Origin: Candidatus Syntropharchaeum sp.
GTDB lineage: Archaea > Halobacteriota > Syntropharchaeia > Syntropharchaeales > Syntropharchaeaceae
Assembly (NCBI GenBank): GCA_026134025.1
Contig: JAOQII010000005.1
Span: 594 to 64,593 of the forward strand
DNA: 64,000 nt
Direction: 5' to 3'
The translations under genes were made by a program, and so were the position numbers. Under the pieces are notes generated by a model, which was given only the letters and a program-made list of their open reading frames with translations, had not been told where the DNA came from and searched no databases. Shown here piece after piece: positions 1 to 64,000 of the stretch. Numbering within the stretch: position 1 is the first letter of the stretch; the number at the start of each line of letters is the position of its first letter.

Positions 1-917
1 TTCACGCCCTTTGTCACAAGCATATTTGCGAGATAGTTCTCGTAGTGAGCCCCTTTCTTACCGGATTTGAACGACATCGCTGCAACCGCTGGCACACCCA
101 TCACAGGATATGATAACTCTGGAATTCCTGCCTTAACGCATGCACGACGGAGGAGCGATATATTACTCAACATATCTGTTATCGATTCTGCCTCAACAAA
201 TGTACCTGGATCCAGTATCAGATCGGTAACACCTTCTCTCGCGAATGTTGCAGCGATCGATCCGAGCATCTCAAGATCATTTGGCGCAAATACTGCTACA
301 GCGGTCTCAAACTCCTTTGCGATCTCAAGTACCTTCTCCCAGTTATCCTTCGTTGCAGCATAGAGGAGTGGTTTCTTACCCTTCAATACCTTTGCACCAG
401 CCTTCAGGACCTTGGGATCGAGCGAGCAGAGAATCACAGGTAGATCTGTCGTGTCTGCAACCTTTTTGACCGCGTTCTTGAACTTGATTGGATCACCTGA
501 TACAGATCTGACAGCGATCGCATCCACATAGAACGTATCCTTGAACCTGATGAAGTTCATATTCGCGATCTCATTTATGCGTTCAACAAGCCGATCATCA
601 CTCATCGTATCCCAGACATCATAAGCGATCACGGTCTTACCAAAGAACGCAAGTTCCTCCCTGTGCATCACCTCTTCACCACCGGTCATAATCGCCTTAT
701 CACCGGAACCGAAGGTGATCTCTGCCATCGGAGGTGCTAAGAGCCTTTTTATCTTCTTGGTTGCCGCTTTCTTGAGCTTTGGACACTTATCAACCGTTGT
801 TGTACGCTCAACGAGCTTCAGTGCAAACTCAAAGCAGGAATCAGCGTCACACTCCCCACAGTCCTCCTGTGGAAGTAGCTTCATAACCTCTGCGGGTGAT
901 TTTACTCTCTCTGCCAT
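1..917 (-). CDS. cdhE: acetyl-CoA decarbonylase/synthase gamma subunit (corrinoid Fe-S protein large subunit), 5' part; the ORF runs off the window start
   Basis: The minus-strand reading frame is open from ATG at 917-915 down to position 1, with no stop in the window. The N-terminus MAERVKSPAEVMKLLPQEDCGECDADSCFEFALKLVERTTTVDKCPKL carries the Cx2Cx4Cx16C 4Fe-4S motif typical of CdhE/AcsC. The ATG lies 3 nt after the cdhD stop. Confidence 0.85.
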   Translation of the reverse strand, partial: MAERVKSPAEVMKLLPQEDCGECDADSCFEFALKLVERTTTVDKCPKLKKAATKKIKRLLAPPMAEITFGSGDKAIMTGGEEVMHREELAFFGKTVIAYDVWDTMSDDRLVERINEIANMNFIRFKDTFYVDAIAVRSVSGDPIKFKNAVKKVADTTDLPVILCSLDPKVLKAGAKVLKGKKPLLYAATKDNWEKVLEIAKEFETAVAVFAPNDLEMLGSIAATFAREGVTDLILDPGTFVEAESITDMLSNISLLRRACVKAGIPELSYPVMGVPAVAAMSFKSGKKGAHYENYLANMLVTKGV

Positions 918-920
918 CTC

Positions 921-2423
921 TCACACCTCCACAATCCAGTTCTCAATCTCTGCTGGATCTGTTTTGACCCCTTCTGGGTTCAAGAGCCGCTTCAATGACC
1001 TGATCCCAGCGGGCGTCATCTGCTCACACTTCTCAACCTCAGTCTCACCTTTGAGAAGTGCCTCTGCCATTGCTTTACATGAGTCGTACCCGCACTTCTT
1101 GCAGTCGTTCATTGGCAGGTGTCGCATAACAGACCTGACATCCTCAAGCTTCGAGATGTAGATCTTATCAAGCAGTGCCTCGGTCATCTCAATCGCCCGT
1201 TGGTCTAACATGACAAGCATGTGTGCCCCTGATACCAGGGCGCTGGCAGCTGTTGCAGACTCGAATGCCATCCCGCGCTCGACCTCAGATCCCCACTCAT
1301 CAAGCGCAAACCAGGTTTCACGGTTGAGCCATGCGTTACAGGGTGCTGTGATCATCGGTGGCTGAAAGTTCTCATCTCCAATTAGGGCTTTGTTATCCAC
1401 GGTATCCATCGTTGTCACAACGAGTTCTGAACCGAATCCAACACAGACCCATCCTGGATCAGTCATGACCTTACTTAGCGGGATCTCCTTACCGGTCAGT
1501 GCGGTCTTATTGAGCCATGCAAGCCCCTGTGCGTTCATCGGCTGATAGCTTATGATCGTATGTCCATACTCCTTTGCAATCTCGTAATACTGTAACACCT
1601 CATCATCAAGCTCAACGCCAACCCATGTCGGGAGCACAAGACTTGTGGAGCAGATAAAGATGTTTTCACCCTTGGCTGCTTTTGCACACGCCTCAATAAC
1701 CTCAACATCCTTTGCCATATTACCGGATCTCAGTACGATCCCAATAGGTACGTCAACAGCCGCTAAAACATCCTTCAAGGTCTGCGCTGCCTCCTCTGCA
1801 GATCTATTCGTGCCTTTTGGGTCTGTTGAGTTGAGATCGAGTTCTATCACCCTGGCACCATAGACATCAACGAGCTTCTTTGCCCATGCCACAGGATCGC
1901 CGACAACATCCCCATACTGCTCCTTCAGAACCTTTGAAAGGCCTGGATCCTCATCAAAGACAAGATGTGCGATAGGAGGTCGGTGTGGCAGATTCCCCTC
2001 AAACCTGTAATACGGAGAGGTATTGTTCCCACCAATCTTGAGCGAGAATGCCCTTGTTCCGCCTTCATCCTTAGTTGCACCGATTGTAACCTCAGCAAAT
2101 TTACCTGGATGAGTTTCAACAGGTGGCGTAAGCTTGAACGCTTCAAGTTTTATTTTTTTTTTGGGGGGGGCTGCCGCCTCTTCGGCAACAGCCGCCGCAG
2201 GAGCAGATACCGCTCCTGATAGAAGTTTTGAGAGAAGTTCGTAAGGAGGTATCACACCTTCAAGTATGATCTCATCAAACTCGAAGTCGACCCCCTTTAT
2301 GCTCTCAACCTTCTTCAACATCTTGTTCAAGCCTGAGACCATATCGAGGACTTCTTTGCCCTCGCCTGAAGGGGTAGCTGCTTCCGCTTCCTCCCCCTTC
2401 TTCTTAAGTTTTACCTTAACCAT
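921..2423 (-). CDS. cdhD: acetyl-CoA decarbonylase/synthase delta subunit carrying an extra C-terminal Cx2Cx4Cx16C Fe-S domain
   Basis: 500-aa ORF. The central TIM-barrel region (IELDLNSTDP...VDVPIGIVLRSGN...CNAWLNRETW) matches the CdhD/AcsD family. The last ~60 aa (HLPMNDCKKCGYDSCKAMAEALLKGETEVEKC...KRLLNPE) are homologous to the CdhE N-terminal Fe-S domain. Confidence 0.8.
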   Translation of the reverse strand: MVKVKLKKKGEEAEAATPSGEGKEVLDMVSGLNKMLKKVESIKGVDFEFDEIILEGVIPPYELLSKLLSGAVSAPAAAVAEEAAAPPKKKIKLEAFKLTPPVETHPGKFAEVTIGATKDEGGTRAFSLKIGGNNTSPYYRFEGNLPHRPPIAHLVFDEDPGLSKVLKEQYGDVVGDPVAWAKKLVDVYGARVIELDLNSTDPKGTNRSAEEAAQTLKDVLAAVDVPIGIVLRSGNMAKDVEVIEACAKAAKGENIFICSTSLVLPTWVGVELDDEVLQYYEIAKEYGHTIISYQPMNAQGLAWLNKTALTGKEIPLSKVMTDPGWVCVGFGSELVVTTMDTVDNKALIGDENFQPPMITAPCNAWLNRETWFALDEWGSEVERGMAFESATAASALVSGAHMLVMLDQRAIEMTEALLDKIYISKLEDVRSVMRHLPMNDCKKCGYDSCKAMAEALLKGETEVEKCEQMTPAGIRSLKRLLNPEGVKTDPAEIENWIVEV

Positions 2424-2432
2424 ACGATCTCC

Positions 2433-2591
2433 TCACTTTTTCAGGACAATTTCATCGATGTGTACCTTTGCACCTTTTATCGTGATCTTTGGCGGTACAC
2501 CAGATGGCACGCCTGTAGCTCCAGCTGGTGCTGCCGCCGGGGCAGCAGCACCCTCCTCTTCTCCTTTCTTCTTCAACTTAAGCTTCACCAT
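2433..2591 (-). CDS. 52-codon micro-ORF that is a tandem copy of the cdhD N-terminus
   Basis: Read by hand because it is below the ORF-track cutoff. It translates to MVKLKLKKKGEEEGAAAPAAAPAGATGVPSGVPPKITIKGAKVHIDEIVLKK. This parallels cdhD residues 1-55 (MVKVKLKKKGEEAEAA...ESIKGVDFEFDEIILEG). It sits 4 nt after the cdhC stop and 9 nt before the cdhD start. Confidence 0.35.
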   Translation of the reverse strand: MVKLKLKKKGEEEGAAAPAAAPAGATGVPSGVPPKITIKGAKVHIDEIVLKK

Positions 2592-2595
2592 TCAT

Positions 2596-4110
2596 TCATT
2601 CCTCCAGGATTCCGTCCTCTATCATCTCCTCAACGAGATCCATGATGTCCTCTTCATCGACACCAAACTCCGCTGCAGCCACCTCTGGATCGAGTTCTCC
2701 ATCCTGTTCCTCGATGAACGCAAGAAGTTCGTCTGCGTTGAGTGGTCTCTTCCAGCCATCTGTGATCTTCTTACCATCGAGCGGTCTTATGACACCGGTC
2801 ACAACAGGATGATCAACTTTCTTCAAGAACTCCCTGAGCTCAGCTATATCCTTGACATCATTCTCGGTTGCGATCTTATCCTTCATCTCATCTGGAATCG
2901 CATCCCCATGTCGCTCCTTGAGGCTTGAGTTCATCCATACAACCCGTCTCCATCCTCCATCAGCCTGCCAGAACTTCGGTGAATGGAGGTACCTCACAGA
3001 TAGACCAAGCAATCCCTCTGTCTGCTGACCGCCACCCGTTCTTGCTGCCATGGTCGAGAACGGTAGCTTGTTCACGGTCGGCTCGTTGTAACCCCGTGCC
3101 ACAAGCCCGAAACCATCTACCTCCGGGATGTAGAAAGAGATCATCTCGAAACAACCGCAGGATGTATGTGTATATCCAAACATTGAATGGATACCATATC
3201 GCGTGTTGATCCCACCTGAGAGCTTTGTTACGGCTTCATTCGCTCCAGACCACTCACCCGTTACAGGATCAAGACACTCTCCTGGATCGAACGGCTGCCA
3301 GTCTCCAGCCTGATCCATTGCATATCCTGCCTTTGCGTCTGCCCAGGAGATTGCACCACAGTTGGCTGGTCTCTGAGGCGTTATAACACATACATGTGAG
3401 GATGCGAAGGACTGACAGAGCGTGCAGGTATACCAGGGCTTTGTATCCTCCTCGGTCATTGCAGCCATCTTTGCGTCCTGCTCCTTCCAGTATGCCACCG
3501 CCTCATCCCATTTCTCCTTCACAAGATCTGGTTCGGTTATTATCGTGATCTGACATCGATCAACGACAGGGATCTCCATCACAAAGAGCCTTGCGATGAT
3601 CTTTGCCCAGTGCTCAAACCTGAACCCTTTCTCTAAAAGTTCCTTGCTCACCCGAATCCAGATCGTCTCTCTCCCATTGAGGTGCATGAGCCCACCAATG
3701 TAGTTTCCCCAGTAGTGGAACCTGGTCGAGAAGGTTCCCTCCATCTCTGGAGGAATCTCCGTCTCATCAGAAGATACCTCTGCGATCATCCCGAATCGGT
3801 GGGCACCTGGTTCGAGTTCATTCATCTCAGGACCGATTATGGTTACCTTTTCATTCTCAAGTTCTGTTCCAGGTGGGTGGATGATGATCCGTTCGAATGC
3901 ATAATCACACTTTGGACCTCCAAACTCAAGCGCGGTATCTGCGGCTCGGATCCGCTCACCCTCATACTGAGGACCAATCTCTGCCGGGATATCATCCCAG
4001 CCGGTTGTCTCTGTCTTCAACTCGACCTTGATGTAGTCGCTGAACTGAATTCCAAAATCTTCTTCTGCAGCTTCCTGTTCTCTTGCAGCTTTATCAAATA
4101 CTCCTGCCAT
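2596..4110 (-). CDS. cdhC: acetyl-CoA decarbonylase/synthase beta subunit (A-cluster acetyl-CoA synthase)
   Basis: 504 aa with the HTSCGCFE A-cluster cysteine motif and an acidic C-terminal tail typical of archaeal CdhC. Confidence 0.9.
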   Translation of the reverse strand: MAGVFDKAAREQEAAEEDFGIQFSDYIKVELKTETTGWDDIPAEIGPQYEGERIRAADTALEFGGPKCDYAFERIIIHPPGTELENEKVTIIGPEMNELEPGAHRFGMIAEVSSDETEIPPEMEGTFSTRFHYWGNYIGGLMHLNGRETIWIRVSKELLEKGFRFEHWAKIIARLFVMEIPVVDRCQITIITEPDLVKEKWDEAVAYWKEQDAKMAAMTEEDTKPWYTCTLCQSFASSHVCVITPQRPANCGAISWADAKAGYAMDQAGDWQPFDPGECLDPVTGEWSGANEAVTKLSGGINTRYGIHSMFGYTHTSCGCFEMISFYIPEVDGFGLVARGYNEPTVNKLPFSTMAARTGGGQQTEGLLGLSVRYLHSPKFWQADGGWRRVVWMNSSLKERHGDAIPDEMKDKIATENDVKDIAELREFLKKVDHPVVTGVIRPLDGKKITDGWKRPLNADELLAFIEEQDGELDPEVAAAEFGVDEEDIMDLVEEMIEDGILEE

Positions 4111-4129
4111 ATTCTAAACCTCCTTAATC

Positions 4130-4645
4130 TTACAGATTCTCCATTAAAATATCCATCTCTTCCTTCCACTTATAATCAGGCATGTAGGGAAACGCCCACG
4201 TCGCGTTTGGGTGTGCCCGTGCACAGAGTGCGAGCGTCTTTATATGTGGTGCGAAGTGCTTCAGTGTTGCAAGACTCTGTGATGCAAGGTAGTACTGGAT
4301 TCCCATCGTGATCACGAGATCGTGTGGCTTTCCGTTTAACCCATACTCGGGATTCTGAAGCTTGTTTACAATCTCAACCGCGCCCATCATCGATATATCA
4401 AGATCCTCAGGATATTCCTTTGATGAGCCTGCTGATGCAACCGTGGGAATGCCTTTTTTCGTCATCTCGATCGCATAGTCAATGAGACGCTTTCCCCCAA
4501 GATCCACTTCGCATGCAAGTTTCCCAACGATAAGAAGTGGATTCTTCGCTTCTTTTATCATCCTACCGGCAACCTTACCATCGATCTTACCTGAGATATG
4601 CCCACCGGCCGGACAGTCGCCCAACTTCCATATTGTTGCAGACAT
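4130..4645 (-). CDS. cdhB: acetyl-CoA decarbonylase/synthase epsilon subunit
   Basis: 171 aa, the usual CdhB size, placed between cdhA and cdhC as in archaeal cdh operons. Confidence 0.8.
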   Translation of the reverse strand: MSATIWKLGDCPAGGHISGKIDGKVAGRMIKEAKNPLLIVGKLACEVDLGGKRLIDYAIEMTKKGIPTVASAGSSKEYPEDLDISMMGAVEIVNKLQNPEYGLNGKPHDLVITMGIQYYLASQSLATLKHFAPHIKTLALCARAHPNATWAFPYMPDYKWKEEMDILMENL

Positions 4646-4661
4646 CTTATAACCTCCTTCC

Positions 4662-7079
4662 TTATACCGTATACCATTTCTTACCCTGCTTGAGGGCTTC
4701 GTATGTCCAGAGATCCTTTGGATCTAAGAGCGTCGGTGATTTGATCGGTCGTTTCGATTCCCAGCCTGCGGCATCAAGAATCTCCATGATCTCATCCTTT
4801 GCAGCATATGGTATATCAACTTCGCTCCTTACATAGTACGGTAGATCCTCAGGCATTCTACCATAGTACTTCTTGTGCATATCGATGTAGTTTGTGAGCT
4901 TGAGCTGCCGCCCCTCTGGTAAGTCGTTGTTGCGGAAGCAGAGCTTGGCGCACATTACAAGCGCCTCCTCTTTTGATTCTGCGACATAGATCATATGCTC
5001 TGGTACGGGACCGAGGTTGTGCACACTCCCGTCCTTGATGTCTCGCACATTGAACGTCTCAAGATCCTCTTTATTCCCAAGATATTGGTGCCTGTACTTT
5101 GAAGAATGAGGACCAAGCACCGCAGGAACGCCCAGCCTGTGGAATGACATACCGATCGAGAACGCCTTTTGCGAGTATGCACCCCAGACGAGTCCACATG
5201 CACCCACGTAGTTATGCACGTAATCTGCGATCTCCTGGAAGTTACCGCTCAAGATCCGCCTTGCAAAGACATTTGCCACCCGTATACCTGCATCTGAGAT
5301 ATGTGGGTTCGAGACGCATGATCCTACATTACAGAGCCCTCTTGCAACAAACGCTCCAGGAAACTTCTCATACAAAGTTTTGCCCTCAGCATCTTTGTAC
5401 CATCCGACTGACATCGTACCGCATCCAGATACTGCAACAATGAAGTTTCGCATGAGAAGCTCTTCTGCCATCTCATAGACCTCTCGATGCTCGTTCGGGT
5501 AGTTGGAACACCCTATAAGTCCGATAGCACCAGGGATTGTTCCAAGCCCCCACGTATCTGCGACCTTCCTGATCTCAACATCCGTGATCGGCCCTCTTCC
5601 AACCCTGCAGACCGACTTGTGTTCTCTGAACGCTTTCTCAGAAGCCTTGCTGATGAGGCTTATAATCGGAATAAACCGTTTACACTCCTGCTCGCACTTT
5701 CCACACCCAACACACGAGTCATCGAGTGCTGCAAGCTTTGAGAAATCACCCTCTATCGCTGCGTACATCGCATCAGAGATCGGGAGTGAATTTCCACATG
5801 CCTTTGTACACGCACCACAGTGCCAGCACTGCTTTGCATAAGCGATGATCTCATCCTCAGATGGCGTGATCTTGAATTTCTGCCTCTTTGGCGCGACGCC
5901 AAGTGCAACCCTGACGGCAACCTCTCCTGCCATCTCACGGTTTAGGATCAGGACACCTGTCTCTTTGCCTGAGACAAGATCATTCACGACCTCATCGATG
6001 TCATCGCCAGATCTATCAGGCAGTCCATGCATCGCTTTCGTGTTTGTTGCGATAAACGGTGCCTTCACGCTACGCGCAATCTCATGCATATCAACCCTTA
6101 TACATTGCTCATCCACGACAACAACATCTGCAAAACCAGATCGTACATACCTTATCTGCATCGACTGGGGTCCAACGATCTTCGCCTTCTGGGTATATCG
6201 GGTCAGGTCGATCGCCGTACAGCAGATTCCGCCGATCTCAACCGCATCTTCAAGGTCATGCTCTCGCATATAATCGACCATCGCGATCGATGGGAGGACA
6301 TTATGCCCTATACAGAGAATCGTTGGCTTTGTCTGATCGAGCACTCCCATACCAATCTCAACAAGCGGTGCGTTTGGATCTCCTCTCGGCATATCAAGGG
6401 CGCAGATCTGTGCGATATCCGCGGTAGCCATTGAAACCGAGTCGAGCATCCCGGCATGGTACGCCTTTGACTCATAATCGAGATAGCTTCCCTCCTGACC
6501 CATGTGGATAGCTGCAACAAGCCCGGGAACCTGGCTCTCGACATACTCGATCACCTCAACAAGATCGCTGAGCTTCTTTGGTGCGATACCTGTCACAACC
6601 CTGATGATCGGGGATTCAACCGGGGTCATCTCACCAAAGTCAATCGGAACATCCGGTCCTTTCAGCTCTATAAGCTCCTCCACAAGTTCTTTTGCATGGC
6701 TAAGGTGTGTGTTCATCCCTGTAAACGCTGTTAAAAGTGACCATCTACCCTGCTGTGTCTTCATATCGATCCCACATGCACCCCGCTTGTTTCCTGTGAG
6801 ATCACATTTACCCAGCGTACACAGACAGCAGATATCACATGTCGGTGAGTACATCGGTGGATACCGCTTCAAGAGCTTCATATCCCAGTCTCTAAGGTCT
6901 TCCATGTTCGGCTTTGGCGTTGGACCCATCGGCTCTATCATTTCATCGATCTCCGAAGGCTTTGTGACCTTCCCTATCGATAACTCGAGTCCATCGAGCC
7001 TGAAAGAGCCTGTCCTAAACTTCTTGAGTTTTGCATTCAGGACTTCTTCATCATTTGCAACCAAATAAACCTCCTCCAT
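4662..7079 (-). CDS. cdhA: acetyl-CoA decarbonylase/synthase alpha subunit (Ni-CODH catalytic subunit)
   Basis: 805 aa with many Cys clusters (CDICCLC, CxxCxxC ferredoxin-like inserts) and the archaeal CdhA size. It is the first gene of a cdhABCDE string. Confidence 0.9.
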   Translation of the reverse strand: MEEVYLVANDEEVLNAKLKKFRTGSFRLDGLELSIGKVTKPSEIDEMIEPMGPTPKPNMEDLRDWDMKLLKRYPPMYSPTCDICCLCTLGKCDLTGNKRGACGIDMKTQQGRWSLLTAFTGMNTHLSHAKELVEELIELKGPDVPIDFGEMTPVESPIIRVVTGIAPKKLSDLVEVIEYVESQVPGLVAAIHMGQEGSYLDYESKAYHAGMLDSVSMATADIAQICALDMPRGDPNAPLVEIGMGVLDQTKPTILCIGHNVLPSIAMVDYMREHDLEDAVEIGGICCTAIDLTRYTQKAKIVGPQSMQIRYVRSGFADVVVVDEQCIRVDMHEIARSVKAPFIATNTKAMHGLPDRSGDDIDEVVNDLVSGKETGVLILNREMAGEVAVRVALGVAPKRQKFKITPSEDEIIAYAKQCWHCGACTKACGNSLPISDAMYAAIEGDFSKLAALDDSCVGCGKCEQECKRFIPIISLISKASEKAFREHKSVCRVGRGPITDVEIRKVADTWGLGTIPGAIGLIGCSNYPNEHREVYEMAEELLMRNFIVAVSGCGTMSVGWYKDAEGKTLYEKFPGAFVARGLCNVGSCVSNPHISDAGIRVANVFARRILSGNFQEIADYVHNYVGACGLVWGAYSQKAFSIGMSFHRLGVPAVLGPHSSKYRHQYLGNKEDLETFNVRDIKDGSVHNLGPVPEHMIYVAESKEEALVMCAKLCFRNNDLPEGRQLKLTNYIDMHKKYYGRMPEDLPYYVRSEVDIPYAAKDEIMEILDAAGWESKRPIKSPTLLDPKDLWTYEALKQGKKWYTV

Positions 7080-7121
7080 TCGTTCATCAATTTTATCTAT
7101 CTTTAGTTACGAATTACCTCC

Positions 7122-7140
7122 AATATACGTATATATACCT
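7122..7140 (-). promoter_or_regulatory. putative TATA box and promoter of the cdhABC-(ORF)-DE operon
   Basis: On the minus strand, TATATATACGTATAT lies about 45-60 nt upstream of the cdhA ATG (7079) in an AT-rich intergenic region. Confidence 0.35.
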
Positions 7141-7148
7141 TTTTTGGT

Positions 7149-7445
7149 TTGAATCGAAGGGTGCAGCATCCCAAAAATAACCTCACACTCCAAGAGGATC
7201 GCCGTGTGAGAAAGCTAACGAAGAGGGAGATACTGAGAATAGTCAAACGAACCCATCAGATAATCAGAGAGTTCAGAGAAACAGGCAAAAGTCCCTTCCT
7301 CAAGAAACCGGGAAGAAAACCCAGAGAGGAACTTGCGGCAAGGATAAAGCATCCTCAAATTAATGGGAAGAGAAAGTGGTTCGCTGGGAGGTTGAGAGGA
7401 GGGCTGAGAAATCTATTGGAGAGAACGTGTAGATATAAGGATGCT
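7149..7445 (+). pseudogene. truncated N-terminal (HTH) fragment of an rve-type transposase, related to the IS at 13.3-14.4 kb
   Basis: QIIREFRETGKSPFLKKPGRKPRE aligns with QQIAKEYRETGKIPSPGKPGPKPKP of the transposase at 13400-14332. No DDE integrase core follows, and the rest of the tracked ORF runs antisense into the HEAT-repeat gene. Confidence 0.45.
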
Positions 7446-7465
7446 ACAACCACAAAAATGCTTGT

Positions 7466-8413
7466 TTACTCATTTGCCTTCCTGATATTCAGGAGTGCAT
7501 CCTGTGCAAGCCCTACTAATATAAGATCATCCTCACTGATGACGGATCTTATCATTGGCTCTGCCTGATCCAGATACGTCGGGTGCATAATCGTCATCTC
7601 ACCCAGTGAACGGAGCGCCATTCGTCTAACCAGCAAATTTCTCTCATTTGAGACCGCGTCCATCAACCGATTGAAGGCTCGATCATCACTCATCCTGCTC
7701 AAAGCGAAGGCTGCCCACTGACGAACGTTTGCATCCTCTTCAAGGTTATCCATCATCTCCAGAAGCGGCTCAAGGGCCCTCAGATCGCCAAGTTCTCCAA
7801 GGAAAAAAGCCGAGACGAAGCGCACATCAGGATATTCATCATCCAGTCGATTAAGGAAAATGTCAAGATCTACACTTTCTCCATTCGCTGCAATGAGCTT
7901 CCGAAGTGCCCCAAATATGCTGATTCTTGCACCTCGCCAGTCATCCCTCATCGCATCAAGAAGGGGTTCAATCGCGCGATCGTCACCCACAAATTCGAGT
8001 GATTGTGCAGCAATTGCCCTGACCTCCTGGTTTTCATCTTCAAGTGCGGCTATAAGCTCTGGAACCATATCTCCGGCTAATTCACACGTTCCAGCGAGGT
8101 ACGTAGACCAGAACCGCACCCATCCATTTTCATCGCGCATCCCTGACCTGATAAGATCGACATTTGAGCCATCAAGAAGAACCTCAAGTGACTCTGCCGC
8201 TCTCCAGCGCACACTGTCATCCTCATCTCTTAAAAGCTCAAATAGCGGTTTAATCGCACTTTTATCCCCCTTTGAACCGAGTGATTCTGCGGCAGCGACT
8301 CTAAGAATGCAGTTCTTGGCAGAAAGTGCTTCAATTAACCGTTCACTTTCCCAACCTGGATCTGGTTTCTCACATATAGCACCAGCTTTCTTTTTCTTGC
8401 TACCACTTACCAA
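7466..8413 (-). CDS. HEAT/PBS-lyase repeat protein
   Basis: Repeated ...DVRWRAAESLG... / ...EVRAIAAQSL... / ...NVRQWAAFALS... units are typical of PBS-lyase HEAT-like repeats. Confidence 0.7.
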   Translation of the reverse strand: MVSGSKKKKAGAICEKPDPGWESERLIEALSAKNCILRVAAAESLGSKGDKSAIKPLFELLRDEDDSVRWRAAESLEVLLDGSNVDLIRSGMRDENGWVRFWSTYLAGTCELAGDMVPELIAALEDENQEVRAIAAQSLEFVGDDRAIEPLLDAMRDDWRGARISIFGALRKLIAANGESVDLDIFLNRLDDEYPDVRFVSAFFLGELGDLRALEPLLEMMDNLEEDANVRQWAAFALSRMSDDRAFNRLMDAVSNERNLLVRRMALRSLGEMTIMHPTYLDQAEPMIRSVISEDDLILVGLAQDALLNIRKANE

Positions 8414-9215
8414 GTTTATCCCTCTTCGACCGCTGGTAGAGTATCACGAGAACCGCGATGATGATCAGTGCAAGAACACCATAGATCACGTATTTTTTTG
8501 TGCGTGCACCTGATTCAAGTTTTTCCACCTTCTCATACGCCATGTTGGCATAGTATGTGGCGTTATGAGCGGCATCAATCGATGCATTGAGGTCTTCTGG
8601 ATAGTAATCATTTGCATCGGTCAGGTATCGTTCTGCCATCTTCAGATCGTCCTCTGCATCCGAGGTATCCATCGTTGAGTTCTGGATCGCCTGCTTTGCG
8701 CGTTCGATCGCTTTTTTCGACTCATCGATGACGTTTACAACCTTTTGTATCTCGCTGCTTGTGACTGTCCGTTTCTCAACCAGAACCGTATAGTCGTTTG
8801 TCGTTGTGTTCTCATCTATCCTTGCGATCAGGATCTCTTTTTGAAACTCGATATTTGGTGCTTTTCCTGTAAGTCCTATCACCACAGTCTCTGCTGAGTG
8901 GTTAATTAAAAGTGGTTCTCCCTCATTATAGGCAACAGGCACTCCATCTACGGTAACACTCCACTGCGGTGCGTCAAGCTCCGAGTAGCAGAAGAATTTT
9001 GATTCATTGATCTCCTTGCTGAAATTTGTGAGCGTGATCGTTGCCCAGACATTCTCTCCAAACTGGATCACACCCTCTGGTCTCATTTCGTATGAGACAT
9101 CAACAAACCTTGACTGAGGGTAAGGATCTTCGAGTGCGAGTGCTGGTGCGATCATGACCGAGACGATGATCAAACTCAATACTCCTCTGCTTATCTTATC
9201 TATATTCATCCACAT
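8400..9215 (-). CDS. secreted or membrane-anchored hypothetical protein (N-terminal signal/TM, C-terminal TM anchor)
   Basis: Hydrophobic N-terminus VLSLIIVSVMIAPALA and C-terminal helix YVIYGVLALIIIAVLVILY followed by basic residues. No recognisable domain. Confidence 0.45.
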   Translation of the reverse strand: MWMNIDKISRGVLSLIIVSVMIAPALALEDPYPQSRFVDVSYEMRPEGVIQFGENVWATITLTNFSKEINESKFFCYSELDAPQWSVTVDGVPVAYNEGEPLLINHSAETVVIGLTGKAPNIEFQKEILIARIDENTTTNDYTVLVEKRTVTSSEIQKVVNVIDESKKAIERAKQAIQNSTMDTSDAEDDLKMAERYLTDANDYYPEDLNASIDAAHNATYYANMAYEKVEKLESGARTKKYVIYGVLALIIIAVLVILYQRSKRDKLGKW

Positions 9216-9224
9216 CCCCTTCTA

Positions 9225-10388
9225 TCAGAATAACGGCTTTATATCATCATGCCAGAGCGACTCGTGCTTCTCTTCTTTTGTCTCATCAAACTCCTGGATG
9301 TTCTTCTGCGCCTCTGTAGCCATCTCCTGAAGCTCTCTTATCCTTGGAACGTCTGTGACGCCTGAGAAGACGGTGACTGCTGCGATGTAGTTACTCCTGG
9401 CGACAGGGTAGTCGCCACCACGTACCTCAGTCCCGCGTATCATCTCCTCAACCCAGAGCTTCGCCTTCTCGATACCTTTTCTACTAAGCGCCTCAGTAGG
9501 TCCTGCGATTACAAGCAAACCCCGCTCAGCGCTTGCAATATCACATGGGAGTGTGAGCCTTCCCATAACGGCCCTTCTTGTCAGTGACGTGATCTTCGTC
9601 GTCGTGTCGAGCGCCTCGAGCGAGCTCTTCTCTTTCTTCTTGAGCCGCTTTAACAAGCCTCCACCACTTTTGTTCGCCTTTCCTACTTCCTCGACAGCAT
9701 AACCAACGGTCGAGATTCCGCCACCTCTCAGTGTATTAATGATCTCTGCAGCATCCACAACGACCTGCCCGATTTCTTCAGACTCGCCGGCCCCAAACAG
9801 TATCCCGAACCTTCTCACAATCTCATTATTCATGAAACCATAGGCATCTTCGAGGGTAGATCCTTCCTTCTTCCATGGCTCATTATCGAAGATAAATAAG
9901 TTGTCAACTTCCTTAACAAAGGTCATCAGGCTCCTTGCAGCATTCAGTGAATAAAGTCCCCCCTCATCTTTTGCCGGCAGGATGCCAAGACCATAGACCG
10001 GCTCAGCATACACCTTCTTCAATCGACGTGCAATGACCGGTGCTCCTCCTGATCCTGTCCCCCCACCAAGACCTGCGATAATTAAAAATGCATCAACTTC
10101 GTGTGTCCCCCTTCGATCTATAGCGCTCTGGATCGAGTATATATCCTCTGCTGCGATCCTTGCACCCATCTCGTTGTCTGCTCCAACACCATGCCCTTTG
10201 ACGATGGACTCGCCGATGAGTATACGATCCTCCATCGGTATATTATTCAATCCGAGAAGGTCTGATTTAGCGCTATTGATAGCGACCGCGCGAACAATGC
10301 AATTGTGACGAGATTTCCTGTCATACTCCAGAAAGAGATCGGCTATCTTCCCTCCGCCCTGTCCGTAACCGATTAAAAATATCTTCAC
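9225..10388 (-). CDS. cetZ: tubulin/FtsZ-superfamily GTPase, CetZ-like
   Basis: GQGGGKIA N-terminal G-box and the tubulin-type GGGTGSG signature (not FtsZ GGGTGTG). 387 aa. Confidence 0.7.
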   Translation of the reverse strand: MKIFLIGYGQGGGKIADLFLEYDRKSRHNCIVRAVAINSAKSDLLGLNNIPMEDRILIGESIVKGHGVGADNEMGARIAAEDIYSIQSAIDRRGTHEVDAFLIIAGLGGGTGSGGAPVIARRLKKVYAEPVYGLGILPAKDEGGLYSLNAARSLMTFVKEVDNLFIFDNEPWKKEGSTLEDAYGFMNNEIVRRFGILFGAGESEEIGQVVVDAAEIINTLRGGGISTVGYAVEEVGKANKSGGGLLKRLKKKEKSSLEALDTTTKITSLTRRAVMGRLTLPCDIASAERGLLVIAGPTEALSRKGIEKAKLWVEEMIRGTEVRGGDYPVARSNYIAAVTVFSGVTDVPRIRELQEMATEAQKNIQEFDETKEEKHESLWHDDIKPLF

Positions 10389-10469
10389 ACGACATCTCTC
10401 CTATGATCAAAGATCTTCTTCACCCTCTTTAAAAGCTTAGGCATAAGAAGTATATAAAACTTCTTTATG

Positions 10470-10795
10470 ACGCTGTTCGAGTGAGGATGGTAAGCCCCCT
10501 TCTGTTTTAAGCGGCATTCATCTATGCACCCTACTTGGGTATCAGCTGGATTCTTCATCTACCCAGATTGGCTTGCACCCACGAGGATTCGCCGTTTCAT
10601 CAGCATCTGCCAGACCTCAGCATTCCTGCATCATCGCATTTAGACAGTGCTGTCTCCGTTTCTGTGCCAGAGCCAGGACTCTCGCCCTACACCTTCTGGT
10701 GTTCGTGTATCCAGGTGGTGGGGGGACTTTCCTCAGCCAGCTCAAAAGACCTGAGCCTACCGACAGCCGCTCATCCTCTCTCAAAGATACCTCTG
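10470..10795 (-). ncRNA. rnpB: RNase P RNA (archaeal type A)
   Basis: The minus-strand transcript contains GAGGAAAGUCCCCCC (CR-I, P4 5' strand). It also contains ACAGAAGGGGGCUUACC (CR-V, P4 3' strand complementary to the former). P1 pairs GAGGAUG near 10778 with CAUCCUC near 10483. A TTAAATAT TATA-like box lies upstream at about 10825. Only short antisense ORFs cover the region. Confidence 0.65.
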
Positions 10796-10882
10796 CAGGG
10801 AGTGGTATAAGTATTTCCATCGCAAAAGATATTTAATACAGTCCGAAAGAAGAGGATTGGAGGCGATCCTTTGAGTCGTAGA

Positions 10883-12610
10883 ATGACAGGTTCTGAGGCG
10901 ATCCTGAAAGGTCTTGAAGTCGAGGGTGTCGAGGTTGTATTCGGCTACCCTGGTGGCGCGGTTCTACCGTTGTATGATGCGATATATGATTCTAATCTGC
11001 GCCACGTCCTTGTACGTCATGAGCAAGGGGCAGCCCATGCCGCAGATGGATATGCAAGGGTAACAGGACGCGTGGGGGTCTGCATAGCAACATCAGGACC
11101 AGGAGCTACGAACCTCGTAACAGGGATAGCCAACGCATACATGGATTCTATACCCGTCGTTGCGATAACAGGACAGGTACCAACGACCGCGATCGGTAAT
11201 GACGCATTCCAGGAGATCAATATCACAGGTATCACCCTTCCAATCACGAAACATTCGTATCTGATCAAGCAGGCAGAGGAGATTCCACACGTCATAAGAG
11301 AGGCGTTTTACATCGCATCCACAGGCAGAAAGGGACCTGTGCTGATAGACCTGCCAAAAGATGTCCAGGTAGAAGCGTTTGATCTGGATGAGCGTGATTT
11401 TACACGGCCTGTGAAACTGCGTGGATATAAACCCACGGTAAAAGGACACGCCCTCCAGATTAAAAAAGCTGCAACACTCATCGAAGGGGCGAAGAAGCCG
11501 GTCATATATGCAGGAGGAGGAGTTATCGCATCCGGTGCTTCAAAAGAGCTTATAGAGCTTGCAGAGCTTATAGGAGCGCCTGTTACAACAACACTCATGG
11601 GAATAGGCGCATTTCCTATAAATCACCTCTTATCGCTGGGCATGGTAGGGATGCACGGTACAAAGTATGCGAACTATGCGATCTGTGATGCTGATCTCAT
11701 TCTTGCCGTGGGCGTGAGGTTCGATGATCGCGTCGCGACAGATCCTTCACAGTTTGCAAAAGATGCAAAGGTCATACATATCGATATCGATCCTGCTGAG
11801 ATCGGAAAGGTCATAATCCCTGATGTTCCAATCGTGGGCGATGCGAAGAATATCTTGAGGGCATTGATCGACCGGTTGATCGATTCCAGATTTGATTACA
11901 GTGAATGGTTTAACGTCGTCAGGGGATGGAAAGAGGCATACCCTCTCAGATATAACCCTGAGGATGGGCTTAAGCCGCAGTATATAATCGAGAAAATCAA
12001 TGAACTTGCCCCTGATGCGATCATCACCACAGAGGTCGGGCAGAACCAGATGTGGGCTGCACAGTACTTCAAATACAGCGAACCCCGAACCTTTATCACG
12101 TCAGGCGGGCTCGGGACGATGGGGTATGGACTGCCTGCTGCAATCGGCGCAAAAGTCGGCGCACCGGATCGAACGGTGATTGATATTTCAGGTGATGGTA
12201 GTTTCATGATGAAGTGTCAGGAGATCGCAACCGCTGTCGAGGGAAATATCCCGATCAAAGTGATGATCCTGAACAACCAGTACCTTGGTATGGTGCGCCA
12301 GTGGCAGGAGTTATTCTACGATAGGCGATACTCGTTCACCGATATTCACTCAAGGACTGACTTTGTCAAGCTTGCAGAGGCGTTCGGTGCCGTGGGTATG
12401 CGGGTTACGAAACTAAAGGAGGTTGTTCCAGCCTTAAAGCGCGCCTTTGAGATCGATGAGGTTGTTGTCATCGACTTCAGGATAGAACGAGAAGAGAACG
12501 TCTATCCGATGGTTCAGGCTGGTGCGCCGCTTGATGAGATCATCGAGCCTAAAACAGTCCCTGAGAATGTTTTTCCCACCTGTGAAAAAGAGGCACTGGA
12601 GGTTGAGTGA
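10883..12610 (+). CDS. ilvB: acetolactate synthase large (catalytic) subunit
   Basis: TPP-enzyme motifs ([20 protein letters not shown]...) at the IlvB size. The ATG at 10883 is preferred over the tracked TTG at 10871. Confidence 0.9.
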
Positions 12611-12611
12611 T

Positions 12612-13112
12612 ATGGTGAAGCATACACTTACCGTCCTTGTTGAGAATAAAGCTGGTGTCGCGGCAAGGGTGACAGGACTATTCACAAGGCGCGGATTTAA
12701 TATCGACAGTATAAATGCGGCGATAACCGACAAACCAGACATTTCAAGACTTACAATCGTGATCACAAGCGAGAAGGAAGGGGGAGAAAGACAACTTGAG
12801 CAGATAACAAAGCAACTCAACAAGCTGATCGATGTTATAAAGATCAGCGATATCACGGCTTACGACTCGATTGAGCGAGAACTTGTGCTCATCAAGGTCG
12901 ATGCAACACCTGAGCAGAGAACCGAGATTTTACAGATCGTTGAGATCTTCAGGGCACGGATCGTTGATCTTGCAGCAGGTTCAATGATCATCGAGGTCAC
13001 GGGTGCCGAAGATAAGATTGCGGCGATCCTGACGATGCTTGCGGATTTCGGTATAAAAGAGGTTGCACGCACAGGGAAGGTCGCAATGATAAGGGGTGCG
13101 AAGACGTTGTAG
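12612..13112 (+). CDS. ilvN: acetolactate synthase small (regulatory) subunit
   Basis: MVKHTLTVLVENKAGVAARVTGLFTRRGFNI is an ACT domain, and the gene follows ilvB. Start set at the ATG at 12612 inside the longer tracked ORF. Confidence 0.85.
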   Translation: MVKHTLTVLVENKAGVAARVTGLFTRRGFNIDSINAAITDKPDISRLTIVITSEKEGGERQLEQITKQLNKLIDVIKISDITAYDSIERELVLIKVDATPEQRTEILQIVEIFRARIVDLAAGSMIIEVTGAEDKIAAILTMLADFGIKEVARTGKVAMIRGAKTL

Positions 13113-13210
13113 GTTTAATGGGTGCTGATTGACGATGAACTGGTACTTAAGAGCCTTTCGATGTACCTACAAGTTTATATATCGGGTCGGTAAATGAATA
13201 TCAATGATCT

Positions 13211-13295
13211 GCGGGGGTTGCCAAGCCAGGTCAAAGGCGCAGGGTTGAGGGCCCTGTCTCGTAGGAGTTCGCGAGTTCGAATCTCGTCCCCCGCA
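13211..13295 (+). tRNA. tRNA-Leu (anticodon GAG), class II with long variable arm; no encoded CCA
   Basis: Acceptor stem GCGGGGG/CCCCCGC, anticodon stem CAGGG/CCCTG with loop TTGAGGG, long variable arm, T-arm GCGAG-TTCGAAT-CTCGT, discriminator A. Confidence 0.8.
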
Positions 13296-13329
13296 TAAAT
13301 TTACCAGTAAAACTTTATATACCATCCAC

Positions 13330-14410
13330 TCCCATATAGGGGTGGTGAATTAATTGTCAGGTGATAAATCCAAGTGTGTTATCTGAAATTTTTTTCGCCT
13401 CATATCTGCTCCTCCAATAAACTTTCCATCATCAAAACAAAGTTACCAAAGATGATATCATCGCATTTCCTGTAGAAAGCCTGCTCTGGAGTCTCAAGCT
13501 CATCAAAATTGAGGCTCATATGTGGCCTTATCCTGTTATACCAGTCAACAAACTCTTGAATGCTATCAAAATCATTCCTGTGTCTGTTATAGGTATCAAA
13601 CCACTTCTCCATTTTTCCATTGCTCTGTGGATGATTGTACTTACACAGTATCTGCTTTATTCCCCTCTGTTTGCAATATTCCTCGAATGAGTGTTTTGCC
13701 TCTCCTTTCTTATCTCTCCTGTTGGCATAGAATTGTGAACCATGATCAGTAATTACTTCTCTGATGGGAGCTATGTGCAGGTATTTCCTGTATGCTTCAT
13801 CCAACAGCTTGATTGAGTTCTCAGCGGTGGCATTATCAAATTCACCTGCAGCAGGTATCATTCTGGAGGCATCATCCAGAACAGCACAAACCCATCTTCC
13901 ATATTTTTCGTTAAAGAACCAGTCCATATGCACCGCGCTGAGACTGTGTGATCTCTCATATCTGACCCACTTCTTCCTTCCCTTCTTTCCTGGTTCCTCC
14001 TTTGCCATATTCTCCTCCAGTAATATAGCGTGGATACGATTATTATCTGCTCTTATCTTCCTTCTTTTGCGAAGGTACTTTCCTATTACTGTTGCACCCC
14101 CTCCGATCTTCTTCTTTGCTGAAATTACCTCTTTTCTGAGTTTATCGTTTGGTTTGGGTTTTGGACCTGGTTTTCCCGGTGAAGGTATCTTACCAGTTTC
14201 TCTGTATTCTTTTGCAATTTGCTGAACTCTTCTCCTGCTGATGTTGAATTGATCAGCAACCAATTGGGTGTTCATTCCATAGTTTATTACACGAAGGGCG
14301 ATGCGCCGATAGTCATCCCTGGTAAGCTTCATGTGATGCTCTCTGAGCGGGGCACTTAAACCTTGACGAAATTTATTGCAGATAATACAGATGTCTAAGT
14401 TCAGTGGGAT
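13330..14410. mobile_element. insertion sequence (single rve/DDE transposase gene) inserted just 3' of tRNA-Leu
   Basis: An AT-rich block is bounded by imperfect inverted repeats (TGTTATCTGAAATTT near 13380 versus the reverse complement TATTATCTGCAATAAATTT near 14375). It encloses the transposase ORF. Boundaries are approximate. Confidence 0.5.
13400..14332 (-). CDS. DDE transposase with integrase-core (rve) domain, IS481/IS3-like
   Basis: N-terminal HTH, then HMDWFF...ITDHGSQF...YNHPQSNGKMEKW integrase catalytic core with a DDE arrangement. 310 aa. Confidence 0.8.
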   Translation of the reverse strand: MKLTRDDYRRIALRVINYGMNTQLVADQFNISRRRVQQIAKEYRETGKIPSPGKPGPKPKPNDKLRKEVISAKKKIGGGATVIGKYLRKRRKIRADNNRIHAILLEENMAKEEPGKKGRKKWVRYERSHSLSAVHMDWFFNEKYGRWVCAVLDDASRMIPAAGEFDNATAENSIKLLDEAYRKYLHIAPIREVITDHGSQFYANRRDKKGEAKHSFEEYCKQRGIKQILCKYNHPQSNGKMEKWFDTYNRHRNDFDSIQEFVDWYNRIRPHMSLNFDELETPEQAFYRKCDDIIFGNFVLMMESLLEEQI

Positions 14411-14456
14411 AGAGAAATAGAGTAGTAATTAAGAGAATGATTTTATATGGTCGAAA

Positions 14457-14825
14457 GTGGAAGATAATTTCAACAACAAAAACATCACACGAGACTTAAC
14501 CATGCACCTCAGGAAAATCGCCCAGGAATTTGCAGATCAGGCCAAGCGTAAGTACCCTGATAAGATAGAGAAGACCATCCTGTTCGGGTCTGTTGCGCGA
14601 GATGAGATGACGCCAGAGTCAGATATTGATCTTCTGGTGATCTGCACCTCTACCGGTGGCGATCGATTCAAAGTTAGGAGGATGATCATGGATGATGTCG
14701 TATCGTTTCTATTAAAATACGGCGTATATATCTCAGTTAAAACATTGAGTGAAGAAGAATCGATAGAACTGAAAGATACCGGGTTTTTGCGGCAGATAAA
14801 TACGGAAGGTGTTGCCCTTGCATGA
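14457..14825 (+). CDS. minimal nucleotidyltransferase (MNT family, toxin-antitoxin type)
   Basis: GSVARDEMTPESDIDLLVI is the Pol-beta-type NTase GS-x-D-x-D motif. 122 aa. Confidence 0.75.
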   Translation: MEDNFNNKNITRDLTMHLRKIAQEFADQAKRKYPDKIEKTILFGSVARDEMTPESDIDLLVICTSTGGDRFKVRRMIMDDVVSFLLKYGVYISVKTLSEEESIELKDTGFLRQINTEGVALA

Positions 14826-15119
14826 ATCGGAAGCCTTGCTTGAAAGGAGCTTTGAGAATTCTTTGCTGCAAGAGCATTACTGGCTCTTAAAAAGATATAT
14901 CCAAAGACACATAGAGGTACAACAACACAAATAGGTTTAGAATTTGTAAATAAAGGGTATCTGGATATGGTATATGCGAAAGCGCTTGCAACTGCACAGG
15001 AAGATAGAGAAGACGCTGAAAAAGCGTTTATTGAAAAAGCTAAGGATGTGTTTAAGCGATTGGAGCGTGAGATTGAGGCAAGAGATAAGGAGATAAGAAT
15101 TGTGGAGGGATCAAAGTGA
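14823..15119 (+). pseudogene. possible decayed HEPN-like partner of the MNT gene, split across two reading frames
   Basis: One frame gives VLPLHESEALLERSFENSLLQEHYWLLKRYIQRHIEVQQHK and stops at 14932; it contains an R-x4-H motif. A second frame is open from 14856 to the stop at 15117 (...IGLEFVNKGYLDMVYAKALATAQEDREDAEKAFIEKAKDVFKRLEREIE...). Neither frame forms a full-length ORF. Confidence 0.25.
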
Positions 15120-15679
15120 AGATACTATTTGTGAACAACTTCGATTCATTTGTCTGGAATCTGGTTGAATATGTCTCAATCTTTGAGAAGGATACAATCG
15201 TCCATCCGAATACGATAACACTCGATAAAGTTAGACAGATCAACCCAGACAAGATCGTGATCTCCCCAGGTCCAGGAAATCCACATAAACCGCGGGATGT
15301 TGGTTCATCGCTTGATATAATCCGTGAGTTTAAGGAGATCCCGATACTTGGTGTCTGTATGGGGCACCAGGCGATCGCGGTTGCATGGGGCGGCAAGGTC
15401 GCACACGCACCCACGGGTCCTGTTCATGGTAAGACCTCATTCGTGGAGCATGATGGTAAAACGATCTTTAAAGGTATCTCAAACCCACTTGAGGCTGGGA
15501 GATACCACTCTCTCATTGTGAGTGAACTTCCAGATTGCTTTGAGGTTTCTGCAAGCTTTGAGGGAATGATTATGGGGATCAGGCACAGAGATTATCCGAC
15601 AGAGGGCATCCAGTTCCACCCAGAAAGTATTTTAACAGGAGAAGGCCTGAAGATCATTGAGAACTTTCTAAGAGAATAA
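15116..15679 (+). CDS. glutamine amidotransferase component of anthranilate/aminodeoxychorismate synthase (TrpG/PabA family)
   Basis: GVCMGHQ catalytic Cys and HPES His motif of class I GATase. GTG start with a GGAGGGA Shine-Dalgarno sequence. No trpE or pabB in the window. Confidence 0.75.
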   Translation: MKILFVNNFDSFVWNLVEYVSIFEKDTIVHPNTITLDKVRQINPDKIVISPGPGNPHKPRDVGSSLDIIREFKEIPILGVCMGHQAIAVAWGGKVAHAPTGPVHGKTSFVEHDGKTIFKGISNPLEAGRYHSLIVSELPDCFEVSASFEGMIMGIRHRDYPTEGIQFHPESILTGEGLKIIENFLRE

Positions 15680-16400
15680 CGTTCCCTCTTCCACGTTTTA
15701 CCCTGGTCACAATACCCCGATTCTCAAGATCAGTTATCATAAGGCTTATCTTGGATTCAGAGTGCGGTAAAAGTTTTCGTAACTCTTTCTGAGTCATCCT
15801 GCCATCATGTTTCTTCAGGATCTCGACGATCTCAAGAAGATCATCTGGAAGAGGTCTCAGGTCCCCTTCCTCTGACTTTATCATCGCTTCAGTGGTATCT
15901 TCTATCTTCTTTGATCTTGCAAAAAGCAGATACCACCCTGTAATTGTAATGATAACGATAAAGGCGATTACCGCAGGAACCATGAGCCATGATGGATTCC
16001 TCTGACTTTCATCCTCGATCAGGACATCATCGAAATCGCTTAAATCTGGCTCATCAAAGAGGAACTCATCCTCGATAGCGGGTAGCATGATCAGGTCGAG
16101 TGTATAATCACCGCCACCTGCAACTGTTATGTTCTCTTCGGTGTAGTACTCAAGCAGGTTATTTTCATAGTGTTTCGCAGTGAGGTGGTATGACCCTTCT
16201 GGTACATTGAGGCGGTAGTTCCCGTCTTTTGATACATAGGTCTGTGGAGGGGTTGTATTTATCTCTATTATTGTATCGGGGAGAGGTTCGAGTGTTAGAT
16301 AGTCGTAAGCTACCCCACCAATCGTGCAGGTTGTATCAGCATGTGAGAGGGGTGTGATCAGTGTGAAGATCAGGATCAAAAGGAGTAGCACCCTCATCAA
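15654..16400 (-). CDS. membrane-anchored winged-HTH protein (signal peptide, extracellular beta domain, TM, cytoplasmic wHTH)
   Basis: N-terminal MMRVLLLLILIFTLITPLSHA, TM helix VPAVIAFIVIITITGWYLLF, and C-terminal MTQKELRKLLPHSESKISLMITDLENRGIVTRVKRGRGN that is MarR/TrmB-like. Confidence 0.55.
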   Translation of the reverse strand: MMRVLLLLILIFTLITPLSHADTTCTIGGVAYDYLTLEPLPDTIIEINTTPPQTYVSKDGNYRLNVPEGSYHLTAKHYENNLLEYYTEENITVAGGGDYTLDLIMLPAIEDEFLFDEPDLSDFDDVLIEDESQRNPSWLMVPAVIAFIVIITITGWYLLFARSKKIEDTTEAMIKSEEGDLRPLPDDLLEIVEILKKHDGRMTQKELRKLLPHSESKISLMITDLENRGIVTRVKRGRGNVILLESSQ

Positions 16401-16442
16401 TTATATAAAGGGAGGAGGGGTTAAATATATTTCGAGGTCGGG

Positions 16443-16955
16443 TCAGAGCTTAAAGAGGAGCCTGATATTTCCAATCAGACCAATCCTGTAATATGCAACG
16501 CCGATTACCCACTCAGGCTTTACAGGAGATGAGAGTCCTGGCTGGTCATAACCGATGTTATGATCTCCCTTTGTAATATAGCCTTCATGTGGTGCCTTCC
16601 CATCATTTGGCATGGTCTCACCATCATCAACCCATTCCATTGCTCTGTGAATTATTGGGGTTGTATCAGCATTTCCATTTGGCATATAGACGATTACATC
16701 GCCATATCCATCAAACTGGCTGTAATTTGTAAGTATTGCATCTTCATGCGGCACAATACCCATTCTCTCAGGGCTTTTTATAAAAACGATGTCTCCCTTA
16801 TGGATGTTGGGTTCCATGCTCCCTGATTCGACGGCAACAGCAACGGGCCACGTCCCTGCAAATCCGTATGCAACTGCTGCCACGATCCCGACGACCACCA
16901 GTGCAAAAGCGAGGTCTTTTGCAAGATCTACCAGAGCTTCACGTGCTGACATCAA
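16443..16955 (-). CDS. signal peptidase I, archaeal Sec11/S26 type
   Basis: N-terminal TM followed by the SGSMEP catalytic serine motif. Confidence 0.8.
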   Translation of the reverse strand: MMSAREALVDLAKDLAFALVVVGIVAAVAYGFAGTWPVAVAVESGSMEPNIHKGDIVFIKSPERMGIVPHEDAILTNYSQFDGYGDVIVYMPNGNADTTPIIHRAMEWVDDGETMPNDGKAPHEGYITKGDHNIGYDQPGLSSPVKPEWVIGVAYYRIGLIGNIRLLFKL

Positions 16956-17152
16956 AGATATAAACGGCTTCCATGTATAAAAACGTTCTATGTATCCGCA
17001 ACCATCAACAAAACTCTATTCTTGTTGGCTGGGTTGTTTACCTGAGATTTCACCGGCGGGGCATCGTGCTCTACAAAGAGTGGAAGAAGATTACAGAAGC
17101 CTTCTTGAAAACGCGGAAGATGGAATCTTCACGATAGACCGGCGAGGTCTCT

Positions 17153-17983
17153 TTACAAGACCTCTATTACATCCCCTGCGTTGTTCAAGAAAAATCGATC
17201 TGTAAACGCCTCTGAAAGTTTCTTCGCTCCTTTGGATCCCGTACAGTGCGATACTCCAATCCTCTCAATCTTTGAACCTTTAAGATACTTTACGGTCTCA
17301 TCTATCTGGCGATCATCTGCAAAACCGAGGTGCGTGCCTCCAATCACAGTATAGATCCGATCATCCCCTGAAAGCTCGATCAGTTGCTTTATCGTGTTGA
17401 CCATCCCTGAATGTGCACACCCCAAAACGACAAAAAGCCCGTTTGAGGTCTTAATCGCAAGTGCCTGATCATCGAGAACTAAATCTGGCTCAAGTTCCCC
17501 CCCTGTATCAACAAAAAGTGCAGGGTCGACACTCTCAAATGGCGTTTGGCGCTTAACCTCCCCTGATAGTATGAAGCAATCGAAGAAACAGGGATTGCGG
17601 CTTAATTTAAAACGTGCACCAAGTTCTTCAAGCTCACTTCGTTCAAATGGGATACCGATATACCTCCTTTTATCTTCTCTCACTGCATACTTCTTCTGGA
17701 AGATATCAGGATGTGCATAGACATCGATTGAACCTGTTCGCATCAGAACTTCCTTCAAACCGCCTGTGTGATCGTAGTGGCCATGGCTCAGTATGATCAT
17801 ATCCAGATCATCGAGACGTACATGCATCGTGTCTGCATTTTTAACACATGACGTGGACTGCCCTGTATCGAACAAAATCTTTTTGCCATCCTGCTCTATA
17901 AGAACAGAAAGCCCGTATTCTCCGACCAGATCTGCCCTCCCTGCTGTATTCTCACTCAAGGTTGTGATCTTTAGTTTCATCAC
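17153..17983 (-). CDS. metallo-beta-lactamase-fold hydrolase
   Basis: LSHGHYDHTGGL is the HxHxDH Zn motif. Confidence 0.7.
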   Translation of the reverse strand: MMKLKITTLSENTAGRADLVGEYGLSVLIEQDGKKILFDTGQSTSCVKNADTMHVRLDDLDMIILSHGHYDHTGGLKEVLMRTGSIDVYAHPDIFQKKYAVREDKRRYIGIPFERSELEELGARFKLSRNPCFFDCFILSGEVKRQTPFESVDPALFVDTGGELEPDLVLDDQALAIKTSNGLFVVLGCAHSGMVNTIKQLIELSGDDRIYTVIGGTHLGFADDRQIDETVKYLKGSKIERIGVSHCTGSKGAKKLSEAFTDRFFLNNAGDVIEVL

Positions 17984-18018
17984 GTCTTTTTATAATCTTA
18001 TCATACATATCACTATCT

Positions 18019-18597
18019 ATGATTGCACGCATCAGGGGCATGATCGAGGATATTGAGGATGCATCGGTTGTTGTTGATGTTGGAGGGGTTGGCTACCGTG
18101 TTTTTGTCCCGGGTAACATCATCGAGTCTTTGAGTGGTCTTGAAGGTGAGGTCAAACTTCTCACGCATCTTCAGGTAAAGGATGATGAGATGATTCTTTA
18201 CGGATTTTTAAGCCGTGATGAGCTTGAGATCTTTCAGGCGCTTCTCGGGGTATCAGGGGTTGGAGCAAAGATCGCACTTGGTATTCTCTCATCTCTCAAG
18301 CCTGACGAACTTCGGTCAGCGGTTGTTGGAGGCGATATCGAGAAGCTCACATCGATCAAAGGGCTTGGGAAAAAGACTGCGTCCAGGATCATTCTTGAGC
18401 TTGGTGAGAGGCTTGTTATGCGTGTCACCCTTCCAAAAGTTTTTGAGGATGCGATTGAAGGGCTTATTGCGCTTGGATATGGGAGAGGGGACTCAGAAAA
18501 GGTGGTTAAGAAAATTCTTGATGAGAGGGGTGTGAACATCACAGTGGAAGATATTATAAAAGATGGATTGAGAATTTTAACATCTAAAAGCCGATGA
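18019..18597 (+). CDS. ruvA: Holliday-junction DNA helicase subunit RuvA (bacterial-type)
   Basis: Full-length collinear match to RuvA: MIARIRG...VGGVGYRVFVP (domain I), two HhH motifs (GVSGVGAKIALGIL, IKGLGKKTASRII) and domain III (EGLIALGYGRGDSEKVVKKI). Confidence 0.75.
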   Translation: MIARIRGMIEDIEDASVVVDVGGVGYRVFVPGNIIESLSGLEGEVKLLTHLQVKDDEMILYGFLSRDELEIFQALLGVSGVGAKIALGILSSLKPDELRSAVVGGDIEKLTSIKGLGKKTASRIILELGERLVMRVTLPKVFEDAIEGLIALGYGRGDSEKVVKKILDERGVNITVEDIIKDGLRILTSKSR

Positions 18598-19888
18598 AAT
18601 AAAGTATTAACGGCAAAAGAAGCACGCCCATCGCATGGATTCTTCTAACACCCGCAAATGTTGGTATCATCCCAATTGTGATTGCCGTGAGAAATAAAAT
18701 AAGCCCAAATGTGCCTGATGATAGAATAACGAGTAGCGCGAGTAGAATAAGTATCGAGAGTGAGATATGGAGGTAATTGATCTTCTGGATGAGTTTTGGA
18801 ACAAGCCTGCCGAGCTGTATCGTTGTGATGTAGGATAAAAGTGATACGAGAAGTATTATTATGAGAAAAAGGTTTATTGTATCCACTGTCCACAAAGAAG
18901 GATCAACTACACCCTCTATCGCAACCATCGCACCGCTTCTTGGTCGATTTATTGTATAAAGAGCGATCAGTGCGAAGAGTGCGTTCGCGGTATTGACACC
19001 TGAGATCGAGAGTATGAACTCTTCATTTGATCCAGCCCTCTGACCCTCTTTTATGAGAATTCGCGATAGGAGTGTTGCGATAGCCGACGAGATCCCTGGC
19101 AGGAAGGCAACGATGCTACCTGCAAGACTTCCACCTGTTACACCCCTCAGAATCCGCCACCCTGGAAGGCTGAATCCGCCACGCTTCTGTGGAGGGATCG
19201 TTGTATGCGTGAGAATACTTATCACAAGCATCGATGCCCCAAAAAGTCCTGAAAAGAGCGGAAAGAGGACAGATGTCTCCATCCATCCAAGAATCGGATC
19301 TATTAACGGCTCACGCTCGAATGCGAGGATGCCTAAAATCCCTGAAAGGGCAAAAACTGCGATAGCATACGTCCTGTATCGCCATACAGCCAGTGACCCC
19401 TGTCCTTCTACAGTCACACCCCGTTCTGTGAGTATCATGATGAGAACGATTGTTATCAGGATCAGACCCATCTGATCGTATATGAGGGCATAGAAGTGTT
19501 TGAATAGGAAAAATAGTGGTACGAGGAATATCAGCGAGAGGATGATCGATGATGCACTCCCAAAAGCAGAAAGCCTTATTGCTTCCTCTCCTCTTCCTTC
19601 AAGCATCAGATGGTGGCCTGGCAGGACTGCGAGGGCTGTATCAGGTTCAGGCGCCCCAAGAAATATCGATGGGATAATATCAAGGAAGGTATGCGTTATC
19701 GAGTTTGTAAGGATGATCACAACGATATAAATCGACCCAATCCCAAAACCCTCTAAAAACGGAGCCGACGCTGCGAGAAGAAGTGCAAAGTTGTTTGTGT
19801 GAATCCCTGGTGTTAACCCCGAGATTACACCGAGAAGATAGCCTGCAAGTATCGATGATATCAGAAGGAGAATTGAGATATCCTGCAC
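18584..19888 (-). CDS. TctA-family (DUF112) integral membrane transporter
   Basis: 434-aa polytopic membrane protein with the GLTPGIH motif characteristic of tripartite tricarboxylate transporter TctA-like proteins. Confidence 0.6.
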   Translation of the reverse strand: MQDISILLLISSILAGYLLGVISGLTPGIHTNNFALLLAASAPFLEGFGIGSIYIVVIILTNSITHTFLDIIPSIFLGAPEPDTALAVLPGHHLMLEGRGEEAIRLSAFGSASSIILSLIFLVPLFFLFKHFYALIYDQMGLILITIVLIMILTERGVTVEGQGSLAVWRYRTYAIAVFALSGILGILAFEREPLIDPILGWMETSVLFPLFSGLFGASMLVISILTHTTIPPQKRGGFSLPGWRILRGVTGGSLAGSIVAFLPGISSAIATLLSRILIKEGQRAGSNEEFILSISGVNTANALFALIALYTINRPRSGAMVAIEGVVDPSLWTVDTINLFLIIILLVSLLSYITTIQLGRLVPKLIQKINYLHISLSILILLALLVILSSGTFGLILFLTAITIGMIPTFAGVRRIHAMGVLLLPLILYFIGF

Positions 19889-19942
19889 GGTTCTACTTGA
19901 TCTGGGTGTATTTAAGGTTTAAGTTTTACCATTCTGTTGATG

Positions 19943-19970
19943 CTGTAAATACACCTCTGTAAATACACCT
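19943..19970 (+). promoter_or_regulatory. two perfect tandem copies of CTGTAAATACACCT upstream of the hppA TATA box, a candidate regulator binding site
   Basis: Seen directly in the tctA-hppA divergent intergenic region. CTATATAAT lies at 19981-19989 and the hppA ATG at 20024. Confidence 0.45.
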
Positions 19971-20023
19971 TAAAGAGTAAACTATATAATACCCATCGTT
20001 AGATTGAATTAAGAGGGTTTATT

Positions 20024-22027
20024 ATGGATATTGTAATAATAACTACGGTCATCGGTTTAATCGCATTGATCGCTGCAGGAGTCCTATCATTTGGCGTGTT
20101 AAAAAAAGAGAAGGGATCTGAGGAGATGGTCAGGATCTCTGATGCGATACACGTCGGCGCGATGGCGTACCTGAATCGCCAGTATAAAACGATCGGTGCG
20201 CTTGCCGTTATCCTTTTTGTAATTCTTTATTTTGCGATAAACTCGCAAACAGCGATTGCTTTCGCTGCAGGAGCAGTTTTATCAGCTCTTGCAGGATATA
20301 TCGGGATGAATATATCGGTTAGGGCGAATGTTAGAACCGCGAATGCTGCCAAGAATGGTTTAAAAGATGCACTCACGATCGCTTTCAAGGGAGGGGCGGT
20401 GACAGGCTTATGTGTTGCAGGGCTTTCGCTTGCAGGTGTCAGTCTCTTCTACTACATATACCGCGATCCGATCCTTGTTGTCGGCTTTGGGTTTGGAGCA
20501 TGTCTTATCAGTCTATTTGCCAGGATCGGTGGTGGAATATATACAAAAGCCGCTGATGTGGGGGCAGACCTTGTTGGGAAGATCGAAGCAGGGATTCCGG
20601 AGGATGATCCCAGAAATCCAGCCGTGATCGCTGATAATGTCGGTGACAATGTCGGAGATTGTGCTGGTATGGGAGCAGATCTATTTGAGACGTATGCAGT
20701 GACCGCGATCGGGGCGATGCTTCTTGGAGATTTGCTGTACCCGGGTTTAGAAGCTTATATCCTGTATCCACTCGTTCTCGGGGCGGTCGCGATAATAGCT
20801 TCAATAATTGGTATCTTTTTTGTGAGGCTCGGTAAGCGCGAGAATATAATGGCAGCACTCTACAAGGGACTTCTCGCTTCAGGTGTGCTTGCCGCGATCG
20901 GGTTCTATTTTGTGACATCGTGGTTAATTCCTGCTGAAGATGTATCTGGATTATTCATTGCGACATTACTTGGTCTTTTGATCGCGATTATACTCTTTGT
21001 AATCACAGAATACTACACCTCAACGGGTTTTAATCCCGTGGTCAAGCTTGCAGAGTCTGCCCAGAGTGGTTCAGCAGTTACAATCATAAACGGGCTTGCA
21101 CTTGGGTTCGAAGCTACTGCATTGCCTGTCCTGATTATATGCGGTGGTATAATTGGATCATTCTATTTTGGTGGGGGGCTTTACGGTATTGCGATCGCTG
21201 CGATGGGCATGATCTCACTTACAGGTGTGATTATCGCACTCGACTCGTACGGTCCGATCACCGATAACGCGGGTGGCATCGCCGAGATGACAAACCTCCA
21301 CGAGGATGTGCGAAAGGTGACAGATGCGCTGGATGCGGTTGGAAACACGACAAAGGCGGTTACAAAGGCATTTGCGATAGGTTCTGCAGGACTTGCTGCG
21401 GTGACGCTCTTTGTGGCTTATGTCCAGGAACTTGAGAATGTTGGGTTAAATCTCATATTTGAGCTTCAGGATCCGCTCGTTGTGGTGGGACTTCTGATCG
21501 GTGGACTTATACCATTTTTATTCTCTGCAAGGTGCCTGAAAGCTGTCGGAAATGCCGCATTTGATGTGGTCGATGAGGTCAGGCGACAGTTTAGAGAGAT
21601 AGAGGGAATAATGGAAGGAACTGGAAAACCAGATTATGCAAGGTGTGTAGATCTCGTGACAAGAGCTGCGTTGAGGGAATTTGTGGTTCCTGGTGCGATT
21701 GCTGTCATCTCACCAATTCTTGTTGGGTTCATACTCGGACCTGTGGCACTCGGTGGACTGCTTCTCGGCTCGATCATTACAGGGCTTCTTCTTGCACTTC
21801 ACATGGCAACAGCAGGTGCTGCATGGGATAACGCAAAGAAATACGTGGAGGACGGACATCTCGGAGGAAAAGGATCGGATACGCATAAAGCCACGGTTGT
21901 TGGCGATACAGTTGGAGATCCATACAAAGATACAGCAGGTCCTGCCATAAATCCGCTGATAAAGGTTATGAACACCCTTGCCCTACTTATGGCAGGCGTG
22001 ATTGGATCAGGTTTGATCCTCATGTGA
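20024..22027 (+). CDS. hppA: membrane-bound proton/sodium-translocating pyrophosphatase
   Basis: 667-aa polytopic protein with the [18 protein letters not shown] and [20 protein letters not shown]-PPase signatures. Confidence 0.9.
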
Positions 22028-22037
22028 GGACGTGAAG

Positions 22038-22598
22038 ATGTACTTCAAGACACGATTGATAAACACGGTAAGGGTTCCACCAGATCTTCTCGGATGTGAA
22101 CTGGATCTTGTGATAAAGGATCTCCTCTGCGAGAGTCTGGAGGGGAGGATCAATAAGAAACTTGGTATGATCGTGGTTATAATCAATCTTGTCGAGATCG
22201 GCGAGGGAAAGATTTTAACAGGGGACGGTGGAATCTATTATGAAACGACATTTGATGCACTCGTTTACAGGCCTCAGATACAGGAGCTTGTCAAGGGGAG
22301 GGTTGTTGAGATTGTAAACTTTGGAGCGTTCGTTGAGATAGGACCAATGGATGGGCTTGTACACGTCAGCCAGATCTCTGATGATTTCATATCGTACGAT
22401 GAGAAGAACGGGCGTCTTGTATGCCGGGAGAGTAACAGAGCGATTTCTGTGGGAGACGGTCTCATGGCACGTATCGTCGCAGTGAGCCTGAACGAGACAG
22501 ACCCGGGCGAGAGTAAGATCGGACTTACGATGCGGCAACCAGCACTCGGCAAGTTTGAATGGATAGAAGAAGATAGAAGGAGAGCTGAGAGTGACTGA
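22038..22598 (+). CDS. rpoE: DNA-directed RNA polymerase subunit E' (Rpo7)
   Basis: MYFKTRLINTVRVPP N-terminus, S1/OB domain, and the gene is followed by spt4. The second ATG is preferred over the tracked start. Confidence 0.8.
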   Translation: MYFKTRLINTVRVPPDLLGCELDLVIKDLLCESLEGRINKKLGMIVVIINLVEIGEGKILTGDGGIYYETTFDALVYRPQIQELVKGRVVEIVNFGAFVEIGPMDGLVHVSQISDDFISYDEKNGRLVCRESNRAISVGDGLMARIVAVSLNETDPGESKIGLTMRQPALGKFEWIEEDRRRAESD

Positions 22599-22782
22599 GC
22601 AGGCGTGTAGAGAATGTCACAGGGTCTTTGACAGGAAAGAGAGGTCAACCTGTATCTGTGGATCATCGTCTCTCAGTAATGACTGGTCTGGTTTTGCCAT
22701 AATCATCGATTGCAAGCGGTCAAAGATCGCAGAAAAGCTAAATATCGATCTGCCAGGTCACTATGCGCTGAAAGTGCGGTAG
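22591..22782 (+). CDS. spt4: transcription elongation factor Spt4 (RNAP subunit E'')
   Basis: 63 aa, CRECHRV...CICG zinc ribbon, immediately downstream of rpoE as in archaea. Confidence 0.7.
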   Translation: MTEQACRECHRVFDRKERSTCICGSSSLSNDWSGFAIIIDCKRSKIAEKLNIDLPGHYALKVR

Positions 22783-22789
22783 TTTTTAG

Positions 22790-24457
22790 ATGAGTGAGAT
22801 CCTTTTCATCGATTTTGCAGAAGTTTGCAGTAAGATAGAGGAGCTATCTGGATCAATCGCAATAACAGAGATTGTATCGGATTTTTTCAAATGCCTGGAT
22901 GACGATGAACTGTCTATAGCTTCTCATTTTATAATGGGGAAGGTATTTCCAGAGTGGAGTCCGTATGAGATGGGGGTTGGTCCAGGCCTCCTGTACGAAG
23001 CTGCAAAACTTGCATACACCGTGGGAAAAAACGAAATAAACGACATCCTCAGAAGTACGGGTGATATTGGAAGAACATTTCAAGAATTATCGAAGCGGCG
23101 TACGCAGCAGACGCTCTTTGTCGAGAAACTTACAATAAAGAGCGTCAATGCAAGTTTTGTTGAGATCGCAAAGAGAGAGGGAAAAGGGTCACAGAAGATG
23201 AAAATCCGATTGCTTGCTGACCTTTTTCTTCAGGCAACTCCTCTTGAGGCGCGATACCTTGCAAGGCTCGTTCTCGAGGAGTTGAGGATCGGGGTGGGCG
23301 AGGGGATCGTGAGAGATGCGATCGCAAGGGCTTTTGAAGTAGATGTTCGGCTTGTTGAGCGTGCACTGATGATTACAAACGATCCTGGCGTTGTTGCGAC
23401 ATTTTCAAGAAATTATGGTAACGATGGGCTTGAATCGGTGGAACTTTATCCGATGAGACCTGTCAAGATGATGCTTGCCCAGGTTGCAGAGGGGATCGAG
23501 GATGCACTCACACAGATCCCTTCGCCTGCCATTGAATGGAAGTTTGATGGAACACGGGTTCAGATTCATAAGTACGATGGCGAGATTAAGATATACTCGA
23601 GGAAACTTGAGAACGTGACAAAGTCCATCCCTGAGATTGTAGCGGTTGTGAAGCGTGAGTTCGTTGCAGATAGTGTGATCCTTGATGGAGAGGTGATAGC
23701 GATCGATGAAGATGGAAAGCCGAGACCTTTCCAGGATATTTTGCGGCGATTCAGGCGGAAGTACCGGGTTGAAGAGATGCAAAACTTAATTCCACTTCAT
23801 CTTCACATTTTTGATATACTCTACCTTGATGGAAGAACACTTATAGATCTCCCCTTAAGCGAGCGTCGCCAGATTCTTGAGAAAATTGCAGTTTCAGGTG
23901 ATGCACCGATCGCAGAACATTATCTTGTAGAAGACGTCAGTGCGATCGAGACGATCTACAATGAAGCGATCGATGCAGGTCATGAAGGCGTCATGGTGAA
24001 GAATCGGGATTCGAGATACACCCCTGGTAAGCGGGGGAAGAACTGGCTAAAGATTAAGCCGTTGATGGAGACACTTGATCTTGTGGTTGTTGGTGGAGAA
24101 TGGGGAGAGGGGAGACGGGCAAATTTAATCGGATCATACACACTCGCATGTCTTGACCCCGAGCGTGATAAACTCCTTAAAATCGGGCGTGTCGGGACAG
24201 GGCTAACGGATGAGAAGCTTCTTGAGTTCACAGAGATATTCTCTGATCTCGTAATAGGGGAGGATGGATCTGAGATTGTATTTAAGCCAGCGATCGTGTT
24301 TGAGCTGGCTTATGAAGAGATCCAGAAGAGCACGAAGTATGATTCAGGATACGCGCTGCGGTTCCCGAGAGTAATCAGGTTGAGGGAGGATAAGTCTGTG
24401 GAGGATGCAGATACGATCGAGCGGGTTGAACGTCTCTATAAAAAGAGGTTTGAATGA
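22790..24457 (+). CDS. lig: ATP-dependent DNA ligase
   Basis: KxDG adenylation motif (EWKFDGTRVQI) and OB-fold C-terminus. 555 aa. Confidence 0.9.
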   Translation: MSEILFIDFAEVCSKIEELSGSIAITEIVSDFFKCLDDDELSIASHFIMGKVFPEWSPYEMGVGPGLLYEAAKLAYTVGKNEINDILRSTGDIGRTFQELSKRRTQQTLFVEKLTIKSVNASFVEIAKREGKGSQKMKIRLLADLFLQATPLEARYLARLVLEELRIGVGEGIVRDAIARAFEVDVRLVERALMITNDPGVVATFSRNYGNDGLESVELYPMRPVKMMLAQVAEGIEDALTQIPSPAIEWKFDGTRVQIHKYDGEIKIYSRKLENVTKSIPEIVAVVKREFVADSVILDGEVIAIDEDGKPRPFQDILRRFRRKYRVEEMQNLIPLHLHIFDILYLDGRTLIDLPLSERRQILEKIAVSGDAPIAEHYLVEDVSAIETIYNEAIDAGHEGVMVKNRDSRYTPGKRGKNWLKIKPLMETLDLVVVGGEWGEGRRANLIGSYTLACLDPERDKLLKIGRVGTGLTDEKLLEFTEIFSDLVIGEDGSEIVFKPAIVFELAYEEIQKSTKYDSGYALRFPRVIRLREDKSVEDADTIERVERLYKKRFE

Positions 24458-25125
24458 AGATACGAAGGCCTTATGTCGTGATGATCTCAGAGGTCACGGT
24501 GGATGGTAAGCTCACGCTCAAGCGCGGGATGTCAAGCAAGATCATCATGTCCGTGATGGATGAGGAGGCTGATATTTACCTCCACCGTGAGCGTGCAAGA
24601 TCAGATGCGATCATGGTTGGTTGCAACACAATAAAGATCGATAACTCATATCTCACGGTTAGGTATATCGAGGGAGCAAACCCGATAAGGGTGATACCCT
24701 GTAGTAATGCCGATCTACCGCTGGATTCAAATGTCCTGAAAGGGGATGCGCCGACGATAATAGCGGTCTCAGAAGCTGCAAAAGAGGAGAACGTTGAGCA
24801 TATCCGATCAATGGGAGTTGAAGTCTGGATTTGCGGTGAGAGAAAAGTTGATCTCGTGCTACTTCTTGAAAAACTCTTCGAGCGAGGTGTTAAAAGACTC
24901 ATGCTTGAGGGTGGTCCCACACTTGCGTGGGAGATGATCAATAAGAGGCTCATCGATGAGGTGAAGCTTATTCACATGCCTTTTATTGTTGGAGGCTGGG
25001 ATACACCAACGCTCTTTGGGGGCGAAGGTGTTGGTGAGCTAAATAAGGTAATCCATGCAGAGCTTGAGCGGTATTTTCTATGCGGGAAGCATCTCATAAC
25101 AGAGTACAGGGTGGTATATCAATGA
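24454..25125 (+). CDS. 2,5-diamino-6-ribosylamino-4(3H)-pyrimidinone 5'-phosphate reductase (RibD C-terminal domain, DHFR-like)
   Basis: Archaeal riboflavin or F420 pathway reductase family (RibD_C fold; VDGKLTLK...MLEGGPTL). Confidence 0.65.
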   Translation: MKIRRPYVVMISEVTVDGKLTLKRGMSSKIIMSVMDEEADIYLHRERARSDAIMVGCNTIKIDNSYLTVRYIEGANPIRVIPCSNADLPLDSNVLKGDAPTIIAVSEAAKEENVEHIRSMGVEVWICGERKVDLVLLLEKLFERGVKRLMLEGGPTLAWEMINKRLIDEVKLIHMPFIVGGWDTPTLFGGEGVGELNKVIHAELERYFLCGKHLITEYRVVYQ

Positions 25126-25718
25126 GTATAGAAGCAGGATTGAGAAGTGAAGTGGACAGAAAAGGTGATACAAGCTTGAAGATCGCATGGGGAATCACGG
25201 GAAGTGGAGATAGGATAGAAGAGACCGTCGAGTTTATGGAACAGATAAAGGAGAGGTACAATCTTGATATAGTTCCCTATGCATCGAAGGAGGGGGAGGT
25301 AGTCTTAAAATTCTACAAGCTTCTAAATAGAGTTAAGGAAGGTTTTCCAGGATATAAAGTTGAGCGAAGTTCAAACGCCCCATTTCTTGCAGCAAAACTC
25401 CAGATGGGTGAGTATGACCTCTTTATAATCTGTCCTGCGACCGCAAATACCGTTGCAAAGATCGCACACGGGATCGCAGACTCCCTCCTATCAAACTCTG
25501 CTGCTCAGGCGATGAAAGTGGGAGTTCCTGTCTACATTTATCCGGTTGATCAGAAGGTGGGAGAGATGACAACGATCCTGCCTGACGGGCGGGAGATGAA
25601 GCTCAAGATACGGGAAGAAGATGTTAAAAATACCGATGCACTCCGCGATATGGAAGGGATGACGGTATTAAATACGATCGATGAGATAGAAGGAGTTGTT
25701 TCAGAATGGAAGAAGTGA
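25122..25718 (+). CDS. afpA: archaeoflavoprotein AfpA (flavoprotein, CoaC-like fold)
   Basis: KIAWGITGSGDRI ... CPATANTVAKIA motifs of the Flavoprotein family. Start set at the ATG at 25122 inside the longer tracked ORF. Confidence 0.65.
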   Translation: MSIEAGLRSEVDRKGDTSLKIAWGITGSGDRIEETVEFMEQIKERYNLDIVPYASKEGEVVLKFYKLLNRVKEGFPGYKVERSSNAPFLAAKLQMGEYDLFIICPATANTVAKIAHGIADSLLSNSAAQAMKVGVPVYIYPVDQKVGEMTTILPDGREMKLKIREEDVKNTDALRDMEGMTVLNTIDEIEGVVSEWKK

Positions 25719-26596
25719 AGATGGAAACGGCAGAGGTTGAGGGAAGAGCTGTTCAGTGGGATCCGACACAGCTTCGGAAGATACAATCGCACCCATGTTT
25801 CAGCAAAGAGGCGATGCACCTTTTTGGAAGGATACATCTACCTGTCGCACCAAAATGTAATATCCAGTGTAATTACTGTGTTCGTAAGTTTGATTGTGTG
25901 AATGAGTCGCGACCAGGTGTTACAAGCACAATCTTAACGCCAGAGGAGGCTGTTCATCGAGTAAGAGAGGTTATCAAGGAGCACCATTACATAAAGGTCG
26001 TTGGGGTTGCAGGGCCTGGTGAGCCGCTCTTCAATGAGGAGACCTTTGAGACGTTCAGGCTCGTTAAGGATGAGTTTCCACAGCTTCTCAGGTGCATCAG
26101 CACAAACGGACTTCTTCTTCCAGAACGAATCGAGGATCTTGATGAGATCGGTATAAGCACGGTCACAGTCACGATGAACGCCGTAGATCCCACGATCGGT
26201 GAAAAAATATACACATTCGTTGAGTATGAAGGAAAAAGATACAGAGGAAGGGAGGCAGCAGAGATCCTCCTTGAAAACCAGCTTAAGGGGATAGAAGAGG
26301 CTTTGAAGCGGAAGATGATCGTCAAGGTGAATACTGTTTTAATACCGACTGTAAATGAAGATCACATCGTAGAAGTTGCAAAGAAGGTCGGTGAGATGGG
26401 TGTATACCTGCAGAATGTCCTTCCCCTGATCCCACAGTATAAGTTCAAGGATATCACACCGCCAGGCCCTGCTGATAAGAAGCGGATTCAGGATGCCTGT
26501 GAGCCTTATGTCAGGCAGATGACGCATTGCAGGCAGTGTCGGGCTGATGCGATCGGAAAACTCGGAAAGGATCTTAAGGGATGCTGGGAGAAGTAG
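25706..26596 (+). CDS. NifB-family radical SAM protein (stand-alone radical SAM domain)
   Basis: HPCFS...AHxxFGRIHLPVAPKCNIQCNYCVRKFDCVNESRPGV is the NifB N-terminal signature with the CxxxCxxC cluster. 296 aa, the minimal archaeal NifB size. Confidence 0.75.
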   Translation: MEEVKMETAEVEGRAVQWDPTQLRKIQSHPCFSKEAMHLFGRIHLPVAPKCNIQCNYCVRKFDCVNESRPGVTSTILTPEEAVHRVREVIKEHHYIKVVGVAGPGEPLFNEETFETFRLVKDEFPQLLRCISTNGLLLPERIEDLDEIGISTVTVTMNAVDPTIGEKIYTFVEYEGKRYRGREAAEILLENQLKGIEEALKRKMIVKVNTVLIPTVNEDHIVEVAKKVGEMGVYLQNVLPLIPQYKFKDITPPGPADKKRIQDACEPYVRQMTHCRQCRADAIGKLGKDLKGCWEK

Positions 26597-26674
26597 AAAA
26601 CTGAGATCCCTTCTCAAAAGAAAGTATTCTCAATACCGAAAACTTTATGGAGAGAAAGGTTACATTCAATCATT

Positions 26675-28009
26675 ATGAATGATGCGGATCAGGTCACGAT
26701 ATACAACGATAGAGGAGATCCTCTTGCAGAAGATATACCGATTGATGCACTGAGCCCATACCGGAATCAGGCTATCAGAGCGATCCTCCATACATTGAAG
26801 CGTACCGCTATAATCGATTTAAACAAGCTTGAGACCTCACTGAGAAATGGCAGTGTGGGAAATACAATGGCTATCGGTGGTGAATGCAGGATACCGGGCA
26901 GAGAAGTTGATCTACCGATCAAGGAACATGCTGATTCTATCGCGGATCGGGTGCTTGGGATGCTCAGGGTCTCGGATGATGATGACGCAATGGTTGAGCG
27001 GCTCGATTCCTTACTCATCGTCCAGATACCGTCTCTCGTTGTTGCAACTGGAACAGGATACACGCAGGCATATTTGCTTCCAGCAACCGCGCTTGCCCAT
27101 GCGATCATCGATGAGTTCGATCTCGGGATATTCGATGGTGTGGATATGATCAAATCCGCGATCATGGGCAGGTACCCACAGACCATTGAACCATCAGGTG
27201 GGGCAGTCTCGATGCTCATCTCGTTTCCTTCGAGTGTCGAGGGGGCAGGGGTTGGGTACCGATCACTCTCTGTCAATACGATCGTTGCTTTAACCCACAG
27301 AAGGACCTTTGATGCGGTTGCCTTAAGTTCGGTACTTGAGCATGCAGCAGCGTTTGAGTCGGGTGCCGCGATGGGTCCCTACAGGCGTTATCATCTCATG
27401 GGCATGGCTTATCAGGGATTCAACGCAGGGAATATGGTCTATGAACTTGTGCGAGATCATGGAAAGGGTACAGTTGTTGATATCATCGAGGATGTTATCG
27501 CTCGTTCGATCGAAGATCGTGTGATCAAACTTGAGAAAGAGCTCCCCTCAGGGTATGGTATGTACTCGGCATCTGATGCATCGATGTGGAACGCTTATGC
27601 ATCTGCAGGCCTTCTTGCTACAGCGATCCAGAACGCAGGTGCATCAAGATCTGCTCAGGGTACGCCGTCTGCGATGCAGTTCTACGCCGATCTTCTTGCG
27701 ATGGCAACATCCCTACCTGAAGTTGATTTTGGAAAGGTGATCGGGACCGCGATGGTCTTCAACTGGCTAACGCATAATTCTTATGGGGGTGGTGAGGTCG
27801 GGATCTTCTCTGGTGAGCATGTGGTAACCAAAGGCTCGAAGGGCTTTATAATGCCGTGTGCCGCTGCTTCGATGTGTCTCGATGCTGGTACGATGATGTA
27901 TATGCCAGAGGTCACATCAAAGAATATGTTCAAGCTTACAGAGGTTCTTCCAAGCCTACAGGATCCATTTTCACGGATTGCAGAGGCTGCAAAGGAGATT
28001 GGGGGTTAA
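26675..28009 (+). CDS. mcrB: methyl/alkyl-coenzyme M reductase beta subunit
   Basis: 444 aa, collinear with McrB (…LSPYRNQAIRAIL…, …MGPYRRYHLMGMAYQGFNAGN…, …KGFIMPCAAASMCLDAGT…). Confidence 0.85.
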   Translation: MNDADQVTIYNDRGDPLAEDIPIDALSPYRNQAIRAILHTLKRTAIIDLNKLETSLRNGSVGNTMAIGGECRIPGREVDLPIKEHADSIADRVLGMLRVSDDDDAMVERLDSLLIVQIPSLVVATGTGYTQAYLLPATALAHAIIDEFDLGIFDGVDMIKSAIMGRYPQTIEPSGGAVSMLISFPSSVEGAGVGYRSLSVNTIVALTHRRTFDAVALSSVLEHAAAFESGAAMGPYRRYHLMGMAYQGFNAGNMVYELVRDHGKGTVVDIIEDVIARSIEDRVIKLEKELPSGYGMYSASDASMWNAYASAGLLATAIQNAGASRSAQGTPSAMQFYADLLAMATSLPEVDFGKVIGTAMVFNWLTHNSYGGGEVGIFSGEHVVTKGSKGFIMPCAAASMCLDAGTMMYMPEVTSKNMFKLTEVLPSLQDPFSRIAEAAKEIGG

Positions 28010-28012
28010 AGC

Positions 28013-29677
28013 ATGCCAAAAAAATCGATCGAGATCATAAAGGAGACGTTCAAGGAGGATGATGCAACCCGCGAACGTACATCATTCTATGAGTTTGGAG
28101 GGTGGAGGCAATCACGGCGTAAGCAGGAGTATGTCAAGCTTGCAAAGGATCTAATCGAAGAGCGAGGACTCACCGGTTATCAGGGAGATCGAGAGGATAT
28201 GGGCGTGCCACTGGGCCAGCGGTTCATCGAGCCATACTACATCTCGGGAACAGATGTTTTATGTGATGGTGAGGATCTCCACCAGGTCAACAACGCGGCG
28301 ATCCAGCAGATGGGTGATGATATCAAGCGGACCGCGATCTCAGGGCTTGATATGACACACAGGATGCTTGAAGTCAGGATCGGAGCTACAGTGACGCCAG
28401 AGACGATAAACAGGTATCTTGAGGTTGCAAATCACACGATCGTCGGTGGTGCAGTTGCACAGGAGCACATGGCAGAGATCAACCCTGCGATGACCCGGGA
28501 TGGATCTGTGAAGATCATGAGCGGGAATGAGGAACTCATGTCGCACATCGATAAACAGTACATCATCGATATAAACAGGGAATATCCAGCCAATCAGGCA
28601 GAAGCGTTGAAAGAGGGGATCGGAAAATCGATATATCAGGTTGTTAGAGTCCCGACTGTTGCTGTTAGAAACGCAGATGGCGGGACAACACATAGATGGG
28701 CTGCAAACCAGTGCACGCTCGGCTTTATAACCGCGTACGCGCTGGGTGGCGGGTCAATCCTTGCTGATTTCTCATTAACCTCAAAGCACATGCAGTATGT
28801 CACGCTCGGAACACCCACGTGGCCCAGACGGGGTCCAAGAGGTAAGAATGAACCTGGAGGCATTCCCTATGGGTATGTTGGGGACTTCTGCCAGGCCGAT
28901 GCTGCAGGTTCTGATGAGATCACATATTTCTGTGAGTCGATGGCACTCTCAAACTTCCTCTACCTCAATCTCTGGGTCAATGGGTATGTGATCGGTGGGA
29001 TAGGTGGTGTGCACGCCGGGGCTGTTTTATTCACGAACAACGTACTTGATGAGCTTGCAGGACACATCACAGACTGGATCGTGGATCGCTATGGTGGACT
29101 GGCAAAGGCCAAGCCGTCATTTGATGTGATAAGAGACGTCTGTCATGAGGCATGCTTCCATCTCCTGGAGGAATATAATCGGTATCCACTCCTTTTAGAG
29201 CACCACTGGGGAGGAGCGATACGGATGTTCATCCTTTCCACATTGGGTGGGATGGCTCCTTCGTTTGCAACAGGGCACTCGCTCGCCGGGATGATCGGCT
29301 ACCACTATACAGGTGGGTATCTCATGAAGGAAGCATGGGGCAGGGGGTCGTTCGGCTCACAGGACTCGGTGGATCACATGAACCTCGCCTACGCAGCTTC
29401 AATGGTACCTGATGAGGGACTTCTTCCCGAGTTGAGAGGACCAAACTTCTCAAGTGACTCGACAAATGCGATTGTCCAGTGCACAAGCCCATCGTACGCC
29501 GTGGCAGCCCACGCAGCTCGAAAGGATGCATGGTGTTTGAGTCCAGTGGTTAAAGTGGCATTCGCAGACTCAAAGCTACCATTTAATTTCAAAGAGGTTC
29601 GCAAGGAGATCGCACGTGGCACCCAGCATGAGTTTATGCCAGAGGGTGATCGCGACCCGATAAAACCAGGGAGGTGA
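28013..29677 (+). CDS. mcrA: methyl/alkyl-coenzyme M reductase alpha subunit, divergent
   Basis: 554 aa, collinear with McrA throughout (FYEFGGWRQSRRKQEY…, VAQEHM retaining the axial Gln, GKNEPGGIPYGY, PELRGPNF, VKVAFAD). The canonical FYGYDLQDQCG segment is replaced by SFGSQDSVDHM. Confidence 0.85.
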   Translation: MPKKSIEIIKETFKEDDATRERTSFYEFGGWRQSRRKQEYVKLAKDLIEERGLTGYQGDREDMGVPLGQRFIEPYYISGTDVLCDGEDLHQVNNAAIQQMGDDIKRTAISGLDMTHRMLEVRIGATVTPETINRYLEVANHTIVGGAVAQEHMAEINPAMTRDGSVKIMSGNEELMSHIDKQYIIDINREYPANQAEALKEGIGKSIYQVVRVPTVAVRNADGGTTHRWAANQCTLGFITAYALGGGSILADFSLTSKHMQYVTLGTPTWPRRGPRGKNEPGGIPYGYVGDFCQADAAGSDEITYFCESMALSNFLYLNLWVNGYVIGGIGGVHAGAVLFTNNVLDELAGHITDWIVDRYGGLAKAKPSFDVIRDVCHEACFHLLEEYNRYPLLLEHHWGGAIRMFILSTLGGMAPSFATGHSLAGMIGYHYTGGYLMKEAWGRGSFGSQDSVDHMNLAYAASMVPDEGLLPELRGPNFSSDSTNAIVQCTSPSYAVAAHAARKDAWCLSPVVKVAFADSKLPFNFKEVRKEIARGTQHEFMPEGDRDPIKPGR

Positions 29678-29681
29678 AAAG

Positions 29682-30437
29682 ATGATCTATCCAGGTGATG
29701 ATAGAATCGCAAAAAGGCGCAGGGCGATACTCAATAAAGATACAGCATTAAAGCAGCTGCGGGAGGTTGCAGACGAGGATCTCGTCATGATTCTTGGGCA
29801 CAGAAACCCAGGGGAGCGGTACTCGTCCGTACATCCCCCACTTGATGAGCTTAAAGAAGCGGAAGATCCAATAAGAGACCTTATAGAAGCAACTCCTGGT
29901 GCGAAAGGTGGTGACAGGATAAGATACGTCCAGTTCACAGACTCGGTCTACCACTCTCCAATAACCCCGATCTTCAGGGGCAGGATGTATCACATACGCT
30001 ACCGTGGGGCAGATACAGTAGCATACTCTGGAAGGGAGCTGATGGAAGCGCGGGAGCGGGACCTTGAGAAATATACGAAGGAGCTTCTTGAGACCGAAAT
30101 TTTTGACCCTGCAAGAACAGCGATTCGGGGTATCACGGTACACGGTTCCGCGATGCGACTCGATGAAGATGGGCTTATGTTTGATGCGAGGAGACGGTAC
30201 AGGTATGATAAAGACGAGAACACCGTGATCTACTCTAAAAATCAGATGGCGATCCCGATCGATAGATCGATCTCACTCGGCTCACCCAGAGATGAAGAGG
30301 ATCTCAAGGCTGATTCGATAATCTATGGACTTGATACCATAGGTTACAGGGATGCAGAGGAACTCTGGGAGGTTACAGGAAAGCTCATGGAGGATAACGT
30401 GAAGGGCGGGTTGAACCCGAAGTGGGTGGAGAGGTGA
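29682..30437 (+). CDS. mcrG: methyl/alkyl-coenzyme M reductase gamma subunit
   Basis: 251 aa, McrG-like (ILGHRNPGERYSSVHPPLDE…RYVQFTDS…YRGADT…RERDLEK…LLETEIFDPAR…HGSAMRLDEDGLMFD). Confidence 0.85.
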   Translation: MIYPGDDRIAKRRRAILNKDTALKQLREVADEDLVMILGHRNPGERYSSVHPPLDELKEAEDPIRDLIEATPGAKGGDRIRYVQFTDSVYHSPITPIFRGRMYHIRYRGADTVAYSGRELMEARERDLEKYTKELLETEIFDPARTAIRGITVHGSAMRLDEDGLMFDARRRYRYDKDENTVIYSKNQMAIPIDRSISLGSPRDEEDLKADSIIYGLDTIGYRDAEELWEVTGKLMEDNVKGGLNPKWVER

Positions 30438-30440
30438 GGT

Positions 30441-31553
30441 CTACCCTCGAATTTCATACTCCCTCTCTCCTATCCCAAGCTTCGCTGCAGCCTCTATCTG
30501 GACATCTGCGTTGGTCCAGGGGAAAATCTTTGAGAACTTTTCACCCACAACGCCTTCTGCCATCGATTCTGGAAGGGGCAAAGCAGCTGTTACAAGATCG
30601 AGCGATGCTTTATCGATCGCGAGAATATCTCTGGATGCAAGAATTCCAATATCAGGCACGATCGGATTGTCTGAGTATGGGTGGCAGTCACAGTGTGGCG
30701 TTATATCAAGGAGGAAATTAATAAATGTGAATTTGTCATGCCCCAGCAGATCCATAACAGCTTTTGCACACTCGACAAACCTCGTATCAAGTTCAGCCGG
30801 GCTTGTCCACTCAACCGTGATCGCATCCTCCTCACATATCCCAACGCAACCTCCGCACCTGATGCACGTATCTGTATCGATCACGTAATTAGTAATCGCA
30901 TCACACGGACAGATCTTCTCGCACGCTCCACAACGGTTACACCGTGCTTCATCGATCTTCGGATAGTCTTTTATATGAATATCGTATTTCGAGGGCTTTG
31001 CCGTGCATCCAACACCGACGTTCTTGAGTGAACCGCCGAACGACCCGCTCTGATGCCCTTTGAAGTGCGTGAGGCATATCACCCGGTCACATTCTGCGAT
31101 CGCCCTTGCAACATATACCTCCTTGAGCTGGGTACCATCAAGATCGACCCTGACAAAATCAAGACCTTTCAATCCATCGGCGATGATTATCGGAGCCTGT
31201 AACGTCTGGTGGGTGTATCCATTCTCCTCTGCTACCTTAATCCTTCCTGTTGCAAAGTTTGTATCCCGACGCATCCCGAGACCGCACGTCTCTGTGAAAA
31301 AAGGCTCTCCACCCCGCGCCTTAACCATCCCTGCAACCTTTCGCATAAATACGGATCTTAGTTGCTTTGTCACACCCCGCTCACCGAAGTGAACCTTCAG
31401 TGCAACGATGTCCCCTCGCACGATATCATCGAGGAGTCCACTTCGCTCAAGAAGTTTCTCAAGTCTCGTAACCGCGCTCAAATCTGGCTGATACCACTTA
31501 CTGACATCTTTGACAGGCGCTCTCGTATCTGTGAAGTAGACGGTTGAGGCCAT
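30441..31553 (-). CDS. DUF362-domain protein with an inserted double [4Fe-4S] ferredoxin module
   Basis: Two CxxCxxCxxxCP motifs (CNRCGACEKICPC, CIRCGGCVGICE) inside a DUF362 scaffold. Start is 7 nt after the porD stop on the same strand. Confidence 0.55.
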   Translation of the reverse strand: MASTVYFTDTRAPVKDVSKWYQPDLSAVTRLEKLLERSGLLDDIVRGDIVALKVHFGERGVTKQLRSVFMRKVAGMVKARGGEPFFTETCGLGMRRDTNFATGRIKVAEENGYTHQTLQAPIIIADGLKGLDFVRVDLDGTQLKEVYVARAIAECDRVICLTHFKGHQSGSFGGSLKNVGVGCTAKPSKYDIHIKDYPKIDEARCNRCGACEKICPCDAITNYVIDTDTCIRCGGCVGICEEDAITVEWTSPAELDTRFVECAKAVMDLLGHDKFTFINFLLDITPHCDCHPYSDNPIVPDIGILASRDILAIDKASLDLVTAALPLPESMAEGVVGEKFSKIFPWTNADVQIEAAAKLGIGEREYEIRG

Positions 31554-31559
31554 CCTCCT

Positions 31560-31802
31560 CTACTCCTCTTTCACCATGCGTATCGCCTTTGTTGGGCACT
31601 CGTTCGCACAGATTCCGCATCCTTTGCAGTATTCATAATCAACCTCAAACTCAGGACTGATCGTACCCTCAGGGCATAGAAGGTAGCAGTTGTAGCAGTG
31701 TATGCAGGACTCTCGATTACGAACAGGCATAAAGACCCGCCAGTCGCCAGTCCTTCCTGATGCGCCTATGGTTGGATATGCGATTGACATTTTCACCTTC
31801 AT
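31560..31802 (-). CDS. porD: 2-oxoacid:ferredoxin oxidoreductase delta subunit (2x[4Fe-4S])
   Basis: 80 aa with CIHCYNCYLLCP and CKGCGICANECP. Confidence 0.75.
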   Translation of the reverse strand: MKVKMSIAYPTIGASGRTGDWRVFMPVRNRESCIHCYNCYLLCPEGTISPEFEVDYEYCKGCGICANECPTKAIRMVKEE

Positions 31803-32425
31803 ATCGCTCCCTCTGCCTCAAGTTCCTCATACGCTTCTTCTTCAAGTTCCTCAGATGCTGCCAGCGTGTACTGGAGATTCTGAACCCTGACAACCCGCTC
31901 ATAAGCGATCTCTGCAGCCTTGATATTCCTCGGGTCTGAATAGATCTTCTTTATCGCACGCTTTAGCGAAGTCTGTTTTACAAGCCCGAGCTTTGCAAGC
32001 GCTCCAAGCATGGGTGTGTTCAGGACAGGGGTTCCTGCAACTGTAAGCCCGAGATCGAGTGAGATGCTTGTCACATCGACCGCATAGAGACGATAATCCT
32101 CAAGTGCTGGCGGACATTCACCTCTGTTATTTATCAGAAATATCGTATTCTCACTCGCACCCGCTGTCACATCTGCGATCTCAACAAGCACCGGATCGAT
32201 GATAACAATATAATCAGGCGATCTTAAATTGCTGTATCTTTTCACCTCAGTATCAGATATGCGTGTTCCAGAAATTATCGCAGCTCCACGTCGCTCCGCA
32301 CCGTATACAGCGAGCGATGTACTGTACTTTCCATCAAAGAACGCAGCCATCCCGAGAATCTTGGCAGCCGTGGCACCGCCCTGACCACCCCTTGAATGAA
32401 ATCTTACCTCGGTTATATCCCCCAC
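31799..32425 (-). CDS. porG: 2-oxoacid:ferredoxin oxidoreductase gamma subunit
   Basis: FHSRGGQGGATAAKILGMAA is the OFOR gamma signature. Confidence 0.75.
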   Translation of the reverse strand: MGDITEVRFHSRGGQGGATAAKILGMAAFFDGKYSTSLAVYGAERRGAAIISGTRISDTEVKRYSNLRSPDYIVIIDPVLVEIADVTAGASENTIFLINNRGECPPALEDYRLYAVDVTSISLDLGLTVAGTPVLNTPMLGALAKLGLVKQTSLKRAIKKIYSDPRNIKAAEIAYERVVRVQNLQYTLAASEELEEEAYEELEAEGAI

Positions 32426-33585
32426 CAGAACTCACCTCCTTCGATCTCAACCATCTTTGTGATGTCCTCAGCCGTAATATCCTGACCGCCCAGACCCGCT
32501 ATCACATTAACAATTTCTCTCATCACCCCTGCATCATATAGACGCGCCTTGATCTCCTGAGCTATGATTCCACCACAGCCTCCAGAGTAGTCACGATCGA
32601 TTATAACAACCTTTTCGGCTTTTGATCCTGAGATTATATCAACGATCTCATCCGGGAATGGTCTGAACTGCCTGAGCTGGAGCAGACCTGCCTTAACGCC
32701 CCTGAATCGCAGCATATCGATCGCATCCTCCGCCTCCTTTGCAAGCGTCCCCATCGCAACGATAAGAACCTCTGCGTTATCTGTCCTGTACTCCATCACA
32801 GGATGATATTCCCGCCCGAAGAGTCTCAAGAATTCAGCTTCAGCATCTTTTATAACATCCTTTACCAGATCCATGGAGACCTTTCGATTATGCTGTATCT
32901 TGTAGTTATCAGTGGGTACAACAAGCGTACCGAGTGTGTGGGGTGCGTCAAAGTTGAGGGCGTGAGGAATCCTGATCTCATCAAGAAACTCCTCCTGATA
33001 GCGTTTTTCATCGATCAGGTGAAGCGGTTGATTTATATGTGTCAGGAGAAAACCATCGAGGCAGACCATCGCAGGCAACATCACATCCTCATTCTCTGCA
33101 GCTCTGAAAGCGATCAGGATTGTATCATACACCTCCTGAACAGTGGAAGTATAGAACTGAAGCCATCCCGAATCTCTCATCGATAATGAGTCGAGGTGAT
33201 CAGCCCAGATGTTCCAGCCTGATCCGAGTGCACGGTTTGCATTTGCCATAACGATTGGAAGTCTCCCGATCGCTGCCCAGTGAACCATCTCGGCCATATA
33301 GAGCAATCCATGGCTTGATGTGGCTGTGAATGTCCTTGCTCCACAGGAAGACGCTCCGATACACGCGGCAAGTGCTGAATGCTCACTCTCAACCGCTATA
33401 TACTGGCAGTCGTGCCTCTCTTCGCCGATAAAGCGTGATAACTTCTCAACAATCTCTGTCTGTGGTGTTATAGGGTATGCAGCAATCACAGAAGGTTTTG
33501 CAACAAGAACCGCCCTTGCAGCAGCTTCACATCCTGTAACAAAAAGTCCTCTATCTTTCTCTAATTCTGTCTGCGTCGTCATCAC
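32413..33585 (-). CDS. porA: 2-oxoacid:ferredoxin oxidoreductase alpha subunit
   Basis: GCEAAARAVL...AAYPITPQTEIVE N-terminal domain of POR/KOR/VOR alpha. 390 aa. Confidence 0.8.
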   Translation of the reverse strand: MMTTQTELEKDRGLFVTGCEAAARAVLVAKPSVIAAYPITPQTEIVEKLSRFIGEERHDCQYIAVESEHSALAACIGASSCGARTFTATSSHGLLYMAEMVHWAAIGRLPIVMANANRALGSGWNIWADHLDSLSMRDSGWLQFYTSTVQEVYDTILIAFRAAENEDVMLPAMVCLDGFLLTHINQPLHLIDEKRYQEEFLDEIRIPHALNFDAPHTLGTLVVPTDNYKIQHNRKVSMDLVKDVIKDAEAEFLRLFGREYHPVMEYRTDNAEVLIVAMGTLAKEAEDAIDMLRFRGVKAGLLQLRQFRPFPDEIVDIISGSKAEKVVIIDRDYSGGCGGIIAQEIKARLYDAGVMREIVNVIAGLGGQDITAEDITKMVEIEGGEFWWGI

Positions 33586-34490
33586 AGTCCAAACGCCTCC
33601 CTGTAGTAGGCTATATTTGCATCGACCTTTCGTTGTGTGATCTCAATATCCTCCTCACTCATCCTTGAAAATCTTCCCTGAACTCTGAGATAATCCTTAA
33701 CAGGTATCGGATTCTTCATCGCGTCGAGACTCGGCTTGCTCATCGAGAAACTCCTATTTTCAGTCTCATACAGGAAGAATGAACAGCTTCCTACAGCAAG
33801 CTTTCCAATTTCTATCGCTTTCTCGGTTGAGATTCTCCAACCAGGCGGGCAGGGCGTCAGGACATGCAGGAACTTGGGTCCCTCAATTGAGAGGGCACGC
33901 TTTACTTTTCTCTGAAGATCCATCGGGTAGGAAGGACAGGCTGTTGCCATGTAAGGGATATTATGAGCGCTGATTATGGCTGCAATATCTTTCTTATCCT
34001 CTTTCTTGCCGAAAGGTGTCGTCGTTGTCGATGCTCCGAACGGTGTTGAGCCCGATCGCTGCATACCTGTGTTTCCATACGCCTCGTTGTCGTAGCAGAC
34101 ATAGAGAAAGTCAGTATTACGCTCGATAGCCCCTGATAGTGCCTGAACTCCAATATCAACCGTTCCACCATCACCAGCAATTGCTATCACATTTATCCCA
34201 CGTTCTCGTACTGCTGCCCGAACACCACTTGCCATCGCAGCTGTACAGGCAAAAGCGGTATCAAGTGTGGGTAACGCCATACACGTATTCGGGGAGATCC
34301 CCTCACAGACCACGGCACAACATGCAGAGACGAGCACGAATGTATCAGGACCTGCAGCCTTCAAGATGTGACGTATGGCGAGCATCGCAGTGCAACCAGG
34401 GCAGGATGAATTTCCTTTGAGCAGATATTCCTCCCTGTTCACCGTATTTGTACCAAAGCCATAACGATCTTCTACTTCGCGAGCTATCAT
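33582..34490 (-). CDS. porB: 2-oxoacid:ferredoxin oxidoreductase beta subunit (TPP-binding)
   Basis: CPGCTAML...GDGGTVDIG TPP-binding motif. Start moved to the ATG at 34490 (MIAREV), because the upstream extension is encoded by an A/T homopolymer promoter-like tract. Confidence 0.75.
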   Translation of the reverse strand: MIAREVEDRYGFGTNTVNREEYLLKGNSSCPGCTAMLAIRHILKAAGPDTFVLVSACCAVVCEGISPNTCMALPTLDTAFACTAAMASGVRAAVRERGINVIAIAGDGGTVDIGVQALSGAIERNTDFLYVCYDNEAYGNTGMQRSGSTPFGASTTTTPFGKKEDKKDIAAIISAHNIPYMATACPSYPMDLQRKVKRALSIEGPKFLHVLTPCPPGWRISTEKAIEIGKLAVGSCSFFLYETENRSFSMSKPSLDAMKNPIPVKDYLRVQGRFSRMSEEDIEITQRKVDANIAYYREAFGL

Positions 34491-34867
34491 GATAAACACC
34501 AAATCCGTTATAGATTTTTTTAAAAAAAAGGATCTGGTCAAGCCTCAACATACCAATGCTAAGAGAAGCAAGTGCAAAATATCACCGTTCCTCGTCCTTC
34601 TCCCAGTTAGAGACTTCATTCTTGACCACTTCAACCTCAAATGAGACAATATATAAAAGTTGTGGTAACTGCATCGCATTCAGAATGAATGCAAAAGTCT
34701 CATATAATAAGAATCTCAGGGCTATCCATTCTATAGTACTGTAAACAAAGAAAGACACTCTCCAGGGACTAAATCTGTGAATATGTAGGTGAGTGCCTGG
34801 TTTGATAAAGGAAAGGTCTTAAGATCGTAGCAATGCATTAAGAAGTATCGATATTTTGAATAAAGAC

Positions 34868-35143
34868 CTAAACTATCCTTGATGGGAGAAAGAAGAGAAT
34901 AATCGCCATTGCCATTAACACTATCGCTAAGATAATTAAGATCTTCAAGACGCCAACGTCAGTGCCAAATATAATCGGTATTGGTCCAATCATTATGATA
35001 CCACCGCCACGCACGCTGGCTTCTGATTTTTCCGTGCTGCCGCCCCCGTTCTTCCATGATTGATATGCCATGCTGAATACCCCTGCGAGGATCAGTAGCA
35101 CTCCTATGAACATGATCAAGAACCCTGCAGTAATCAGTTTCAT
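34868..35143 (-). CDS. small two-TM membrane protein (hypothetical)
   Basis: 91 aa, two hydrophobic helices separated by a Gly-rich loop. Weak support. Confidence 0.3.
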   Translation of the reverse strand: MKLITAGFLIMFIGVLLILAGVFSMAYQSWKNGGGSTEKSEASVRGGGIIMIGPIPIIFGTDVGVLKILIILAIVLMAMAIILFFLPSRIV

Positions 35144-35253
35144 CAGCTTTCATCCACCTTCTATGTTATATTTTTCCATTCATGTTTCTTAAATTTTTGG
35201 TGATACGATCATTTTATAACCACATCTTTTAAAGATATGGAAATGGTGATGGA

Positions 35254-36420
35254 ATGTCTGAGCGTATAATCTATGCTGATCGAATAAACCAGTTGCCGCC
35301 GTATCTATTCGCAAGAATCGATGAGATGAAAGAAGAAGCAAAGAAGAGTGGGATAGATTTAATAGACCTGAGTATAGGCGATCCCGATATACCCACCCCA
35401 CAAACGATTATCGAGGAACTCTATGATGCCGTTAAAGATCCAAAGACGCACAGATACCCGACTTATGATGGAATGCTCTCATTCAGGGAAGCCGTTGCAG
35501 GATGGTATAAGCGTATCAAGGACGTCAAACTCGATCCGGTGAATGAGGTTGTTGCGCTCATAGGGTCAAAAGAGGGAATCGCACATATTCCTTTTGGCTT
35601 CGTGAATCCTGGTGACTATGTCCTTGTGCCAGATCCTGCATATCCAGTATATCTCAACTCAACGATACTCGCAGGCGGAAAGCCACACGTCATGCCGCTT
35701 CTTCGTGAGAACGATTTTTTGCCTGACCTATCAAGAATCGAAACCGAAATTCTGAAAAAAACAAAGTTACTATTCTTGAACTATCCGAACAACCCAACAT
35801 CAGCCGTTGCAAAACGAGAATTCTTTGAAGAGGTCGTTGATTTCGCAAAGGAGCATGATATCATCGTCTGCCATGATAACCCGTACAGTGAGATCGTATT
35901 CGATGACACTCGTGCTCCAAGCTTTCTTGAAATTGATGGGGCACGTGAGGTTGGTATTGAGTTCAACTCACTCTCAAAGACGTGTAACATGACAGGGTGG
36001 CGGATCGGCTATGCGGTTGGATCGAGTAAGGTACTTGAAGGACTCCTGAAGGTCAAGACGAATATCGACTCAGGTGCGTTTGAGGCGATCCAGCGTGCAG
36101 GGATAAAGGCTCTCGAGATCGCAGATAAAGTCGCGAGTGAGAACAGCCGTATATACAGCAAGCGGCGTGATGTATTATGTCGTGGTCTTGAGATTGACCC
36201 ACCTTCTGCGACATTCTATCTCTGGGCACCGGTTCCTGATGGATACGACTCATTCTCCTTTACAGAAGCCCTACTTTCAAAGTGCGGGATCCTTGTAACA
36301 CCAGGGATCGGGTTTGGTAAATATGGCGAGGGATTTGTGAGATTTGCGTTGACAGAATCAGTTCAGAGGATAGAGGAGGCGGTGGAGAGGGTTAAGAAGG
36401 AATTTATTTTCAAGCAATAA
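35254..36420 (+). CDS. dapL: LL-diaminopimelate aminotransferase
   Basis: Class I aminotransferase with the LPPYLFARI DapL signature and the SLSKT PLP-lysine motif. Confidence 0.85.
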   Translation: MSERIIYADRINQLPPYLFARIDEMKEEAKKSGIDLIDLSIGDPDIPTPQTIIEELYDAVKDPKTHRYPTYDGMLSFREAVAGWYKRIKDVKLDPVNEVVALIGSKEGIAHIPFGFVNPGDYVLVPDPAYPVYLNSTILAGGKPHVMPLLRENDFLPDLSRIETEILKKTKLLFLNYPNNPTSAVAKREFFEEVVDFAKEHDIIVCHDNPYSEIVFDDTRAPSFLEIDGAREVGIEFNSLSKTCNMTGWRIGYAVGSSKVLEGLLKVKTNIDSGAFEAIQRAGIKALEIADKVASENSRIYSKRRDVLCRGLEIDPPSATFYLWAPVPDGYDSFSFTEALLSKCGILVTPGIGFGKYGEGFVRFALTESVQRIEEAVERVKKEFIFKQ

Positions 36421-36763
36421 GAAAGGAGCAGAACCTATCCCCTCGTGCCATAGAGGCTCTATGCCAAACATCCTGGTTAAGAATAGTTTCGATTAGCGAA
36501 AGATCAAACGCGCATATAATCTCACCAAATTCCTTTGAAACCTCGTAGAAGAGGCAGTTATACGATTTTATAAGGGTATTGCCGTTCTCCAGTACTATCT
36601 CTACGAACCATCCCATTTCATTCAAGAACTCCACGAGAATCTCAAGATCTACCTCCCCTGTACATCTTTCTCGGTAAATATTTGCCTCTCTCGTCCCAAG
36701 TGCCGCCATCATCTCTCTGACACGTTCTTCTCCATCCTTCTCGATCATATCACTGATCAGCAA
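36410..36763 (-). CDS. small Cys-containing protein, possibly a V4R (hydrocarbon-binding-like) domain
   Basis: 117 aa, TTG start (internal ATG at 36748). Cys spacing NCLFYE...ICAFD...FCSF is reminiscent of V4R/COG1719 proteins. Assignment is tentative. Confidence 0.25.
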   Translation of the reverse strand: MLISDMIEKDGEERVREMMAALGTREANIYRERCTGEVDLEILVEFLNEMGWFVEIVLENGNTLIKSYNCLFYEVSKEFGEIICAFDLSLIETILNQDVWHRASMARGDRFCSFLIA

Positions 36764-37258
36764 CTTTAAAAGCTTGGGATAAGCCTTCTTGAAGCACCCT
36801 TCTGCTTCCTCGGTTAGAGAAAAAAGGATCTTTGGTCTTTCAGGTCAGGTCTTGGTATCAGAACCAGTTTTCGCTTGCAAGAGCGATTAAGGAGTGGAGA
36901 AAAGGAACGGTAGAAATCCCTTACTACCAAAGAAGGTATACGCTCCCAATTGAGGTCACAAACGTTCAAGGACAGAAAAAAGCTCTTCCGGCAGTTATAC
37001 CAGACATTTGGATTGTTTGAGTCTGAACAGATACCTCTGAGCATCATAAATATCATTGAGAGCCACTATGAGGGTAGACATCATTATCGGGCTTATCTGC
37101 CAAAGAAGGTTGTAAAAAAACGTTTCTCGAGGATTTCACGCTTTATCAACGAAGAATGCCACCTTTAGAAGTTGGGTAGGTTCAGAGTGATCGCCTGAAG
37201 GATACAGGCGCATATAATATATACTCCTACTGTAAAGATGATGTGAGGTTGAAGTGTC

Positions 37259-37894
37259 ATGCCTGATCTTATTCGAGAAGTTGCAGAGCGGGTGTTTGCA
37301 AGAGAGTTTAACGATAGCACATGTATATTCAGAGAAGAAGATGGTGAAAGAGCACCAAGATTTCTCCTAACGCCCACTGCTGCAAAGTGTAACAGAATCT
37401 TTGTTGTCGGGACACTGACCGAGAAGGAGGATATTGGGAGCGATCTTGAGTACTGGCGGGGCAGGGTTGTCGATCCCACAGGAGGGTTCACGATATATGC
37501 AGGGCAGTATCAGGAAGAGGTGATGCATCGGCTTGCATCGCTTGAGGTTCCCCATTGGGTTGCCGTGATCGGAAAGCCGAATGTGCGGGAGCGAGAGGTT
37601 AACGGTGTCATAAATACCTACACATCGCTTAGACCCGAGTATCTCGAGGTCGTTGATGCAACAACCCGCGACCTGTGGGTGATCGATACCGCCAGAGCAA
37701 CCCTTGATCGAATAAAACGGATGAAAAACCCCGTGGGTCTCGACCCTGAGACGTTGCAGAATATAGAACATGCAAAGGATCATTATCAGTTCATTGATCT
37801 TGAGTACTACAAGGAGATGGTGCTGGAAGCACTGAAATCACTGAAAGATCGAAGCTCAGGCGTGAGTACCATCGATCTATCCAGTGAAGCCTGA
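37259..37894 (+). CDS. conserved archaeal protein (possibly the COG3390 RPA-associated family)
   Basis: 211 aa with N-terminal REVAERVFAREF...RFLLTPTAAKCNRIFVVGTL, typical of that archaeal family. Low certainty. Confidence 0.3.
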   Translation: MPDLIREVAERVFAREFNDSTCIFREEDGERAPRFLLTPTAAKCNRIFVVGTLTEKEDIGSDLEYWRGRVVDPTGGFTIYAGQYQEEVMHRLASLEVPHWVAVIGKPNVREREVNGVINTYTSLRPEYLEVVDATTRDLWVIDTARATLDRIKRMKNPVGLDPETLQNIEHAKDHYQFIDLEYYKEMVLEALKSLKDRSSGVSTIDLSSEA

Positions 37895-39086
37895 TATAAT
37901 GAAAGGTATCACAAGAAATATACTCATTCTCGGTCTTGTAAGCCTTTTTACAGACCTCTCAAGCCAGATGGTCTTTCCGCTGATTCCATTATTTTTAACA
38001 ACCGTTCTTGGTGCGGGTGCCTTTGCCGTCGGTTTTGTAGAGGGTGCGGCAGAAACAACCGCATCGCTTCTCAAGGTTGTATCTGGATACTGGTCAGATA
38101 AGGTAAAAGTTAGAAAACCATTCATACTTGTTGGATACTCACTTTCAACGATAACAAAGCCTTTATTTGCATTTGCAGGTATATGGCAATCTGTTCTTCT
38201 GATAAGGGTAATTGAGAGGGTTGGAAAAGGGCTTAGAACTGCACCAAGAGATGCACTTGTTGCTGAATCATCGAGAGAAAGTACAAGGGGAGTTGCTTAT
38301 GGATTTCACAGATCAATGGATGGTGCAGGCTCGGTTCTGGGCGCGGTCATTGCTTTCCTCCTTCTCTTCTACGGCTGGCGGTATCAGGATATATTCCTCC
38401 TTGCATTCATACCAGGAATTATCTCGGTATCGATTATCTTGCTTATAAAGGAGCGTGCTCATATACCCTCAGAACCTGAGTCTGATAAAGCAAAAACCTC
38501 GATCAAGGTCAGTTTCGGGAAGCTTGACTGGAATCTGAGGCTTCTGATCCTTGCATCCTCAATCTTTGCACTCGGACATTTTGGATATGCTTTTTTTCTG
38601 CTTCGAGCAAAGAATATTGGGCTTGGCGATGAGACCGCAATCCTTCTCTACGTCCTCTTCTACATCATCTACACACTTGCATCGATTCCATCAGGTATGC
38701 TCTCAGATAAGCAAGGGAGAAAACCGATCCTGGTGGGAGGATATATCTTATTTGGGTTGGTGTCAACTGGATTGATCTTTGTATCAGATTTTTCAGGAAT
38801 ACTTCTACTATTTGCGATCTATGGTATTTGTTATGCGATGATCGATGGCGTACAGCGTGTCTTTGTCGTCGATCTCGCACCAGAGGATCTGAAAGCGACC
38901 GCTCTCGGTGCATTTCATACCTCAATCGGTATGGCTGCACTTCCAGGTGGGCTTATAGCAGGGTTTCTCTGGGATGTGATGTGCCCTGAGGCGACGTTTA
39001 TCTATGCAGTTATACTGACCGTGATTTCAGTTCTGCTGGTGGGGTTTGTGAAGGAGCACGAGATCTCACAATACCACCACTTTTAA
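37884..39086 (+). CDS. MFS transporter
   Basis: 400 aa, 12 predicted TM segments, with the MFS loop motif (GYWSDKVKVRKP) between TM2 and TM3. Confidence 0.75.
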   Translation: MKPDIMKGITRNILILGLVSLFTDLSSQMVFPLIPLFLTTVLGAGAFAVGFVEGAAETTASLLKVVSGYWSDKVKVRKPFILVGYSLSTITKPLFAFAGIWQSVLLIRVIERVGKGLRTAPRDALVAESSRESTRGVAYGFHRSMDGAGSVLGAVIAFLLLFYGWRYQDIFLLAFIPGIISVSIILLIKERAHIPSEPESDKAKTSIKVSFGKLDWNLRLLILASSIFALGHFGYAFFLLRAKNIGLGDETAILLYVLFYIIYTLASIPSGMLSDKQGRKPILVGGYILFGLVSTGLIFVSDFSGILLLFAIYGICYAMIDGVQRVFVVDLAPEDLKATALGAFHTSIGMAALPGGLIAGFLWDVMCPEATFIYAVILTVISVLLVGFVKEHEISQYHHF

Positions 39087-39124
39087 GCAAACTTTAAGTA
39101 CAGACTCAACATAGGTTTCACCTG

Positions 39125-40024
39125 ATGGAGATCGAACTTAAAGAGCTGAGGCACGGTACCGAGCTTCTCAAACGTGGTTTTGCATCGATGCAGAAAGGCG
39201 GTGTGATCATGGATGTGACAAATCCGAAGGAAGCAAAGATCGCAGAGGAGGCTGGGGCTGTTGCTGTGATGGCACTTCATAAGGTTCCTGCTGATATCAG
39301 GGCATCTGGCGGTATCGCAAGGATGGCAGATCCTGCGGTTATCTCAGCGATCATCGAAGCTGTCACGATCCCTGTTATGGCAAAGACCAGAATAGGGCAT
39401 TTTGTAGAGTCTGAGATCCTTGAGGCGTTGGGCGTCGACATGATCGATGAGTCAGAGGTTTTAACGCCAGTTGATACTCATCATATAGATAAAACCAGAT
39501 TTACCGTCCCGTTTGTCTGTGGAGCGCGAGATCTTGGAGAAGCGCTTCGCAGGATCGCTGAAGGAGCTGCAATGATCAGAACAAAAGGCGAAGCTGGGAC
39601 AGGTGACGTAAAGGAAGCAGTCAGACACATGAAGCTGATCATGGGGACGATCAGAGAACTTCGTGGGAAGAACGAAGAGGAACTAATGGACATCGCACGG
39701 AAGATCGAGGCACCCATTGATCTTGTCGTTGAGACCGCAAAACTGGGAAGGCTTCCTGTCGTTAACTTTGCAGCAGGTGGAATTGCAACGCCTGCAGATG
39801 CCGCGCTTATGATGAAACTCGGCGCAGATGGCGTATTTGTAGGTTCAGGAATATTCAAGTCCTCTGACCCGGTGAGGATGGCTCATGCGATTGTTGATGC
39901 AGTAAATAACTTTGATGACCCTGCTAAGCTTGCAGAGATCTCTAAGGGGCTTGGAGATCCAATGAAAGGCATAGAAGTTGGGTCCATTCCCAGAGAGGAG
40001 CTTCTTCAGGTTCGAGGATGGTAG
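39125..40024 (+). CDS. pdxS: pyridoxal 5'-phosphate synthase subunit PdxS
   Basis: Collinear with the PdxS/SNZ family ([31 protein letters not shown]...GSGIFKS). Confidence 0.9.
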
Positions 40025-41253
40025 AAACAGATCTGCTAAAGACGGCAGAAAAGATCCTTGAATTTGGGCCGATCTGTGATAGCTGTCTCGGCAGGCAGTT
40101 TGCAATGTTATCGACCGGCCTCACAAACCGTGAGCGCGGACGTGCACTTCGTACGGTTATTCGAATGAGTCATGATGACCGCACTCTACCTGAGAAAGGG
40201 TGCTGGGTTTGTCTCGGGCTATTTGAGAGGGATAAACTTGCAAGCTGGGCTGAAAAGGTCGAGGATGCACTGCATGGTATTGAATGCAGGACATTTCTCA
40301 TCGGAACTCAGGTGAGTGGGCTTCTTTCAGAGAATGAGGAGATTTTATGGGGTGAGTGTGGGATACAATATGCCGAGCCTTTAAAATCTGAACTTAACCG
40401 TGAGATCGGAAAGCTCGTATCAGAGAGAAAAGGAATAGAGGTTGAGTTTACGCGTCCTGACGTTCTTATAATCCTCGATCTCGCCCGTGACAGGGTTAAC
40501 CTATCGATAAACGCTCGCTTCATCTTCGGCAGGTATCTAAAACTCATAAGAGGGATTCCGCAGACAAGATGGCCATGTAGCAGGTGTCGTGGCAAAGGCT
40601 GTCAGGCGTGCAACTTCACAGGCAAGCTCTATAAGGAGTCTGTCGAGGAACTCATCGGCGAGGTCGCACTTCCTTTATTTAAAGGTGAGGACTATCGCCT
40701 CCATGGTGCAGGACGTGAGGATATCGATGCGCGTATGCTTGGGCGTGGAAGACCATTCATCCTTGAGATAAAATCGCCAAAAGCGCGGGAAGTAGATCTA
40801 AAGGTGCTCGAGGATGGGGTTGATCATACAAAAGTCTCGCTTACTGGTCTGCGATACACCGATGGATCCAGGGTGGAGGTTTTAAAGTCAGCCTCTCCCA
40901 CGAAGCGTTACAGGGCTAAGATCAGGGTGGGAGATCTCGATAAAATACGGCTTGAATCAGGGTTAAATGAACTTTCAGGCGCGATAATCGATCAAAAAAC
41001 TCCTCAGAGGGTTCTTCACAGAAGAGTAGATAAAACAAGAAGACGAAAAGTTATCGAGGCGCATCTTCTCGGGATTGAAGATGGATATGCCATAATAGAG
41101 ATCTTATCAGAGGCCGGGCTCTATATAAAGGAGCTTGTATCAGGCGATAAGGGAAGATCCAGCCCAAGCCTCTCGTCGATCATGGAAGAGGATCTTTCTG
41201 TTGAGGAGCTTGATGTCATCGATGTTGGGGACATTGAGGGCATAGAGATATAA
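40018..41253 (+). CDS. pus10: tRNA pseudouridine synthase Pus10
   Basis: N-terminal CDSCLGRQF...CWVC zinc-ribbon/THUMP region and a C-terminal PUS catalytic domain. 411 aa. Confidence 0.8.
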
Positions 41254-41302
41254 AGAAAGGGGCATAATCTATTTATTTAACAAGCTGTATGGGATATATG
41301 GA

Positions 41303-41602
41303 GTGAATGTTATGCCAGTATCACACGGTGTTAAGAGAAAGACGAGACATAAGCTCAAGAAGCCGGTGAGAGCGCGTGGACTGTCACCTATCACAAGAGC
41401 TGTTCAGGAGTTTAATCCTGGTGAGATGGTACACATCAAGATCGATCCAAGTGTTCACCGAGGTGTACCAAATCCGAAGTTTCACGGAAAGACCGCAAAG
41501 GTGATAGCCATGCGTGGGAGGTCATTCAGGCTCGAGGTAAAAGACGGAAAGAAACTCAAAGAGATCTTTGTGAGACCAGAACATCTTCTGCCGCAGAAAT
41601 GA
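41303..41602 (+). CDS. rpl21e: 50S ribosomal protein L21e
   Basis: [17 protein letters not shown]...[16 protein letters not shown]. Confidence 0.85.
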
Positions 41603-41621
41603 AAAGCGTCAGGTTGAGTAA

Positions 41622-41966
41622 ATGATCGTAAAAAAAGTTCTTTCAGAAGAGATGCTTACCCTGGCTGAAGCAAAAGCCATCCTGATGGAAGTAAGAGAGG
41701 AGAGGGAAGGGGAAGAGCTCAGCTATGAGAAGCGGAAGGCGATAGAACATGCCGAGCTATTCTGTCACATGGACGCGGCGAGATCGAGGGAGCTGGTAAA
41801 GGAGCTTGAGACGCTCGAAAAGATGAAGCCAGAGCTTGCAATCAGGATTGCAGATATACTGCCTGAGACACGGGACGAGGTTCGGGCGATCTATGCAAAG
41901 GAGAGGTTCACGCTCACAGAGGAGGAACTTGATGCGATTCTCGATATCGTGAACAGGTACCATTAG
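41622..41966 (+). CDS. rpoF: DNA-directed RNA polymerase subunit F (Rpo4)
   Basis: 114 aa, follows rpl21e as in the conserved archaeal L21e-rpoF-DUF655 cluster. Confidence 0.7.
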   Translation: MIVKKVLSEEMLTLAEAKAILMEVREEREGEELSYEKRKAIEHAELFCHMDAARSRELVKELETLEKMKPELAIRIADILPETRDEVRAIYAKERFTLTEEELDAILDIVNRYH

Positions 41967-41979
41967 GGGAGGGGGTACG

Positions 41980-42561
41980 ATCAATAAGATCTTCACAGCG
42001 AGCAAGGAAAGAGAGGAGTATGTACGTGTACTCGATTTTCTTCCCTACGGCAGGATCGATGATGACCGCCCAGCGTACCAGAAGGAACCGCTTATCCAGG
42101 CGATCGGTGAGAAGAGTTTTGTTCTGATGGAGATTACGCCAAAGAAGGGTAAAGTGCCGATGATACATGAAAGACTCTACACCGGGGAGAAGACACGTGA
42201 TGTCGTGGATCATGTGAACTGCAGGCTCAGGTACAACGAACTCACGCACGCGGCACAGGCTGAGCTCCCACACGTGCTTACTGAGATCGTAAAAGACAAT
42301 GAAGCAAGGTTTCTTGAGATCTATAATAAATCATACTCAATTACGACACGGCTCCATATTCTCGATCTCTTTCCAGGTATCGGTCGTAAGTTCGTGAATA
42401 TGATTCTGAAGGAACGGAAGAAGGGGGACTTTACCAGCTTTGATGACCTTAAAAATCGGGTTAAAGGGTTGTACCATCCAGAGAGGATCATAGCGAATCG
42501 GATAGAGGAAGAGCTGAAAGACGATACGATAAAATATCGGCTCTTCACCACCGTGAAGTGA
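41980..42561 (+). CDS. DUF655 family RNA-binding protein, with a probable non-canonical or unannotated start
   Basis: The frame is open from 41968. The conserved DUF655 N-terminus EYVRVLDFLPYGRIDDDRPAYQKEPLIQAIGE lies upstream of the first ATG (42127), and no ATG/GTG/TTG sits at the expected position. Confidence 0.55.
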   Translation: MNKIFTASKEREEYVRVLDFLPYGRIDDDRPAYQKEPLIQAIGEKSFVLMEITPKKGKVPMIHERLYTGEKTRDVVDHVNCRLRYNELTHAAQAELPHVLTEIVKDNEARFLEIYNKSYSITTRLHILDLFPGIGRKFVNMILKERKKGDFTSFDDLKNRVKGLYHPERIIANRIEEELKDDTIKYRLFTTVK

Positions 42562-42565
42562 TCCC

Positions 42566-43432
42566 GTGAAGATCGTGATTGTTGGCGGCGCTGGGGTAAT
42601 GGGACAGTGGTTTACAAGATTTTTCAAAGCGAGCGGTGCCGTTGTTTATATCCTTGATCCAAGAGATGATTGTGGGAAGATCGCAGACGAACTGGGTGTC
42701 ACTGCTGTTGGGCAGGAAAAGCTTGGTGAGGTCGATATTGTCCTGATATCAGTCCCGATTCAGATTGCCCACCGCGTGATCGTGGATACGGCACCCCTAC
42801 TAAAACAGGGAGCGCTTCTTGTAGATATTACCTCGATAAAGCGTGATCCCACTCGTGCGATGCGATCTGCAATAGCCGAGTGTGATATCGAGGCTTTGAG
42901 CATTCATCCACTCTTTGGTCCGACGATGCCCTCGATGAAGAAGCAGACGATGATCTTTGTACCCGTTAGAAAGGGCAGGCTTACAGGATTTATGGATCAG
43001 TTATTTACAGATGCTGGAGCAGACGTTGTCTATATGGACGCAGATGAGCACGATAGAATAATGGCGGTTGTCCAGGGGCTTACTCACTTTGTTTACATCA
43101 CGTTCGGACAGACCCTGAGAGCGCTTGGATTTGATATTGAAGGGTCAAGAAGATATATGAGTCCTGTTTATGAGATTATGACCGATTTTGTTGGTAGAAT
43201 TCTTCATCAGGACCCGATGCTTTATGGCATGATACAGATGAACCTTGATGTATCTGAGATTCATGAAACATTCCTGAAAGAAGCCAGTAAGCTCTCAGAG
43301 ATTGTTAAAAAAAGAGATATTGAGAAATTTACCGAAGAGATGCGATCATCCCGTGAACATTTTGGAAACACCGCGCGTTCGATGGTAGCGTCAGATAAAT
43401 TGGTAAACTTTAAAGTTAAAGAGGACGATTGA
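42566..43432 (+). CDS. tyrA: prephenate dehydrogenase
   Basis: GTG start, N-terminal Rossmann IVIVGGAGVMGQWF, TyrA family. Confidence 0.75.
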   Translation: MKIVIVGGAGVMGQWFTRFFKASGAVVYILDPRDDCGKIADELGVTAVGQEKLGEVDIVLISVPIQIAHRVIVDTAPLLKQGALLVDITSIKRDPTRAMRSAIAECDIEALSIHPLFGPTMPSMKKQTMIFVPVRKGRLTGFMDQLFTDAGADVVYMDADEHDRIMAVVQGLTHFVYITFGQTLRALGFDIEGSRRYMSPVYEIMTDFVGRILHQDPMLYGMIQMNLDVSEIHETFLKEASKLSEIVKKRDIEKFTEEMRSSREHFGNTARSMVASDKLVNFKVKEDD

Positions 43433-43447
43433 TTTAATGGGGATGGA

Positions 43448-45019
43448 ATGAGGCGACCACTCGGTACAATATTTGGAGATACAGGAGCGCTCAAGTTCCG
43501 CTTTGCTGTGACAGCCCCTGATCTTCTGAGACAGGGTGATTATATCAAGGTCTGGCACCCGACCGATGGATGGGTGCTCTCGCAGGTTACATCGATTCGC
43601 AGATCGAGTGATCTCTCATTTGACAAAGCAAAGTCTGTCGGGACGTTCACCGAGATCGAGGAGAAAGTAGTGGCAGAAGGTGTTGTAATTGGATCAAGGG
43701 ATGAGGAAGGACTGCTTAAGTCACCAAGAACTCCTTTTTCACCTGGAGACCGTGTCTTCCCAGCAGATCGCGACCTGATACTTGAGACGATCGGTCTTGG
43801 GAAGGATGGGATCTACATCGGCTTTCTCGAGGGGCATGATATCAAGGTTATGCTCGATCCAAACAAATTTGTCCAGAAACACTGCAGTATCCTCGCAAAG
43901 ACAGGGTCTGGCAAGTCATACACCGCAGGGGTGATCGTTGAGGAGCTTCTCGATAAAGGTGTTCCGCTTCTGATCATCGATCCACACGGTGAGTATGCAT
44001 CACTAAAATCTGAGAACGAGAGTGAGAGTGATCTAAAGCGGATGGATGAATACGGGGTCATGCCGGAGTCATATTTAGATCAGGTTATGGTCTACACCCC
44101 TGCAAACCTGGCTGTCGCACCCCACGCCGATGCTGTCTTCAGGTTCGATGGCGTAAACCTCGATGCACGCACGTTAAGTCTCATGGTCCCAAGTCTCACA
44201 GATACACAGCTTGGACTTCTCTACCAGGCGATAAAAGCACTCAAGGAGGCGCGTGACTTTTACAGGATCGATGATATCATTGATGAGGTTGGGAAGTTTA
44301 AATCAAACGCCAGATGGGCGATCATACATACACTTGAACTCTTGAAGGAGACTGGTCTTTTATCAGACAGCCCAACAGCCCTGGAAGAACTGGTAAAACC
44401 GAGAAAAGCATCCATCATTGATATGAAGGGGGTTGACCCGAAGCTTCAAGAGATCATCGTCTCCCAGCTTGCATCACAGCTTTTCGATGCGAGAAAGATG
44501 GGTAAGATTCCACCCTTAATGCTTGTGATCGAGGAAGCCCATAATTTCTGCCCTGAGAAAGGGATCGGGAAGGCGATATCCTCTGAGATCTTAAGAACGA
44601 TCGCATCAGAAGGGAGGAAGTTTGGTCTGGGTCTGCTTGTTATCTCACAGCGTCCTGCAAGGGTTGATAAAAATATCCTTTCCCAGTGTAACACCCAGAT
44701 AATTCTCAAGGTCACAAACCCGAACGACCTCAAAGCCCTGAGTAAAGGACTTGAAGGGATGAGTACAGATCTTGAAGAGGAGATAAAACGAATTCCTGCG
44801 GGTATGGCACTTATTGTGAGTAATGATATCGAGAAGCCCGTGCTTGTTGATGTGAGGGTAAGAAAGACCCGCCATGGCGGCGAATCCTCCAGGATCATAT
44901 CGACATATCCTGCAAGCTGGGAGGACTATCTTGATACCTTAGAAGATGAGGATGAGGTGGTCGAGGAGGGGCGGCAGGGAATGAGGTTTATATCAAGGTT
45001 GTTTGGGAGAGGAGCATAA
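43448..45019 (+). CDS. HerA/FtsK-like P-loop ATPase (DUF87)
   Basis: Walker [11 protein letters not shown] and Walker B LLVIEEAH. 523 aa. No nurA, mre11 or rad50 adjacent. Confidence 0.65.
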
Positions 45020-45086
45020 CAAGATCACCACAACATTTATATAGAAGTATAAATCATAGAAAACAAAAAAATGGAGGATTTTATAT

Positions 45087-46733
45087 ATGGCTGGACAGTT
45101 AGGCGGAACGCCGATATTGATTTTAAAAGAAGGAGCTGAGCGAACAAGAGGTAAAGAAGCGCAGAACCGTAACATAACGGCAGCAAAGACCGTTGCAAGT
45201 GCAGTTCGAACAACACTCGGACCAAAAGGTATGGATAAGATGCTTGTCGACTCACTCGGGGACGTTGTAATTACAAATGACGGTGCAACGATCCTTAAAG
45301 AGATGGACATCGAACACCCTGCTGCAAAGATGATGGTTGAGATCTCAAAGACCCAGGATGATGAGGTCGGCGATGGCACAACCACTGCAGTTGTACTTGC
45401 AGGAGAACTCTTAAAAAAAGCAGAAGATCTCTTAGAGCAGGATATTCATCCAACAGTAATCGCATCGGGTTACAGACTTGCATCAGAGAAAGCCTATGAG
45501 ATACTGAGTGAAACGAGTAAAGATATATCTCCTGAGGATAAAGACGCCCTCTTCAAGGTCGCAAAAACCGCTATGACAGGAAAAGGTGCTGAAATATCTC
45601 AGGAAGGACTCACAAAGCTCGTGGTAGATTCTGTAACTGCTATCGTTGAAGATGATGGGACGGTCGATATCGATAACATCAAGGTTGAGAAGAAGATGGG
45701 TGGCGGCGTCGAGGACTCTGAATTGATCGATGGTATCGTTATCGATAAGGAGCGGGTGCATACAAACATGCCAAAAAAGATCGATGACGCGAAGATCGCA
45801 CTCTTAAATTGCCCACTCGAGATCGAGAAGACCGAGGTCGATGCAAAGATCGAGATTACATCGCCCGATCAGCTCAAACTTTTCCTCGACGAGGAAGAGA
45901 ACATGCTGAGGGAGATGGTTGAGAAGATTACATCAACGGGTGCAAATGTCCTGTTCTGCCAGAAGGGGATCGATGACATCGCACAGCATTTCCTCGCAAA
46001 GGCAGGCGTCCTTGCCGCGAGGAGGGTCAAAGAGAGTGATATGAAGAAACTCGCTCGTGCAACTGGCGGTAGAATAGTCTCAAGTGTTGATGAGCTTGAA
46101 TCAGATGATCTCGGTGACGCAGGCATCGTCGAAGAGCGAAAGATCGGCGGAGATGAGATGATCTTCATTGAGAAATGCAGTAACCCCAAAGCAGTCTCAA
46201 TTATCCTGCGCGGTGGTACAGAACACGTTGTCGATGAGCTTGAGCGTGGTATACACGACGCGCTTAGGGTCGTAGGTGTAGCGATCGAGGACAAGAAGGT
46301 TCTGGCTGGTGGTGGATCATCAGAGACCGAGCTTGCACTGAGACTCAGAGATTACGCTTCAACGATCGGTGGACGTGAGCAGCTCGCGATCGAGGCATTT
46401 GCAGACGCACTTGATATCATTCCAAGAACGCTTTCAGAAAACGCTGGACTCGATCCAATCGATATGCTCGTCGCACTGAGATCTGCCCATGAAGCAGGCG
46501 ATAAGAATGCAGGTCTCAATGTAATTAATGGTGAGATCATCGATATGGAAGAGGCAGGCGTTCTTGAGCCAATGAGGATAAAGACGCAGGCGGTAAGCTC
46601 TGCCACAGAAGCAGCGGTGATGATTCTCAGGATCGATGACGTCATCGCGAGTTCAAAGACGAGTGGACCAGCTGCGCCTCCAGGAGGCGGAATGCCACCA
46701 GGTGGCATGGGCGGAATGGAAGATATGTACTGA
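45087..46733 (+). CDS. ths: thermosome subunit (group II chaperonin)
   Basis: [15 protein letters not shown] and [21 protein letters not shown] signatures, and a C-terminal GGM repeat tail. Confidence 0.9.
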
Positions 46734-46734
46734 A

Positions 46735-46768
46735 AGAGGGTTAAACCTCTTTTTTCTATTTTTTAAAT
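46735..46768. terminator. hairpin plus T-tract between the convergent thermosome and dapB genes
   Basis: AGAGGGTTAAACCTCT stem-loop followed by TTTTTTCTATTTTTT. Confidence 0.35.
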
Positions 46769-47467
46769 TTACCTCCATCCCATAACATCATCCATTGAGT
46801 AGATTCCGTTCTCTCTTCTGTGAATCCACCTCACAGCCCGTATCACACCATTCACGAATGTAGCCCTGCTCTGTGCATGGTGTGCAATCTCAAAACGCTC
46901 CCCGATTCCGGAAAAGATGACTGTATGGTCACCAACGATATCTCCACCCCTTATCGCATGGATGTCTACTTCTCTTCCCATATCCTCAAGTACCTTTGCT
47001 GCTCTGAGTGCTGTCCCACTCGGCGCATCGATCTTTGTTCTATGGTGTGCCTCGATGATCGAGATATCATAGCCCTCAAGTACTGCTGCCGCATCCTTTA
47101 TGAGCCTCCAGAGAAGGTTCACACCGATCGAGAAGTTTGGTGAGATCACAGCAGCAACCCTGTCCTCGATCTCGGATCGCAACTTCAGAAGATCATCTTC
47201 GCTGAAACCTGTGGTTCCGATCACGAGATTAACACCAGATTGGGCGGCTGTAATCGCATTCTCAATCGCAGCATCTGCAACCGTAAAATCAACAAGAACA
47301 TCAACACCCCTATCTCTCAGCGTGTCGGCCATTTTCTCGGGGTGTACAACCCCCTCGCCACGAATATCAAAACTTGCAACAGCCTCCATCCCTTCTTCAG
47401 TAGCGATTCTATCAATGATCAGGCGCCCCATACGTCCATTTGCTCCGCTGACAGCTAACTTTATCAT
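46769..47467 (-). CDS. dapB: 4-hydroxy-tetrahydrodipicolinate reductase
   Basis: MIKLAVSGANGRMG Rossmann fold and the EAHHRTKIDAPSGTA DapB motif. Confidence 0.85.
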   Translation of the reverse strand: MIKLAVSGANGRMGRLIIDRIATEEGMEAVASFDIRGEGVVHPEKMADTLRDRGVDVLVDFTVADAAIENAITAAQSGVNLVIGTTGFSEDDLLKLRSEIEDRVAAVISPNFSIGVNLLWRLIKDAAAVLEGYDISIIEAHHRTKIDAPSGTALRAAKVLEDMGREVDIHAIRGGDIVGDHTVIFSGIGERFEIAHHAQSRATFVNGVIRAVRWIHRRENGIYSMDDVMGWR

Positions 47468-48342
47468 ATAAGATCCATCTCTGTTAGAACTTCTCTAAGG
47501 CGCGCTTCATTCTCTTTGTCAAGCTCTGCAAGCGGTAGTCTGATCGTTCCATTCGAGAGTTTCATCAGTTCAGCAGCCTTCTTGACAGGTATCGGGTTTG
47601 TCTCAAGAAATAGCGCATCGAATAAGGGAGCGAGCTCATAGTGGAGATCCCTTGCACGATCAAAGTTACCTGATAGTGCTTCTGCTGTGAGCGATGCCAT
47701 TCTTTGGGGTATGATGTTTGCGGCAACCGAGACGACACCAACACCCCCAAGTGCTATAATCGGGATGGTCGAGGAATCGTCTCCTGCAAAGATAAGAAAA
47801 CCATCATCTCTCGTAAGCTCAATTATCTTTGAAACCTGCGAGATGTTTCCGCTTGCCTCCTTGATACCTATTATTCGTTCATCCTTTGAGAGTTCAAGGA
47901 TCAGATCAGGTGTGAGGTTAAGCCCTGTCCTTGACTGGATGTTGTACAGGATTATGGGAAGATCAGATGCCTCTGCGATCGCATTGAAGTGCTTCAGGAT
48001 GCCACGCCTGTTTGGCTTGTTATAATAAGGTGTGATCTGGAGTGATGCATCCGCTCCAACGTCCTTTGCAAATCTTGTAAGCTCAACCGCCTCTTCTGTA
48101 TTGTTTGAGCCTGTGCCTGCGATTACAGCAAGTTTTGACGGAGCGGCATCGACAGAAGCTTTAATCACGTCTCTGTGCTCATGATGCGTCAGCGTTGCAG
48201 ACTCACCTGTTGTGCCACATGGAACAATTCCAGAAATACCATTCGCTGCCATAAACTCGATGAGGAATCGCAATTGTTCCAGATCGAGGCTGCCGTCATC
48301 CTTGAACGGGGTTATAAGTGCGGTGAAGACCCCTCTAAACAT
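47464..48342 (-). CDS. dapA: 4-hydroxy-tetrahydrodipicolinate synthase
   Basis: GVFTALITPF...GTTGES motifs. Start at the internal Met (MFRGVF) to limit overlap with rps17e. Confidence 0.85.
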   Translation of the reverse strand: MFRGVFTALITPFKDDGSLDLEQLRFLIEFMAANGISGIVPCGTTGESATLTHHEHRDVIKASVDAAPSKLAVIAGTGSNNTEEAVELTRFAKDVGADASLQITPYYNKPNRRGILKHFNAIAEASDLPIILYNIQSRTGLNLTPDLILELSKDERIIGIKEASGNISQVSKIIELTRDDGFLIFAGDDSSTIPIIALGGVGVVSVAANIIPQRMASLTAEALSGNFDRARDLHYELAPLFDALFLETNPIPVKKAAELMKLSNGTIRLPLAELDKENEARLREVLTEMDLI

Positions 48343-48571
48343 AGAACTCGTCATCGTCGCTGCCACGCAATCGACTCTCTCTTCTTATCTTGCTATTGAT
48401 CTTTGAAGTGATGTATCCTGCGATCCTGTTTCGTATAGTCTTGCTCTTGACGTTGGTGCGTGCTTCAACGATCTTTTTGTTCTCTTCGAAATCCCCAGTG
48501 AACGTTACTCCTGAATCCTTACGCAACTTATCACCAACAACCTTTATGTAAGTGGGTCTCACGTTTCCCAT
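48335..48571 (-). CDS. rps17e: 30S ribosomal protein S17e
   Basis: MGNVRPTYIKVVGDKL... 78 aa. Confidence 0.8.
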   Translation of the reverse strand: MGNVRPTYIKVVGDKLRKDSGVTFTGDFEENKKIVEARTNVKSKTIRNRIAGYITSKINSKIRRESRLRGSDDDEFYV

Positions 48572-48682
48572 ATCAATCTCCTTTTCATGATTTAATCTTG
48601 ATATAAGTAGCTTCGATCATATCACTTAATAAGGTTAACCCCAAACGAAAAGTCCTTAACCTTCAGGATCATACAAATCCAC

Positions 48683-49231
48683 ATGAAACTTAGTACAAAA
48701 GACTATCCAAAGCTACTGGTAAGACCTGTCATTGTTGTGACGACGATATCAAAGAACGGGGTTCCGAACGCTGCGCCTTTCAGCTTCAACTCACCCATCA
48801 GTTTCGAACCACCGTTATACGGATTTTCATGCAATCCAGCACATGATACGTGGCGAAACATTCAGGATACGGGCGAGTTTGTCGTGAATGTGGCGGGTGA
48901 GGATATGGGAGATCTCATGAAGATTCTGGAAGAGAAATATCCTTATGAGGTTTCAGAGATCGAAAAGGCTGGACTAAACGAAGAGCCCTCAGATGTCGTG
49001 AAACCACCACGGATCATGGAAGCGATCGCATGGATTGAGTGCACGCTCGATAAGGCGGTAGAGCTTGGTGACCATATATGGGTTGCAGGAAAAGTGGTTG
49101 CAGCAGGCGTTAAAGGAGATTCCTGGGAAGGAGTTCTGGAGCCTGAAAGCTCGAAACCGCTCTGTCATATCGCTGGAGAGTTCTTCGCTGTGGATATGGT
49201 CACAAAAAAGTTTGAGCGTGCCAAAAAATAA
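48683..49231 (+). CDS. flavin reductase-like FMN-binding split-barrel protein
   Basis: LLVRPVIVVTT...NAAPFSF motif of the flavin reductase-like domain. Confidence 0.6.
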   Translation: MKLSTKDYPKLLVRPVIVVTTISKNGVPNAAPFSFNSPISFEPPLYGFSCNPAHDTWRNIQDTGEFVVNVAGEDMGDLMKILEEKYPYEVSEIEKAGLNEEPSDVVKPPRIMEAIAWIECTLDKAVELGDHIWVAGKVVAAGVKGDSWEGVLEPESSKPLCHIAGEFFAVDMVTKKFERAKK

Positions 49232-49842
49232 TGGCAAGGCGTAGACATGATTTTTTCTGGAAGGAGGCTAAGCGGTGGGGTTATCGTTCACGCGCCTCCT
49301 TCAAGCTCATACAGATAAACGAGCGATTTGGTGTGATCAGGAAAGGTTATAAGGTCGTGGATCTTGGAGCAGCACCTGGCGGATGGCTTCAGGTTGCAAA
49401 AGATATCGCTGGAGAGAAAGGGGTTGTTATCGGGGTTGATCTTTTGCCGATTGAGCCGATAGAAGGAGTTTTCACGCTAAAGAAAGATATTAGACGACCA
49501 GACGTGGTGGATCAAATCCTCGAGATTACAGGTGGGGATAAAGTTGATGCAGTACTATCTGATGCCTCGCCAAACCTCTCAGGCAACTGGTCATGGGATC
49601 ACGGACGCTCGATCGATCTCGCGGAAACTGCCCTCGGTGTATCGGATAAAATCCTCAAGGAAGATGGAAATTTTGTTGTCAAGGTCTTCCAGGGGGATAT
49701 GTACAGGGCGTTTTTCAGAACCGTACTGACACGATTTGAGAGGGTGAACGCATATACACCACGTGCATCAAGGAAAGAAAGTGCAGAGATCTATCTCATT
49801 GGCAGGGGTTACAGACGTGCTTCTCATACGACCGTCGGCTGA
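49231..49842 (+). CDS. rlmE: 23S rRNA 2'-O-ribose methyltransferase RlmE/FtsJ
   Basis: RSRASFKL...VVDLGAAPGGW SAM motif and DASPNLSG. Start codon overlaps the preceding stop. Confidence 0.8.
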   Translation: MARRRHDFFWKEAKRWGYRSRASFKLIQINERFGVIRKGYKVVDLGAAPGGWLQVAKDIAGEKGVVIGVDLLPIEPIEGVFTLKKDIRRPDVVDQILEITGGDKVDAVLSDASPNLSGNWSWDHGRSIDLAETALGVSDKILKEDGNFVVKVFQGDMYRAFFRTVLTRFERVNAYTPRASRKESAEIYLIGRGYRRASHTTVG

Positions 49843-50911
49843 GATATTCTTGAAATCAGAGGGCGTCAGGAGAAGCTGGGAGAAGATACTATATACTGAG
49901 ATCAAAAAAGCGATCGGAGAGGTCAAACTCAGGAAAGGTAGAGGGCGAATCTGGATCGAGAACGAGATAAGTCCGGAAGCAGAAGAGCGGTTGAAACTGA
50001 TATTTGGGATTCAGTCATTCTCAAGATGTGAGCGATGTGATCTCGGTGAACTTGAAGTAAAGGTTCTCGATTTCTGGAATAGAAGGGGTAATAAAGCTGA
50101 TTTTACCTTTGCGGTCAGGGTCAAACGAACGGGATTGCATGAATTCACCTCACAGGAGATGGCAGCAAAAATTGGGGCACTGATCCTTGATCATCACCCT
50201 GATTTGAAGGTCAATCTTGATAACCCTGATTACATAATCTACATCGAGATAAGGGATCGTGACTGCTATATCTTTGATGAGGTAATCGAGGGTGCAGGTG
50301 GACTACCTTACGGGGTTGAGGGCAAGGTTGTGGCACTCTTCTCTGGTGGTGTGGACTCAAGCCTTGCATGCTGGTTGATGATGCAAAGAGGATCTGTGAT
50401 AATTCCTGTTTATTTTGATCTCGGCGTTTTTGCAGGTGGAGAAGGTGTAAAGAGGGCAGAGAAGGTTGCATCGTTTTTACAACTTTATCAGCGGGATTTT
50501 AAGCCTGTGAAAATCGATCACGGGGTTTTTCTGAGTGAGGTTAAGCGCGTGCTCAAGGAGGCTCGGCTTGATAATTATAGATGTCTCTTCTGCAAAAGAG
50601 AGATGTACAGGGTTGCAGAGAAAATCGCAGCGCGTGAAGGTTGTAAAGGAATTGTTACAGGTGAATCGCTCGGTCAGGTAGCATCACAGACACTTGATAA
50701 CCTTTTTGTACTTGATCAGGCGGTAGATATTCCTGTATTCCGTCCACTTATAGGGCTTGATAAGATGGAGATAGAGCGGCTGGCAAGAAAAGTCGGGGTC
50801 TACGAGATCTGTATATCGATAAAGGAAGAATGCCTTGCAATACCAGAGAAACCCATAACCAGTGGGAATCTTAAAAAGATTCTTGATCTTGAGAGCGCTT
50901 TAATCGATTGA
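49817..50911 (+). CDS. thiI: tRNA 4-thiouridine synthase ThiI
   Basis: THUMP region plus the PP-loop LFSGGVDSS. GTG at 49817 (VLLIRPSAEIFLK) is preferred over the tracked 49763, giving a 26-nt overlap with rlmE. Confidence 0.75.
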   Translation: MLLIRPSAEIFLKSEGVRRSWEKILYTEIKKAIGEVKLRKGRGRIWIENEISPEAEERLKLIFGIQSFSRCERCDLGELEVKVLDFWNRRGNKADFTFAVRVKRTGLHEFTSQEMAAKIGALILDHHPDLKVNLDNPDYIIYIEIRDRDCYIFDEVIEGAGGLPYGVEGKVVALFSGGVDSSLACWLMMQRGSVIIPVYFDLGVFAGGEGVKRAEKVASFLQLYQRDFKPVKIDHGVFLSEVKRVLKEARLDNYRCLFCKREMYRVAEKIAAREGCKGIVTGESLGQVASQTLDNLFVLDQAVDIPVFRPLIGLDKMEIERLARKVGVYEICISIKEECLAIPEKPITSGNLKKILDLESALID

Positions 50912-51026
50912 GTTCTTAGAAACAAGCAGAACCCTTACAGGAGCACCACTCGCACCTGGAATATTGAGAGGAAGACAGATCATATCTGAGTGATCTGTAG
51001 TCTCCTCTGAACTTGTATCTATGCTT

Positions 51027-52544
51027 TTATCTCTCAACTCCCTCAAACCGCCTGACAACAAAATCCCGATCAAGCGAGGTTAGAAACCACCCGGCCCTTG
51101 GCCCAGACTTTCTGCCGAGAAGCGAGAGGTAAATACCTTTAAATATCTCCTTCGGCTTAACACCAATGCGCTCTGCGATCGCATACACCTCCTGATGCAC
51201 CATCTCGGCATCGATCCCCTCGTGCATGAGGAAATCTGCAAGCTCAACTAACCCCTCTCGCACCTCAGGCGGTATCTCATCCACTTCACGTGGGATCTCC
51301 TGCCTGACCTCAAAGCGAACTGACTGAGGGGCAAAACGTTCAAGCCATTCCTTTGCGTACTCAACATACCGTCTGACGGTCTCAAGATCATCGACCCGGT
51401 ATCCACCACGTTTTATGATCTCAAGCGTTTTTTCAGCGTCAAACTCAGCAATCTGGACGATATTAACGATATGTCTGAAGGGAACGTCGATCATAAGGCT
51501 TTTTTTAGTTGCTGAGAGTTTCTTTGAGCGGACAGAGCCGATATCCAGCCGTTCATACTCATCGATTAAGTTCAGAAGCCCAAGTCCTGGATCGATCTCG
51601 ATGTGCTTCTCAGGCTTAACCCGTATCATAATATATTTCAGGATCTCGGGTGGGATACACGATAACATCTCAGATATCGTTATCGTAACCCCTTTTGAGG
51701 ATGACATCGATCCTTTGCCTTTCAGGAGTACATGCTCAAAGGGAATCGGATATGGGGGGTCATAATCATAGATCTCTCTTGATAGTTTTATTCCAGATTC
51801 GTAAGAGCTCCCAGCAGATGCGTGATCCTTCCCAAAAGGCTCTGCTGTAACCCCCAGAATCGCCCATCTTGCAGGCCAGTCAACTCGCCACGTGAGTTTT
51901 CCCCCGCCTCGCACCGGCACCTCATTCTCATCTCCACATCTGCAACGGTAACTGACGATCATCCGATCTGTGTCAAACCCTGTGACGATCGTTGTTGTAA
52001 GCCTGCCACAGCTCTTGCATATCGGGTTGAATGGACTCCAGTCGTGAGAAGTGACCTTTCCTGTGACCTCATCAATGATCAAAGCGATCCTGTCACGCAT
52101 TCTAAGTGCTTTCACGATTGCCTCATCGTAATCACCGTTTGCATACATCAAATCTGCCCGATAAACCTCAATATCGATCTCTAACTCATCGAGGGATTCA
52201 AGGAATGGCTGCAGGAAATGCGCTGCATAGCTCTCACAGCAGCCTTCAGGATCCGGGATTGCAGAGAGCGGACGTCCGACATGCTCCTCATACGAGTCTG
52301 GAAGGAAGGGGTAAAGACGTCTCAAGGGATCATAGGTGTCAGCGATATAAATTAATCTTGCATCCTCTGCACCCCTATCATGTAACGCTCTGTAGATTGC
52401 ATCCGCTGTTATAACCTCTCTTAAGTTCCCGATATGAATTGGGCCCGAGGGTGAGATCCCTGTTGCAACAACCGGTCTACGACCTGTTTTTATCAGATCT
52501 TCTGCGATAACATCTGCCCAGTGAACTTTCTCACCTCGTTCCAC
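51027..52544 (-). CDS. lysK: lysyl-tRNA synthetase, class I
   Basis: HIGN and KMSSSKG class I motifs. 505 aa. Confidence 0.85.
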   Translation of the reverse strand: MERGEKVHWADVIAEDLIKTGRRPVVATGISPSGPIHIGNLREVITADAIYRALHDRGAEDARLIYIADTYDPLRRLYPFLPDSYEEHVGRPLSAIPDPEGCCESYAAHFLQPFLESLDELEIDIEVYRADLMYANGDYDEAIVKALRMRDRIALIIDEVTGKVTSHDWSPFNPICKSCGRLTTTIVTGFDTDRMIVSYRCRCGDENEVPVRGGGKLTWRVDWPARWAILGVTAEPFGKDHASAGSSYESGIKLSREIYDYDPPYPIPFEHVLLKGKGSMSSSKGVTITISEMLSCIPPEILKYIMIRVKPEKHIEIDPGLGLLNLIDEYERLDIGSVRSKKLSATKKSLMIDVPFRHIVNIVQIAEFDAEKTLEIIKRGGYRVDDLETVRRYVEYAKEWLERFAPQSVRFEVRQEIPREVDEIPPEVREGLVELADFLMHEGIDAEMVHQEVYAIAERIGVKPKEIFKGIYLSLLGRKSGPRAGWFLTSLDRDFVVRRFEGVER

Positions 52545-52547
52545 GAT

Positions 52548-53267
52548 TCACACCAGCTTGAAGTATACCCTTCTGTTCTTCTTTCCCTTGTTCTCAAGCT
52601 TTAAAAGCTCAATCTCACCGATCTCGCTTAAATGTCTTACATGTGTACCACCATCTGCCTGCCTGTCGATGCCCGCTATCTCAACAACCCTCAGTTCTTC
52701 AAGATCTGGAGGTAAACCCTTTGCAAGCAGTGAGACCCCCTCTCGTTCTGCCTCCTCACGGGAGAGGTAGTAGTGGCGGACAGGAAGATCCTGCTTTATT
52801 ATCTCGTTTGCGTAATCTAAAAACCCTTTCATCACATCCCTCTCAAACTTCTCAAGCGAGAAATCGATCCTGACCTTCTCGATATCGAGCTGATTTCCTG
52901 TAATAAGCGCACCTGTTCTCTGGTTTATGATCGCACTCACGAGATGTGCTGCGGTATGCGATCGCATGAGTTTATAGCGCCTCTCCCAGTCGATCACACA
53001 CCTAACCCGATCACCTTCTTTGAGATTGCAGAAATCTGAATCGATCTCATGGCTCACGTTACCATCGAATTTACCCACATATACAACAGGGTAGCGTGCT
53101 CCATCTGCTAAAGAAATAATCTCGCCCCTATCATGCGGCTGCCCCCCGCCCTCGGGGTAGAATATCGTAGAATCAAGCACCACAAATTTCGAATCCTTCA
53201 CAGCAATGGCACGCGTTTCATGCTCACGTCTGTAGCTATCTTCAAGGTAAATCTCTCTTCTCTTCAC
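52548..53267 (-). CDS. alaX: alanyl-tRNA editing protein AlaX (M form)
   Basis: AlaRS editing-domain homology with the HTAAHLV and GGTHV zinc motifs. Confidence 0.75.
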   Translation of the reverse strand: MKRREIYLEDSYRREHETRAIAVKDSKFVVLDSTIFYPEGGGQPHDRGEIISLADGARYPVVYVGKFDGNVSHEIDSDFCNLKEGDRVRCVIDWERRYKLMRSHTAAHLVSAIINQRTGALITGNQLDIEKVRIDFSLEKFERDVMKGFLDYANEIIKQDLPVRHYYLSREEAEREGVSLLAKGLPPDLEELRVVEIAGIDRQADGGTHVRHLSEIGEIELLKLENKGKKNRRVYFKLV

Positions 53268-54793
53268 TTCTTCACCATCGGTACTGCTTCCTTGAGTCCA
53301 TCTCTAAGCGTTCTTCGCGTATCAATCTCTGATAAGTCGATACCTATACTCACCATCGCCTCTGTTATATCTGCCCTCACACCGGTGAAGATCACCTTGC
53401 TACCAAGAAACTTTGCAGCACTTGCGGTCTTTAAAAGGTGCTGGGCAACGTCTACATCGATCGTGGGGATGCCACTTAGATCAAGTATCACGACCTCAGC
53501 CTCATGCTTCACGATCTCATTTAAAAGTTGTTCCATGATCTGTTCTGCACGTTCGGTCCTGATCGTGCCGATTAAGGGAACCATCAAGACCTTGTCCCAC
53601 ACCTCAATAATCGGTGTTGATAGCCTCATGATCTCATTGCTCAAACGTTCTCGCTCCTCGATCGCCCGTTTCAAATCAGTGATATCAACGAGATACTCGA
53701 GTCCGCCAACAATGTTATCTTCAGCATCCTTGAGCGGTGCACCAGTGTATTGTGTAGATATATCACCTTTCACAGTGTGAACGACCCTCTCGCAGGTTAT
53801 GACGCTATCTTCCATCATCGCTTTTGTAATACAGCATCTCTCAGTCTGACACTCCGCCGACCTGACAAGATCATAACATTTCTCGCCCACTGCATCCTCA
53901 ATCGCTACTCCAGTCATATCTACCCATGAAGGGTTTACGAACTGGATTGTGAATTCTTTATCAACGACCATGACTGGAGTCGGTATGTTATTAAGGTATG
54001 CAACTTTCGCCTTAGCGTCATCCAGTGCCGCTCGAAGCTCATCGATGCGTGTTCCTGTGTGAAGAATAGCATATATCTCTCCTTTTTCATTCCTCAGCGG
54101 CCCACAGGTGTATTTGATCGGGTAAAGATCCTCACCCATCTTGACGTCGACCTCAAACTCAAACTCTTCCCCTTTTGCTGCCCTCTCATAGACTTCTTTC
54201 ATCTTTTGCTGGACGTCTTCTGAGTACTCCCACCATGGCATCTGGTCAAACCTCATCCCGAGAACATCCTCAAGCTTGAACCCGAACTTCTCGATCGTGA
54301 CAGCACTCGTGAACTGAAGTCTGCCCTCGGGGTCTGTCACCGCCATATACGTCGGCATGTTGTCAAGGTATGCGACCTTCTGCTGAGCATCTTCCAGTGC
54401 CTGTTTCTTCTCACTGATATCCCGTCCCTCTGGAATGAGATACTTGATATTTCCCTCTTCATCATAGACTGGATGCATACTGAACTCTACCCATATCAGG
54501 GAGCCATCGGCTGTCTGCACCTGAATCTCATGGATGAGCCGCTCACCACGTGCACATCTTTCTATATCTTCCTTGATCTGCTCCTGTGCCTCTCTGGAGT
54601 ATGCCCACCAGTGAGCATCATAGAACTTCTTACCCTTCACGTCCTCAAGCGTTATCCCGGCAAGCTCAAGCGGCGTGTTGTTGGCAAAGATCAGTGTTCC
54701 ATCCGGCTCAAGCACGCCGACAAATGTGATCATATCATTCAGAACCTTTGAGTAGAAAACTTCATCTTCTTCAGGTTTCATCTTCGCACCCAA
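53264..54793 (-). CDS. PAS-PAS-PAS sensor protein with a C-terminal STAS (anti-sigma-factor-antagonist-like) domain
   Basis: Three PAS-like repeats (…DGTLIFANNTPLELAG…, …EGRLQFTSAVTIEKFG…, …EFTIQFVNPSWVDMTG…). The C-terminus VLMVPLIGTIRTERAEQIMEQLL...VVILDLSGIPTIDVDVAQHLL resembles STAS/SpoIIAA. Confidence 0.65.
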   Translation of the reverse strand: MGAKMKPEEDEVFYSKVLNDMITFVGVLEPDGTLIFANNTPLELAGITLEDVKGKKFYDAHWWAYSREAQEQIKEDIERCARGERLIHEIQVQTADGSLIWVEFSMHPVYDEEGNIKYLIPEGRDISEKKQALEDAQQKVAYLDNMPTYMAVTDPEGRLQFTSAVTIEKFGFKLEDVLGMRFDQMPWWEYSEDVQQKMKEVYERAAKGEEFEFEVDVKMGEDLYPIKYTCGPLRNEKGEIYAILHTGTRIDELRAALDDAKAKVAYLNNIPTPVMVVDKEFTIQFVNPSWVDMTGVAIEDAVGEKCYDLVRSAECQTERCCITKAMMEDSVITCERVVHTVKGDISTQYTGAPLKDAEDNIVGGLEYLVDITDLKRAIEERERLSNEIMRLSTPIIEVWDKVLMVPLIGTIRTERAEQIMEQLLNEIVKHEAEVVILDLSGIPTIDVDVAQHLLKTASAAKFLGSKVIFTGVRADITEAMVSIGIDLSEIDTRRTLRDGLKEAVPMVKK

Positions 54794-54857
54794 TTAGATA
54801 ATCTCAAAGCATTGATATATAAGCTTGCTTACCCGAGTCCTTTTTTTCACCCCATAT

Positions 54858-55643
54858 TCAAGTCCTTTTCGCAACAAGAACCCCCCAGATCCCCGATGGA
54901 AGCACCTCACGCCTGATAACATCAAACCCAACATCTTTACACATATCAGCCCACATAGCGATCTCTATCGCATACTCGCCATCATTCAGAAGATGCTTCT
55001 TTGTATTATCAAACATCCGATCAAGCACACCCGCTCCACACGCACTTACAAGGAGTATAAGCAGTTTTGTGAAGCTTGCCATCAATCGCTCAAGTCGCTT
55101 GATATCGTTGTGATCCCCGCTCGTATCGACGTTAAGCTCACCGAGGAGAAACTTTCCACCAGGCTTGAGGACCCTGTAAATCTCTTTCAATGCCTTAGAC
55201 TTCTCCTCAGGTGTCACATGGTGCATCACAGCAGATGATGCAACGATATCAAATGCTTCATCCCTGAAAGGTAGGTTTACAGCATTTCCAGGTCTAAGTT
55301 CGATACGGTTCATAAAGTCATAACCCTCATTGCGCAATCGATTTAGCTTATCCCTGAAAACTGCAAGCATCTCCCCTGAGAGATCAATGGCTGTGAGCTT
55401 GCATTTTGCTGCATCCACAAACTTCAAACTCAAAAATCCTGTGCCACAACCGATATCAAGTACCACATCCCCATCCTTCACTCCGGCGTATTCAACAATA
55501 TTGTTGACCAGCATCTGGTATTCCGGAACTCTTGGAATAATATCGTCGTACTCATCTGCCCAGGCATCAAACCAGTCCCTTGTCACAGCCTCGCTCATAA
55601 TGTCCGATACATCTTGAGAGCTTATAGATTTACCCGATATCAT
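54858..55643 (-). CDS. class I SAM-dependent methyltransferase
   Basis: VLDIGCGTGF motif I, 261 aa. Confidence 0.7.
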   Translation of the reverse strand: MISGKSISSQDVSDIMSEAVTRDWFDAWADEYDDIIPRVPEYQMLVNNIVEYAGVKDGDVVLDIGCGTGFLSLKFVDAAKCKLTAIDLSGEMLAVFRDKLNRLRNEGYDFMNRIELRPGNAVNLPFRDEAFDIVASSAVMHHVTPEEKSKALKEIYRVLKPGGKFLLGELNVDTSGDHNDIKRLERLMASFTKLLILLVSACGAGVLDRMFDNTKKHLLNDGEYAIEIAMWADMCKDVGFDVIRREVLPSGIWGVLVAKRT

Positions 55644-55674
55644 TTTATAGAATCGGCTTTAAAGGTAGGTTTGT

Positions 55675-57315
55675 ATGCCAATCATACGGTTAGATTACAG
55701 GGATCTGGAGGAACTCACAGGTCTTGAAAGGGGTCGGATACTCGATAAAATCCCAATGATCGGTGCTGATATTGAGCGGATCGATGAAGATCATGTTGAT
55801 ATTGAATTCTTCCCGAACAGGCCAGATCTCTTCAGTGTTGAAGGGGTAGCACGGGCGATGAGAGGGTTTCTTGGTATTGAGCCCGGGATTGTGGAATACC
55901 AGGTAAACAATTCAGGTGTTACCCTTGAGATAGATCCTTCAGTCAAGCCACTCCGTCCTTACATTGTCTGTGCGGTTGTGAGAGGTCTTGATTTCACAAT
56001 TCCTTCGTTTATTGAGGCTTTGATGGGACTTCAGGAGCATCTTCACTGGGTACTTGGACGTGATAGAAAGCGCGTCTCTATTGGTGTCCATGATATCTCA
56101 AAGGTGAAGCCTCCGTTTACCTATCTGGGTGAATCCCCTGCGTTTGCATTTGTACCACTCGATTTTGATCACGAGATGTCGATGGATGAAATATTGCAGA
56201 AACATCCCAAAGGTGTGAAGTTCAAAGGCATCCTCGAAGGAATGGATTATTACCCGCTCATCACCGACTCAAATGGGGATGTAGTCTCCTTCCCACCGAT
56301 CATAAACGGCGAGCTTACACGGGTTTGTGAAGATACAAGGGATCTCTTCATCGATGTTACAGGGACGAGTGATGCTGTTAATTTTGCCCTGAACATCCTT
56401 GTTACCGCGCTAAAAGAGCGAGGAGGGGTCATTGAGTCTGTCAGGGTTCTGGATTCTGAGAATGGCCGAAGCATTGTTACACCCAATCTTACGCCCACGT
56501 TGATGTCTGTTACAGTTACAGAGGCGTCAAAGCTCATTGGACTTAATCTTTCGGTTGAGGATTGCGTAACGTCACTTGAAAGAATGAGATTCGGGATATC
56601 GAATACGAATGGTGAGATACTTGAGGTTTTAATCCCTGCGTATCGTTCTGATATACTCCACCCCCACGATCTTGTTGAGGATATCGCTATAGGGTATGGA
56701 TACGATCGTATAACACCTGAGATGCCTGATACAAAGGGTGTTGGTAGAATCCATCAGATCGAAATTACAAAATCACTTATAAGGGAGGCTATGGTTGGGC
56801 TTGGTTACTACGAGGTTATGACATTCACGTTAACGTCTCCAAAGGTTCAATATGAAAAGATGAGGTGGGATGAGGATGGTTCATGCCTTTCACTCATGTA
56901 TCCGATAAACGAAGAGCAGACGATCCTGAGGACTTCGATACTCCCAAATCTCCTCGAGATACTCTCACTCAATAAGCACAGGGAACTCCCGCAGCGGATA
57001 TTTGAGGTAGGGGATGTCATCGTGGATGAACAAAATGAGTTCCACCTTGCAGGGGTATCGATTCACTCCCTCGCCGAATTTGCTGAAGTGCGATCATTGA
57101 TCGATACTGTAATAAGTGAGATCTGGAGCGATTGTGAGATTCAGATCGTGCCTTCGGGGAATGCTGCATTTATCGAAGGGAGAAGGGCGGATCTTAGCTT
57201 AAACGGGGAGATTTTAGGATTTTTTGGTGAGATCCATCCTGATGTGATACTTGGTTTTGAGCTTGGGCATCCAATCGTTGGATTTGAGATAAACGCATCA
57301 AAGATGAGGAGGTGA
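55675..57315 (+). CDS. pheT: phenylalanyl-tRNA synthetase beta subunit (archaeal type)
   Basis: 546 aa with a B3/B4 domain and the archaeal PheT architecture. Confidence 0.85.
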
Positions 57316-57320
57316 GAGTT

Positions 57321-57737
57321 ATGCGAGATAAAGTAGCCATCTTAATTGGATCTGAGTCTGATATGTCGATAGCTATCGATGTATGCAAAGTTCTCGATGA
57401 AAACGGGGTTAAATTTGATCTTCAAACAATCTCTGCACACAGAAACCCTGAAGAGCTTGATATGTACTTGAAGGAACTTGAACAGGATAAGAATGAGATT
57501 GGTATCATAATAGCGATCGCAGGACTTGCTGCTGCACTGCCAGGTGTCATCGCATCAAAGACCGGCCTTCCTGTAATAGGTGTACCCGTTTCGGCAAAGT
57601 TGATGGGGCTTGACGCACTTTTATCGATGGTTCAGATGCCAAAAGGAGTTCCTGTCGCGGTTGTTGGGATCGATAATGGCAAAAACGCCGCCCATCTGGC
57701 TGTCAGGATCCTGAGGTTGGTAAATGAAAAAAGGTAA
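57321..57737 (+). CDS. purE: N5-carboxyaminoimidazole ribonucleotide mutase
   Basis: [11 protein letters not shown]...[13 protein letters not shown] motifs. ATG at 57321 preceded by GGAGGTGAG. Confidence 0.85.
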
Positions 57738-57762
57738 AAACTTATAGCCCGACTCAAATAGA

Positions 57763-58128
57763 TTGATCTTAATGAGTGATGTATGGGGATTATCAACGAG
57801 CATCGATCTCTATGGATGTGATCCTGAGCTTATCAGAGATCCAGATGTGTTAAAAAAGTACGTCAAAGATCTCTGTGAACTCATTGATATGAAGCGCTTT
57901 GGCGAGACAGAGATCGTTTACTTTGGAGAGGAGAACGATAACGGAGGATATTCTTTCGTTCAATTCATCGAGACTTCCCTGATCTCAGGTCATTTTGTAG
58001 ATAAAACAAACAATGGATATCTTGATATCTTCAGCTGCAAGTCGTACGATCCAGCCCTTGTTGCGAGATTTTCAAAGGAATTTTTTTGCGCAAAGGATGC
58101 AATACGCCACACACTGGTGAGAAGGTGA
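57763..58128 (+). CDS. speH: pyruvoyl-dependent decarboxylase of the small archaeal AdoMetDC (SpeH) family
   Basis: 121 aa, YGC...ETSLISGHF proenzyme region resembling class 1 SAM decarboxylase. The substrate (SAM or Arg) cannot be decided. Confidence 0.55.
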   Translation: MILMSDVWGLSTSIDLYGCDPELIRDPDVLKKYVKDLCELIDMKRFGETEIVYFGEENDNGGYSFVQFIETSLISGHFVDKTNNGYLDIFSCKSYDPALVARFSKEFFCAKDAIRHTLVRR

Positions 58129-58131
58129 GAG

Positions 58132-59385
58132 ATGAGCAGGCGAACTGTGCTTGAGATTAACAGGCGTATCGAGGATGGAACGGTCAAAGTTATGAGCGCG
58201 AACGAACTCAAAACACTCCTCTGTCAGGGAGAAGACGTAAAGTTTGATGATGTCGACGTTGTAACCACTGGAACGAGGGGGGTTATGAGCGGTACGATGG
58301 CTATACTTTCCTTTCCTGTTGGAGAGAGGGGAGCGTTTGAACGTGCAACGAGTGTCCGCTTGAACGGTGTTCCTGCATACCCAGGACCGTGCCCCAATGA
58401 GCGGCTTGGGATCGTTGATCTCATCGTCTATGGAACTTCTCACGACCGCGACTACGGTGGTGGGCACCTGTTCAGGGATCTTGTCGCTGGAGAGGCGATC
58501 AGGGTTGACGTCAGGACTTCAGATGATAAAAAGATCGATACAACCATAAAACTTGATGAAATACCGTTTGCAAGAATGGTTGGGGTTAGAAACGCATTCA
58601 AGAACTACACGGCATTTGTGAATGGAGAGAGAGATATGATCTCAACGATCTTCTCAACCCGACCGCTTAAAGGACCCATGAGGGAGCTTACATTTGCTGG
58701 TTGTGGAGAGATAAACCCACTCGAGAACGATCCAAATCTTGATACGATCGGTATCGGAACGGGAATTCTTATGAATGGAGCAGAAGGTTTTGTTGAGGGT
58801 TTGGGAACGCGTAGCACGAGTGAGAAACTGAATCTATCTGGATTTGCAGATATGCATGAGATGAACCCGCTTTATATGGGCGGATTTCTAACTTCGGCAG
58901 GCCCTGAGGTGATAAATACATGGGCGATCCCGATACCTGTTCTTGATGATCGGGTTCTCGATAATCTCAAGCGGCTCAACGATGAGATAAAGCTCCCGAT
59001 CGTGGATCTTCAGGGAAGAACGCAGGTAGGTGAGATAACCTATGCTGATGTCTGGAAAGGCGATTTATCGGTGGATTTTGATCCCGGTTCATGTATCAAC
59101 TGTGAAACGTGTCTTTCTGAGCAATTTTGCCCCACAGGTGCGTTCTCGTTATTATCGAAGAAGATTGAGGAGGATCTATGCTTTAACTGCGGGTCTTGCA
59201 GGGCATTTTGCGTGGGTGGGGCGTTCTCTGGTGATAATGGGTCAGTGAAACTTAAAGGTAGGGATGTTCCAATTGTAACGCGCCAATCAGACCTTTCTGG
59301 TGGAATCAAGATTGCAGATGAGCTTAAAAATAGGATTCTAAATGGTAGCTTCAGATTGAGGGCGCCTGTTTCGAGTCTTCGGTGA
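58132..59385 (+). CDS. homocysteine biosynthesis protein (COG1900/DUF39) fused to a double 4Fe-4S ferredoxin domain
   Basis: N-terminal DUF39 region. The C-terminus carries CINCETCLSEQFCP and CFNCGSCRAFC. Confidence 0.7.
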   Translation: MSRRTVLEINRRIEDGTVKVMSANELKTLLCQGEDVKFDDVDVVTTGTRGVMSGTMAILSFPVGERGAFERATSVRLNGVPAYPGPCPNERLGIVDLIVYGTSHDRDYGGGHLFRDLVAGEAIRVDVRTSDDKKIDTTIKLDEIPFARMVGVRNAFKNYTAFVNGERDMISTIFSTRPLKGPMRELTFAGCGEINPLENDPNLDTIGIGTGILMNGAEGFVEGLGTRSTSEKLNLSGFADMHEMNPLYMGGFLTSAGPEVINTWAIPIPVLDDRVLDNLKRLNDEIKLPIVDLQGRTQVGEITYADVWKGDLSVDFDPGSCINCETCLSEQFCPTGAFSLLSKKIEEDLCFNCGSCRAFCVGGAFSGDNGSVKLKGRDVPIVTRQSDLSGGIKIADELKNRILNGSFRLRAPVSSLR

Positions 59386-59464
59386 GATTACGAGGGAGCG
59401 AATAGTTATTAACATCCTCATTTAGATCTATCACTGCCTATGATGAATAAGATCCTGCTGAGTT

Positions 59465-59920
59465 ATGATGAACCCTATGAGTACTGAGGCGGTTGATGTG
59501 GGAAAGAGGAGGAGGATCAAAGGGATTGCAAGGGATACGCTTGATTTCATTCTTAACGCTGCACGATCTTCTCACCCTGATGAGTTTGCAGGTCTGCTTG
59601 AGGCGGAGGACGGCATCATCGTTAATGTGATCCTTCTCCCAGGCACGATCTCATCGAATAGGGGTGCAAGGATTCATCTTGATATGATGCCGCTTCACCT
59701 GAGTTCCGTGGGATCTGTTCATAGCCACCCAACACCGAACAACAGACCATCACAGGCCGATCTCGCATTCTTCTCAAAACGGGGTGATTACCATATCATC
59801 GTTGGATACCCGTATGATGATGAAGCCTGGAAGTGTTACAACACGCAGGGTGAGAGGCAGGCGCTTCCAGTCCTTGATGTGGACCTTGATCCGGATACCG
59901 AAGGTGATGAGATATGGTGA
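59465..59920 (+). CDS. JAMM/MPN+ metalloprotease (desampylase-like)
   Basis: HSHPTPNNRPSQAD is the JAMM H-x-H-x7-S-x2-D motif. Confidence 0.7.
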   Translation: MMNPMSTEAVDVGKRRRIKGIARDTLDFILNAARSSHPDEFAGLLEAEDGIIVNVILLPGTISSNRGARIHLDMMPLHLSSVGSVHSHPTPNNRPSQADLAFFSKRGDYHIIVGYPYDDEAWKCYNTQGERQALPVLDVDLDPDTEGDEIW

Positions 59921-60342
59921 AGGTGCTTGCAACAGGTACGTTTGATATCCTTCATCCAGGACATATCCTCTATCTGAGTGAGGCTAAGAAGCTTGGTGAT
60001 GAGCTTTATGTCATTGTAGCAAGGGATGAGAACGTCCTGCACAAGCCAAAGCCGATACTCCCAGAAGGGCAACGGCTGGAGATGGTGCGAGCCCTCAAAG
60101 TCGTTGATCATGCGATGCTTGGCGATCGTAAGGATAAGTTCAAGCTCGTCAGAGAGATTGTGCCGGATATTATCGCACTTGGGTATGACCAGCATTTTGC
60201 GGTCGATGAACTTGAGAAGATATGCCACAAACAGGGACTTAACATAAAGGTCAGGAGGGTCGAAATATCTGATCCCTGCCCACTTTGCAGTAGCCGCGCG
60301 ATTATAAAGCGGATTCTGAGCATCAAAGGGGGAAAAGAGTGA
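59914..60342 (+). CDS. ribL: FAD synthase, archaeal CTP-dependent (RibL)
   Basis: Cytidylyltransferase fold GTFDILHPGH, 142 aa. Confidence 0.8.
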   Translation: MVKVLATGTFDILHPGHILYLSEAKKLGDELYVIVARDENVLHKPKPILPEGQRLEMVRALKVVDHAMLGDRKDKFKLVREIVPDIIALGYDQHFAVDELEKICHKQGLNIKVRRVEISDPCPLCSSRAIIKRILSIKGGKE

Positions 60343-61520
60343 AGTATCTGATCCTTCTCGGTGACGGGATGGCAGATTATCCCCTGGATGAGCTCAATGG
60401 AAAGACGATCCTGCAGGCTGCAAATACTCCAAACATGGATCATCTCGCAAAGATGGGTTTATCAGGTATTTTCAAATCGATACCAGATGGCATGCCTGCA
60501 GGGAGTGATATTGCAAACCTTTCAATACTTGGCTATGACCCTGCGCTATACTATACAGGAAGAGGTCCACTTGAGGCTGCAAACATGGGGATTGATCTGA
60601 AAGATGGGGATGTTGCCTTCAGGTGTAACCTCATAACCGAGAAGGATGGCAAGCTCGTGGACTATAGTGGCGGGCACATCACAAACGTCGATTCAGAGGT
60701 CTTGATCTCGGTCTTAAAGGAAAAATTGTCCTGTGATCTTTACGCCGGGGTTGGATACAGGCATATTCTCGTCTTGAATGGCGATTTTGAGGGGACGGGT
60801 TGTAATCCACCACACGATATTATTAACGCCCTGATAGAGGATGAACTCACGCTTAATCCTGTTGTAAGAGATCTGATCCTGCGCTCAAAGAAGATTCTTG
60901 AGGATCATCCGATAAATAAAAAGCGTTCGAAAGCGGGGAAAAATCCTGCCAATATGATCTGGCTCTGGGGCGAGGGGAGAAAGCCCAGGATGCCTTCTTT
61001 CTTCGATAAATTTGGATTGAGGGGGTCTGTGATCTCTGCTGTTGATATAATAAAGGGTATTGGAAGGTGCATCGGGTTTGGTGTGATAGAGGTTCCTGGG
61101 GCGACCGGGTATCTTGATACAAACTATCGTGGAAAAGCTGAGTATGCACTAAAAGCACTCAAAAGCGAGGATTGTGATCTCGTGTTTCTCCATGTCGAAG
61201 CCCCTGATGAGGCAGGACATAGCGGAAGTCTCAAGGATAAGATGAATGCTGTCGAGGCATTTGACCGTGAGGTTGTTGGAACAATCCTCGATAACGCGCA
61301 GGGCATCGATCAACTTCGCATCCTTCTTATGCCCGATCACGCCACCCCGATCGCACTGGGCACTCACACACGAGATCCAGTTCCATTCTGCATCTACTCA
61401 CAGGGATACAAGAATGAAAAAGCCGATGATATTACTTCTTTCGATGAATACTCTGCTAAAAATGGGTTTTTTGGATTGGTCGAAGGAGACCGATTGATAA
61501 GGAGTTTTATTCAATTTTAG
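60339..61520 (+). CDS. apgM: 2,3-bisphosphoglycerate-independent phosphoglycerate mutase, archaeal type
   Basis: [12 protein letters not shown]...GSDIANLS...[10 protein letters not shown] motifs of the ApgM family. Confidence 0.85.
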
Positions 61521-61757
61521 GTTTTGATTCCCGATATTAAGCGGTAAAAAAATTCTAATGAGCGAAAACTATATATATAATCAGTCTTCAAATAGAAGGT
61601 AGAAATAGCCTCTGTTGGGGTTATGCATCTGATAAGGCAATGAATTTCGATGATAGGGTGATGATTTAATCTGAGGGGCAGAACAAAAACTCATCTGATC
61701 ATCGTTTACTATAAGTTCATTGCTGGATTTGTAAAACTTAAAAGGAGGTGAATGAAG

Positions 61758-61964
61758 ATGGCAATTCTTCCAATTGCACCTGTAGACAGGCTCGTGAGGG
61801 AGGCTGGCGCAGAGAGAGTAAGCGAAGGTGCCCGTGAAGCACTTGCAAAGATCCTTGAAGACGAAGGAATGAAAATCGCCAAGGAAGCAATCAAGCTTGC
61901 AGAGCATGCAGGTCGAAAAACCGTAAAGGTTGAAGATATCGAGCTGGCAGCAGCAAGGGTATAA
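61758..61964 (+). CDS. archaeal histone
   Basis: MAILPIAPVDRLVREAGAERVSEGAREALAKILEDEGMKIAKEAIKLAEHAGRKTVKVEDIELAAARV is a histone fold of the HMf family. AAGGAGGTGA Shine-Dalgarno sequence upstream. Confidence 0.8.
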   Translation: MAILPIAPVDRLVREAGAERVSEGAREALAKILEDEGMKIAKEAIKLAEHAGRKTVKVEDIELAAARV

Positions 61965-61967
61965 TCC

Positions 61968-62007
61968 CATCTGCTGGTTTTTTTATTTTTTCTTTTTGTT
62001 CGATTTT
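61968..62007. terminator. T-rich archaeal terminator shared by the convergent histone and GT2 genes
   Basis: GGTTTTTTTATTTTTTCTTTTTGTTCGATTTTTC directly follows the histone stop. Confidence 0.35.
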
Positions 62008-62718
62008 TCATCTCAGCTTTCGCCGCATCTTTAGAATCTTTGATCCCATACTGAAGATATCACTTGAGAGATCGACCTTTGTCATCTCACCGTCTATCCA
62101 TCTGACAGGAAACTCATGAATTCGATAGTTCTTTCGCTGAGCAAGAACTAAAAGCTCGGTATCCCAGAACCAGTGCTCATCCTCAAGTTCATCGATGATC
62201 GCAAAGAGTGCATCTCGCCTGAACGCCTTGAACCCACACTGGTGATCGCGTATCTTTGATCCAAGTAAACTCCTGACGAGAAAGTTATACCCCTTGCTCA
62301 ACATGGTTCGCTTGAATCGCCGCTCAACATCGCTTCCTGGCATGAGCCGTGAGCCTGTTGCAAAATCAAACCCATTACGAATCGCGCCTATGAGTTCTTC
62401 CAGATGTCGGAGGTCTGTTGCAAGATCGACATCCATAAATGCAAGGATCTCACCCTCTGACTCTTTGAAAGCCCTCGCCAGTCCACCAGCCCTTCCAAGA
62501 CGGGTATCGCTATGGAGGTGTCTAACAGAGGCGTGTTCATCTGCGAGCCTGGCTGCAATATCAGAAGTTCCGTCGGTGCTGCCATCCTCTGCGATTATGA
62601 TCTCAAATGATTCTGTGATCTTCTCAAGAGCTTCTATCGTATTTTTCACGCATCGTTCAATACGCGTGGCTTCGTTGTATGCTGGTAGTACCAGTGAGAT
62701 CTCTCTAATTAAGACCAC
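62008..62718 (-). CDS. family 2 glycosyltransferase (dolichyl-phosphate sugar transferase-like)
   Basis: VLPAYNE...EIIIAEDGSTDGT...DVD GT-A/DxD motifs. Confidence 0.8.
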   Translation of the reverse strand: MVLIREISLVLPAYNEATRIERCVKNTIEALEKITESFEIIIAEDGSTDGTSDIAARLADEHASVRHLHSDTRLGRAGGLARAFKESEGEILAFMDVDLATDLRHLEELIGAIRNGFDFATGSRLMPGSDVERRFKRTMLSKGYNFLVRSLLGSKIRDHQCGFKAFRRDALFAIIDELEDEHWFWDTELLVLAQRKNYRIHEFPVRWIDGEMTKVDLSSDIFSMGSKILKMRRKLR

Positions 62719-62821
62719 CTACAATCCAGAAGGCGTTGAAGCATAAAAGCGCTTTGGAGTTACCCACCTATTATTTAAATCTATGGAAATAGATAGGATA
62801 TGGTAGGAGTTGGTTGATCGA

Positions 62822-64000
62822 TGGATAAGCTACCTGCACATAATCCTGATTCAAATATGGGCGATTACAATGCTGCTTGCAGAGACTTCAGGTGGGAGGA
62901 GGTTTTAAAGAACTTTGAGTTCTCAAGTACAGGAAGAGTGAATGCAGCCCATGAGGCTGTGGATCGGCATGTAAAGACGATGGGAGATAGGATTGCACTT
63001 CGTTTTCTTGATGATGAGGAAGAAGAGACCTATACCTTCCAGGAGCTTTCGCTTGCATCAAACAGGTTTGCAAACCTCCTTCTGGAGCTTGGTGTAAATA
63101 AAAAGGACCGTGTCTTTATCTTTATGCCACGGAGCCTTGAGCTTTACATCGCATTCTTCGGGATACTTAAAGTGGGTGCGATCCCTGTGCCACTATTTGA
63201 GGCGTTCATGCGAGAAGGGCTTCTGGATCGGATGGGAGACTGTGACCCTGTCGCAGTTGTAACCCACGAGAGCCTGAAGGAGAGGATCCCAAGAGATGAG
63301 GTTGAAACCCTCGAAAGTGTGATCGTGGTGGGCGGTACAGAAGAAAACGAGATAGGTTTCGATGAAATAAAAACGAAAGATAGTAGCTTTGAGCCTGTCT
63401 GGCTTGACCTTGACGATCCGCTCCTGATCCACTACACATCTGGATCAACAGGTAAACCCAAAGGCGTTCTTCATGCACAAAGAGCAATAATTGGACATTA
63501 CCAGACCGGAAAATGGATTCTGGATCTGAATAAAGATGACAACTACTGGTGCACCGCAGATCCTGGCTGGGTCACCGGGACATCATACGGAATCTTTGCA
63601 CCACTCTTAAACGGTGTTGGGACAATTATAAGACAGGGGAGGTTCACAGCAGAGCGATGGTATGAAACGATCGAGCGGGCTAAGGTTACGGTCTGGTACA
63701 CTGCACCCACAGCATTGAGGCTTCTCATGGGCGAGAAAGAGGATACAGCCTCTAAATTTGATCTATCAAGTTTGAGGTATATCCTGAGTGTGGGTGAGCC
63801 TTTAAACCCTGAGGTGATCCGCTGGGCGCTCAAGGTATACAAGCAACCGATTCATGATACGTGGTGGATGACAGAGACAGGTATGATCATGATCTCAAAC
63901 TATCCCTCGATGCCGATTAAGCCTGGATCGATGGGTAAGCCTTTTCCCGGCGTGGAGGCTGCGATCATCGATGATAATGGAAAGGAACTTGGCGTGAATG
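62822..64000 (+). CDS. AMP-forming acyl-CoA synthetase (acetyl-CoA synthetase-like), 5' part; runs off the window end
   Basis: Frame is open from the ATG at 62822 to 64000 without a stop. YTSGSTGKPKGV AMP-binding motif I and WWMTETG motif. Confidence 0.75.

Follow-up and report, generated by a model that had tools for sequence, protein, structure and literature searches.

NifB is universal among methanogens, methanotrophs and alkanotrophs regardless of the presence of nitrogenase; it is essential in M. acetivorans, and many methanogens carry nifB without a nitrogenase (bioRxiv 10.1101/2023.10.20.563283). The minimal, NifX-less NifB of methanogens (6Y1X; Methanothermobacter 7BI7 and 7JMB; M. 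acetivorans) comprises ~300 amino acids and only the radical-SAM domain. L-cluster-like centres are carried by the McrC and Mmp7 components of the MCR activation complex, for which NifB was described as 'probably involved' (PMC12176620; PMC13474568). The structure of this complex (McrC, Mmp7, Mmp3, Mmp17 and A2), published by Ramirez-Amador et al. in 2025 (PMC12176620), raised the question of which enzyme builds its nitrogenase-type L-clusters, and NifB is the obvious candidate. Service of NifB to the reductase in MCR organisms devoid of nitrogenase is a published working model (PMC12176620; bioRxiv 10.1101/2023.10.20.563283), and in M. marburgensis nifB lies downstream of an mmp gene cluster (PMC12176620).

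The DNA analysed here (64 kb, hereafter the window) belongs to a third species of Ca. Syntrophoarchaeum, a relative of the butane oxidiser, with four MCR-like (alkyl-CoM reductase, ACR) operons. Unlike the hosts of the methanogen minimal NifB, it oxidises alkanes, carries these four ACRs and lacks nitrogenase; unlike in M. marburgensis, its nifB abuts the structural genes of a reductase. A first-pass annotation of the window had suggested that this NifB could be a maturation or cofactor-modification factor for the reductase, or that the arrangement could be simply synteny. Each of the two options, maturation and synteny, proved half right: the adjacency itself is incidental, and the general link between NifB and the reductase that the annotation guessed is already in print, as an indirect form of maturation.

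The nifB gene and its upstream neighbours

The nifB gene occupies positions 25706 to 26596 of the plus strand (ATG at 25706; TAG at 26594-26596) and encodes the minimal form of the enzyme, with the radical-SAM domain alone. In the profile search the protein matched TIGR01290 with 377.8 bits (cut-off 343.65) over model positions 4-279 of 441, an alignment in which no NifX-like C-terminal part was found, and it scored 450 bits against the Methanothrix thermoacetophila NifB structure 6Y1X. The HPCF, CNIQCNYC and NESRPGV motifs read in the first pass were all recovered, and the HPC, ESRPG, AGPGEP, TNG and CRQCRADA motifs, together with the cysteine spacing, are common to this protein and the methanogen minimal enzymes. 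The radical-SAM CxxxCxxC cysteines are C51/C55/C58, and two further triads, C31/C64/C130 and C265/C275/C278, are available for the K1 and K2 [4Fe-4S] modules. These positions are those of the SAM, K1 and K2 triads of MaNifB (C50/54/57, C30/63/129 and C264/274/277) plus one, with identical spacing, and all nine cluster-binding residues (Cys31, 51, 55, 58, 64, 130, 265, 275 and 278) were invariant in an alignment with 22 homologues. The protein is predicted to synthesize NifB-co, the [8Fe-9S-C] L-cluster.

A genome-wide search of the 92.5%-complete assembly found a single copy of nifB. In the NifB tree this genome and its two congeners, G001 and G002 (S. butanivorans BOX1), formed one clade with a support of 100/99, and orthologues from ANME-1, Argoarchaeum and methanogens were 70-79% identical. 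On sequence and phylogeny, nifB is thus a single-copy, vertically inherited orthologue encoding an ordinary housekeeping NifB.

The layout described in the first pass, with afpA, a minimal nifB and the mcr operon co-oriented and a 78-nt gap before mcrB, was exact when the coordinates were read again. The afpA gene (25122 to 25718, plus strand; TGA at 25716-25718) encodes an FMN-binding archaeoflavoprotein of the HFCD fold (TIGR02699, 227.1 bits, cut-off 192.45; PF02441, 92 bits in the profile search), in which a WGITGSGD-type motif was invariant across the alignment and which is 89-91% identical to AfpA on Syntrophoarchaeum-type contigs. Its start was placed at ATG 25122, the alternatives being ATG 25080 and GTG 25152. 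The overlap with the nifB start that had been noted amounts to 13 nt, and would disappear if the alternative nifB ATG at 25721 were used. Upstream, at 24454 to 25125 on the same strand, lies a gene for an archaeal riboflavin-pathway pyrimidine reductase of the RibD_C type (PF01872, 164 bits; TIGR01508, 174 bits, slightly below the cut-off of 186), which overlaps by 4 nt both with the DNA ligase gene before it and with afpA after it. The genes lig-ribD_C-afpA-nifB form one closely packed unit, of which nifB is the last member.

The reductase operon and the conservation of its neighbourhood

Downstream of the 78-nt spacer (26597 to 26674, plus strand) follow, on the plus strand, mcrB/acrB for the beta subunit (26675 to 28009, ATG at 26675; PF02241 and PF02783), mcrA/acrA for the alpha subunit (28013 to 29677; PF02745 and PF02249) and mcrG/acrG for the gamma subunit (29682 to 30437; PF02240, 320 bits). 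All MCR Pfam domains were matched in the gene order B-A-G, and the alpha and beta subunits fell below the equivalog cut-offs for canonical MCR (for McrB, TIGR03257 at 444 bits against 516; for McrA, TIGR03256 at 564 bits against 768). The set is orthologous to a published one on contig03 of S. butanivorans BOX1 (McrB 81%, McrA 86% and McrG 79% identical), and on these two grounds, both read from sequence, we assign the enzyme as an alkyl-CoM reductase, a divergent MCR. All four mcrA copies of the genome are orthologous to S. butanivorans sets, and an McrB search of genome contigs returned three loci, that of S. butanivorans and those of two Halobacteriota MAGs at 56% identity. The closest named relative of the NifB protein came from Ca. 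Argoarchaeum, for which reason an ethane-type ECR was considered; the McrA scores (324 bits to ECR, 7B1S, versus ~500 bits to canonical MCRs) and the S. butanivorans orthology ruled it out. Canonical mcr operons are accompanied by mcrC and mcrD, and a profile search found neither in this BAG operon.

A BRE/TATA-like block, CCGAAAAC-TTTATGGA, lies at 26636 to 26651 on the plus strand and begins 39 nt 5' of the mcrB ATG. The block is conserved, without gaps and equally far from the start codon, before the orthologous mcrB in G001 and G002, where both the sequence farther 5' and the upstream genes are unrelated to those found here. Since it is conserved whatever gene lies upstream, the block appears to be a putative promoter of mcrBAG itself, which would allow the operon to be transcribed independently; the mRNA would then be leaderless or carry a very short leader. 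As the 78-nt spacer holds no oligo-T terminator, read-through from nifB into mcrB may also occur. A scan for sigma-70 promoters and intrinsic terminators, which is not applicable to archaea, gave no excess over shuffled sequence.

The first-pass annotation had suggested looking for the same neighbourhood in genomes with the same MCR clade, and it was not conserved there. Both congeners retain the orthologous BAG operon (76-86% identity) as well as nifB, and in neither was nifB found next to the operon: the gene upstream of it is KaiC-like or tldD, and nifB lies on a contig other than those with mcrB (C4 as against C1, C2, C3 and C8 in G001; C2 as against C3, C4 and C7 in G002). Within a direct sample of 39 nifB loci across the phylum, mcr genes occurred within four predicted ORFs of nifB in only two, this one and that of an ANME-1 genome (G025), where nifB lies 2.6 kb from mcrBGA in convergent orientation. 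The adjacency was absent in Ca. Argoarchaeum and in nearly all ANME-1 genomes, and the context of a nifB located after afpA and before an ACR operon was absent from the 38 other loci examined; the arrangement was shared only by one contig, with a NifB 93% identical. The conserved co-location expected of an accessory gene that belongs to the mcr operon, as mcrC or mcrD does, was found for nifB neither in the two congeners nor across the sample. Nor did the opposite picture hold, with nifB homologues beside nitrogenase genes in related genomes and never with mcr: among the diazotrophic relatives inspected, nifB was >1 Mb away from nifDKEN, and proximity to mcr occurs here and in the one ANME-1 genome.

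Together, these results identify the adjacency of nifB and mcrB as incidental and lineage-specific, and since it is peculiar to this lineage, NifB itself is to be regarded as an ordinary one. A rearrangement specific to the lineage would have put lig-ribD_C-afpA-nifB before one of the four ACR operons. Because it is not conserved, the adjacency is unfit as gene-context evidence for a link between NifB and the reductase. By a rough estimate, the chance that one gene named in advance would be immediately adjacent and co-oriented is 0.2-0.4% per genome, and the observed adjacency is rarer than chance predicts; as it is also retained in a pair of sequenced relatives, namely this genome and the contig with the 93% identical NifB, there may be weak selection for it.

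A likely destination for the L-cluster

The absence of nitrogenase genes claimed for the window extended to the rest of the genome: no nifHDK were found in the 92.5%-complete assembly. The sole Oxidored_nitro-family gene is CfbD (TIGR03282, 450 bits) and the top NifH-family match is an archaeal MinD. Absences in this genome alone are soft, given its completeness and given that cfbC, present in both congeners, was not found in it; in G001 and G002, however, the NifD/K/E/N family was likewise represented by a CfbD-like match alone. Every component of the activation complex described by Ramirez-Amador et al. (PMC12176620) is encoded here too: McrC (TIGR03264, 273 bits), Mmp7, Mmp3, Mmp17 and three copies of A2. 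All six L-cluster ligands are kept (C12, H49, C55 and H118 in McrC; H84 and C143 in Mmp7). The mmp, mcrC and A2 genes all lie outside the window. The reductases here are ACRs, whereas the published activation complex is that of MCR.

We therefore favour, with a probability of roughly 0.7, a reading in which a single, vertically inherited housekeeping nifB reached its present position by rearrangement, mcrBAG has a promoter of its own, and the L-cluster is most likely destined for McrC and Mmp7 to the benefit of all four ACRs in trans. NifB would employ the radical-SAM cluster along with K1 and K2, its pair of auxiliary [4Fe-4S] clusters, and fuse them around a SAM-derived carbide into the [8Fe-9S-C] L-cluster. 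With neither NifEN nor NifDK as an acceptor, the product would most likely pass to McrC and Mmp7. With Mmp3, Mmp17 and A2, an ATPase, these two make up the complex that activates MCR-type enzymes by reducing F430 to Ni(I). NifB thus probably builds the iron-sulfur-carbide clusters of the reductase-activating complex, and any influence on the reductase would be exerted through that complex, not, as the first pass had also suggested, by modification of the Ni-tetrapyrrole cofactor. Although on the question of the L-cluster builder the locus is only an anecdote, an alkane oxidiser with four ACRs, no nitrogenase, one canonical nifB and intact McrC/Mmp7 ligands extends the model from methanogens to ACR organisms.

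The co-orientation, the 78-nt gap and the lack of an oligo-T tract could also point to a functional coupling in cis, in which nifB would be a dedicated maturation gene, as mcrC and mcrD are, and its co-transcription with this ACR operon would raise the supply of L-cluster whenever more reductase is made. The lack of mcrC and mcrD in the operon, the retention of the arrangement in the relative with the 93% identical NifB and the 2.6-kb distance in ANME-1 would agree with such a role. We nevertheless consider it unlikely, as nifB is not near the orthologous operon in the two congeners, a single-copy gene must supply the whole cell, and the promoter-like block before mcrB is conserved irrespective of the gene upstream; moreover, the translational coupling of nifB runs upstream, to afpA and ribD_C, and not to mcrB, and the convergent ANME-1 genes cannot be an operon. 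A nitrogenase or nitrogenase-like (NFL) enzyme encoded in the 7.5% of the genome missing from the assembly could provide NifB with another client, and the demonstrable loss of cfbC from the assembly shows that genes are missing; this appears very improbable when the CfbD-like member is again the only one of the NifD/K/E/N family in G001 (95% complete, 10 contigs) and in G002, and when NifB is universal in MCR-bearing archaea with or without nitrogenase (bioRxiv 10.1101/2023.10.20.563283).

We give still less credence to the idea that NifB acts directly on the reductase or the cofactor, such as by radical-SAM methylation of F430 or of an alpha-subunit residue. Modified F430 variants do occur in related alkane-oxidising archaea, which speaks for this idea. 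It is also true that NifB chemistry begins with the transfer of a SAM-derived methyl group (PMC6053413; PMC10701300). However, NifB orthologues 70-79% identical to this one are found in ANME-1, Argoarchaeum and methanogens, whose cofactors differ, every carbide-synthase ligand is retained, and the adjacency to mcr is not conserved. Furthermore, we know of no NifB that acts on tetrapyrroles or proteins.

The afpA-nifB pairing

The conserved feature of the locus is afpA-nifB and not nifB-mcr. Three families of the class show this pairing, often beside sufCB: afpA is directly 5' of nifB in two of the three Syntrophoarchaeum genomes, in a second family in four genomes out of four, and on one 'Methanosarcinales archaeon' contig. 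S. butanivorans has sufC-sufB-afpA-nifB with the same order and orientation of the last two genes as here (NifB 75% and AfpA 72-73% identical), although the flanks differ, with sufCB before and an STT3 glycosyltransferase gene after the pair in that species, as against ribD_C and mcrBAG in ours, where sufCB is on a different contig (C2) from afpA-nifB.

AfpA is an FMN protein without a settled function. We tentatively propose that it could be what supplies NifB with low-potential electrons physiologically, or could act as its partner, perhaps within a line from SufBC through AfpA to NifB that would feed the MCR/ACR activation complex. A complex prediction for NifB and AfpA, run without controls, scored 0.00, a value that says nothing for or against binding. 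The recurrence of sufCB-afpA-nifB is a more useful lead than the adjacency to mcr, as it names a concrete candidate reductant or partner for archaeal NifB, and it bears on the reconstitution of NifB activity in heterologous hosts.

On a Theionarchaea contig, afpA is followed by a radical SAM gene that is not nifB; its product showed no significant similarity to NifB. Neither nifB nor suf neighbours were found for afpA in a Methanoperedenaceae genome. Within one ANME-1 genus, three genomes have afpA after nifB, 50-700 nt apart, and another five ANME-1 genomes carry the two genes at a distance of 6-9 kb. The link of afpA with the suf genes is retained as sufC-sufB-afpA in both G001 and G002, and on a Bathyarchaeia contig sufC and sufBD are located shortly upstream of afpA.

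Gene order and the reductase operon

The ORFs listed for the window, and the sequence read directly, bore out in every detail the arrangement described in the first-pass annotation, namely the order afpA-nifB-mcrBAG, the overlap between the first two genes and the 78-nt spacer between nifB and mcrB. On the forward strand, genes encoding an H+/Na+-pyrophosphatase (20024-22027), RpoE (22032-22598), an ATP-dependent DNA ligase (22790-24457) and a RibD_C-type riboflavin-pathway reductase (24454-25125) precede afpA (25122-25718; TIGR02699 score 227 bits, cut-off 192) and nifB (25706-26596; TIGR01290 score 378 bits, cut-off 344), which are followed by mcrB (26675-28009), mcrA (28013-29677) and mcrG (29682-30437). 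Overlaps of 4 nt join the ligase to ribD_C and ribD_C to afpA, and one of 13 nt joins afpA to nifB, given the ATG at 25706 as the nifB start. Beyond mcrG lie, convergently, a DUF362/ferredoxin gene and a 2-oxoacid:ferredoxin oxidoreductase operon.

Family assignment was clear for AfpA, NifB and the reductase alike. The three reductase subunits matched all the MCR Pfam domains, with alpha and beta scoring below the canonical-MCR equivalog cut-offs. The genome (G000; 1.76 Mb in 98 contigs, 92.5% complete) contains four mcrA and four mcrB genes. Orthologues of this operon, in the order B-A-G, were found in both other genomes of the genus, G001 (B 80%, A 76% and G 78% identity) and G002, Ca. Syntrophoarchaeum butanivorans BOX1 (81%, 86% and 79%), implying that it is an alkyl-CoM reductase (ACR) set already described for the genus. 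The window's AfpA was 89% identical to a protein of 'Ca. Syntrophoarchaeum sp. GoM_oil', and the source organism belongs to a known genus, as a species not yet described.

Alignment of the region 5' of mcrB from the window, G001, G002 and a metagenomic relative with a 93%-identical NifB revealed a gap-free block, CGAAA(A/G)C(T/C)TTA(T/A), beginning 38 nt before the mcrB ATG in all four, and so shared by three species (26637-26648 in the window, within a BRE/TATA-like stretch at 26636-26651); farther 5' of mcrB (loci L027 and L031), the sequences of G001 and G002 were unrelated to that of the window. The block looks like an archaeal BRE with a TATA box; from where it lies, the mcrBAG mRNA would be leaderless or nearly so, and its conservation would fit an operon carrying its own promoter wherever it is placed. 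The operon is presumably highly expressed. As the 78-nt spacer lacks an oligo-T tract, some read-through from nifB into mcrB is possible.

Identity and neighbourhood of nifB

The window's NifB is of the minimal type, its TIGR01290 match being confined to the radical-SAM portion of the model. Against the crystal structure of Methanothrix thermoacetophila NifB (6Y1X) it scored 450 bits, and against those from Methanothermobacter about 289 bits. Cysteines 31, 51, 55, 58, 64, 130, 265, 275 and 278 correspond, shifted by one, to the SAM, K1 and K2 triads assigned in M. acetivorans NifB by Rettberg et al., and all nine were invariant across 22 homologues. Maximum-likelihood analysis of 44 NifB sequences placed the protein of the window in one clade with its 93%-identical relative and the NifB proteins of G001 and G002 (support 100/99), with ANME-1 as the sister of this clade. 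Together with the presence of a single nifB copy in G000, these results indicate a vertically inherited housekeeping gene, an ordinary orthologue within a known family and not a paralogue gained along with the reductase operon. In the same tree, NifB of Ca. Argoarchaeum (GoM-Arc1) fell inside the ANME-1 clade and not with Methanosarcinales-type sequences, and in two further families of the class the NifB proteins were very divergent (49-53% identity, on a long branch and below the TIGR01290 cut-off).

When the positions of nifB were set against those of mcrB in 41 genomes from the class, the adjacency proved not to be conserved. In G001, nifB lies on contig C4 and the four mcrB genes on C1, C2, C3 and C8; in G002, nifB lies on C2 and mcrB on C3, C4 and C7 (two copies). 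The orthologous mcrBAG operon is preceded in G001 by a gene for a KaiC-like ATPase, and in G002 by tldD in divergent orientation. The exact synteny of the window, from the pyrophosphatase gene to mcrA, recurred only on the contig encoding the 93%-identical NifB, and the sole other case of proximity in the class was the ANME-1 genome G025, where nifB lies 2.6 kb from mcrBGA in convergent orientation. We also took 40 further nifB regions phylum-wide (44 loci with the window, nifB being callable as an ORF in 39) and sorted the ORFs flanking nifB, up to four per side, into clusters; among these 39 loci, mcr genes were found near nifB only in the window and G025. Other neighbourhoods comprised an oxidative-stress cluster and a flavodiiron protein gene preceding nifB in Ca. 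Argoarchaeum and relatives, genes for a nifU-type scaffold and a small NIR_SIR protein preceding it in ANME-1-like MAGs, and a queC-DUF366-queE-queD-nifB-AIRS cluster (preQ0/archaeosine genes) conserved in five genomes (L058-L062) of one family, which includes Methanosarcina-like complete genomes. In both diazotrophic genomes checked of this last family, nifB was more than 1 Mb from nifDKEN. The nifB-mcrB adjacency is most likely a lineage-specific accident in a much-rearranged genome.

Destination of the NifB product

The absence of nitrogenase genes reported for the window extends to its genome and to both congeners. The sole NifD/K/E/N-family member in G000 was CfbD (TIGR03282, 450 bits), encoded next to cfbE on contig C56, and the best NifH-family match was an archaeal MinD; G001 (95% complete) and G002 likewise gave only a CfbD-like match to the NifD/K/E/N family. 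The gene for the NifH-like reductase of F430 synthesis, cfbC, was not found in the G000 assembly, most likely owing to an assembly gap. Since both congeners have it (337-350 bits), absences in G000 alone are soft and it is the genus-level result that carries weight.

The chemistry of NifB has been established: SAM is cleaved by the RS cluster, the K2 module receives a methyl group and, after hydrogen abstraction, K1 and K2 fuse around a carbide to give [8Fe-9S-C] (PMC6053413; PMC10701300). According to Saini et al., NifB occurs in all 245 methanogen proteomes as well as in methanotrophs and alkanotrophs, and is essential in M. acetivorans (bioRxiv 10.1101/2023.10.20.563283). In the MCR activation complex, Ramirez-Amador et al. 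described three centres resembling the L-cluster, with NifB "probably involved" (PMC12176620), and a 2026 review lists as cluster ligands C12, H49, C55 and H118 of McrC and H84 and C143 of Mmp7 (PMC13474568). G000 encodes McrC (C19; TIGR03264, 273 bits), Mmp7 and Mmp3 (both on C34) and Mmp17 (C38), and alignment to PDB 8S7V chains I and H showed all six ligands to be conserved. On the strength of this literature, the encoded components and the conserved ligands, the best-supported reading is that NifB would supply L-clusters in trans to the activation complex containing McrC and Mmp7, and thereby serve all four ACRs, with the step between NifB and McrC/Mmp7 putative. The idea of NifB serving the reductase, which the first-pass annotation raised as a maturation or cofactor-modification factor, has already been published as a model; there the route is the activation complex and not cofactor modification. 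The three full-length A2 ATPase copies present in G000 (C98:18-1592, C63:1010-2584 and C88:17968-19491) beside four ACR operons might reflect paralogue-specific activation.

Linkage of afpA, nifB and suf genes

The part of the finding worth following up is the afpA-nifB(-sufCB) linkage, rather than the nifB-mcr adjacency. Setting afpA against nifB coordinates across the class showed that the pair recurs in three families. AfpA is encoded directly 5' of nifB in G000 (25122-26596), in G002 (C2:103328-104708) and in each of the four genomes from a second family (G003:C168, G007:C299, G010:C19 and G013:C98); on a 'Methanosarcinales archaeon' contig (L094:4001-5399), too, afpA overlaps a nifB that is 74% identical to the window's. 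In one ANME-1 genus afpA follows nifB by about 50-700 nt (G009:C42, G017:C26 and G029:C16), and in five more ANME-1 genomes the genes are 6-9 kb apart. G018, of that same genus, retains beside afpA only a 39-residue C-terminal nifB remnant, upstream of it (L092, C33, 7195-7311), and no further nifB match was found in this 93% complete genome; the remnant may represent a pseudogene or reflect masking of the sequence.

The order sufC-sufB-afpA-nifB is present in G002 (L024, C2, 7523-10822). G001 keeps sufC-sufB-afpA (L086, C1, 7998-10440), its nifB having relocated beside purQ, an A2-like ATPase gene and riboflavin genes, and G000 keeps afpA-nifB, with sufCB on another contig (C2:9722-11633). 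Thus, sufC-sufB-afpA(-nifB) looks like the ancestral order in the genus, apparently broken at the sufB-afpA junction in G000 and at the afpA-nifB junction in G001. A Bathyarchaeia contig carries sufC-sufBD-rubrerythrin-FMN_red-afpA. This recurrent linkage suggests that AfpA, which has been reported as an electron acceptor from ferredoxin, acts together with NifB and Fe-S cluster assembly, plausibly in the role of a low-potential electron carrier.

At the relocated nifB of G001 (L023, C4, 5722-10843), the gene is divergent and two genes away from the A2-like double ABC ATPase, which scored 500 bits against TIGR03269, just below the cut-off of 517, is about 36% identical to the three G000 A2 copies, and is adjoined by ribB and a CTP-dependent riboflavin kinase gene.

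Follow-up and report, generated by a model that had tools for sequence, protein, structure and literature searches.

Does a compact operon for homologues of all three MCR subunits, arranged in the order beta-alpha-gamma, specify a methane-type MCR or a reductase that activates larger alkanes? The operon lies in a 64,000-nucleotide stretch of Candidatus Syntrophoarchaeum DNA (the window). Through alkyl-CoM reductases (ACRs), methanogenesis-type chemistry reaches beyond methane to multicarbon alkanes, and at seeps and vents these enzymes are central to the anaerobic turnover of hydrocarbons. We consider it quite probable that the locus is an acrBAG operon encoding a Ni-F430-dependent ACR of an undescribed Ca. 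Syntrophoarchaeum species, which would catalyse the first step of non-methane alkane oxidation. The system is real and was rightly read from its sequence, yet it is not new: several divergent ACRs have already been described in butane-oxidising Ca. Syntrophoarchaeum, and this is one of them, here in a related undescribed species.

Gene content and layout of the operon

ORF calling gave three intact, co-directional ORFs on the + strand: acrB (mcrB-like, beta subunit; 26675..28009, 444 aa), acrA (mcrA-like, catalytic alpha subunit; 28013..29677, 554 aa) and acrG (mcrG-like, gamma subunit; 29682..30437, 251 aa). The intergenic gaps are 3 nt (AGC) between beta and alpha and 4 nt (AAAG) between alpha and gamma. 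The compact B-A-G operon with 3-4 nt gaps described in an earlier sequence-only reading was therefore recovered with the same ORF boundaries. Pfam matches were obtained for acrB (MCR_beta_N, E-value: 3e-47; MCR_beta, E-value: 8e-90), acrA (MCR_alpha_N, E-value: 2e-101; MCR_alpha, E-value: 1e-24) and acrG (MCR_gamma, E-value: 1e-95; also NCBIfam TIGR03259), values that put the assignment of all three adjacent, co-encoded subunits far beyond chance.

A putative archaeal BRE/TATA-like promoter element, aaaCTTTATggaga (26640..26653, + strand), is centred approximately 29 nt 5' of the acrB ATG, a distance that would imply a near-leaderless transcript. The motif ccgaaaNctttaNgg is kept at the same distance from acrB in the S. 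butanivorans orthologue and lies within a 50-nt stretch upstream of acrB that is conserved among same-species contigs. One promoter approximately 30 nt before acrB probably drives all three genes, which are probably also translationally coupled. A Shine-Dalgarno-like GGGGGT (28001..28006, + strand) inside the 3' end of acrB, 7 nt ahead of the acrA ATG, has G-rich counterparts at this junction in four related loci and may couple acrA translation to that of acrB. A second putative Shine-Dalgarno sequence, GGAGGTGA (29670..29677, + strand), overlaps the acrA stop codon 4 nt ahead of the acrG ATG and is kept at the A/G junction of both the S. butanivorans orthologue and a paralogue. With its own short putative promoter region, this three-gene cassette is compact enough to be usable for heterologous expression.

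Pfam and NCBIfam scans of 57 of the 64 window ORFs of at least 80 aa found no MCR_C, MCR_D, A2-type ABC ATPase, Mmp10-like or YcaO/TfuA protein. These scans took in every ORF of at least 120 aa except three OFOR subunit genes, which were identified via a same-species contig, and they bear out the earlier claim that mcrC, mcrD, atwA, mmp10 and ycaO/tfuA are missing from the 64 kb. The sole radical SAM gene in the window is a NifB equivalog. It is very unlikely that mcrC and mcrD lie in a standard arrangement in the approximately 2.7 kb of the source contig outside the window, which the earlier reading had named as a refuting condition, as seven related loci are all bare B-A-G. McrC and McrD have been reported elsewhere in these genomes; these proteins, F430 synthesis and the activation factors would be supplied from elsewhere in this genome.

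The sequence-only reading had also treated ACDS, OFOR and an acyl-CoA synthetase as the context of an alkane-to-acetyl-CoA route. ACDS (3-7079, - strand) was found in the scan of window ORFs, a four-subunit OFOR (31560-34541, - strand) by scan and same-species contig, and an AMP-binding enzyme at 62821-63999, where it is cut by the window end. Their presence stands and agrees with the known pathway of the organism, but they do not form a functional cluster conserved together with the reductase. Housekeeping genes separate the reductase from all three, and its flanks in the window (NifB-like/AfpA and DUF362/OFOR) are wholly different from those of the S. butanivorans orthologue (PmbA/TldD and PNPOx). 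The position of these neighbours is not itself evidence.

Relationship to alkyl-CoM reductases

Alpha matches GenBank MCW7076082.1, from a MAG of Ca. Syntrophoarchaeum sp., at 100% identity. Its closest named relatives are OFV66176.1 of Ca. S. butanivorans (86% identity), one of the four divergent alpha subunits of MCR/ACR type published for that organism (Laso-Perez et al. 2016), and the S. caldarius cluster with OFV68281.1 (76% alpha identity); the locus is orthologous to both of these ACR sets. The DNA ligases of S. butanivorans and S. caldarius share 79% identity with one encoded in the window, and the assignment to this genus rests on that ligase together with the alpha subunit. In a neighbour-joining (NJ) tree with 100 bootstraps, alpha grouped with OFV66176.1 at 99, the S. 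caldarius cluster joined at 100, and the Syntrophoarchaeia/Alkanophaga sub-lineage had 82% support. All canonical MCRs fell outside this group. Deep nodes were weak (20-29% support), which leaves the monophyly of all ACRs without firm support in this tree. Placement among canonical MCR and ACR clades, proposed earlier as a check, thus puts alpha beside the ACRs of S. butanivorans and S. caldarius with 99-100% bootstrap values.

Gene order follows the same division. B-A-G holds in all seven related loci, with gaps of 1-5 nt, and is common to every examined member of alpha's ACR sub-lineage, while the four loci compared from other ACR lineages, among them another S. butanivorans paralogue, are B-G-A. 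The order thus tracks one ACR sub-lineage, and other ACR lineages, even within one genome, are B-G-A. Liu et al. 2020 (PMC7380581) had already noted the B-A-G order of Syntrophoarchaeum and Polytropus as "divergent type mcrBAG", and this locus, being beta-alpha-gamma, tightly linked and without mcrC or mcrD, is of that type. As the lineage, the gene order and the absence of in-operon mcrC and mcrD have all been described (PMC7380581; PMC9081873; PMC9118554), the earlier suggestion of a still uncharacterised MCR clade falls away.

Identity to solved canonical enzymes is approximately 42% for alpha, 45% for beta (45% between acrB and M. wolfeii MCR II beta) and 55% for gamma (55% between acrG and M. 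kandleri McrG). Against the NCBIfam equivalogs for canonical MCR alpha and beta (TIGR03256 and TIGR03257), both subunits stayed below threshold, alpha with 563.8 against 767.75 bits and beta with 444.5 against 516.25, whereas gamma passed the TIGR03259 cut-off (307.6 against 172.1 bits). The marked divergence of McrA, and the lesser divergence of gamma, had already been noticed by eye.

The active site was compared in a residue table of 17 canonical sequences plus ACR-clade members. The acrA product keeps the Ni-F430 ligand Gln147, His257 and Arg271, and replaces seven canonical pocket or modification residues: F330G, Y333A, Q400I, Y444G, G445S, Y446Q and C452M (motifs G-V-H-A at 330-333, I400, F-G-S-Q-D from 443, and M452). 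In the canonical set, F330-T-Q-Y333, G445 and D450 are kept in 17/17 sequences, Q400 in 16/17, Y444 in 15/17, Y446 in 14/17 and C452 in 13/17. The pocket residues are replaced in the window acrA and in all ACR-clade members, with Q147, H257 and R271 kept. Asp450 and Asn481 of canonical MCR are conserved in acrA and beta-Tyr367 in acrB; the nickel ligand and coenzyme-binding framework are retained. The thioglycine position 445 is Ser, with Gly shifted to 444. The sequence-only reading had held that a McrA inside a canonical methanogen clade, with conserved modified-residue motifs, would speak against it; alpha lies outside the canonical sequences and, with G445S and C452M, these motifs are not conserved.

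Relative to M. marburgensis, all acrA indels are of a single residue except for a 3-residue insertion after position 59, which is absent from canonical sequences. One is a deletion at M. marburgensis position 245, in the loop at 239-246. Lemaire and Wagner tied this deletion to an open cleft in models of C3+ ACRs, and Ile at position 400 has been reported for ACRs (PMC9118554). Judging from the residues involved, small side chains in place of Phe330, Tyr333, Tyr444, Tyr446 and Gln400, together with the shorter loop, should leave the substrate chamber larger or more open.

Identification as an ACR rather than a methane-type MCR is supported by three lines of sequence evidence: orthology to a published S. 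butanivorans ACR, placement outside canonical MCRs and an ACR-type active site. Together they uphold the earlier proposal of an alkane-activating or otherwise non-methane CoM reductase. The predicted enzyme is an alpha2-beta2-gamma2, Ni-F430-dependent complex that would catalyse the reaction alkane + CoM-S-S-CoB -> alkyl-S-CoM + HS-CoB. By analogy with the genus, its substrates may be propane or butane; propyl-CoM and butyl-CoM arise in Syntrophoarchaeum cultures, which BES inhibits (PMC9118554).

Role among the ACR paralogues

The most credible alternative, although we think it doubtful, is that the encoded ACR is an isoenzyme whose role is specialised or conditional, and not the main butane or propane activator. 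Such an isoenzyme might take alkanes of another chain length, or substrates that are branched or substituted; its expression might be conditional, like that of Methanobacteriales MCR I/II; or it might work preferentially in the alkane-forming direction, the reversibility of the butane pathway having already been demonstrated. Syntrophoarchaeum genomes carry four paralogues each, and the most-expressed ACR of S. butanivorans is a different one, OFV67021.1, outside the window's orthologue group (PMC9118554). The MAG that holds this alpha has at least one further acrA (MCW7076051.1), and Boyd et al. (2019, PMC6474303) proposed that multiple copies differ in the conditions or chain lengths that they serve. 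In Ca. Alkanophaga, only an acrA that lies apart from acrB and acrG is highly expressed, and low-expressed copies are given no function (PMC10322722). The Alkanophaga member of alpha's sub-lineage belongs to an intact B-A-G operon and so presumably counts among the two low-expressed copies. Taken with the dominance of OFV67021.1, this suggests that the window paralogue may not be the main alkane activator. However, Laso-Perez et al. (summarised in PMC9118554) found most of the four S. butanivorans sets at high levels both as transcript and as protein, so the window's set may contribute to butane or propane activation, and its sequence points to no specific alternative substrate.

It is less likely again that the B-A-G sub-lineage is a distinct reductase, with another substrate or direction (another hydrocarbon class, or alkane formation) or without thioglycine, which is nearly universal elsewhere. 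The displacement of Gly by one position (F-G-S-Q-D) is what suggests that thioglycine could be absent. S. butanivorans, S. caldarius and the present species have all kept the orthologue group, which is under strong purifying selection: dN/dS against the S. butanivorans orthologue is 0.064 for acrA, 0.094 for acrB and 0.080 for acrG, at dS of approximately 1.3-1.6, so the acr genes are under constraint. A group so maintained, yet presumably low-expressed in Alkanophaga, could be read in this way.

It is highly improbable that the locus encodes an ethane-specific ethyl-CoM reductase like that of Ethanoperedens/Argoarchaeum. Such an enzyme would belong to the ACR clade, as the window enzyme does, and one S. 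caldarius copy (OFV68676.1) is ethane-type-like, its axial ligand being Met. However, the axial ligand in the window is Gln, the OFV68676.1 set is B-G-A and not B-A-G, and the 554-aa alpha has none of the ethane-type insertions. Among the PDB matches, the ethane enzyme structure 7B1S scored lowest for alpha and gamma and second lowest for beta, and ethane oxidation was not seen in Syntrophoarchaeum cultures (PMC9118554). We give equally little credence to a decaying, non-functional paralogue. The family is multi-copy, its Alkanophaga copy is presumably low-expressed and the thioglycine site Gly445 is lost, but the three ORFs are full length with conserved junction signals, and the dN/dS values and three-species retention given above argue against decay. 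Least likely of all is a canonical methane-forming or methane-oxidising MCR with merely an odd gene order: by raw score the best solved-structure matches of alpha are methanogen MCRs (MCR II, 503 bits, against 323 for ethyl-CoM reductase) and Gln147, His257 and Arg271 are conserved, but alpha and beta fall under the equivalog cut-offs, the seven replaced positions are conserved in most or all of the canonical sequences, alpha clusters with butane-oxidiser ACRs, and the genus is reported to lack canonical Mcr (PMC10322722) and methane metabolism, methane being neither oxidised nor formed (PMC10322722; PMC9118554).

As an ACR, the locus is one more species-level orthologue within a paralogue group already described, and it has modest practical value. 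What it does confirm is that Syntrophoarchaeum species have kept this group, and kept it under constraint. The question that it touches, the role of each ACR paralogue, is an existing one, and the locus opens no new one.

Comparison with known systems

Canonical MCRs (M. marburgensis MCR I and II) have the same fold and subunit set as the window enzyme, but their operons are mcrBDCGA or mrtBDGA in contrast to B-A-G without mcrC or mcrD. The only ACR with a solved structure is that of Ca. Ethanoperedens thermophilum (ethyl-CoM reductase, PDB 7B1S), an F430-dependent alpha2-beta2-gamma2 enzyme of the same superfamily and presumed chemistry. By score it is the most distant solved relative. Insertions in its subunits form a gas tunnel, its axial ligand is Met and its cofactor dimethyl-F430, whereas the window alpha lacks the insertions and keeps Gln147; alpha/beta/gamma lengths are 595/467/266 aa in the 7B1S type and 554/444/251 aa in the window.

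The mcrBAG operons of Syntrophoarchaeum, Alkanophaga and Ca. Polytropus marinifundus share the B-A-G order and have no in-operon mcrC or mcrD (PMC7380581, PMC6474303, PMC10322722). Their alpha subunits are 51-60% identical to that of the window and share the position-245 deletion and small-residue pocket, but those compared are paralogous or belong to more distant lineages; the Archaeoglobi copies are thought to have been horizontally acquired. The closest system is the OFV66176.1 set of S. butanivorans (contig LYOR01000003.1), which belongs to a different species. Its alpha, beta and gamma subunits are 86, 81 and 79% identical to those of the window, and it shares the lengths (554 and 444 aa), the B-A-G order, the 3-nt B/A gap, the indel pattern and a similar upstream TATA-like motif. 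The active-site residues are the same except for His/Asn at 332 and Met/Leu at 452.

Operon structure and subunit identity

Three co-directional genes on the forward strand encode, in the order beta-alpha-gamma, the subunits of a putative alkyl-CoM reductase (ACR): acrB (26675-28009, 444 aa; Pfam MCR_beta_N/MCR_beta), acrA (28013-29677, 554 aa; MCR_alpha_N/MCR_alpha) and acrG (29682-30437, 251 aa; MCR_gamma), with E-values of 1e-24 to 1e-101 for these domains. The acrB/acrA junction (...GGGGGTTAA-AGC-ATG) has a gap of 3 nt and the acrA/acrG junction (...GGAGGTGA-AAAG-ATG) a gap of 4 nt, and a Shine-Dalgarno-like motif lies within the 3' end of both acrB and acrA, ahead of the next gene. ORF coordinates and Pfam matches bear out the gene order, shared direction and 3-4 nt gaps claimed in the sequence-only reading. 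Its description of a markedly diverged alpha subunit and a roughly half-identical gamma subunit also holds, as alpha shares about 42%, beta about 45% and gamma about 55% identity with solved canonical enzymes. Against the NCBIfam equivalog models, alpha (563.8, cut-off 767.75) and beta (444.5, cut-off 516.25) both score under the cut-off and gamma scores above it.

When compared with the Ca. S. butanivorans orthologue (Nei-Gojobori method), dN/dS is 0.094 for acrB, 0.064 for acrA and 0.080 for acrG, with dS between 1.25 and 1.58. Strong purifying selection acts on all three genes; none of them is a relic.

Active site and placement of the alpha subunit

Enzymes of this family are alpha2-beta2-gamma2 proteins with Ni(I)-F430 that convert an alkane and CoM-S-S-CoB into alkyl-S-CoM and HS-CoB. 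The alpha subunit was aligned with 54 other sequences (n = 55), including Methanothermobacter marburgensis MCR I taken from PDB 3POT, whose numbering matches the literature positions Q147, H257, R271, F330, Y333, Q400, G445, D450 and C452. F330-T-Q-Y333 and G445 are kept in all 17 canonical sequences, while Q400, Y444, Y446 and C452 are kept in most of them, with one to four exceptions per position. In place of these residues, the window alpha subunit has G-V-H-A (330-333), I400, F-G-S-Q-D and M452; Q147, H257, R271, D450 and N481 are retained, as is beta-Tyr367 in the acrB protein. Ser at the thioglycine position 445, with Gly displaced to 444, is common to the window, the S. butanivorans orthologue and Ca. 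Alkanophaga. For ACRs, position 400 has been reported to hold Ile, His or Glu (PMC9118554).

Relative to M. marburgensis, the window alpha subunit differs only by single-residue indels and by a 3-residue insertion that follows position 59. Among the single-residue indels is a deletion at position 245, inside loop 239-246; according to Lemaire and Wagner (PMC9118554), some homologues from Syntrophoarchaeum, Methanoliparia and Helarchaeota share this deletion, which these authors associate with the open cleft seen in AlphaFold models. The enzyme thus keeps the nickel ligand and the framework that binds the coenzymes, but Gly, Ala, Ile and Gln take the place of aromatic and amide side chains that line the methane pocket, and one loop is shorter. 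Judged from the alignment, these changes would enlarge or open the chamber for C3+ substrates.

In an exhaustive search against 1.84 billion representatives clustered at 50% identity, roughly a dozen full-length sequences stand for the whole McrA family. In a neighbor-joining (NJ) tree with 100 bootstraps, the window sequence groups with OFV66176.1, the alpha subunit of the orthologous S. butanivorans ACR set, with a support of 99, rising to 100 when the Ca. S. caldarius cluster is added. The Syntrophoarchaeia/Alkanophaga beta-alpha-gamma (B-A-G) group that includes the window has a support of 82, and the wider group that adds Archaeoglobi and a "Halobacteriota" clade a support of 87; all methanogen and ANME-type sequences are placed elsewhere. 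Deep nodes have only 20-29% support, and the residue comparison is the sharper discriminator of the two. A side observation concerns P0027 (MHC1635267.1), an ACR-type McrA with V-T-A-F, I400 and W-G-G-Q-E that falls into the group of S. butanivorans OFV65760.1. Its MAG carries the label Ca. Methanospirareceae, which is a family of ANME-1. ANME-1 archaea are described as having lost ACRs, so this protein could be a case of misbinning or a genuine exception.

Two other identities were considered for the operon. We rejected a canonical MCR because of the NCBIfam cut-offs, the replaced residues and the position in the NJ tree. The Ca. Ethanoperedens thermophilum ethyl-CoM reductase (7B1S) is also a divergent CoM reductase, but it carries insertions, none of which are found in the window alpha subunit; among the PDB matches it scores lowest for alpha and gamma and second lowest for beta. 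We rejected an ethane-type enzyme because of these scores, the absent insertions and the Gln ligand. The suggestion that the operon encodes an alkane-activating reductase is instead supported by orthology to the OFV66176.1 set, tree placement and ACR-type active-site residues. Propyl-CoM and butyl-CoM are produced in Syntrophoarchaeum cultures, and BES inhibits these cultures (PMC9118554).

Genomic surroundings and promoter region

The window is ordinary archaeal chromosome. It begins with ACDS genes cdhABCDE (3-7079, reverse strand), followed by CetZ, a TPP enzyme and an rve-family integrase (IS element transposase; 13400-14332, reverse strand) that adjoins an MntA-like small nucleotidyltransferase ORF (14457-14825). 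An upstream block encodes an H+-PPase, DNA ligase, riboflavin reductase and archaeoflavoprotein AfpA. A 192-aa ORF at 18019-18597 has RuvA_N, HHH_5 and RuvA_C domains; it encodes a Holliday-junction protein of bacterial type, which this archaeal lineage may have acquired horizontally. Downstream of the operon, a gene for a DUF362/ferredoxin protein with two predicted [4Fe-4S] clusters, convergent with acrG and with its stop 3 nt past the acrG stop, is followed by an OFOR operon of four subunits in delta-gamma-alpha-beta order (together 30441-34541). The remainder consists of housekeeping genes and an AMP-binding enzyme truncated at the window end.

Pfam/NCBIfam scans covered 57 of the 64 ORF calls of at least 80 aa, including all of at least 120 aa except three OFOR subunit genes, which were identified via Pfam matches on a 99%-identical same-species contig. 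Among the scanned ORFs, no MCR_C, MCR_D, A2-like ATPase, Mmp10 or YcaO/TfuA was found, in agreement with the earlier claim that mcrC, mcrD and accessory genes are missing from the window. ACR and ANME operons without mcrC and mcrD are documented (PMC9081873), and McrC and McrD homologues are reported to be encoded elsewhere in Syntrophoarchaeum genomes (PMC6474303; PMC9894754).

Flanking genes differ between the window and the S. butanivorans orthologue, where PmbA/TldD lies on the upstream side and PNPOx on the downstream side. Two independently assembled same-species metagenome contigs (L013 and L014) match the window at 99% identity between 26625 and about 40050, a region spanning the operon, DUF362, OFOR and further. 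Upstream of 26625 they are unrelated to the window, yet identical to each other. The resulting synteny breakpoint (26624/26625), 50 nt before the acrB start, reflects either a rearrangement between strains or a join made when the window's contig was assembled. Within the 50 conserved nt before the acrB ATG is ccgaaaaCTTTATggagagaaagg, which recurs at the same distance in the S. butanivorans orthologue; this putative BRE/TATA element would give a near-leaderless transcript.

Directly upstream of acrB lie genes for a NifB equivalog and AfpA (25080-26596). The NifB protein (296 aa; 377.8 bits for TIGR01290, cut-off 343.65) is without a NifX-like domain and its gene ends 78 nt before acrB. We rejected this NifB-type radical SAM protein and AfpA as ACR/F430 maturation partners, as neither the same-species contigs nor any orthologous or paralogous locus shows this adjacency. 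Because those contigs are unrelated to the window upstream of 26625, both genes are probably incidental neighbours. A conserved alkane-pathway cluster of ACDS, OFOR and acyl-CoA synthetase with the reductase is likewise unsupported; synteny is confined to the DUF362/OFOR block and to contigs of the same species. Genes for all three are present in the window as first noted and fit the known pathway of the organism, but their location is no evidence for reductase function.

Relatives and gene order

The acrA protein is 100% identical to MCW7076082.1, annotated as "methyl-coenzyme M reductase subunit alpha" from a Candidatus Syntrophoarchaeum sp. MAG and encoded on a contig of 66,761 nt. Alpha identity is 86% to the cluster with OFV66176.1, 76% to that with the S. 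caldarius orthologue OFV68281.1, 59% to S. butanivorans OFV65745.1 and to Ca. Alkanophaga MDF2957193.1 and MDF2955404.1, 56% to S. caldarius OFV67100.1, 51-52% to Archaeoglobi including JdFR-42 (Ca. Polytropus marinifundus) and 41-45% to canonical McrA proteins. The window's beta and gamma subunits share 81% and 79% identity with the corresponding subunits of the OFV66176.1 set; no mention of OFV66176.1 was found in the papers searched. The DNA ligase encoded 2 kb upstream of the operon shares 79% identity with its S. butanivorans and S. caldarius counterparts, and the DNA on either side of the operon is therefore of the Syntrophoarchaeum genus. A genome-contig search with the alpha protein alone matched only three loci and did not recover the genome of the window itself. 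A second acrA (MCW7076051.1), which clusters with S. butanivorans OFV65760.1, belongs to the same accession block as MCW7076082.1, indicating a multi-ACR MAG as in described relatives.

The most expressed S. butanivorans ACR is another set, OFV67021.1 (PMC9118554), and in Ca. Alkanophaga high expression is reported only for a split-gene cluster (PMC10322722). As the Alkanophaga copy of the window's sub-lineage sits in an intact B-A-G operon, it is presumably one of the low-expressed copies.

B-A-G order with gaps of 1-5 nt was found at all examined loci of the sub-lineage: the S. butanivorans OFV66176.1 and OFV65745.1 sets, the S. caldarius OFV67100.1 set, Ca. Alkanophaga, two Archaeoglobi and the two same-species contigs. 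The sister "Halobacteriota" clade has B-A with gamma not adjacent, and divergent marker genes upstream (locus L015, 2238-4975). Four other ACR sets are B-G-A: Helarchaeota, S. caldarius OFV68676.1, the second Polytropus copy (L018, 8883-11854) and the third S. butanivorans paralogue, OFV65760.1. The Polytropus copy is followed by mcrC, DUF2113, DUF2102, DUF2112 and BcrAD methanogenesis-marker genes, and a NikR-like regulator lies upstream of the S. butanivorans one (L019, 2958-3386). Based on this distribution, B-A-G is a derived trait of one ACR sub-lineage, neither a general hallmark of ACRs nor a peculiarity of the window, and this order has already been published by Liu et al. (PMC7380581). 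The locus is a species-level addition to an already described kind, namely one of the multiple ACR paralogue groups in Syntrophoarchaeum, of the mcrBAG type.
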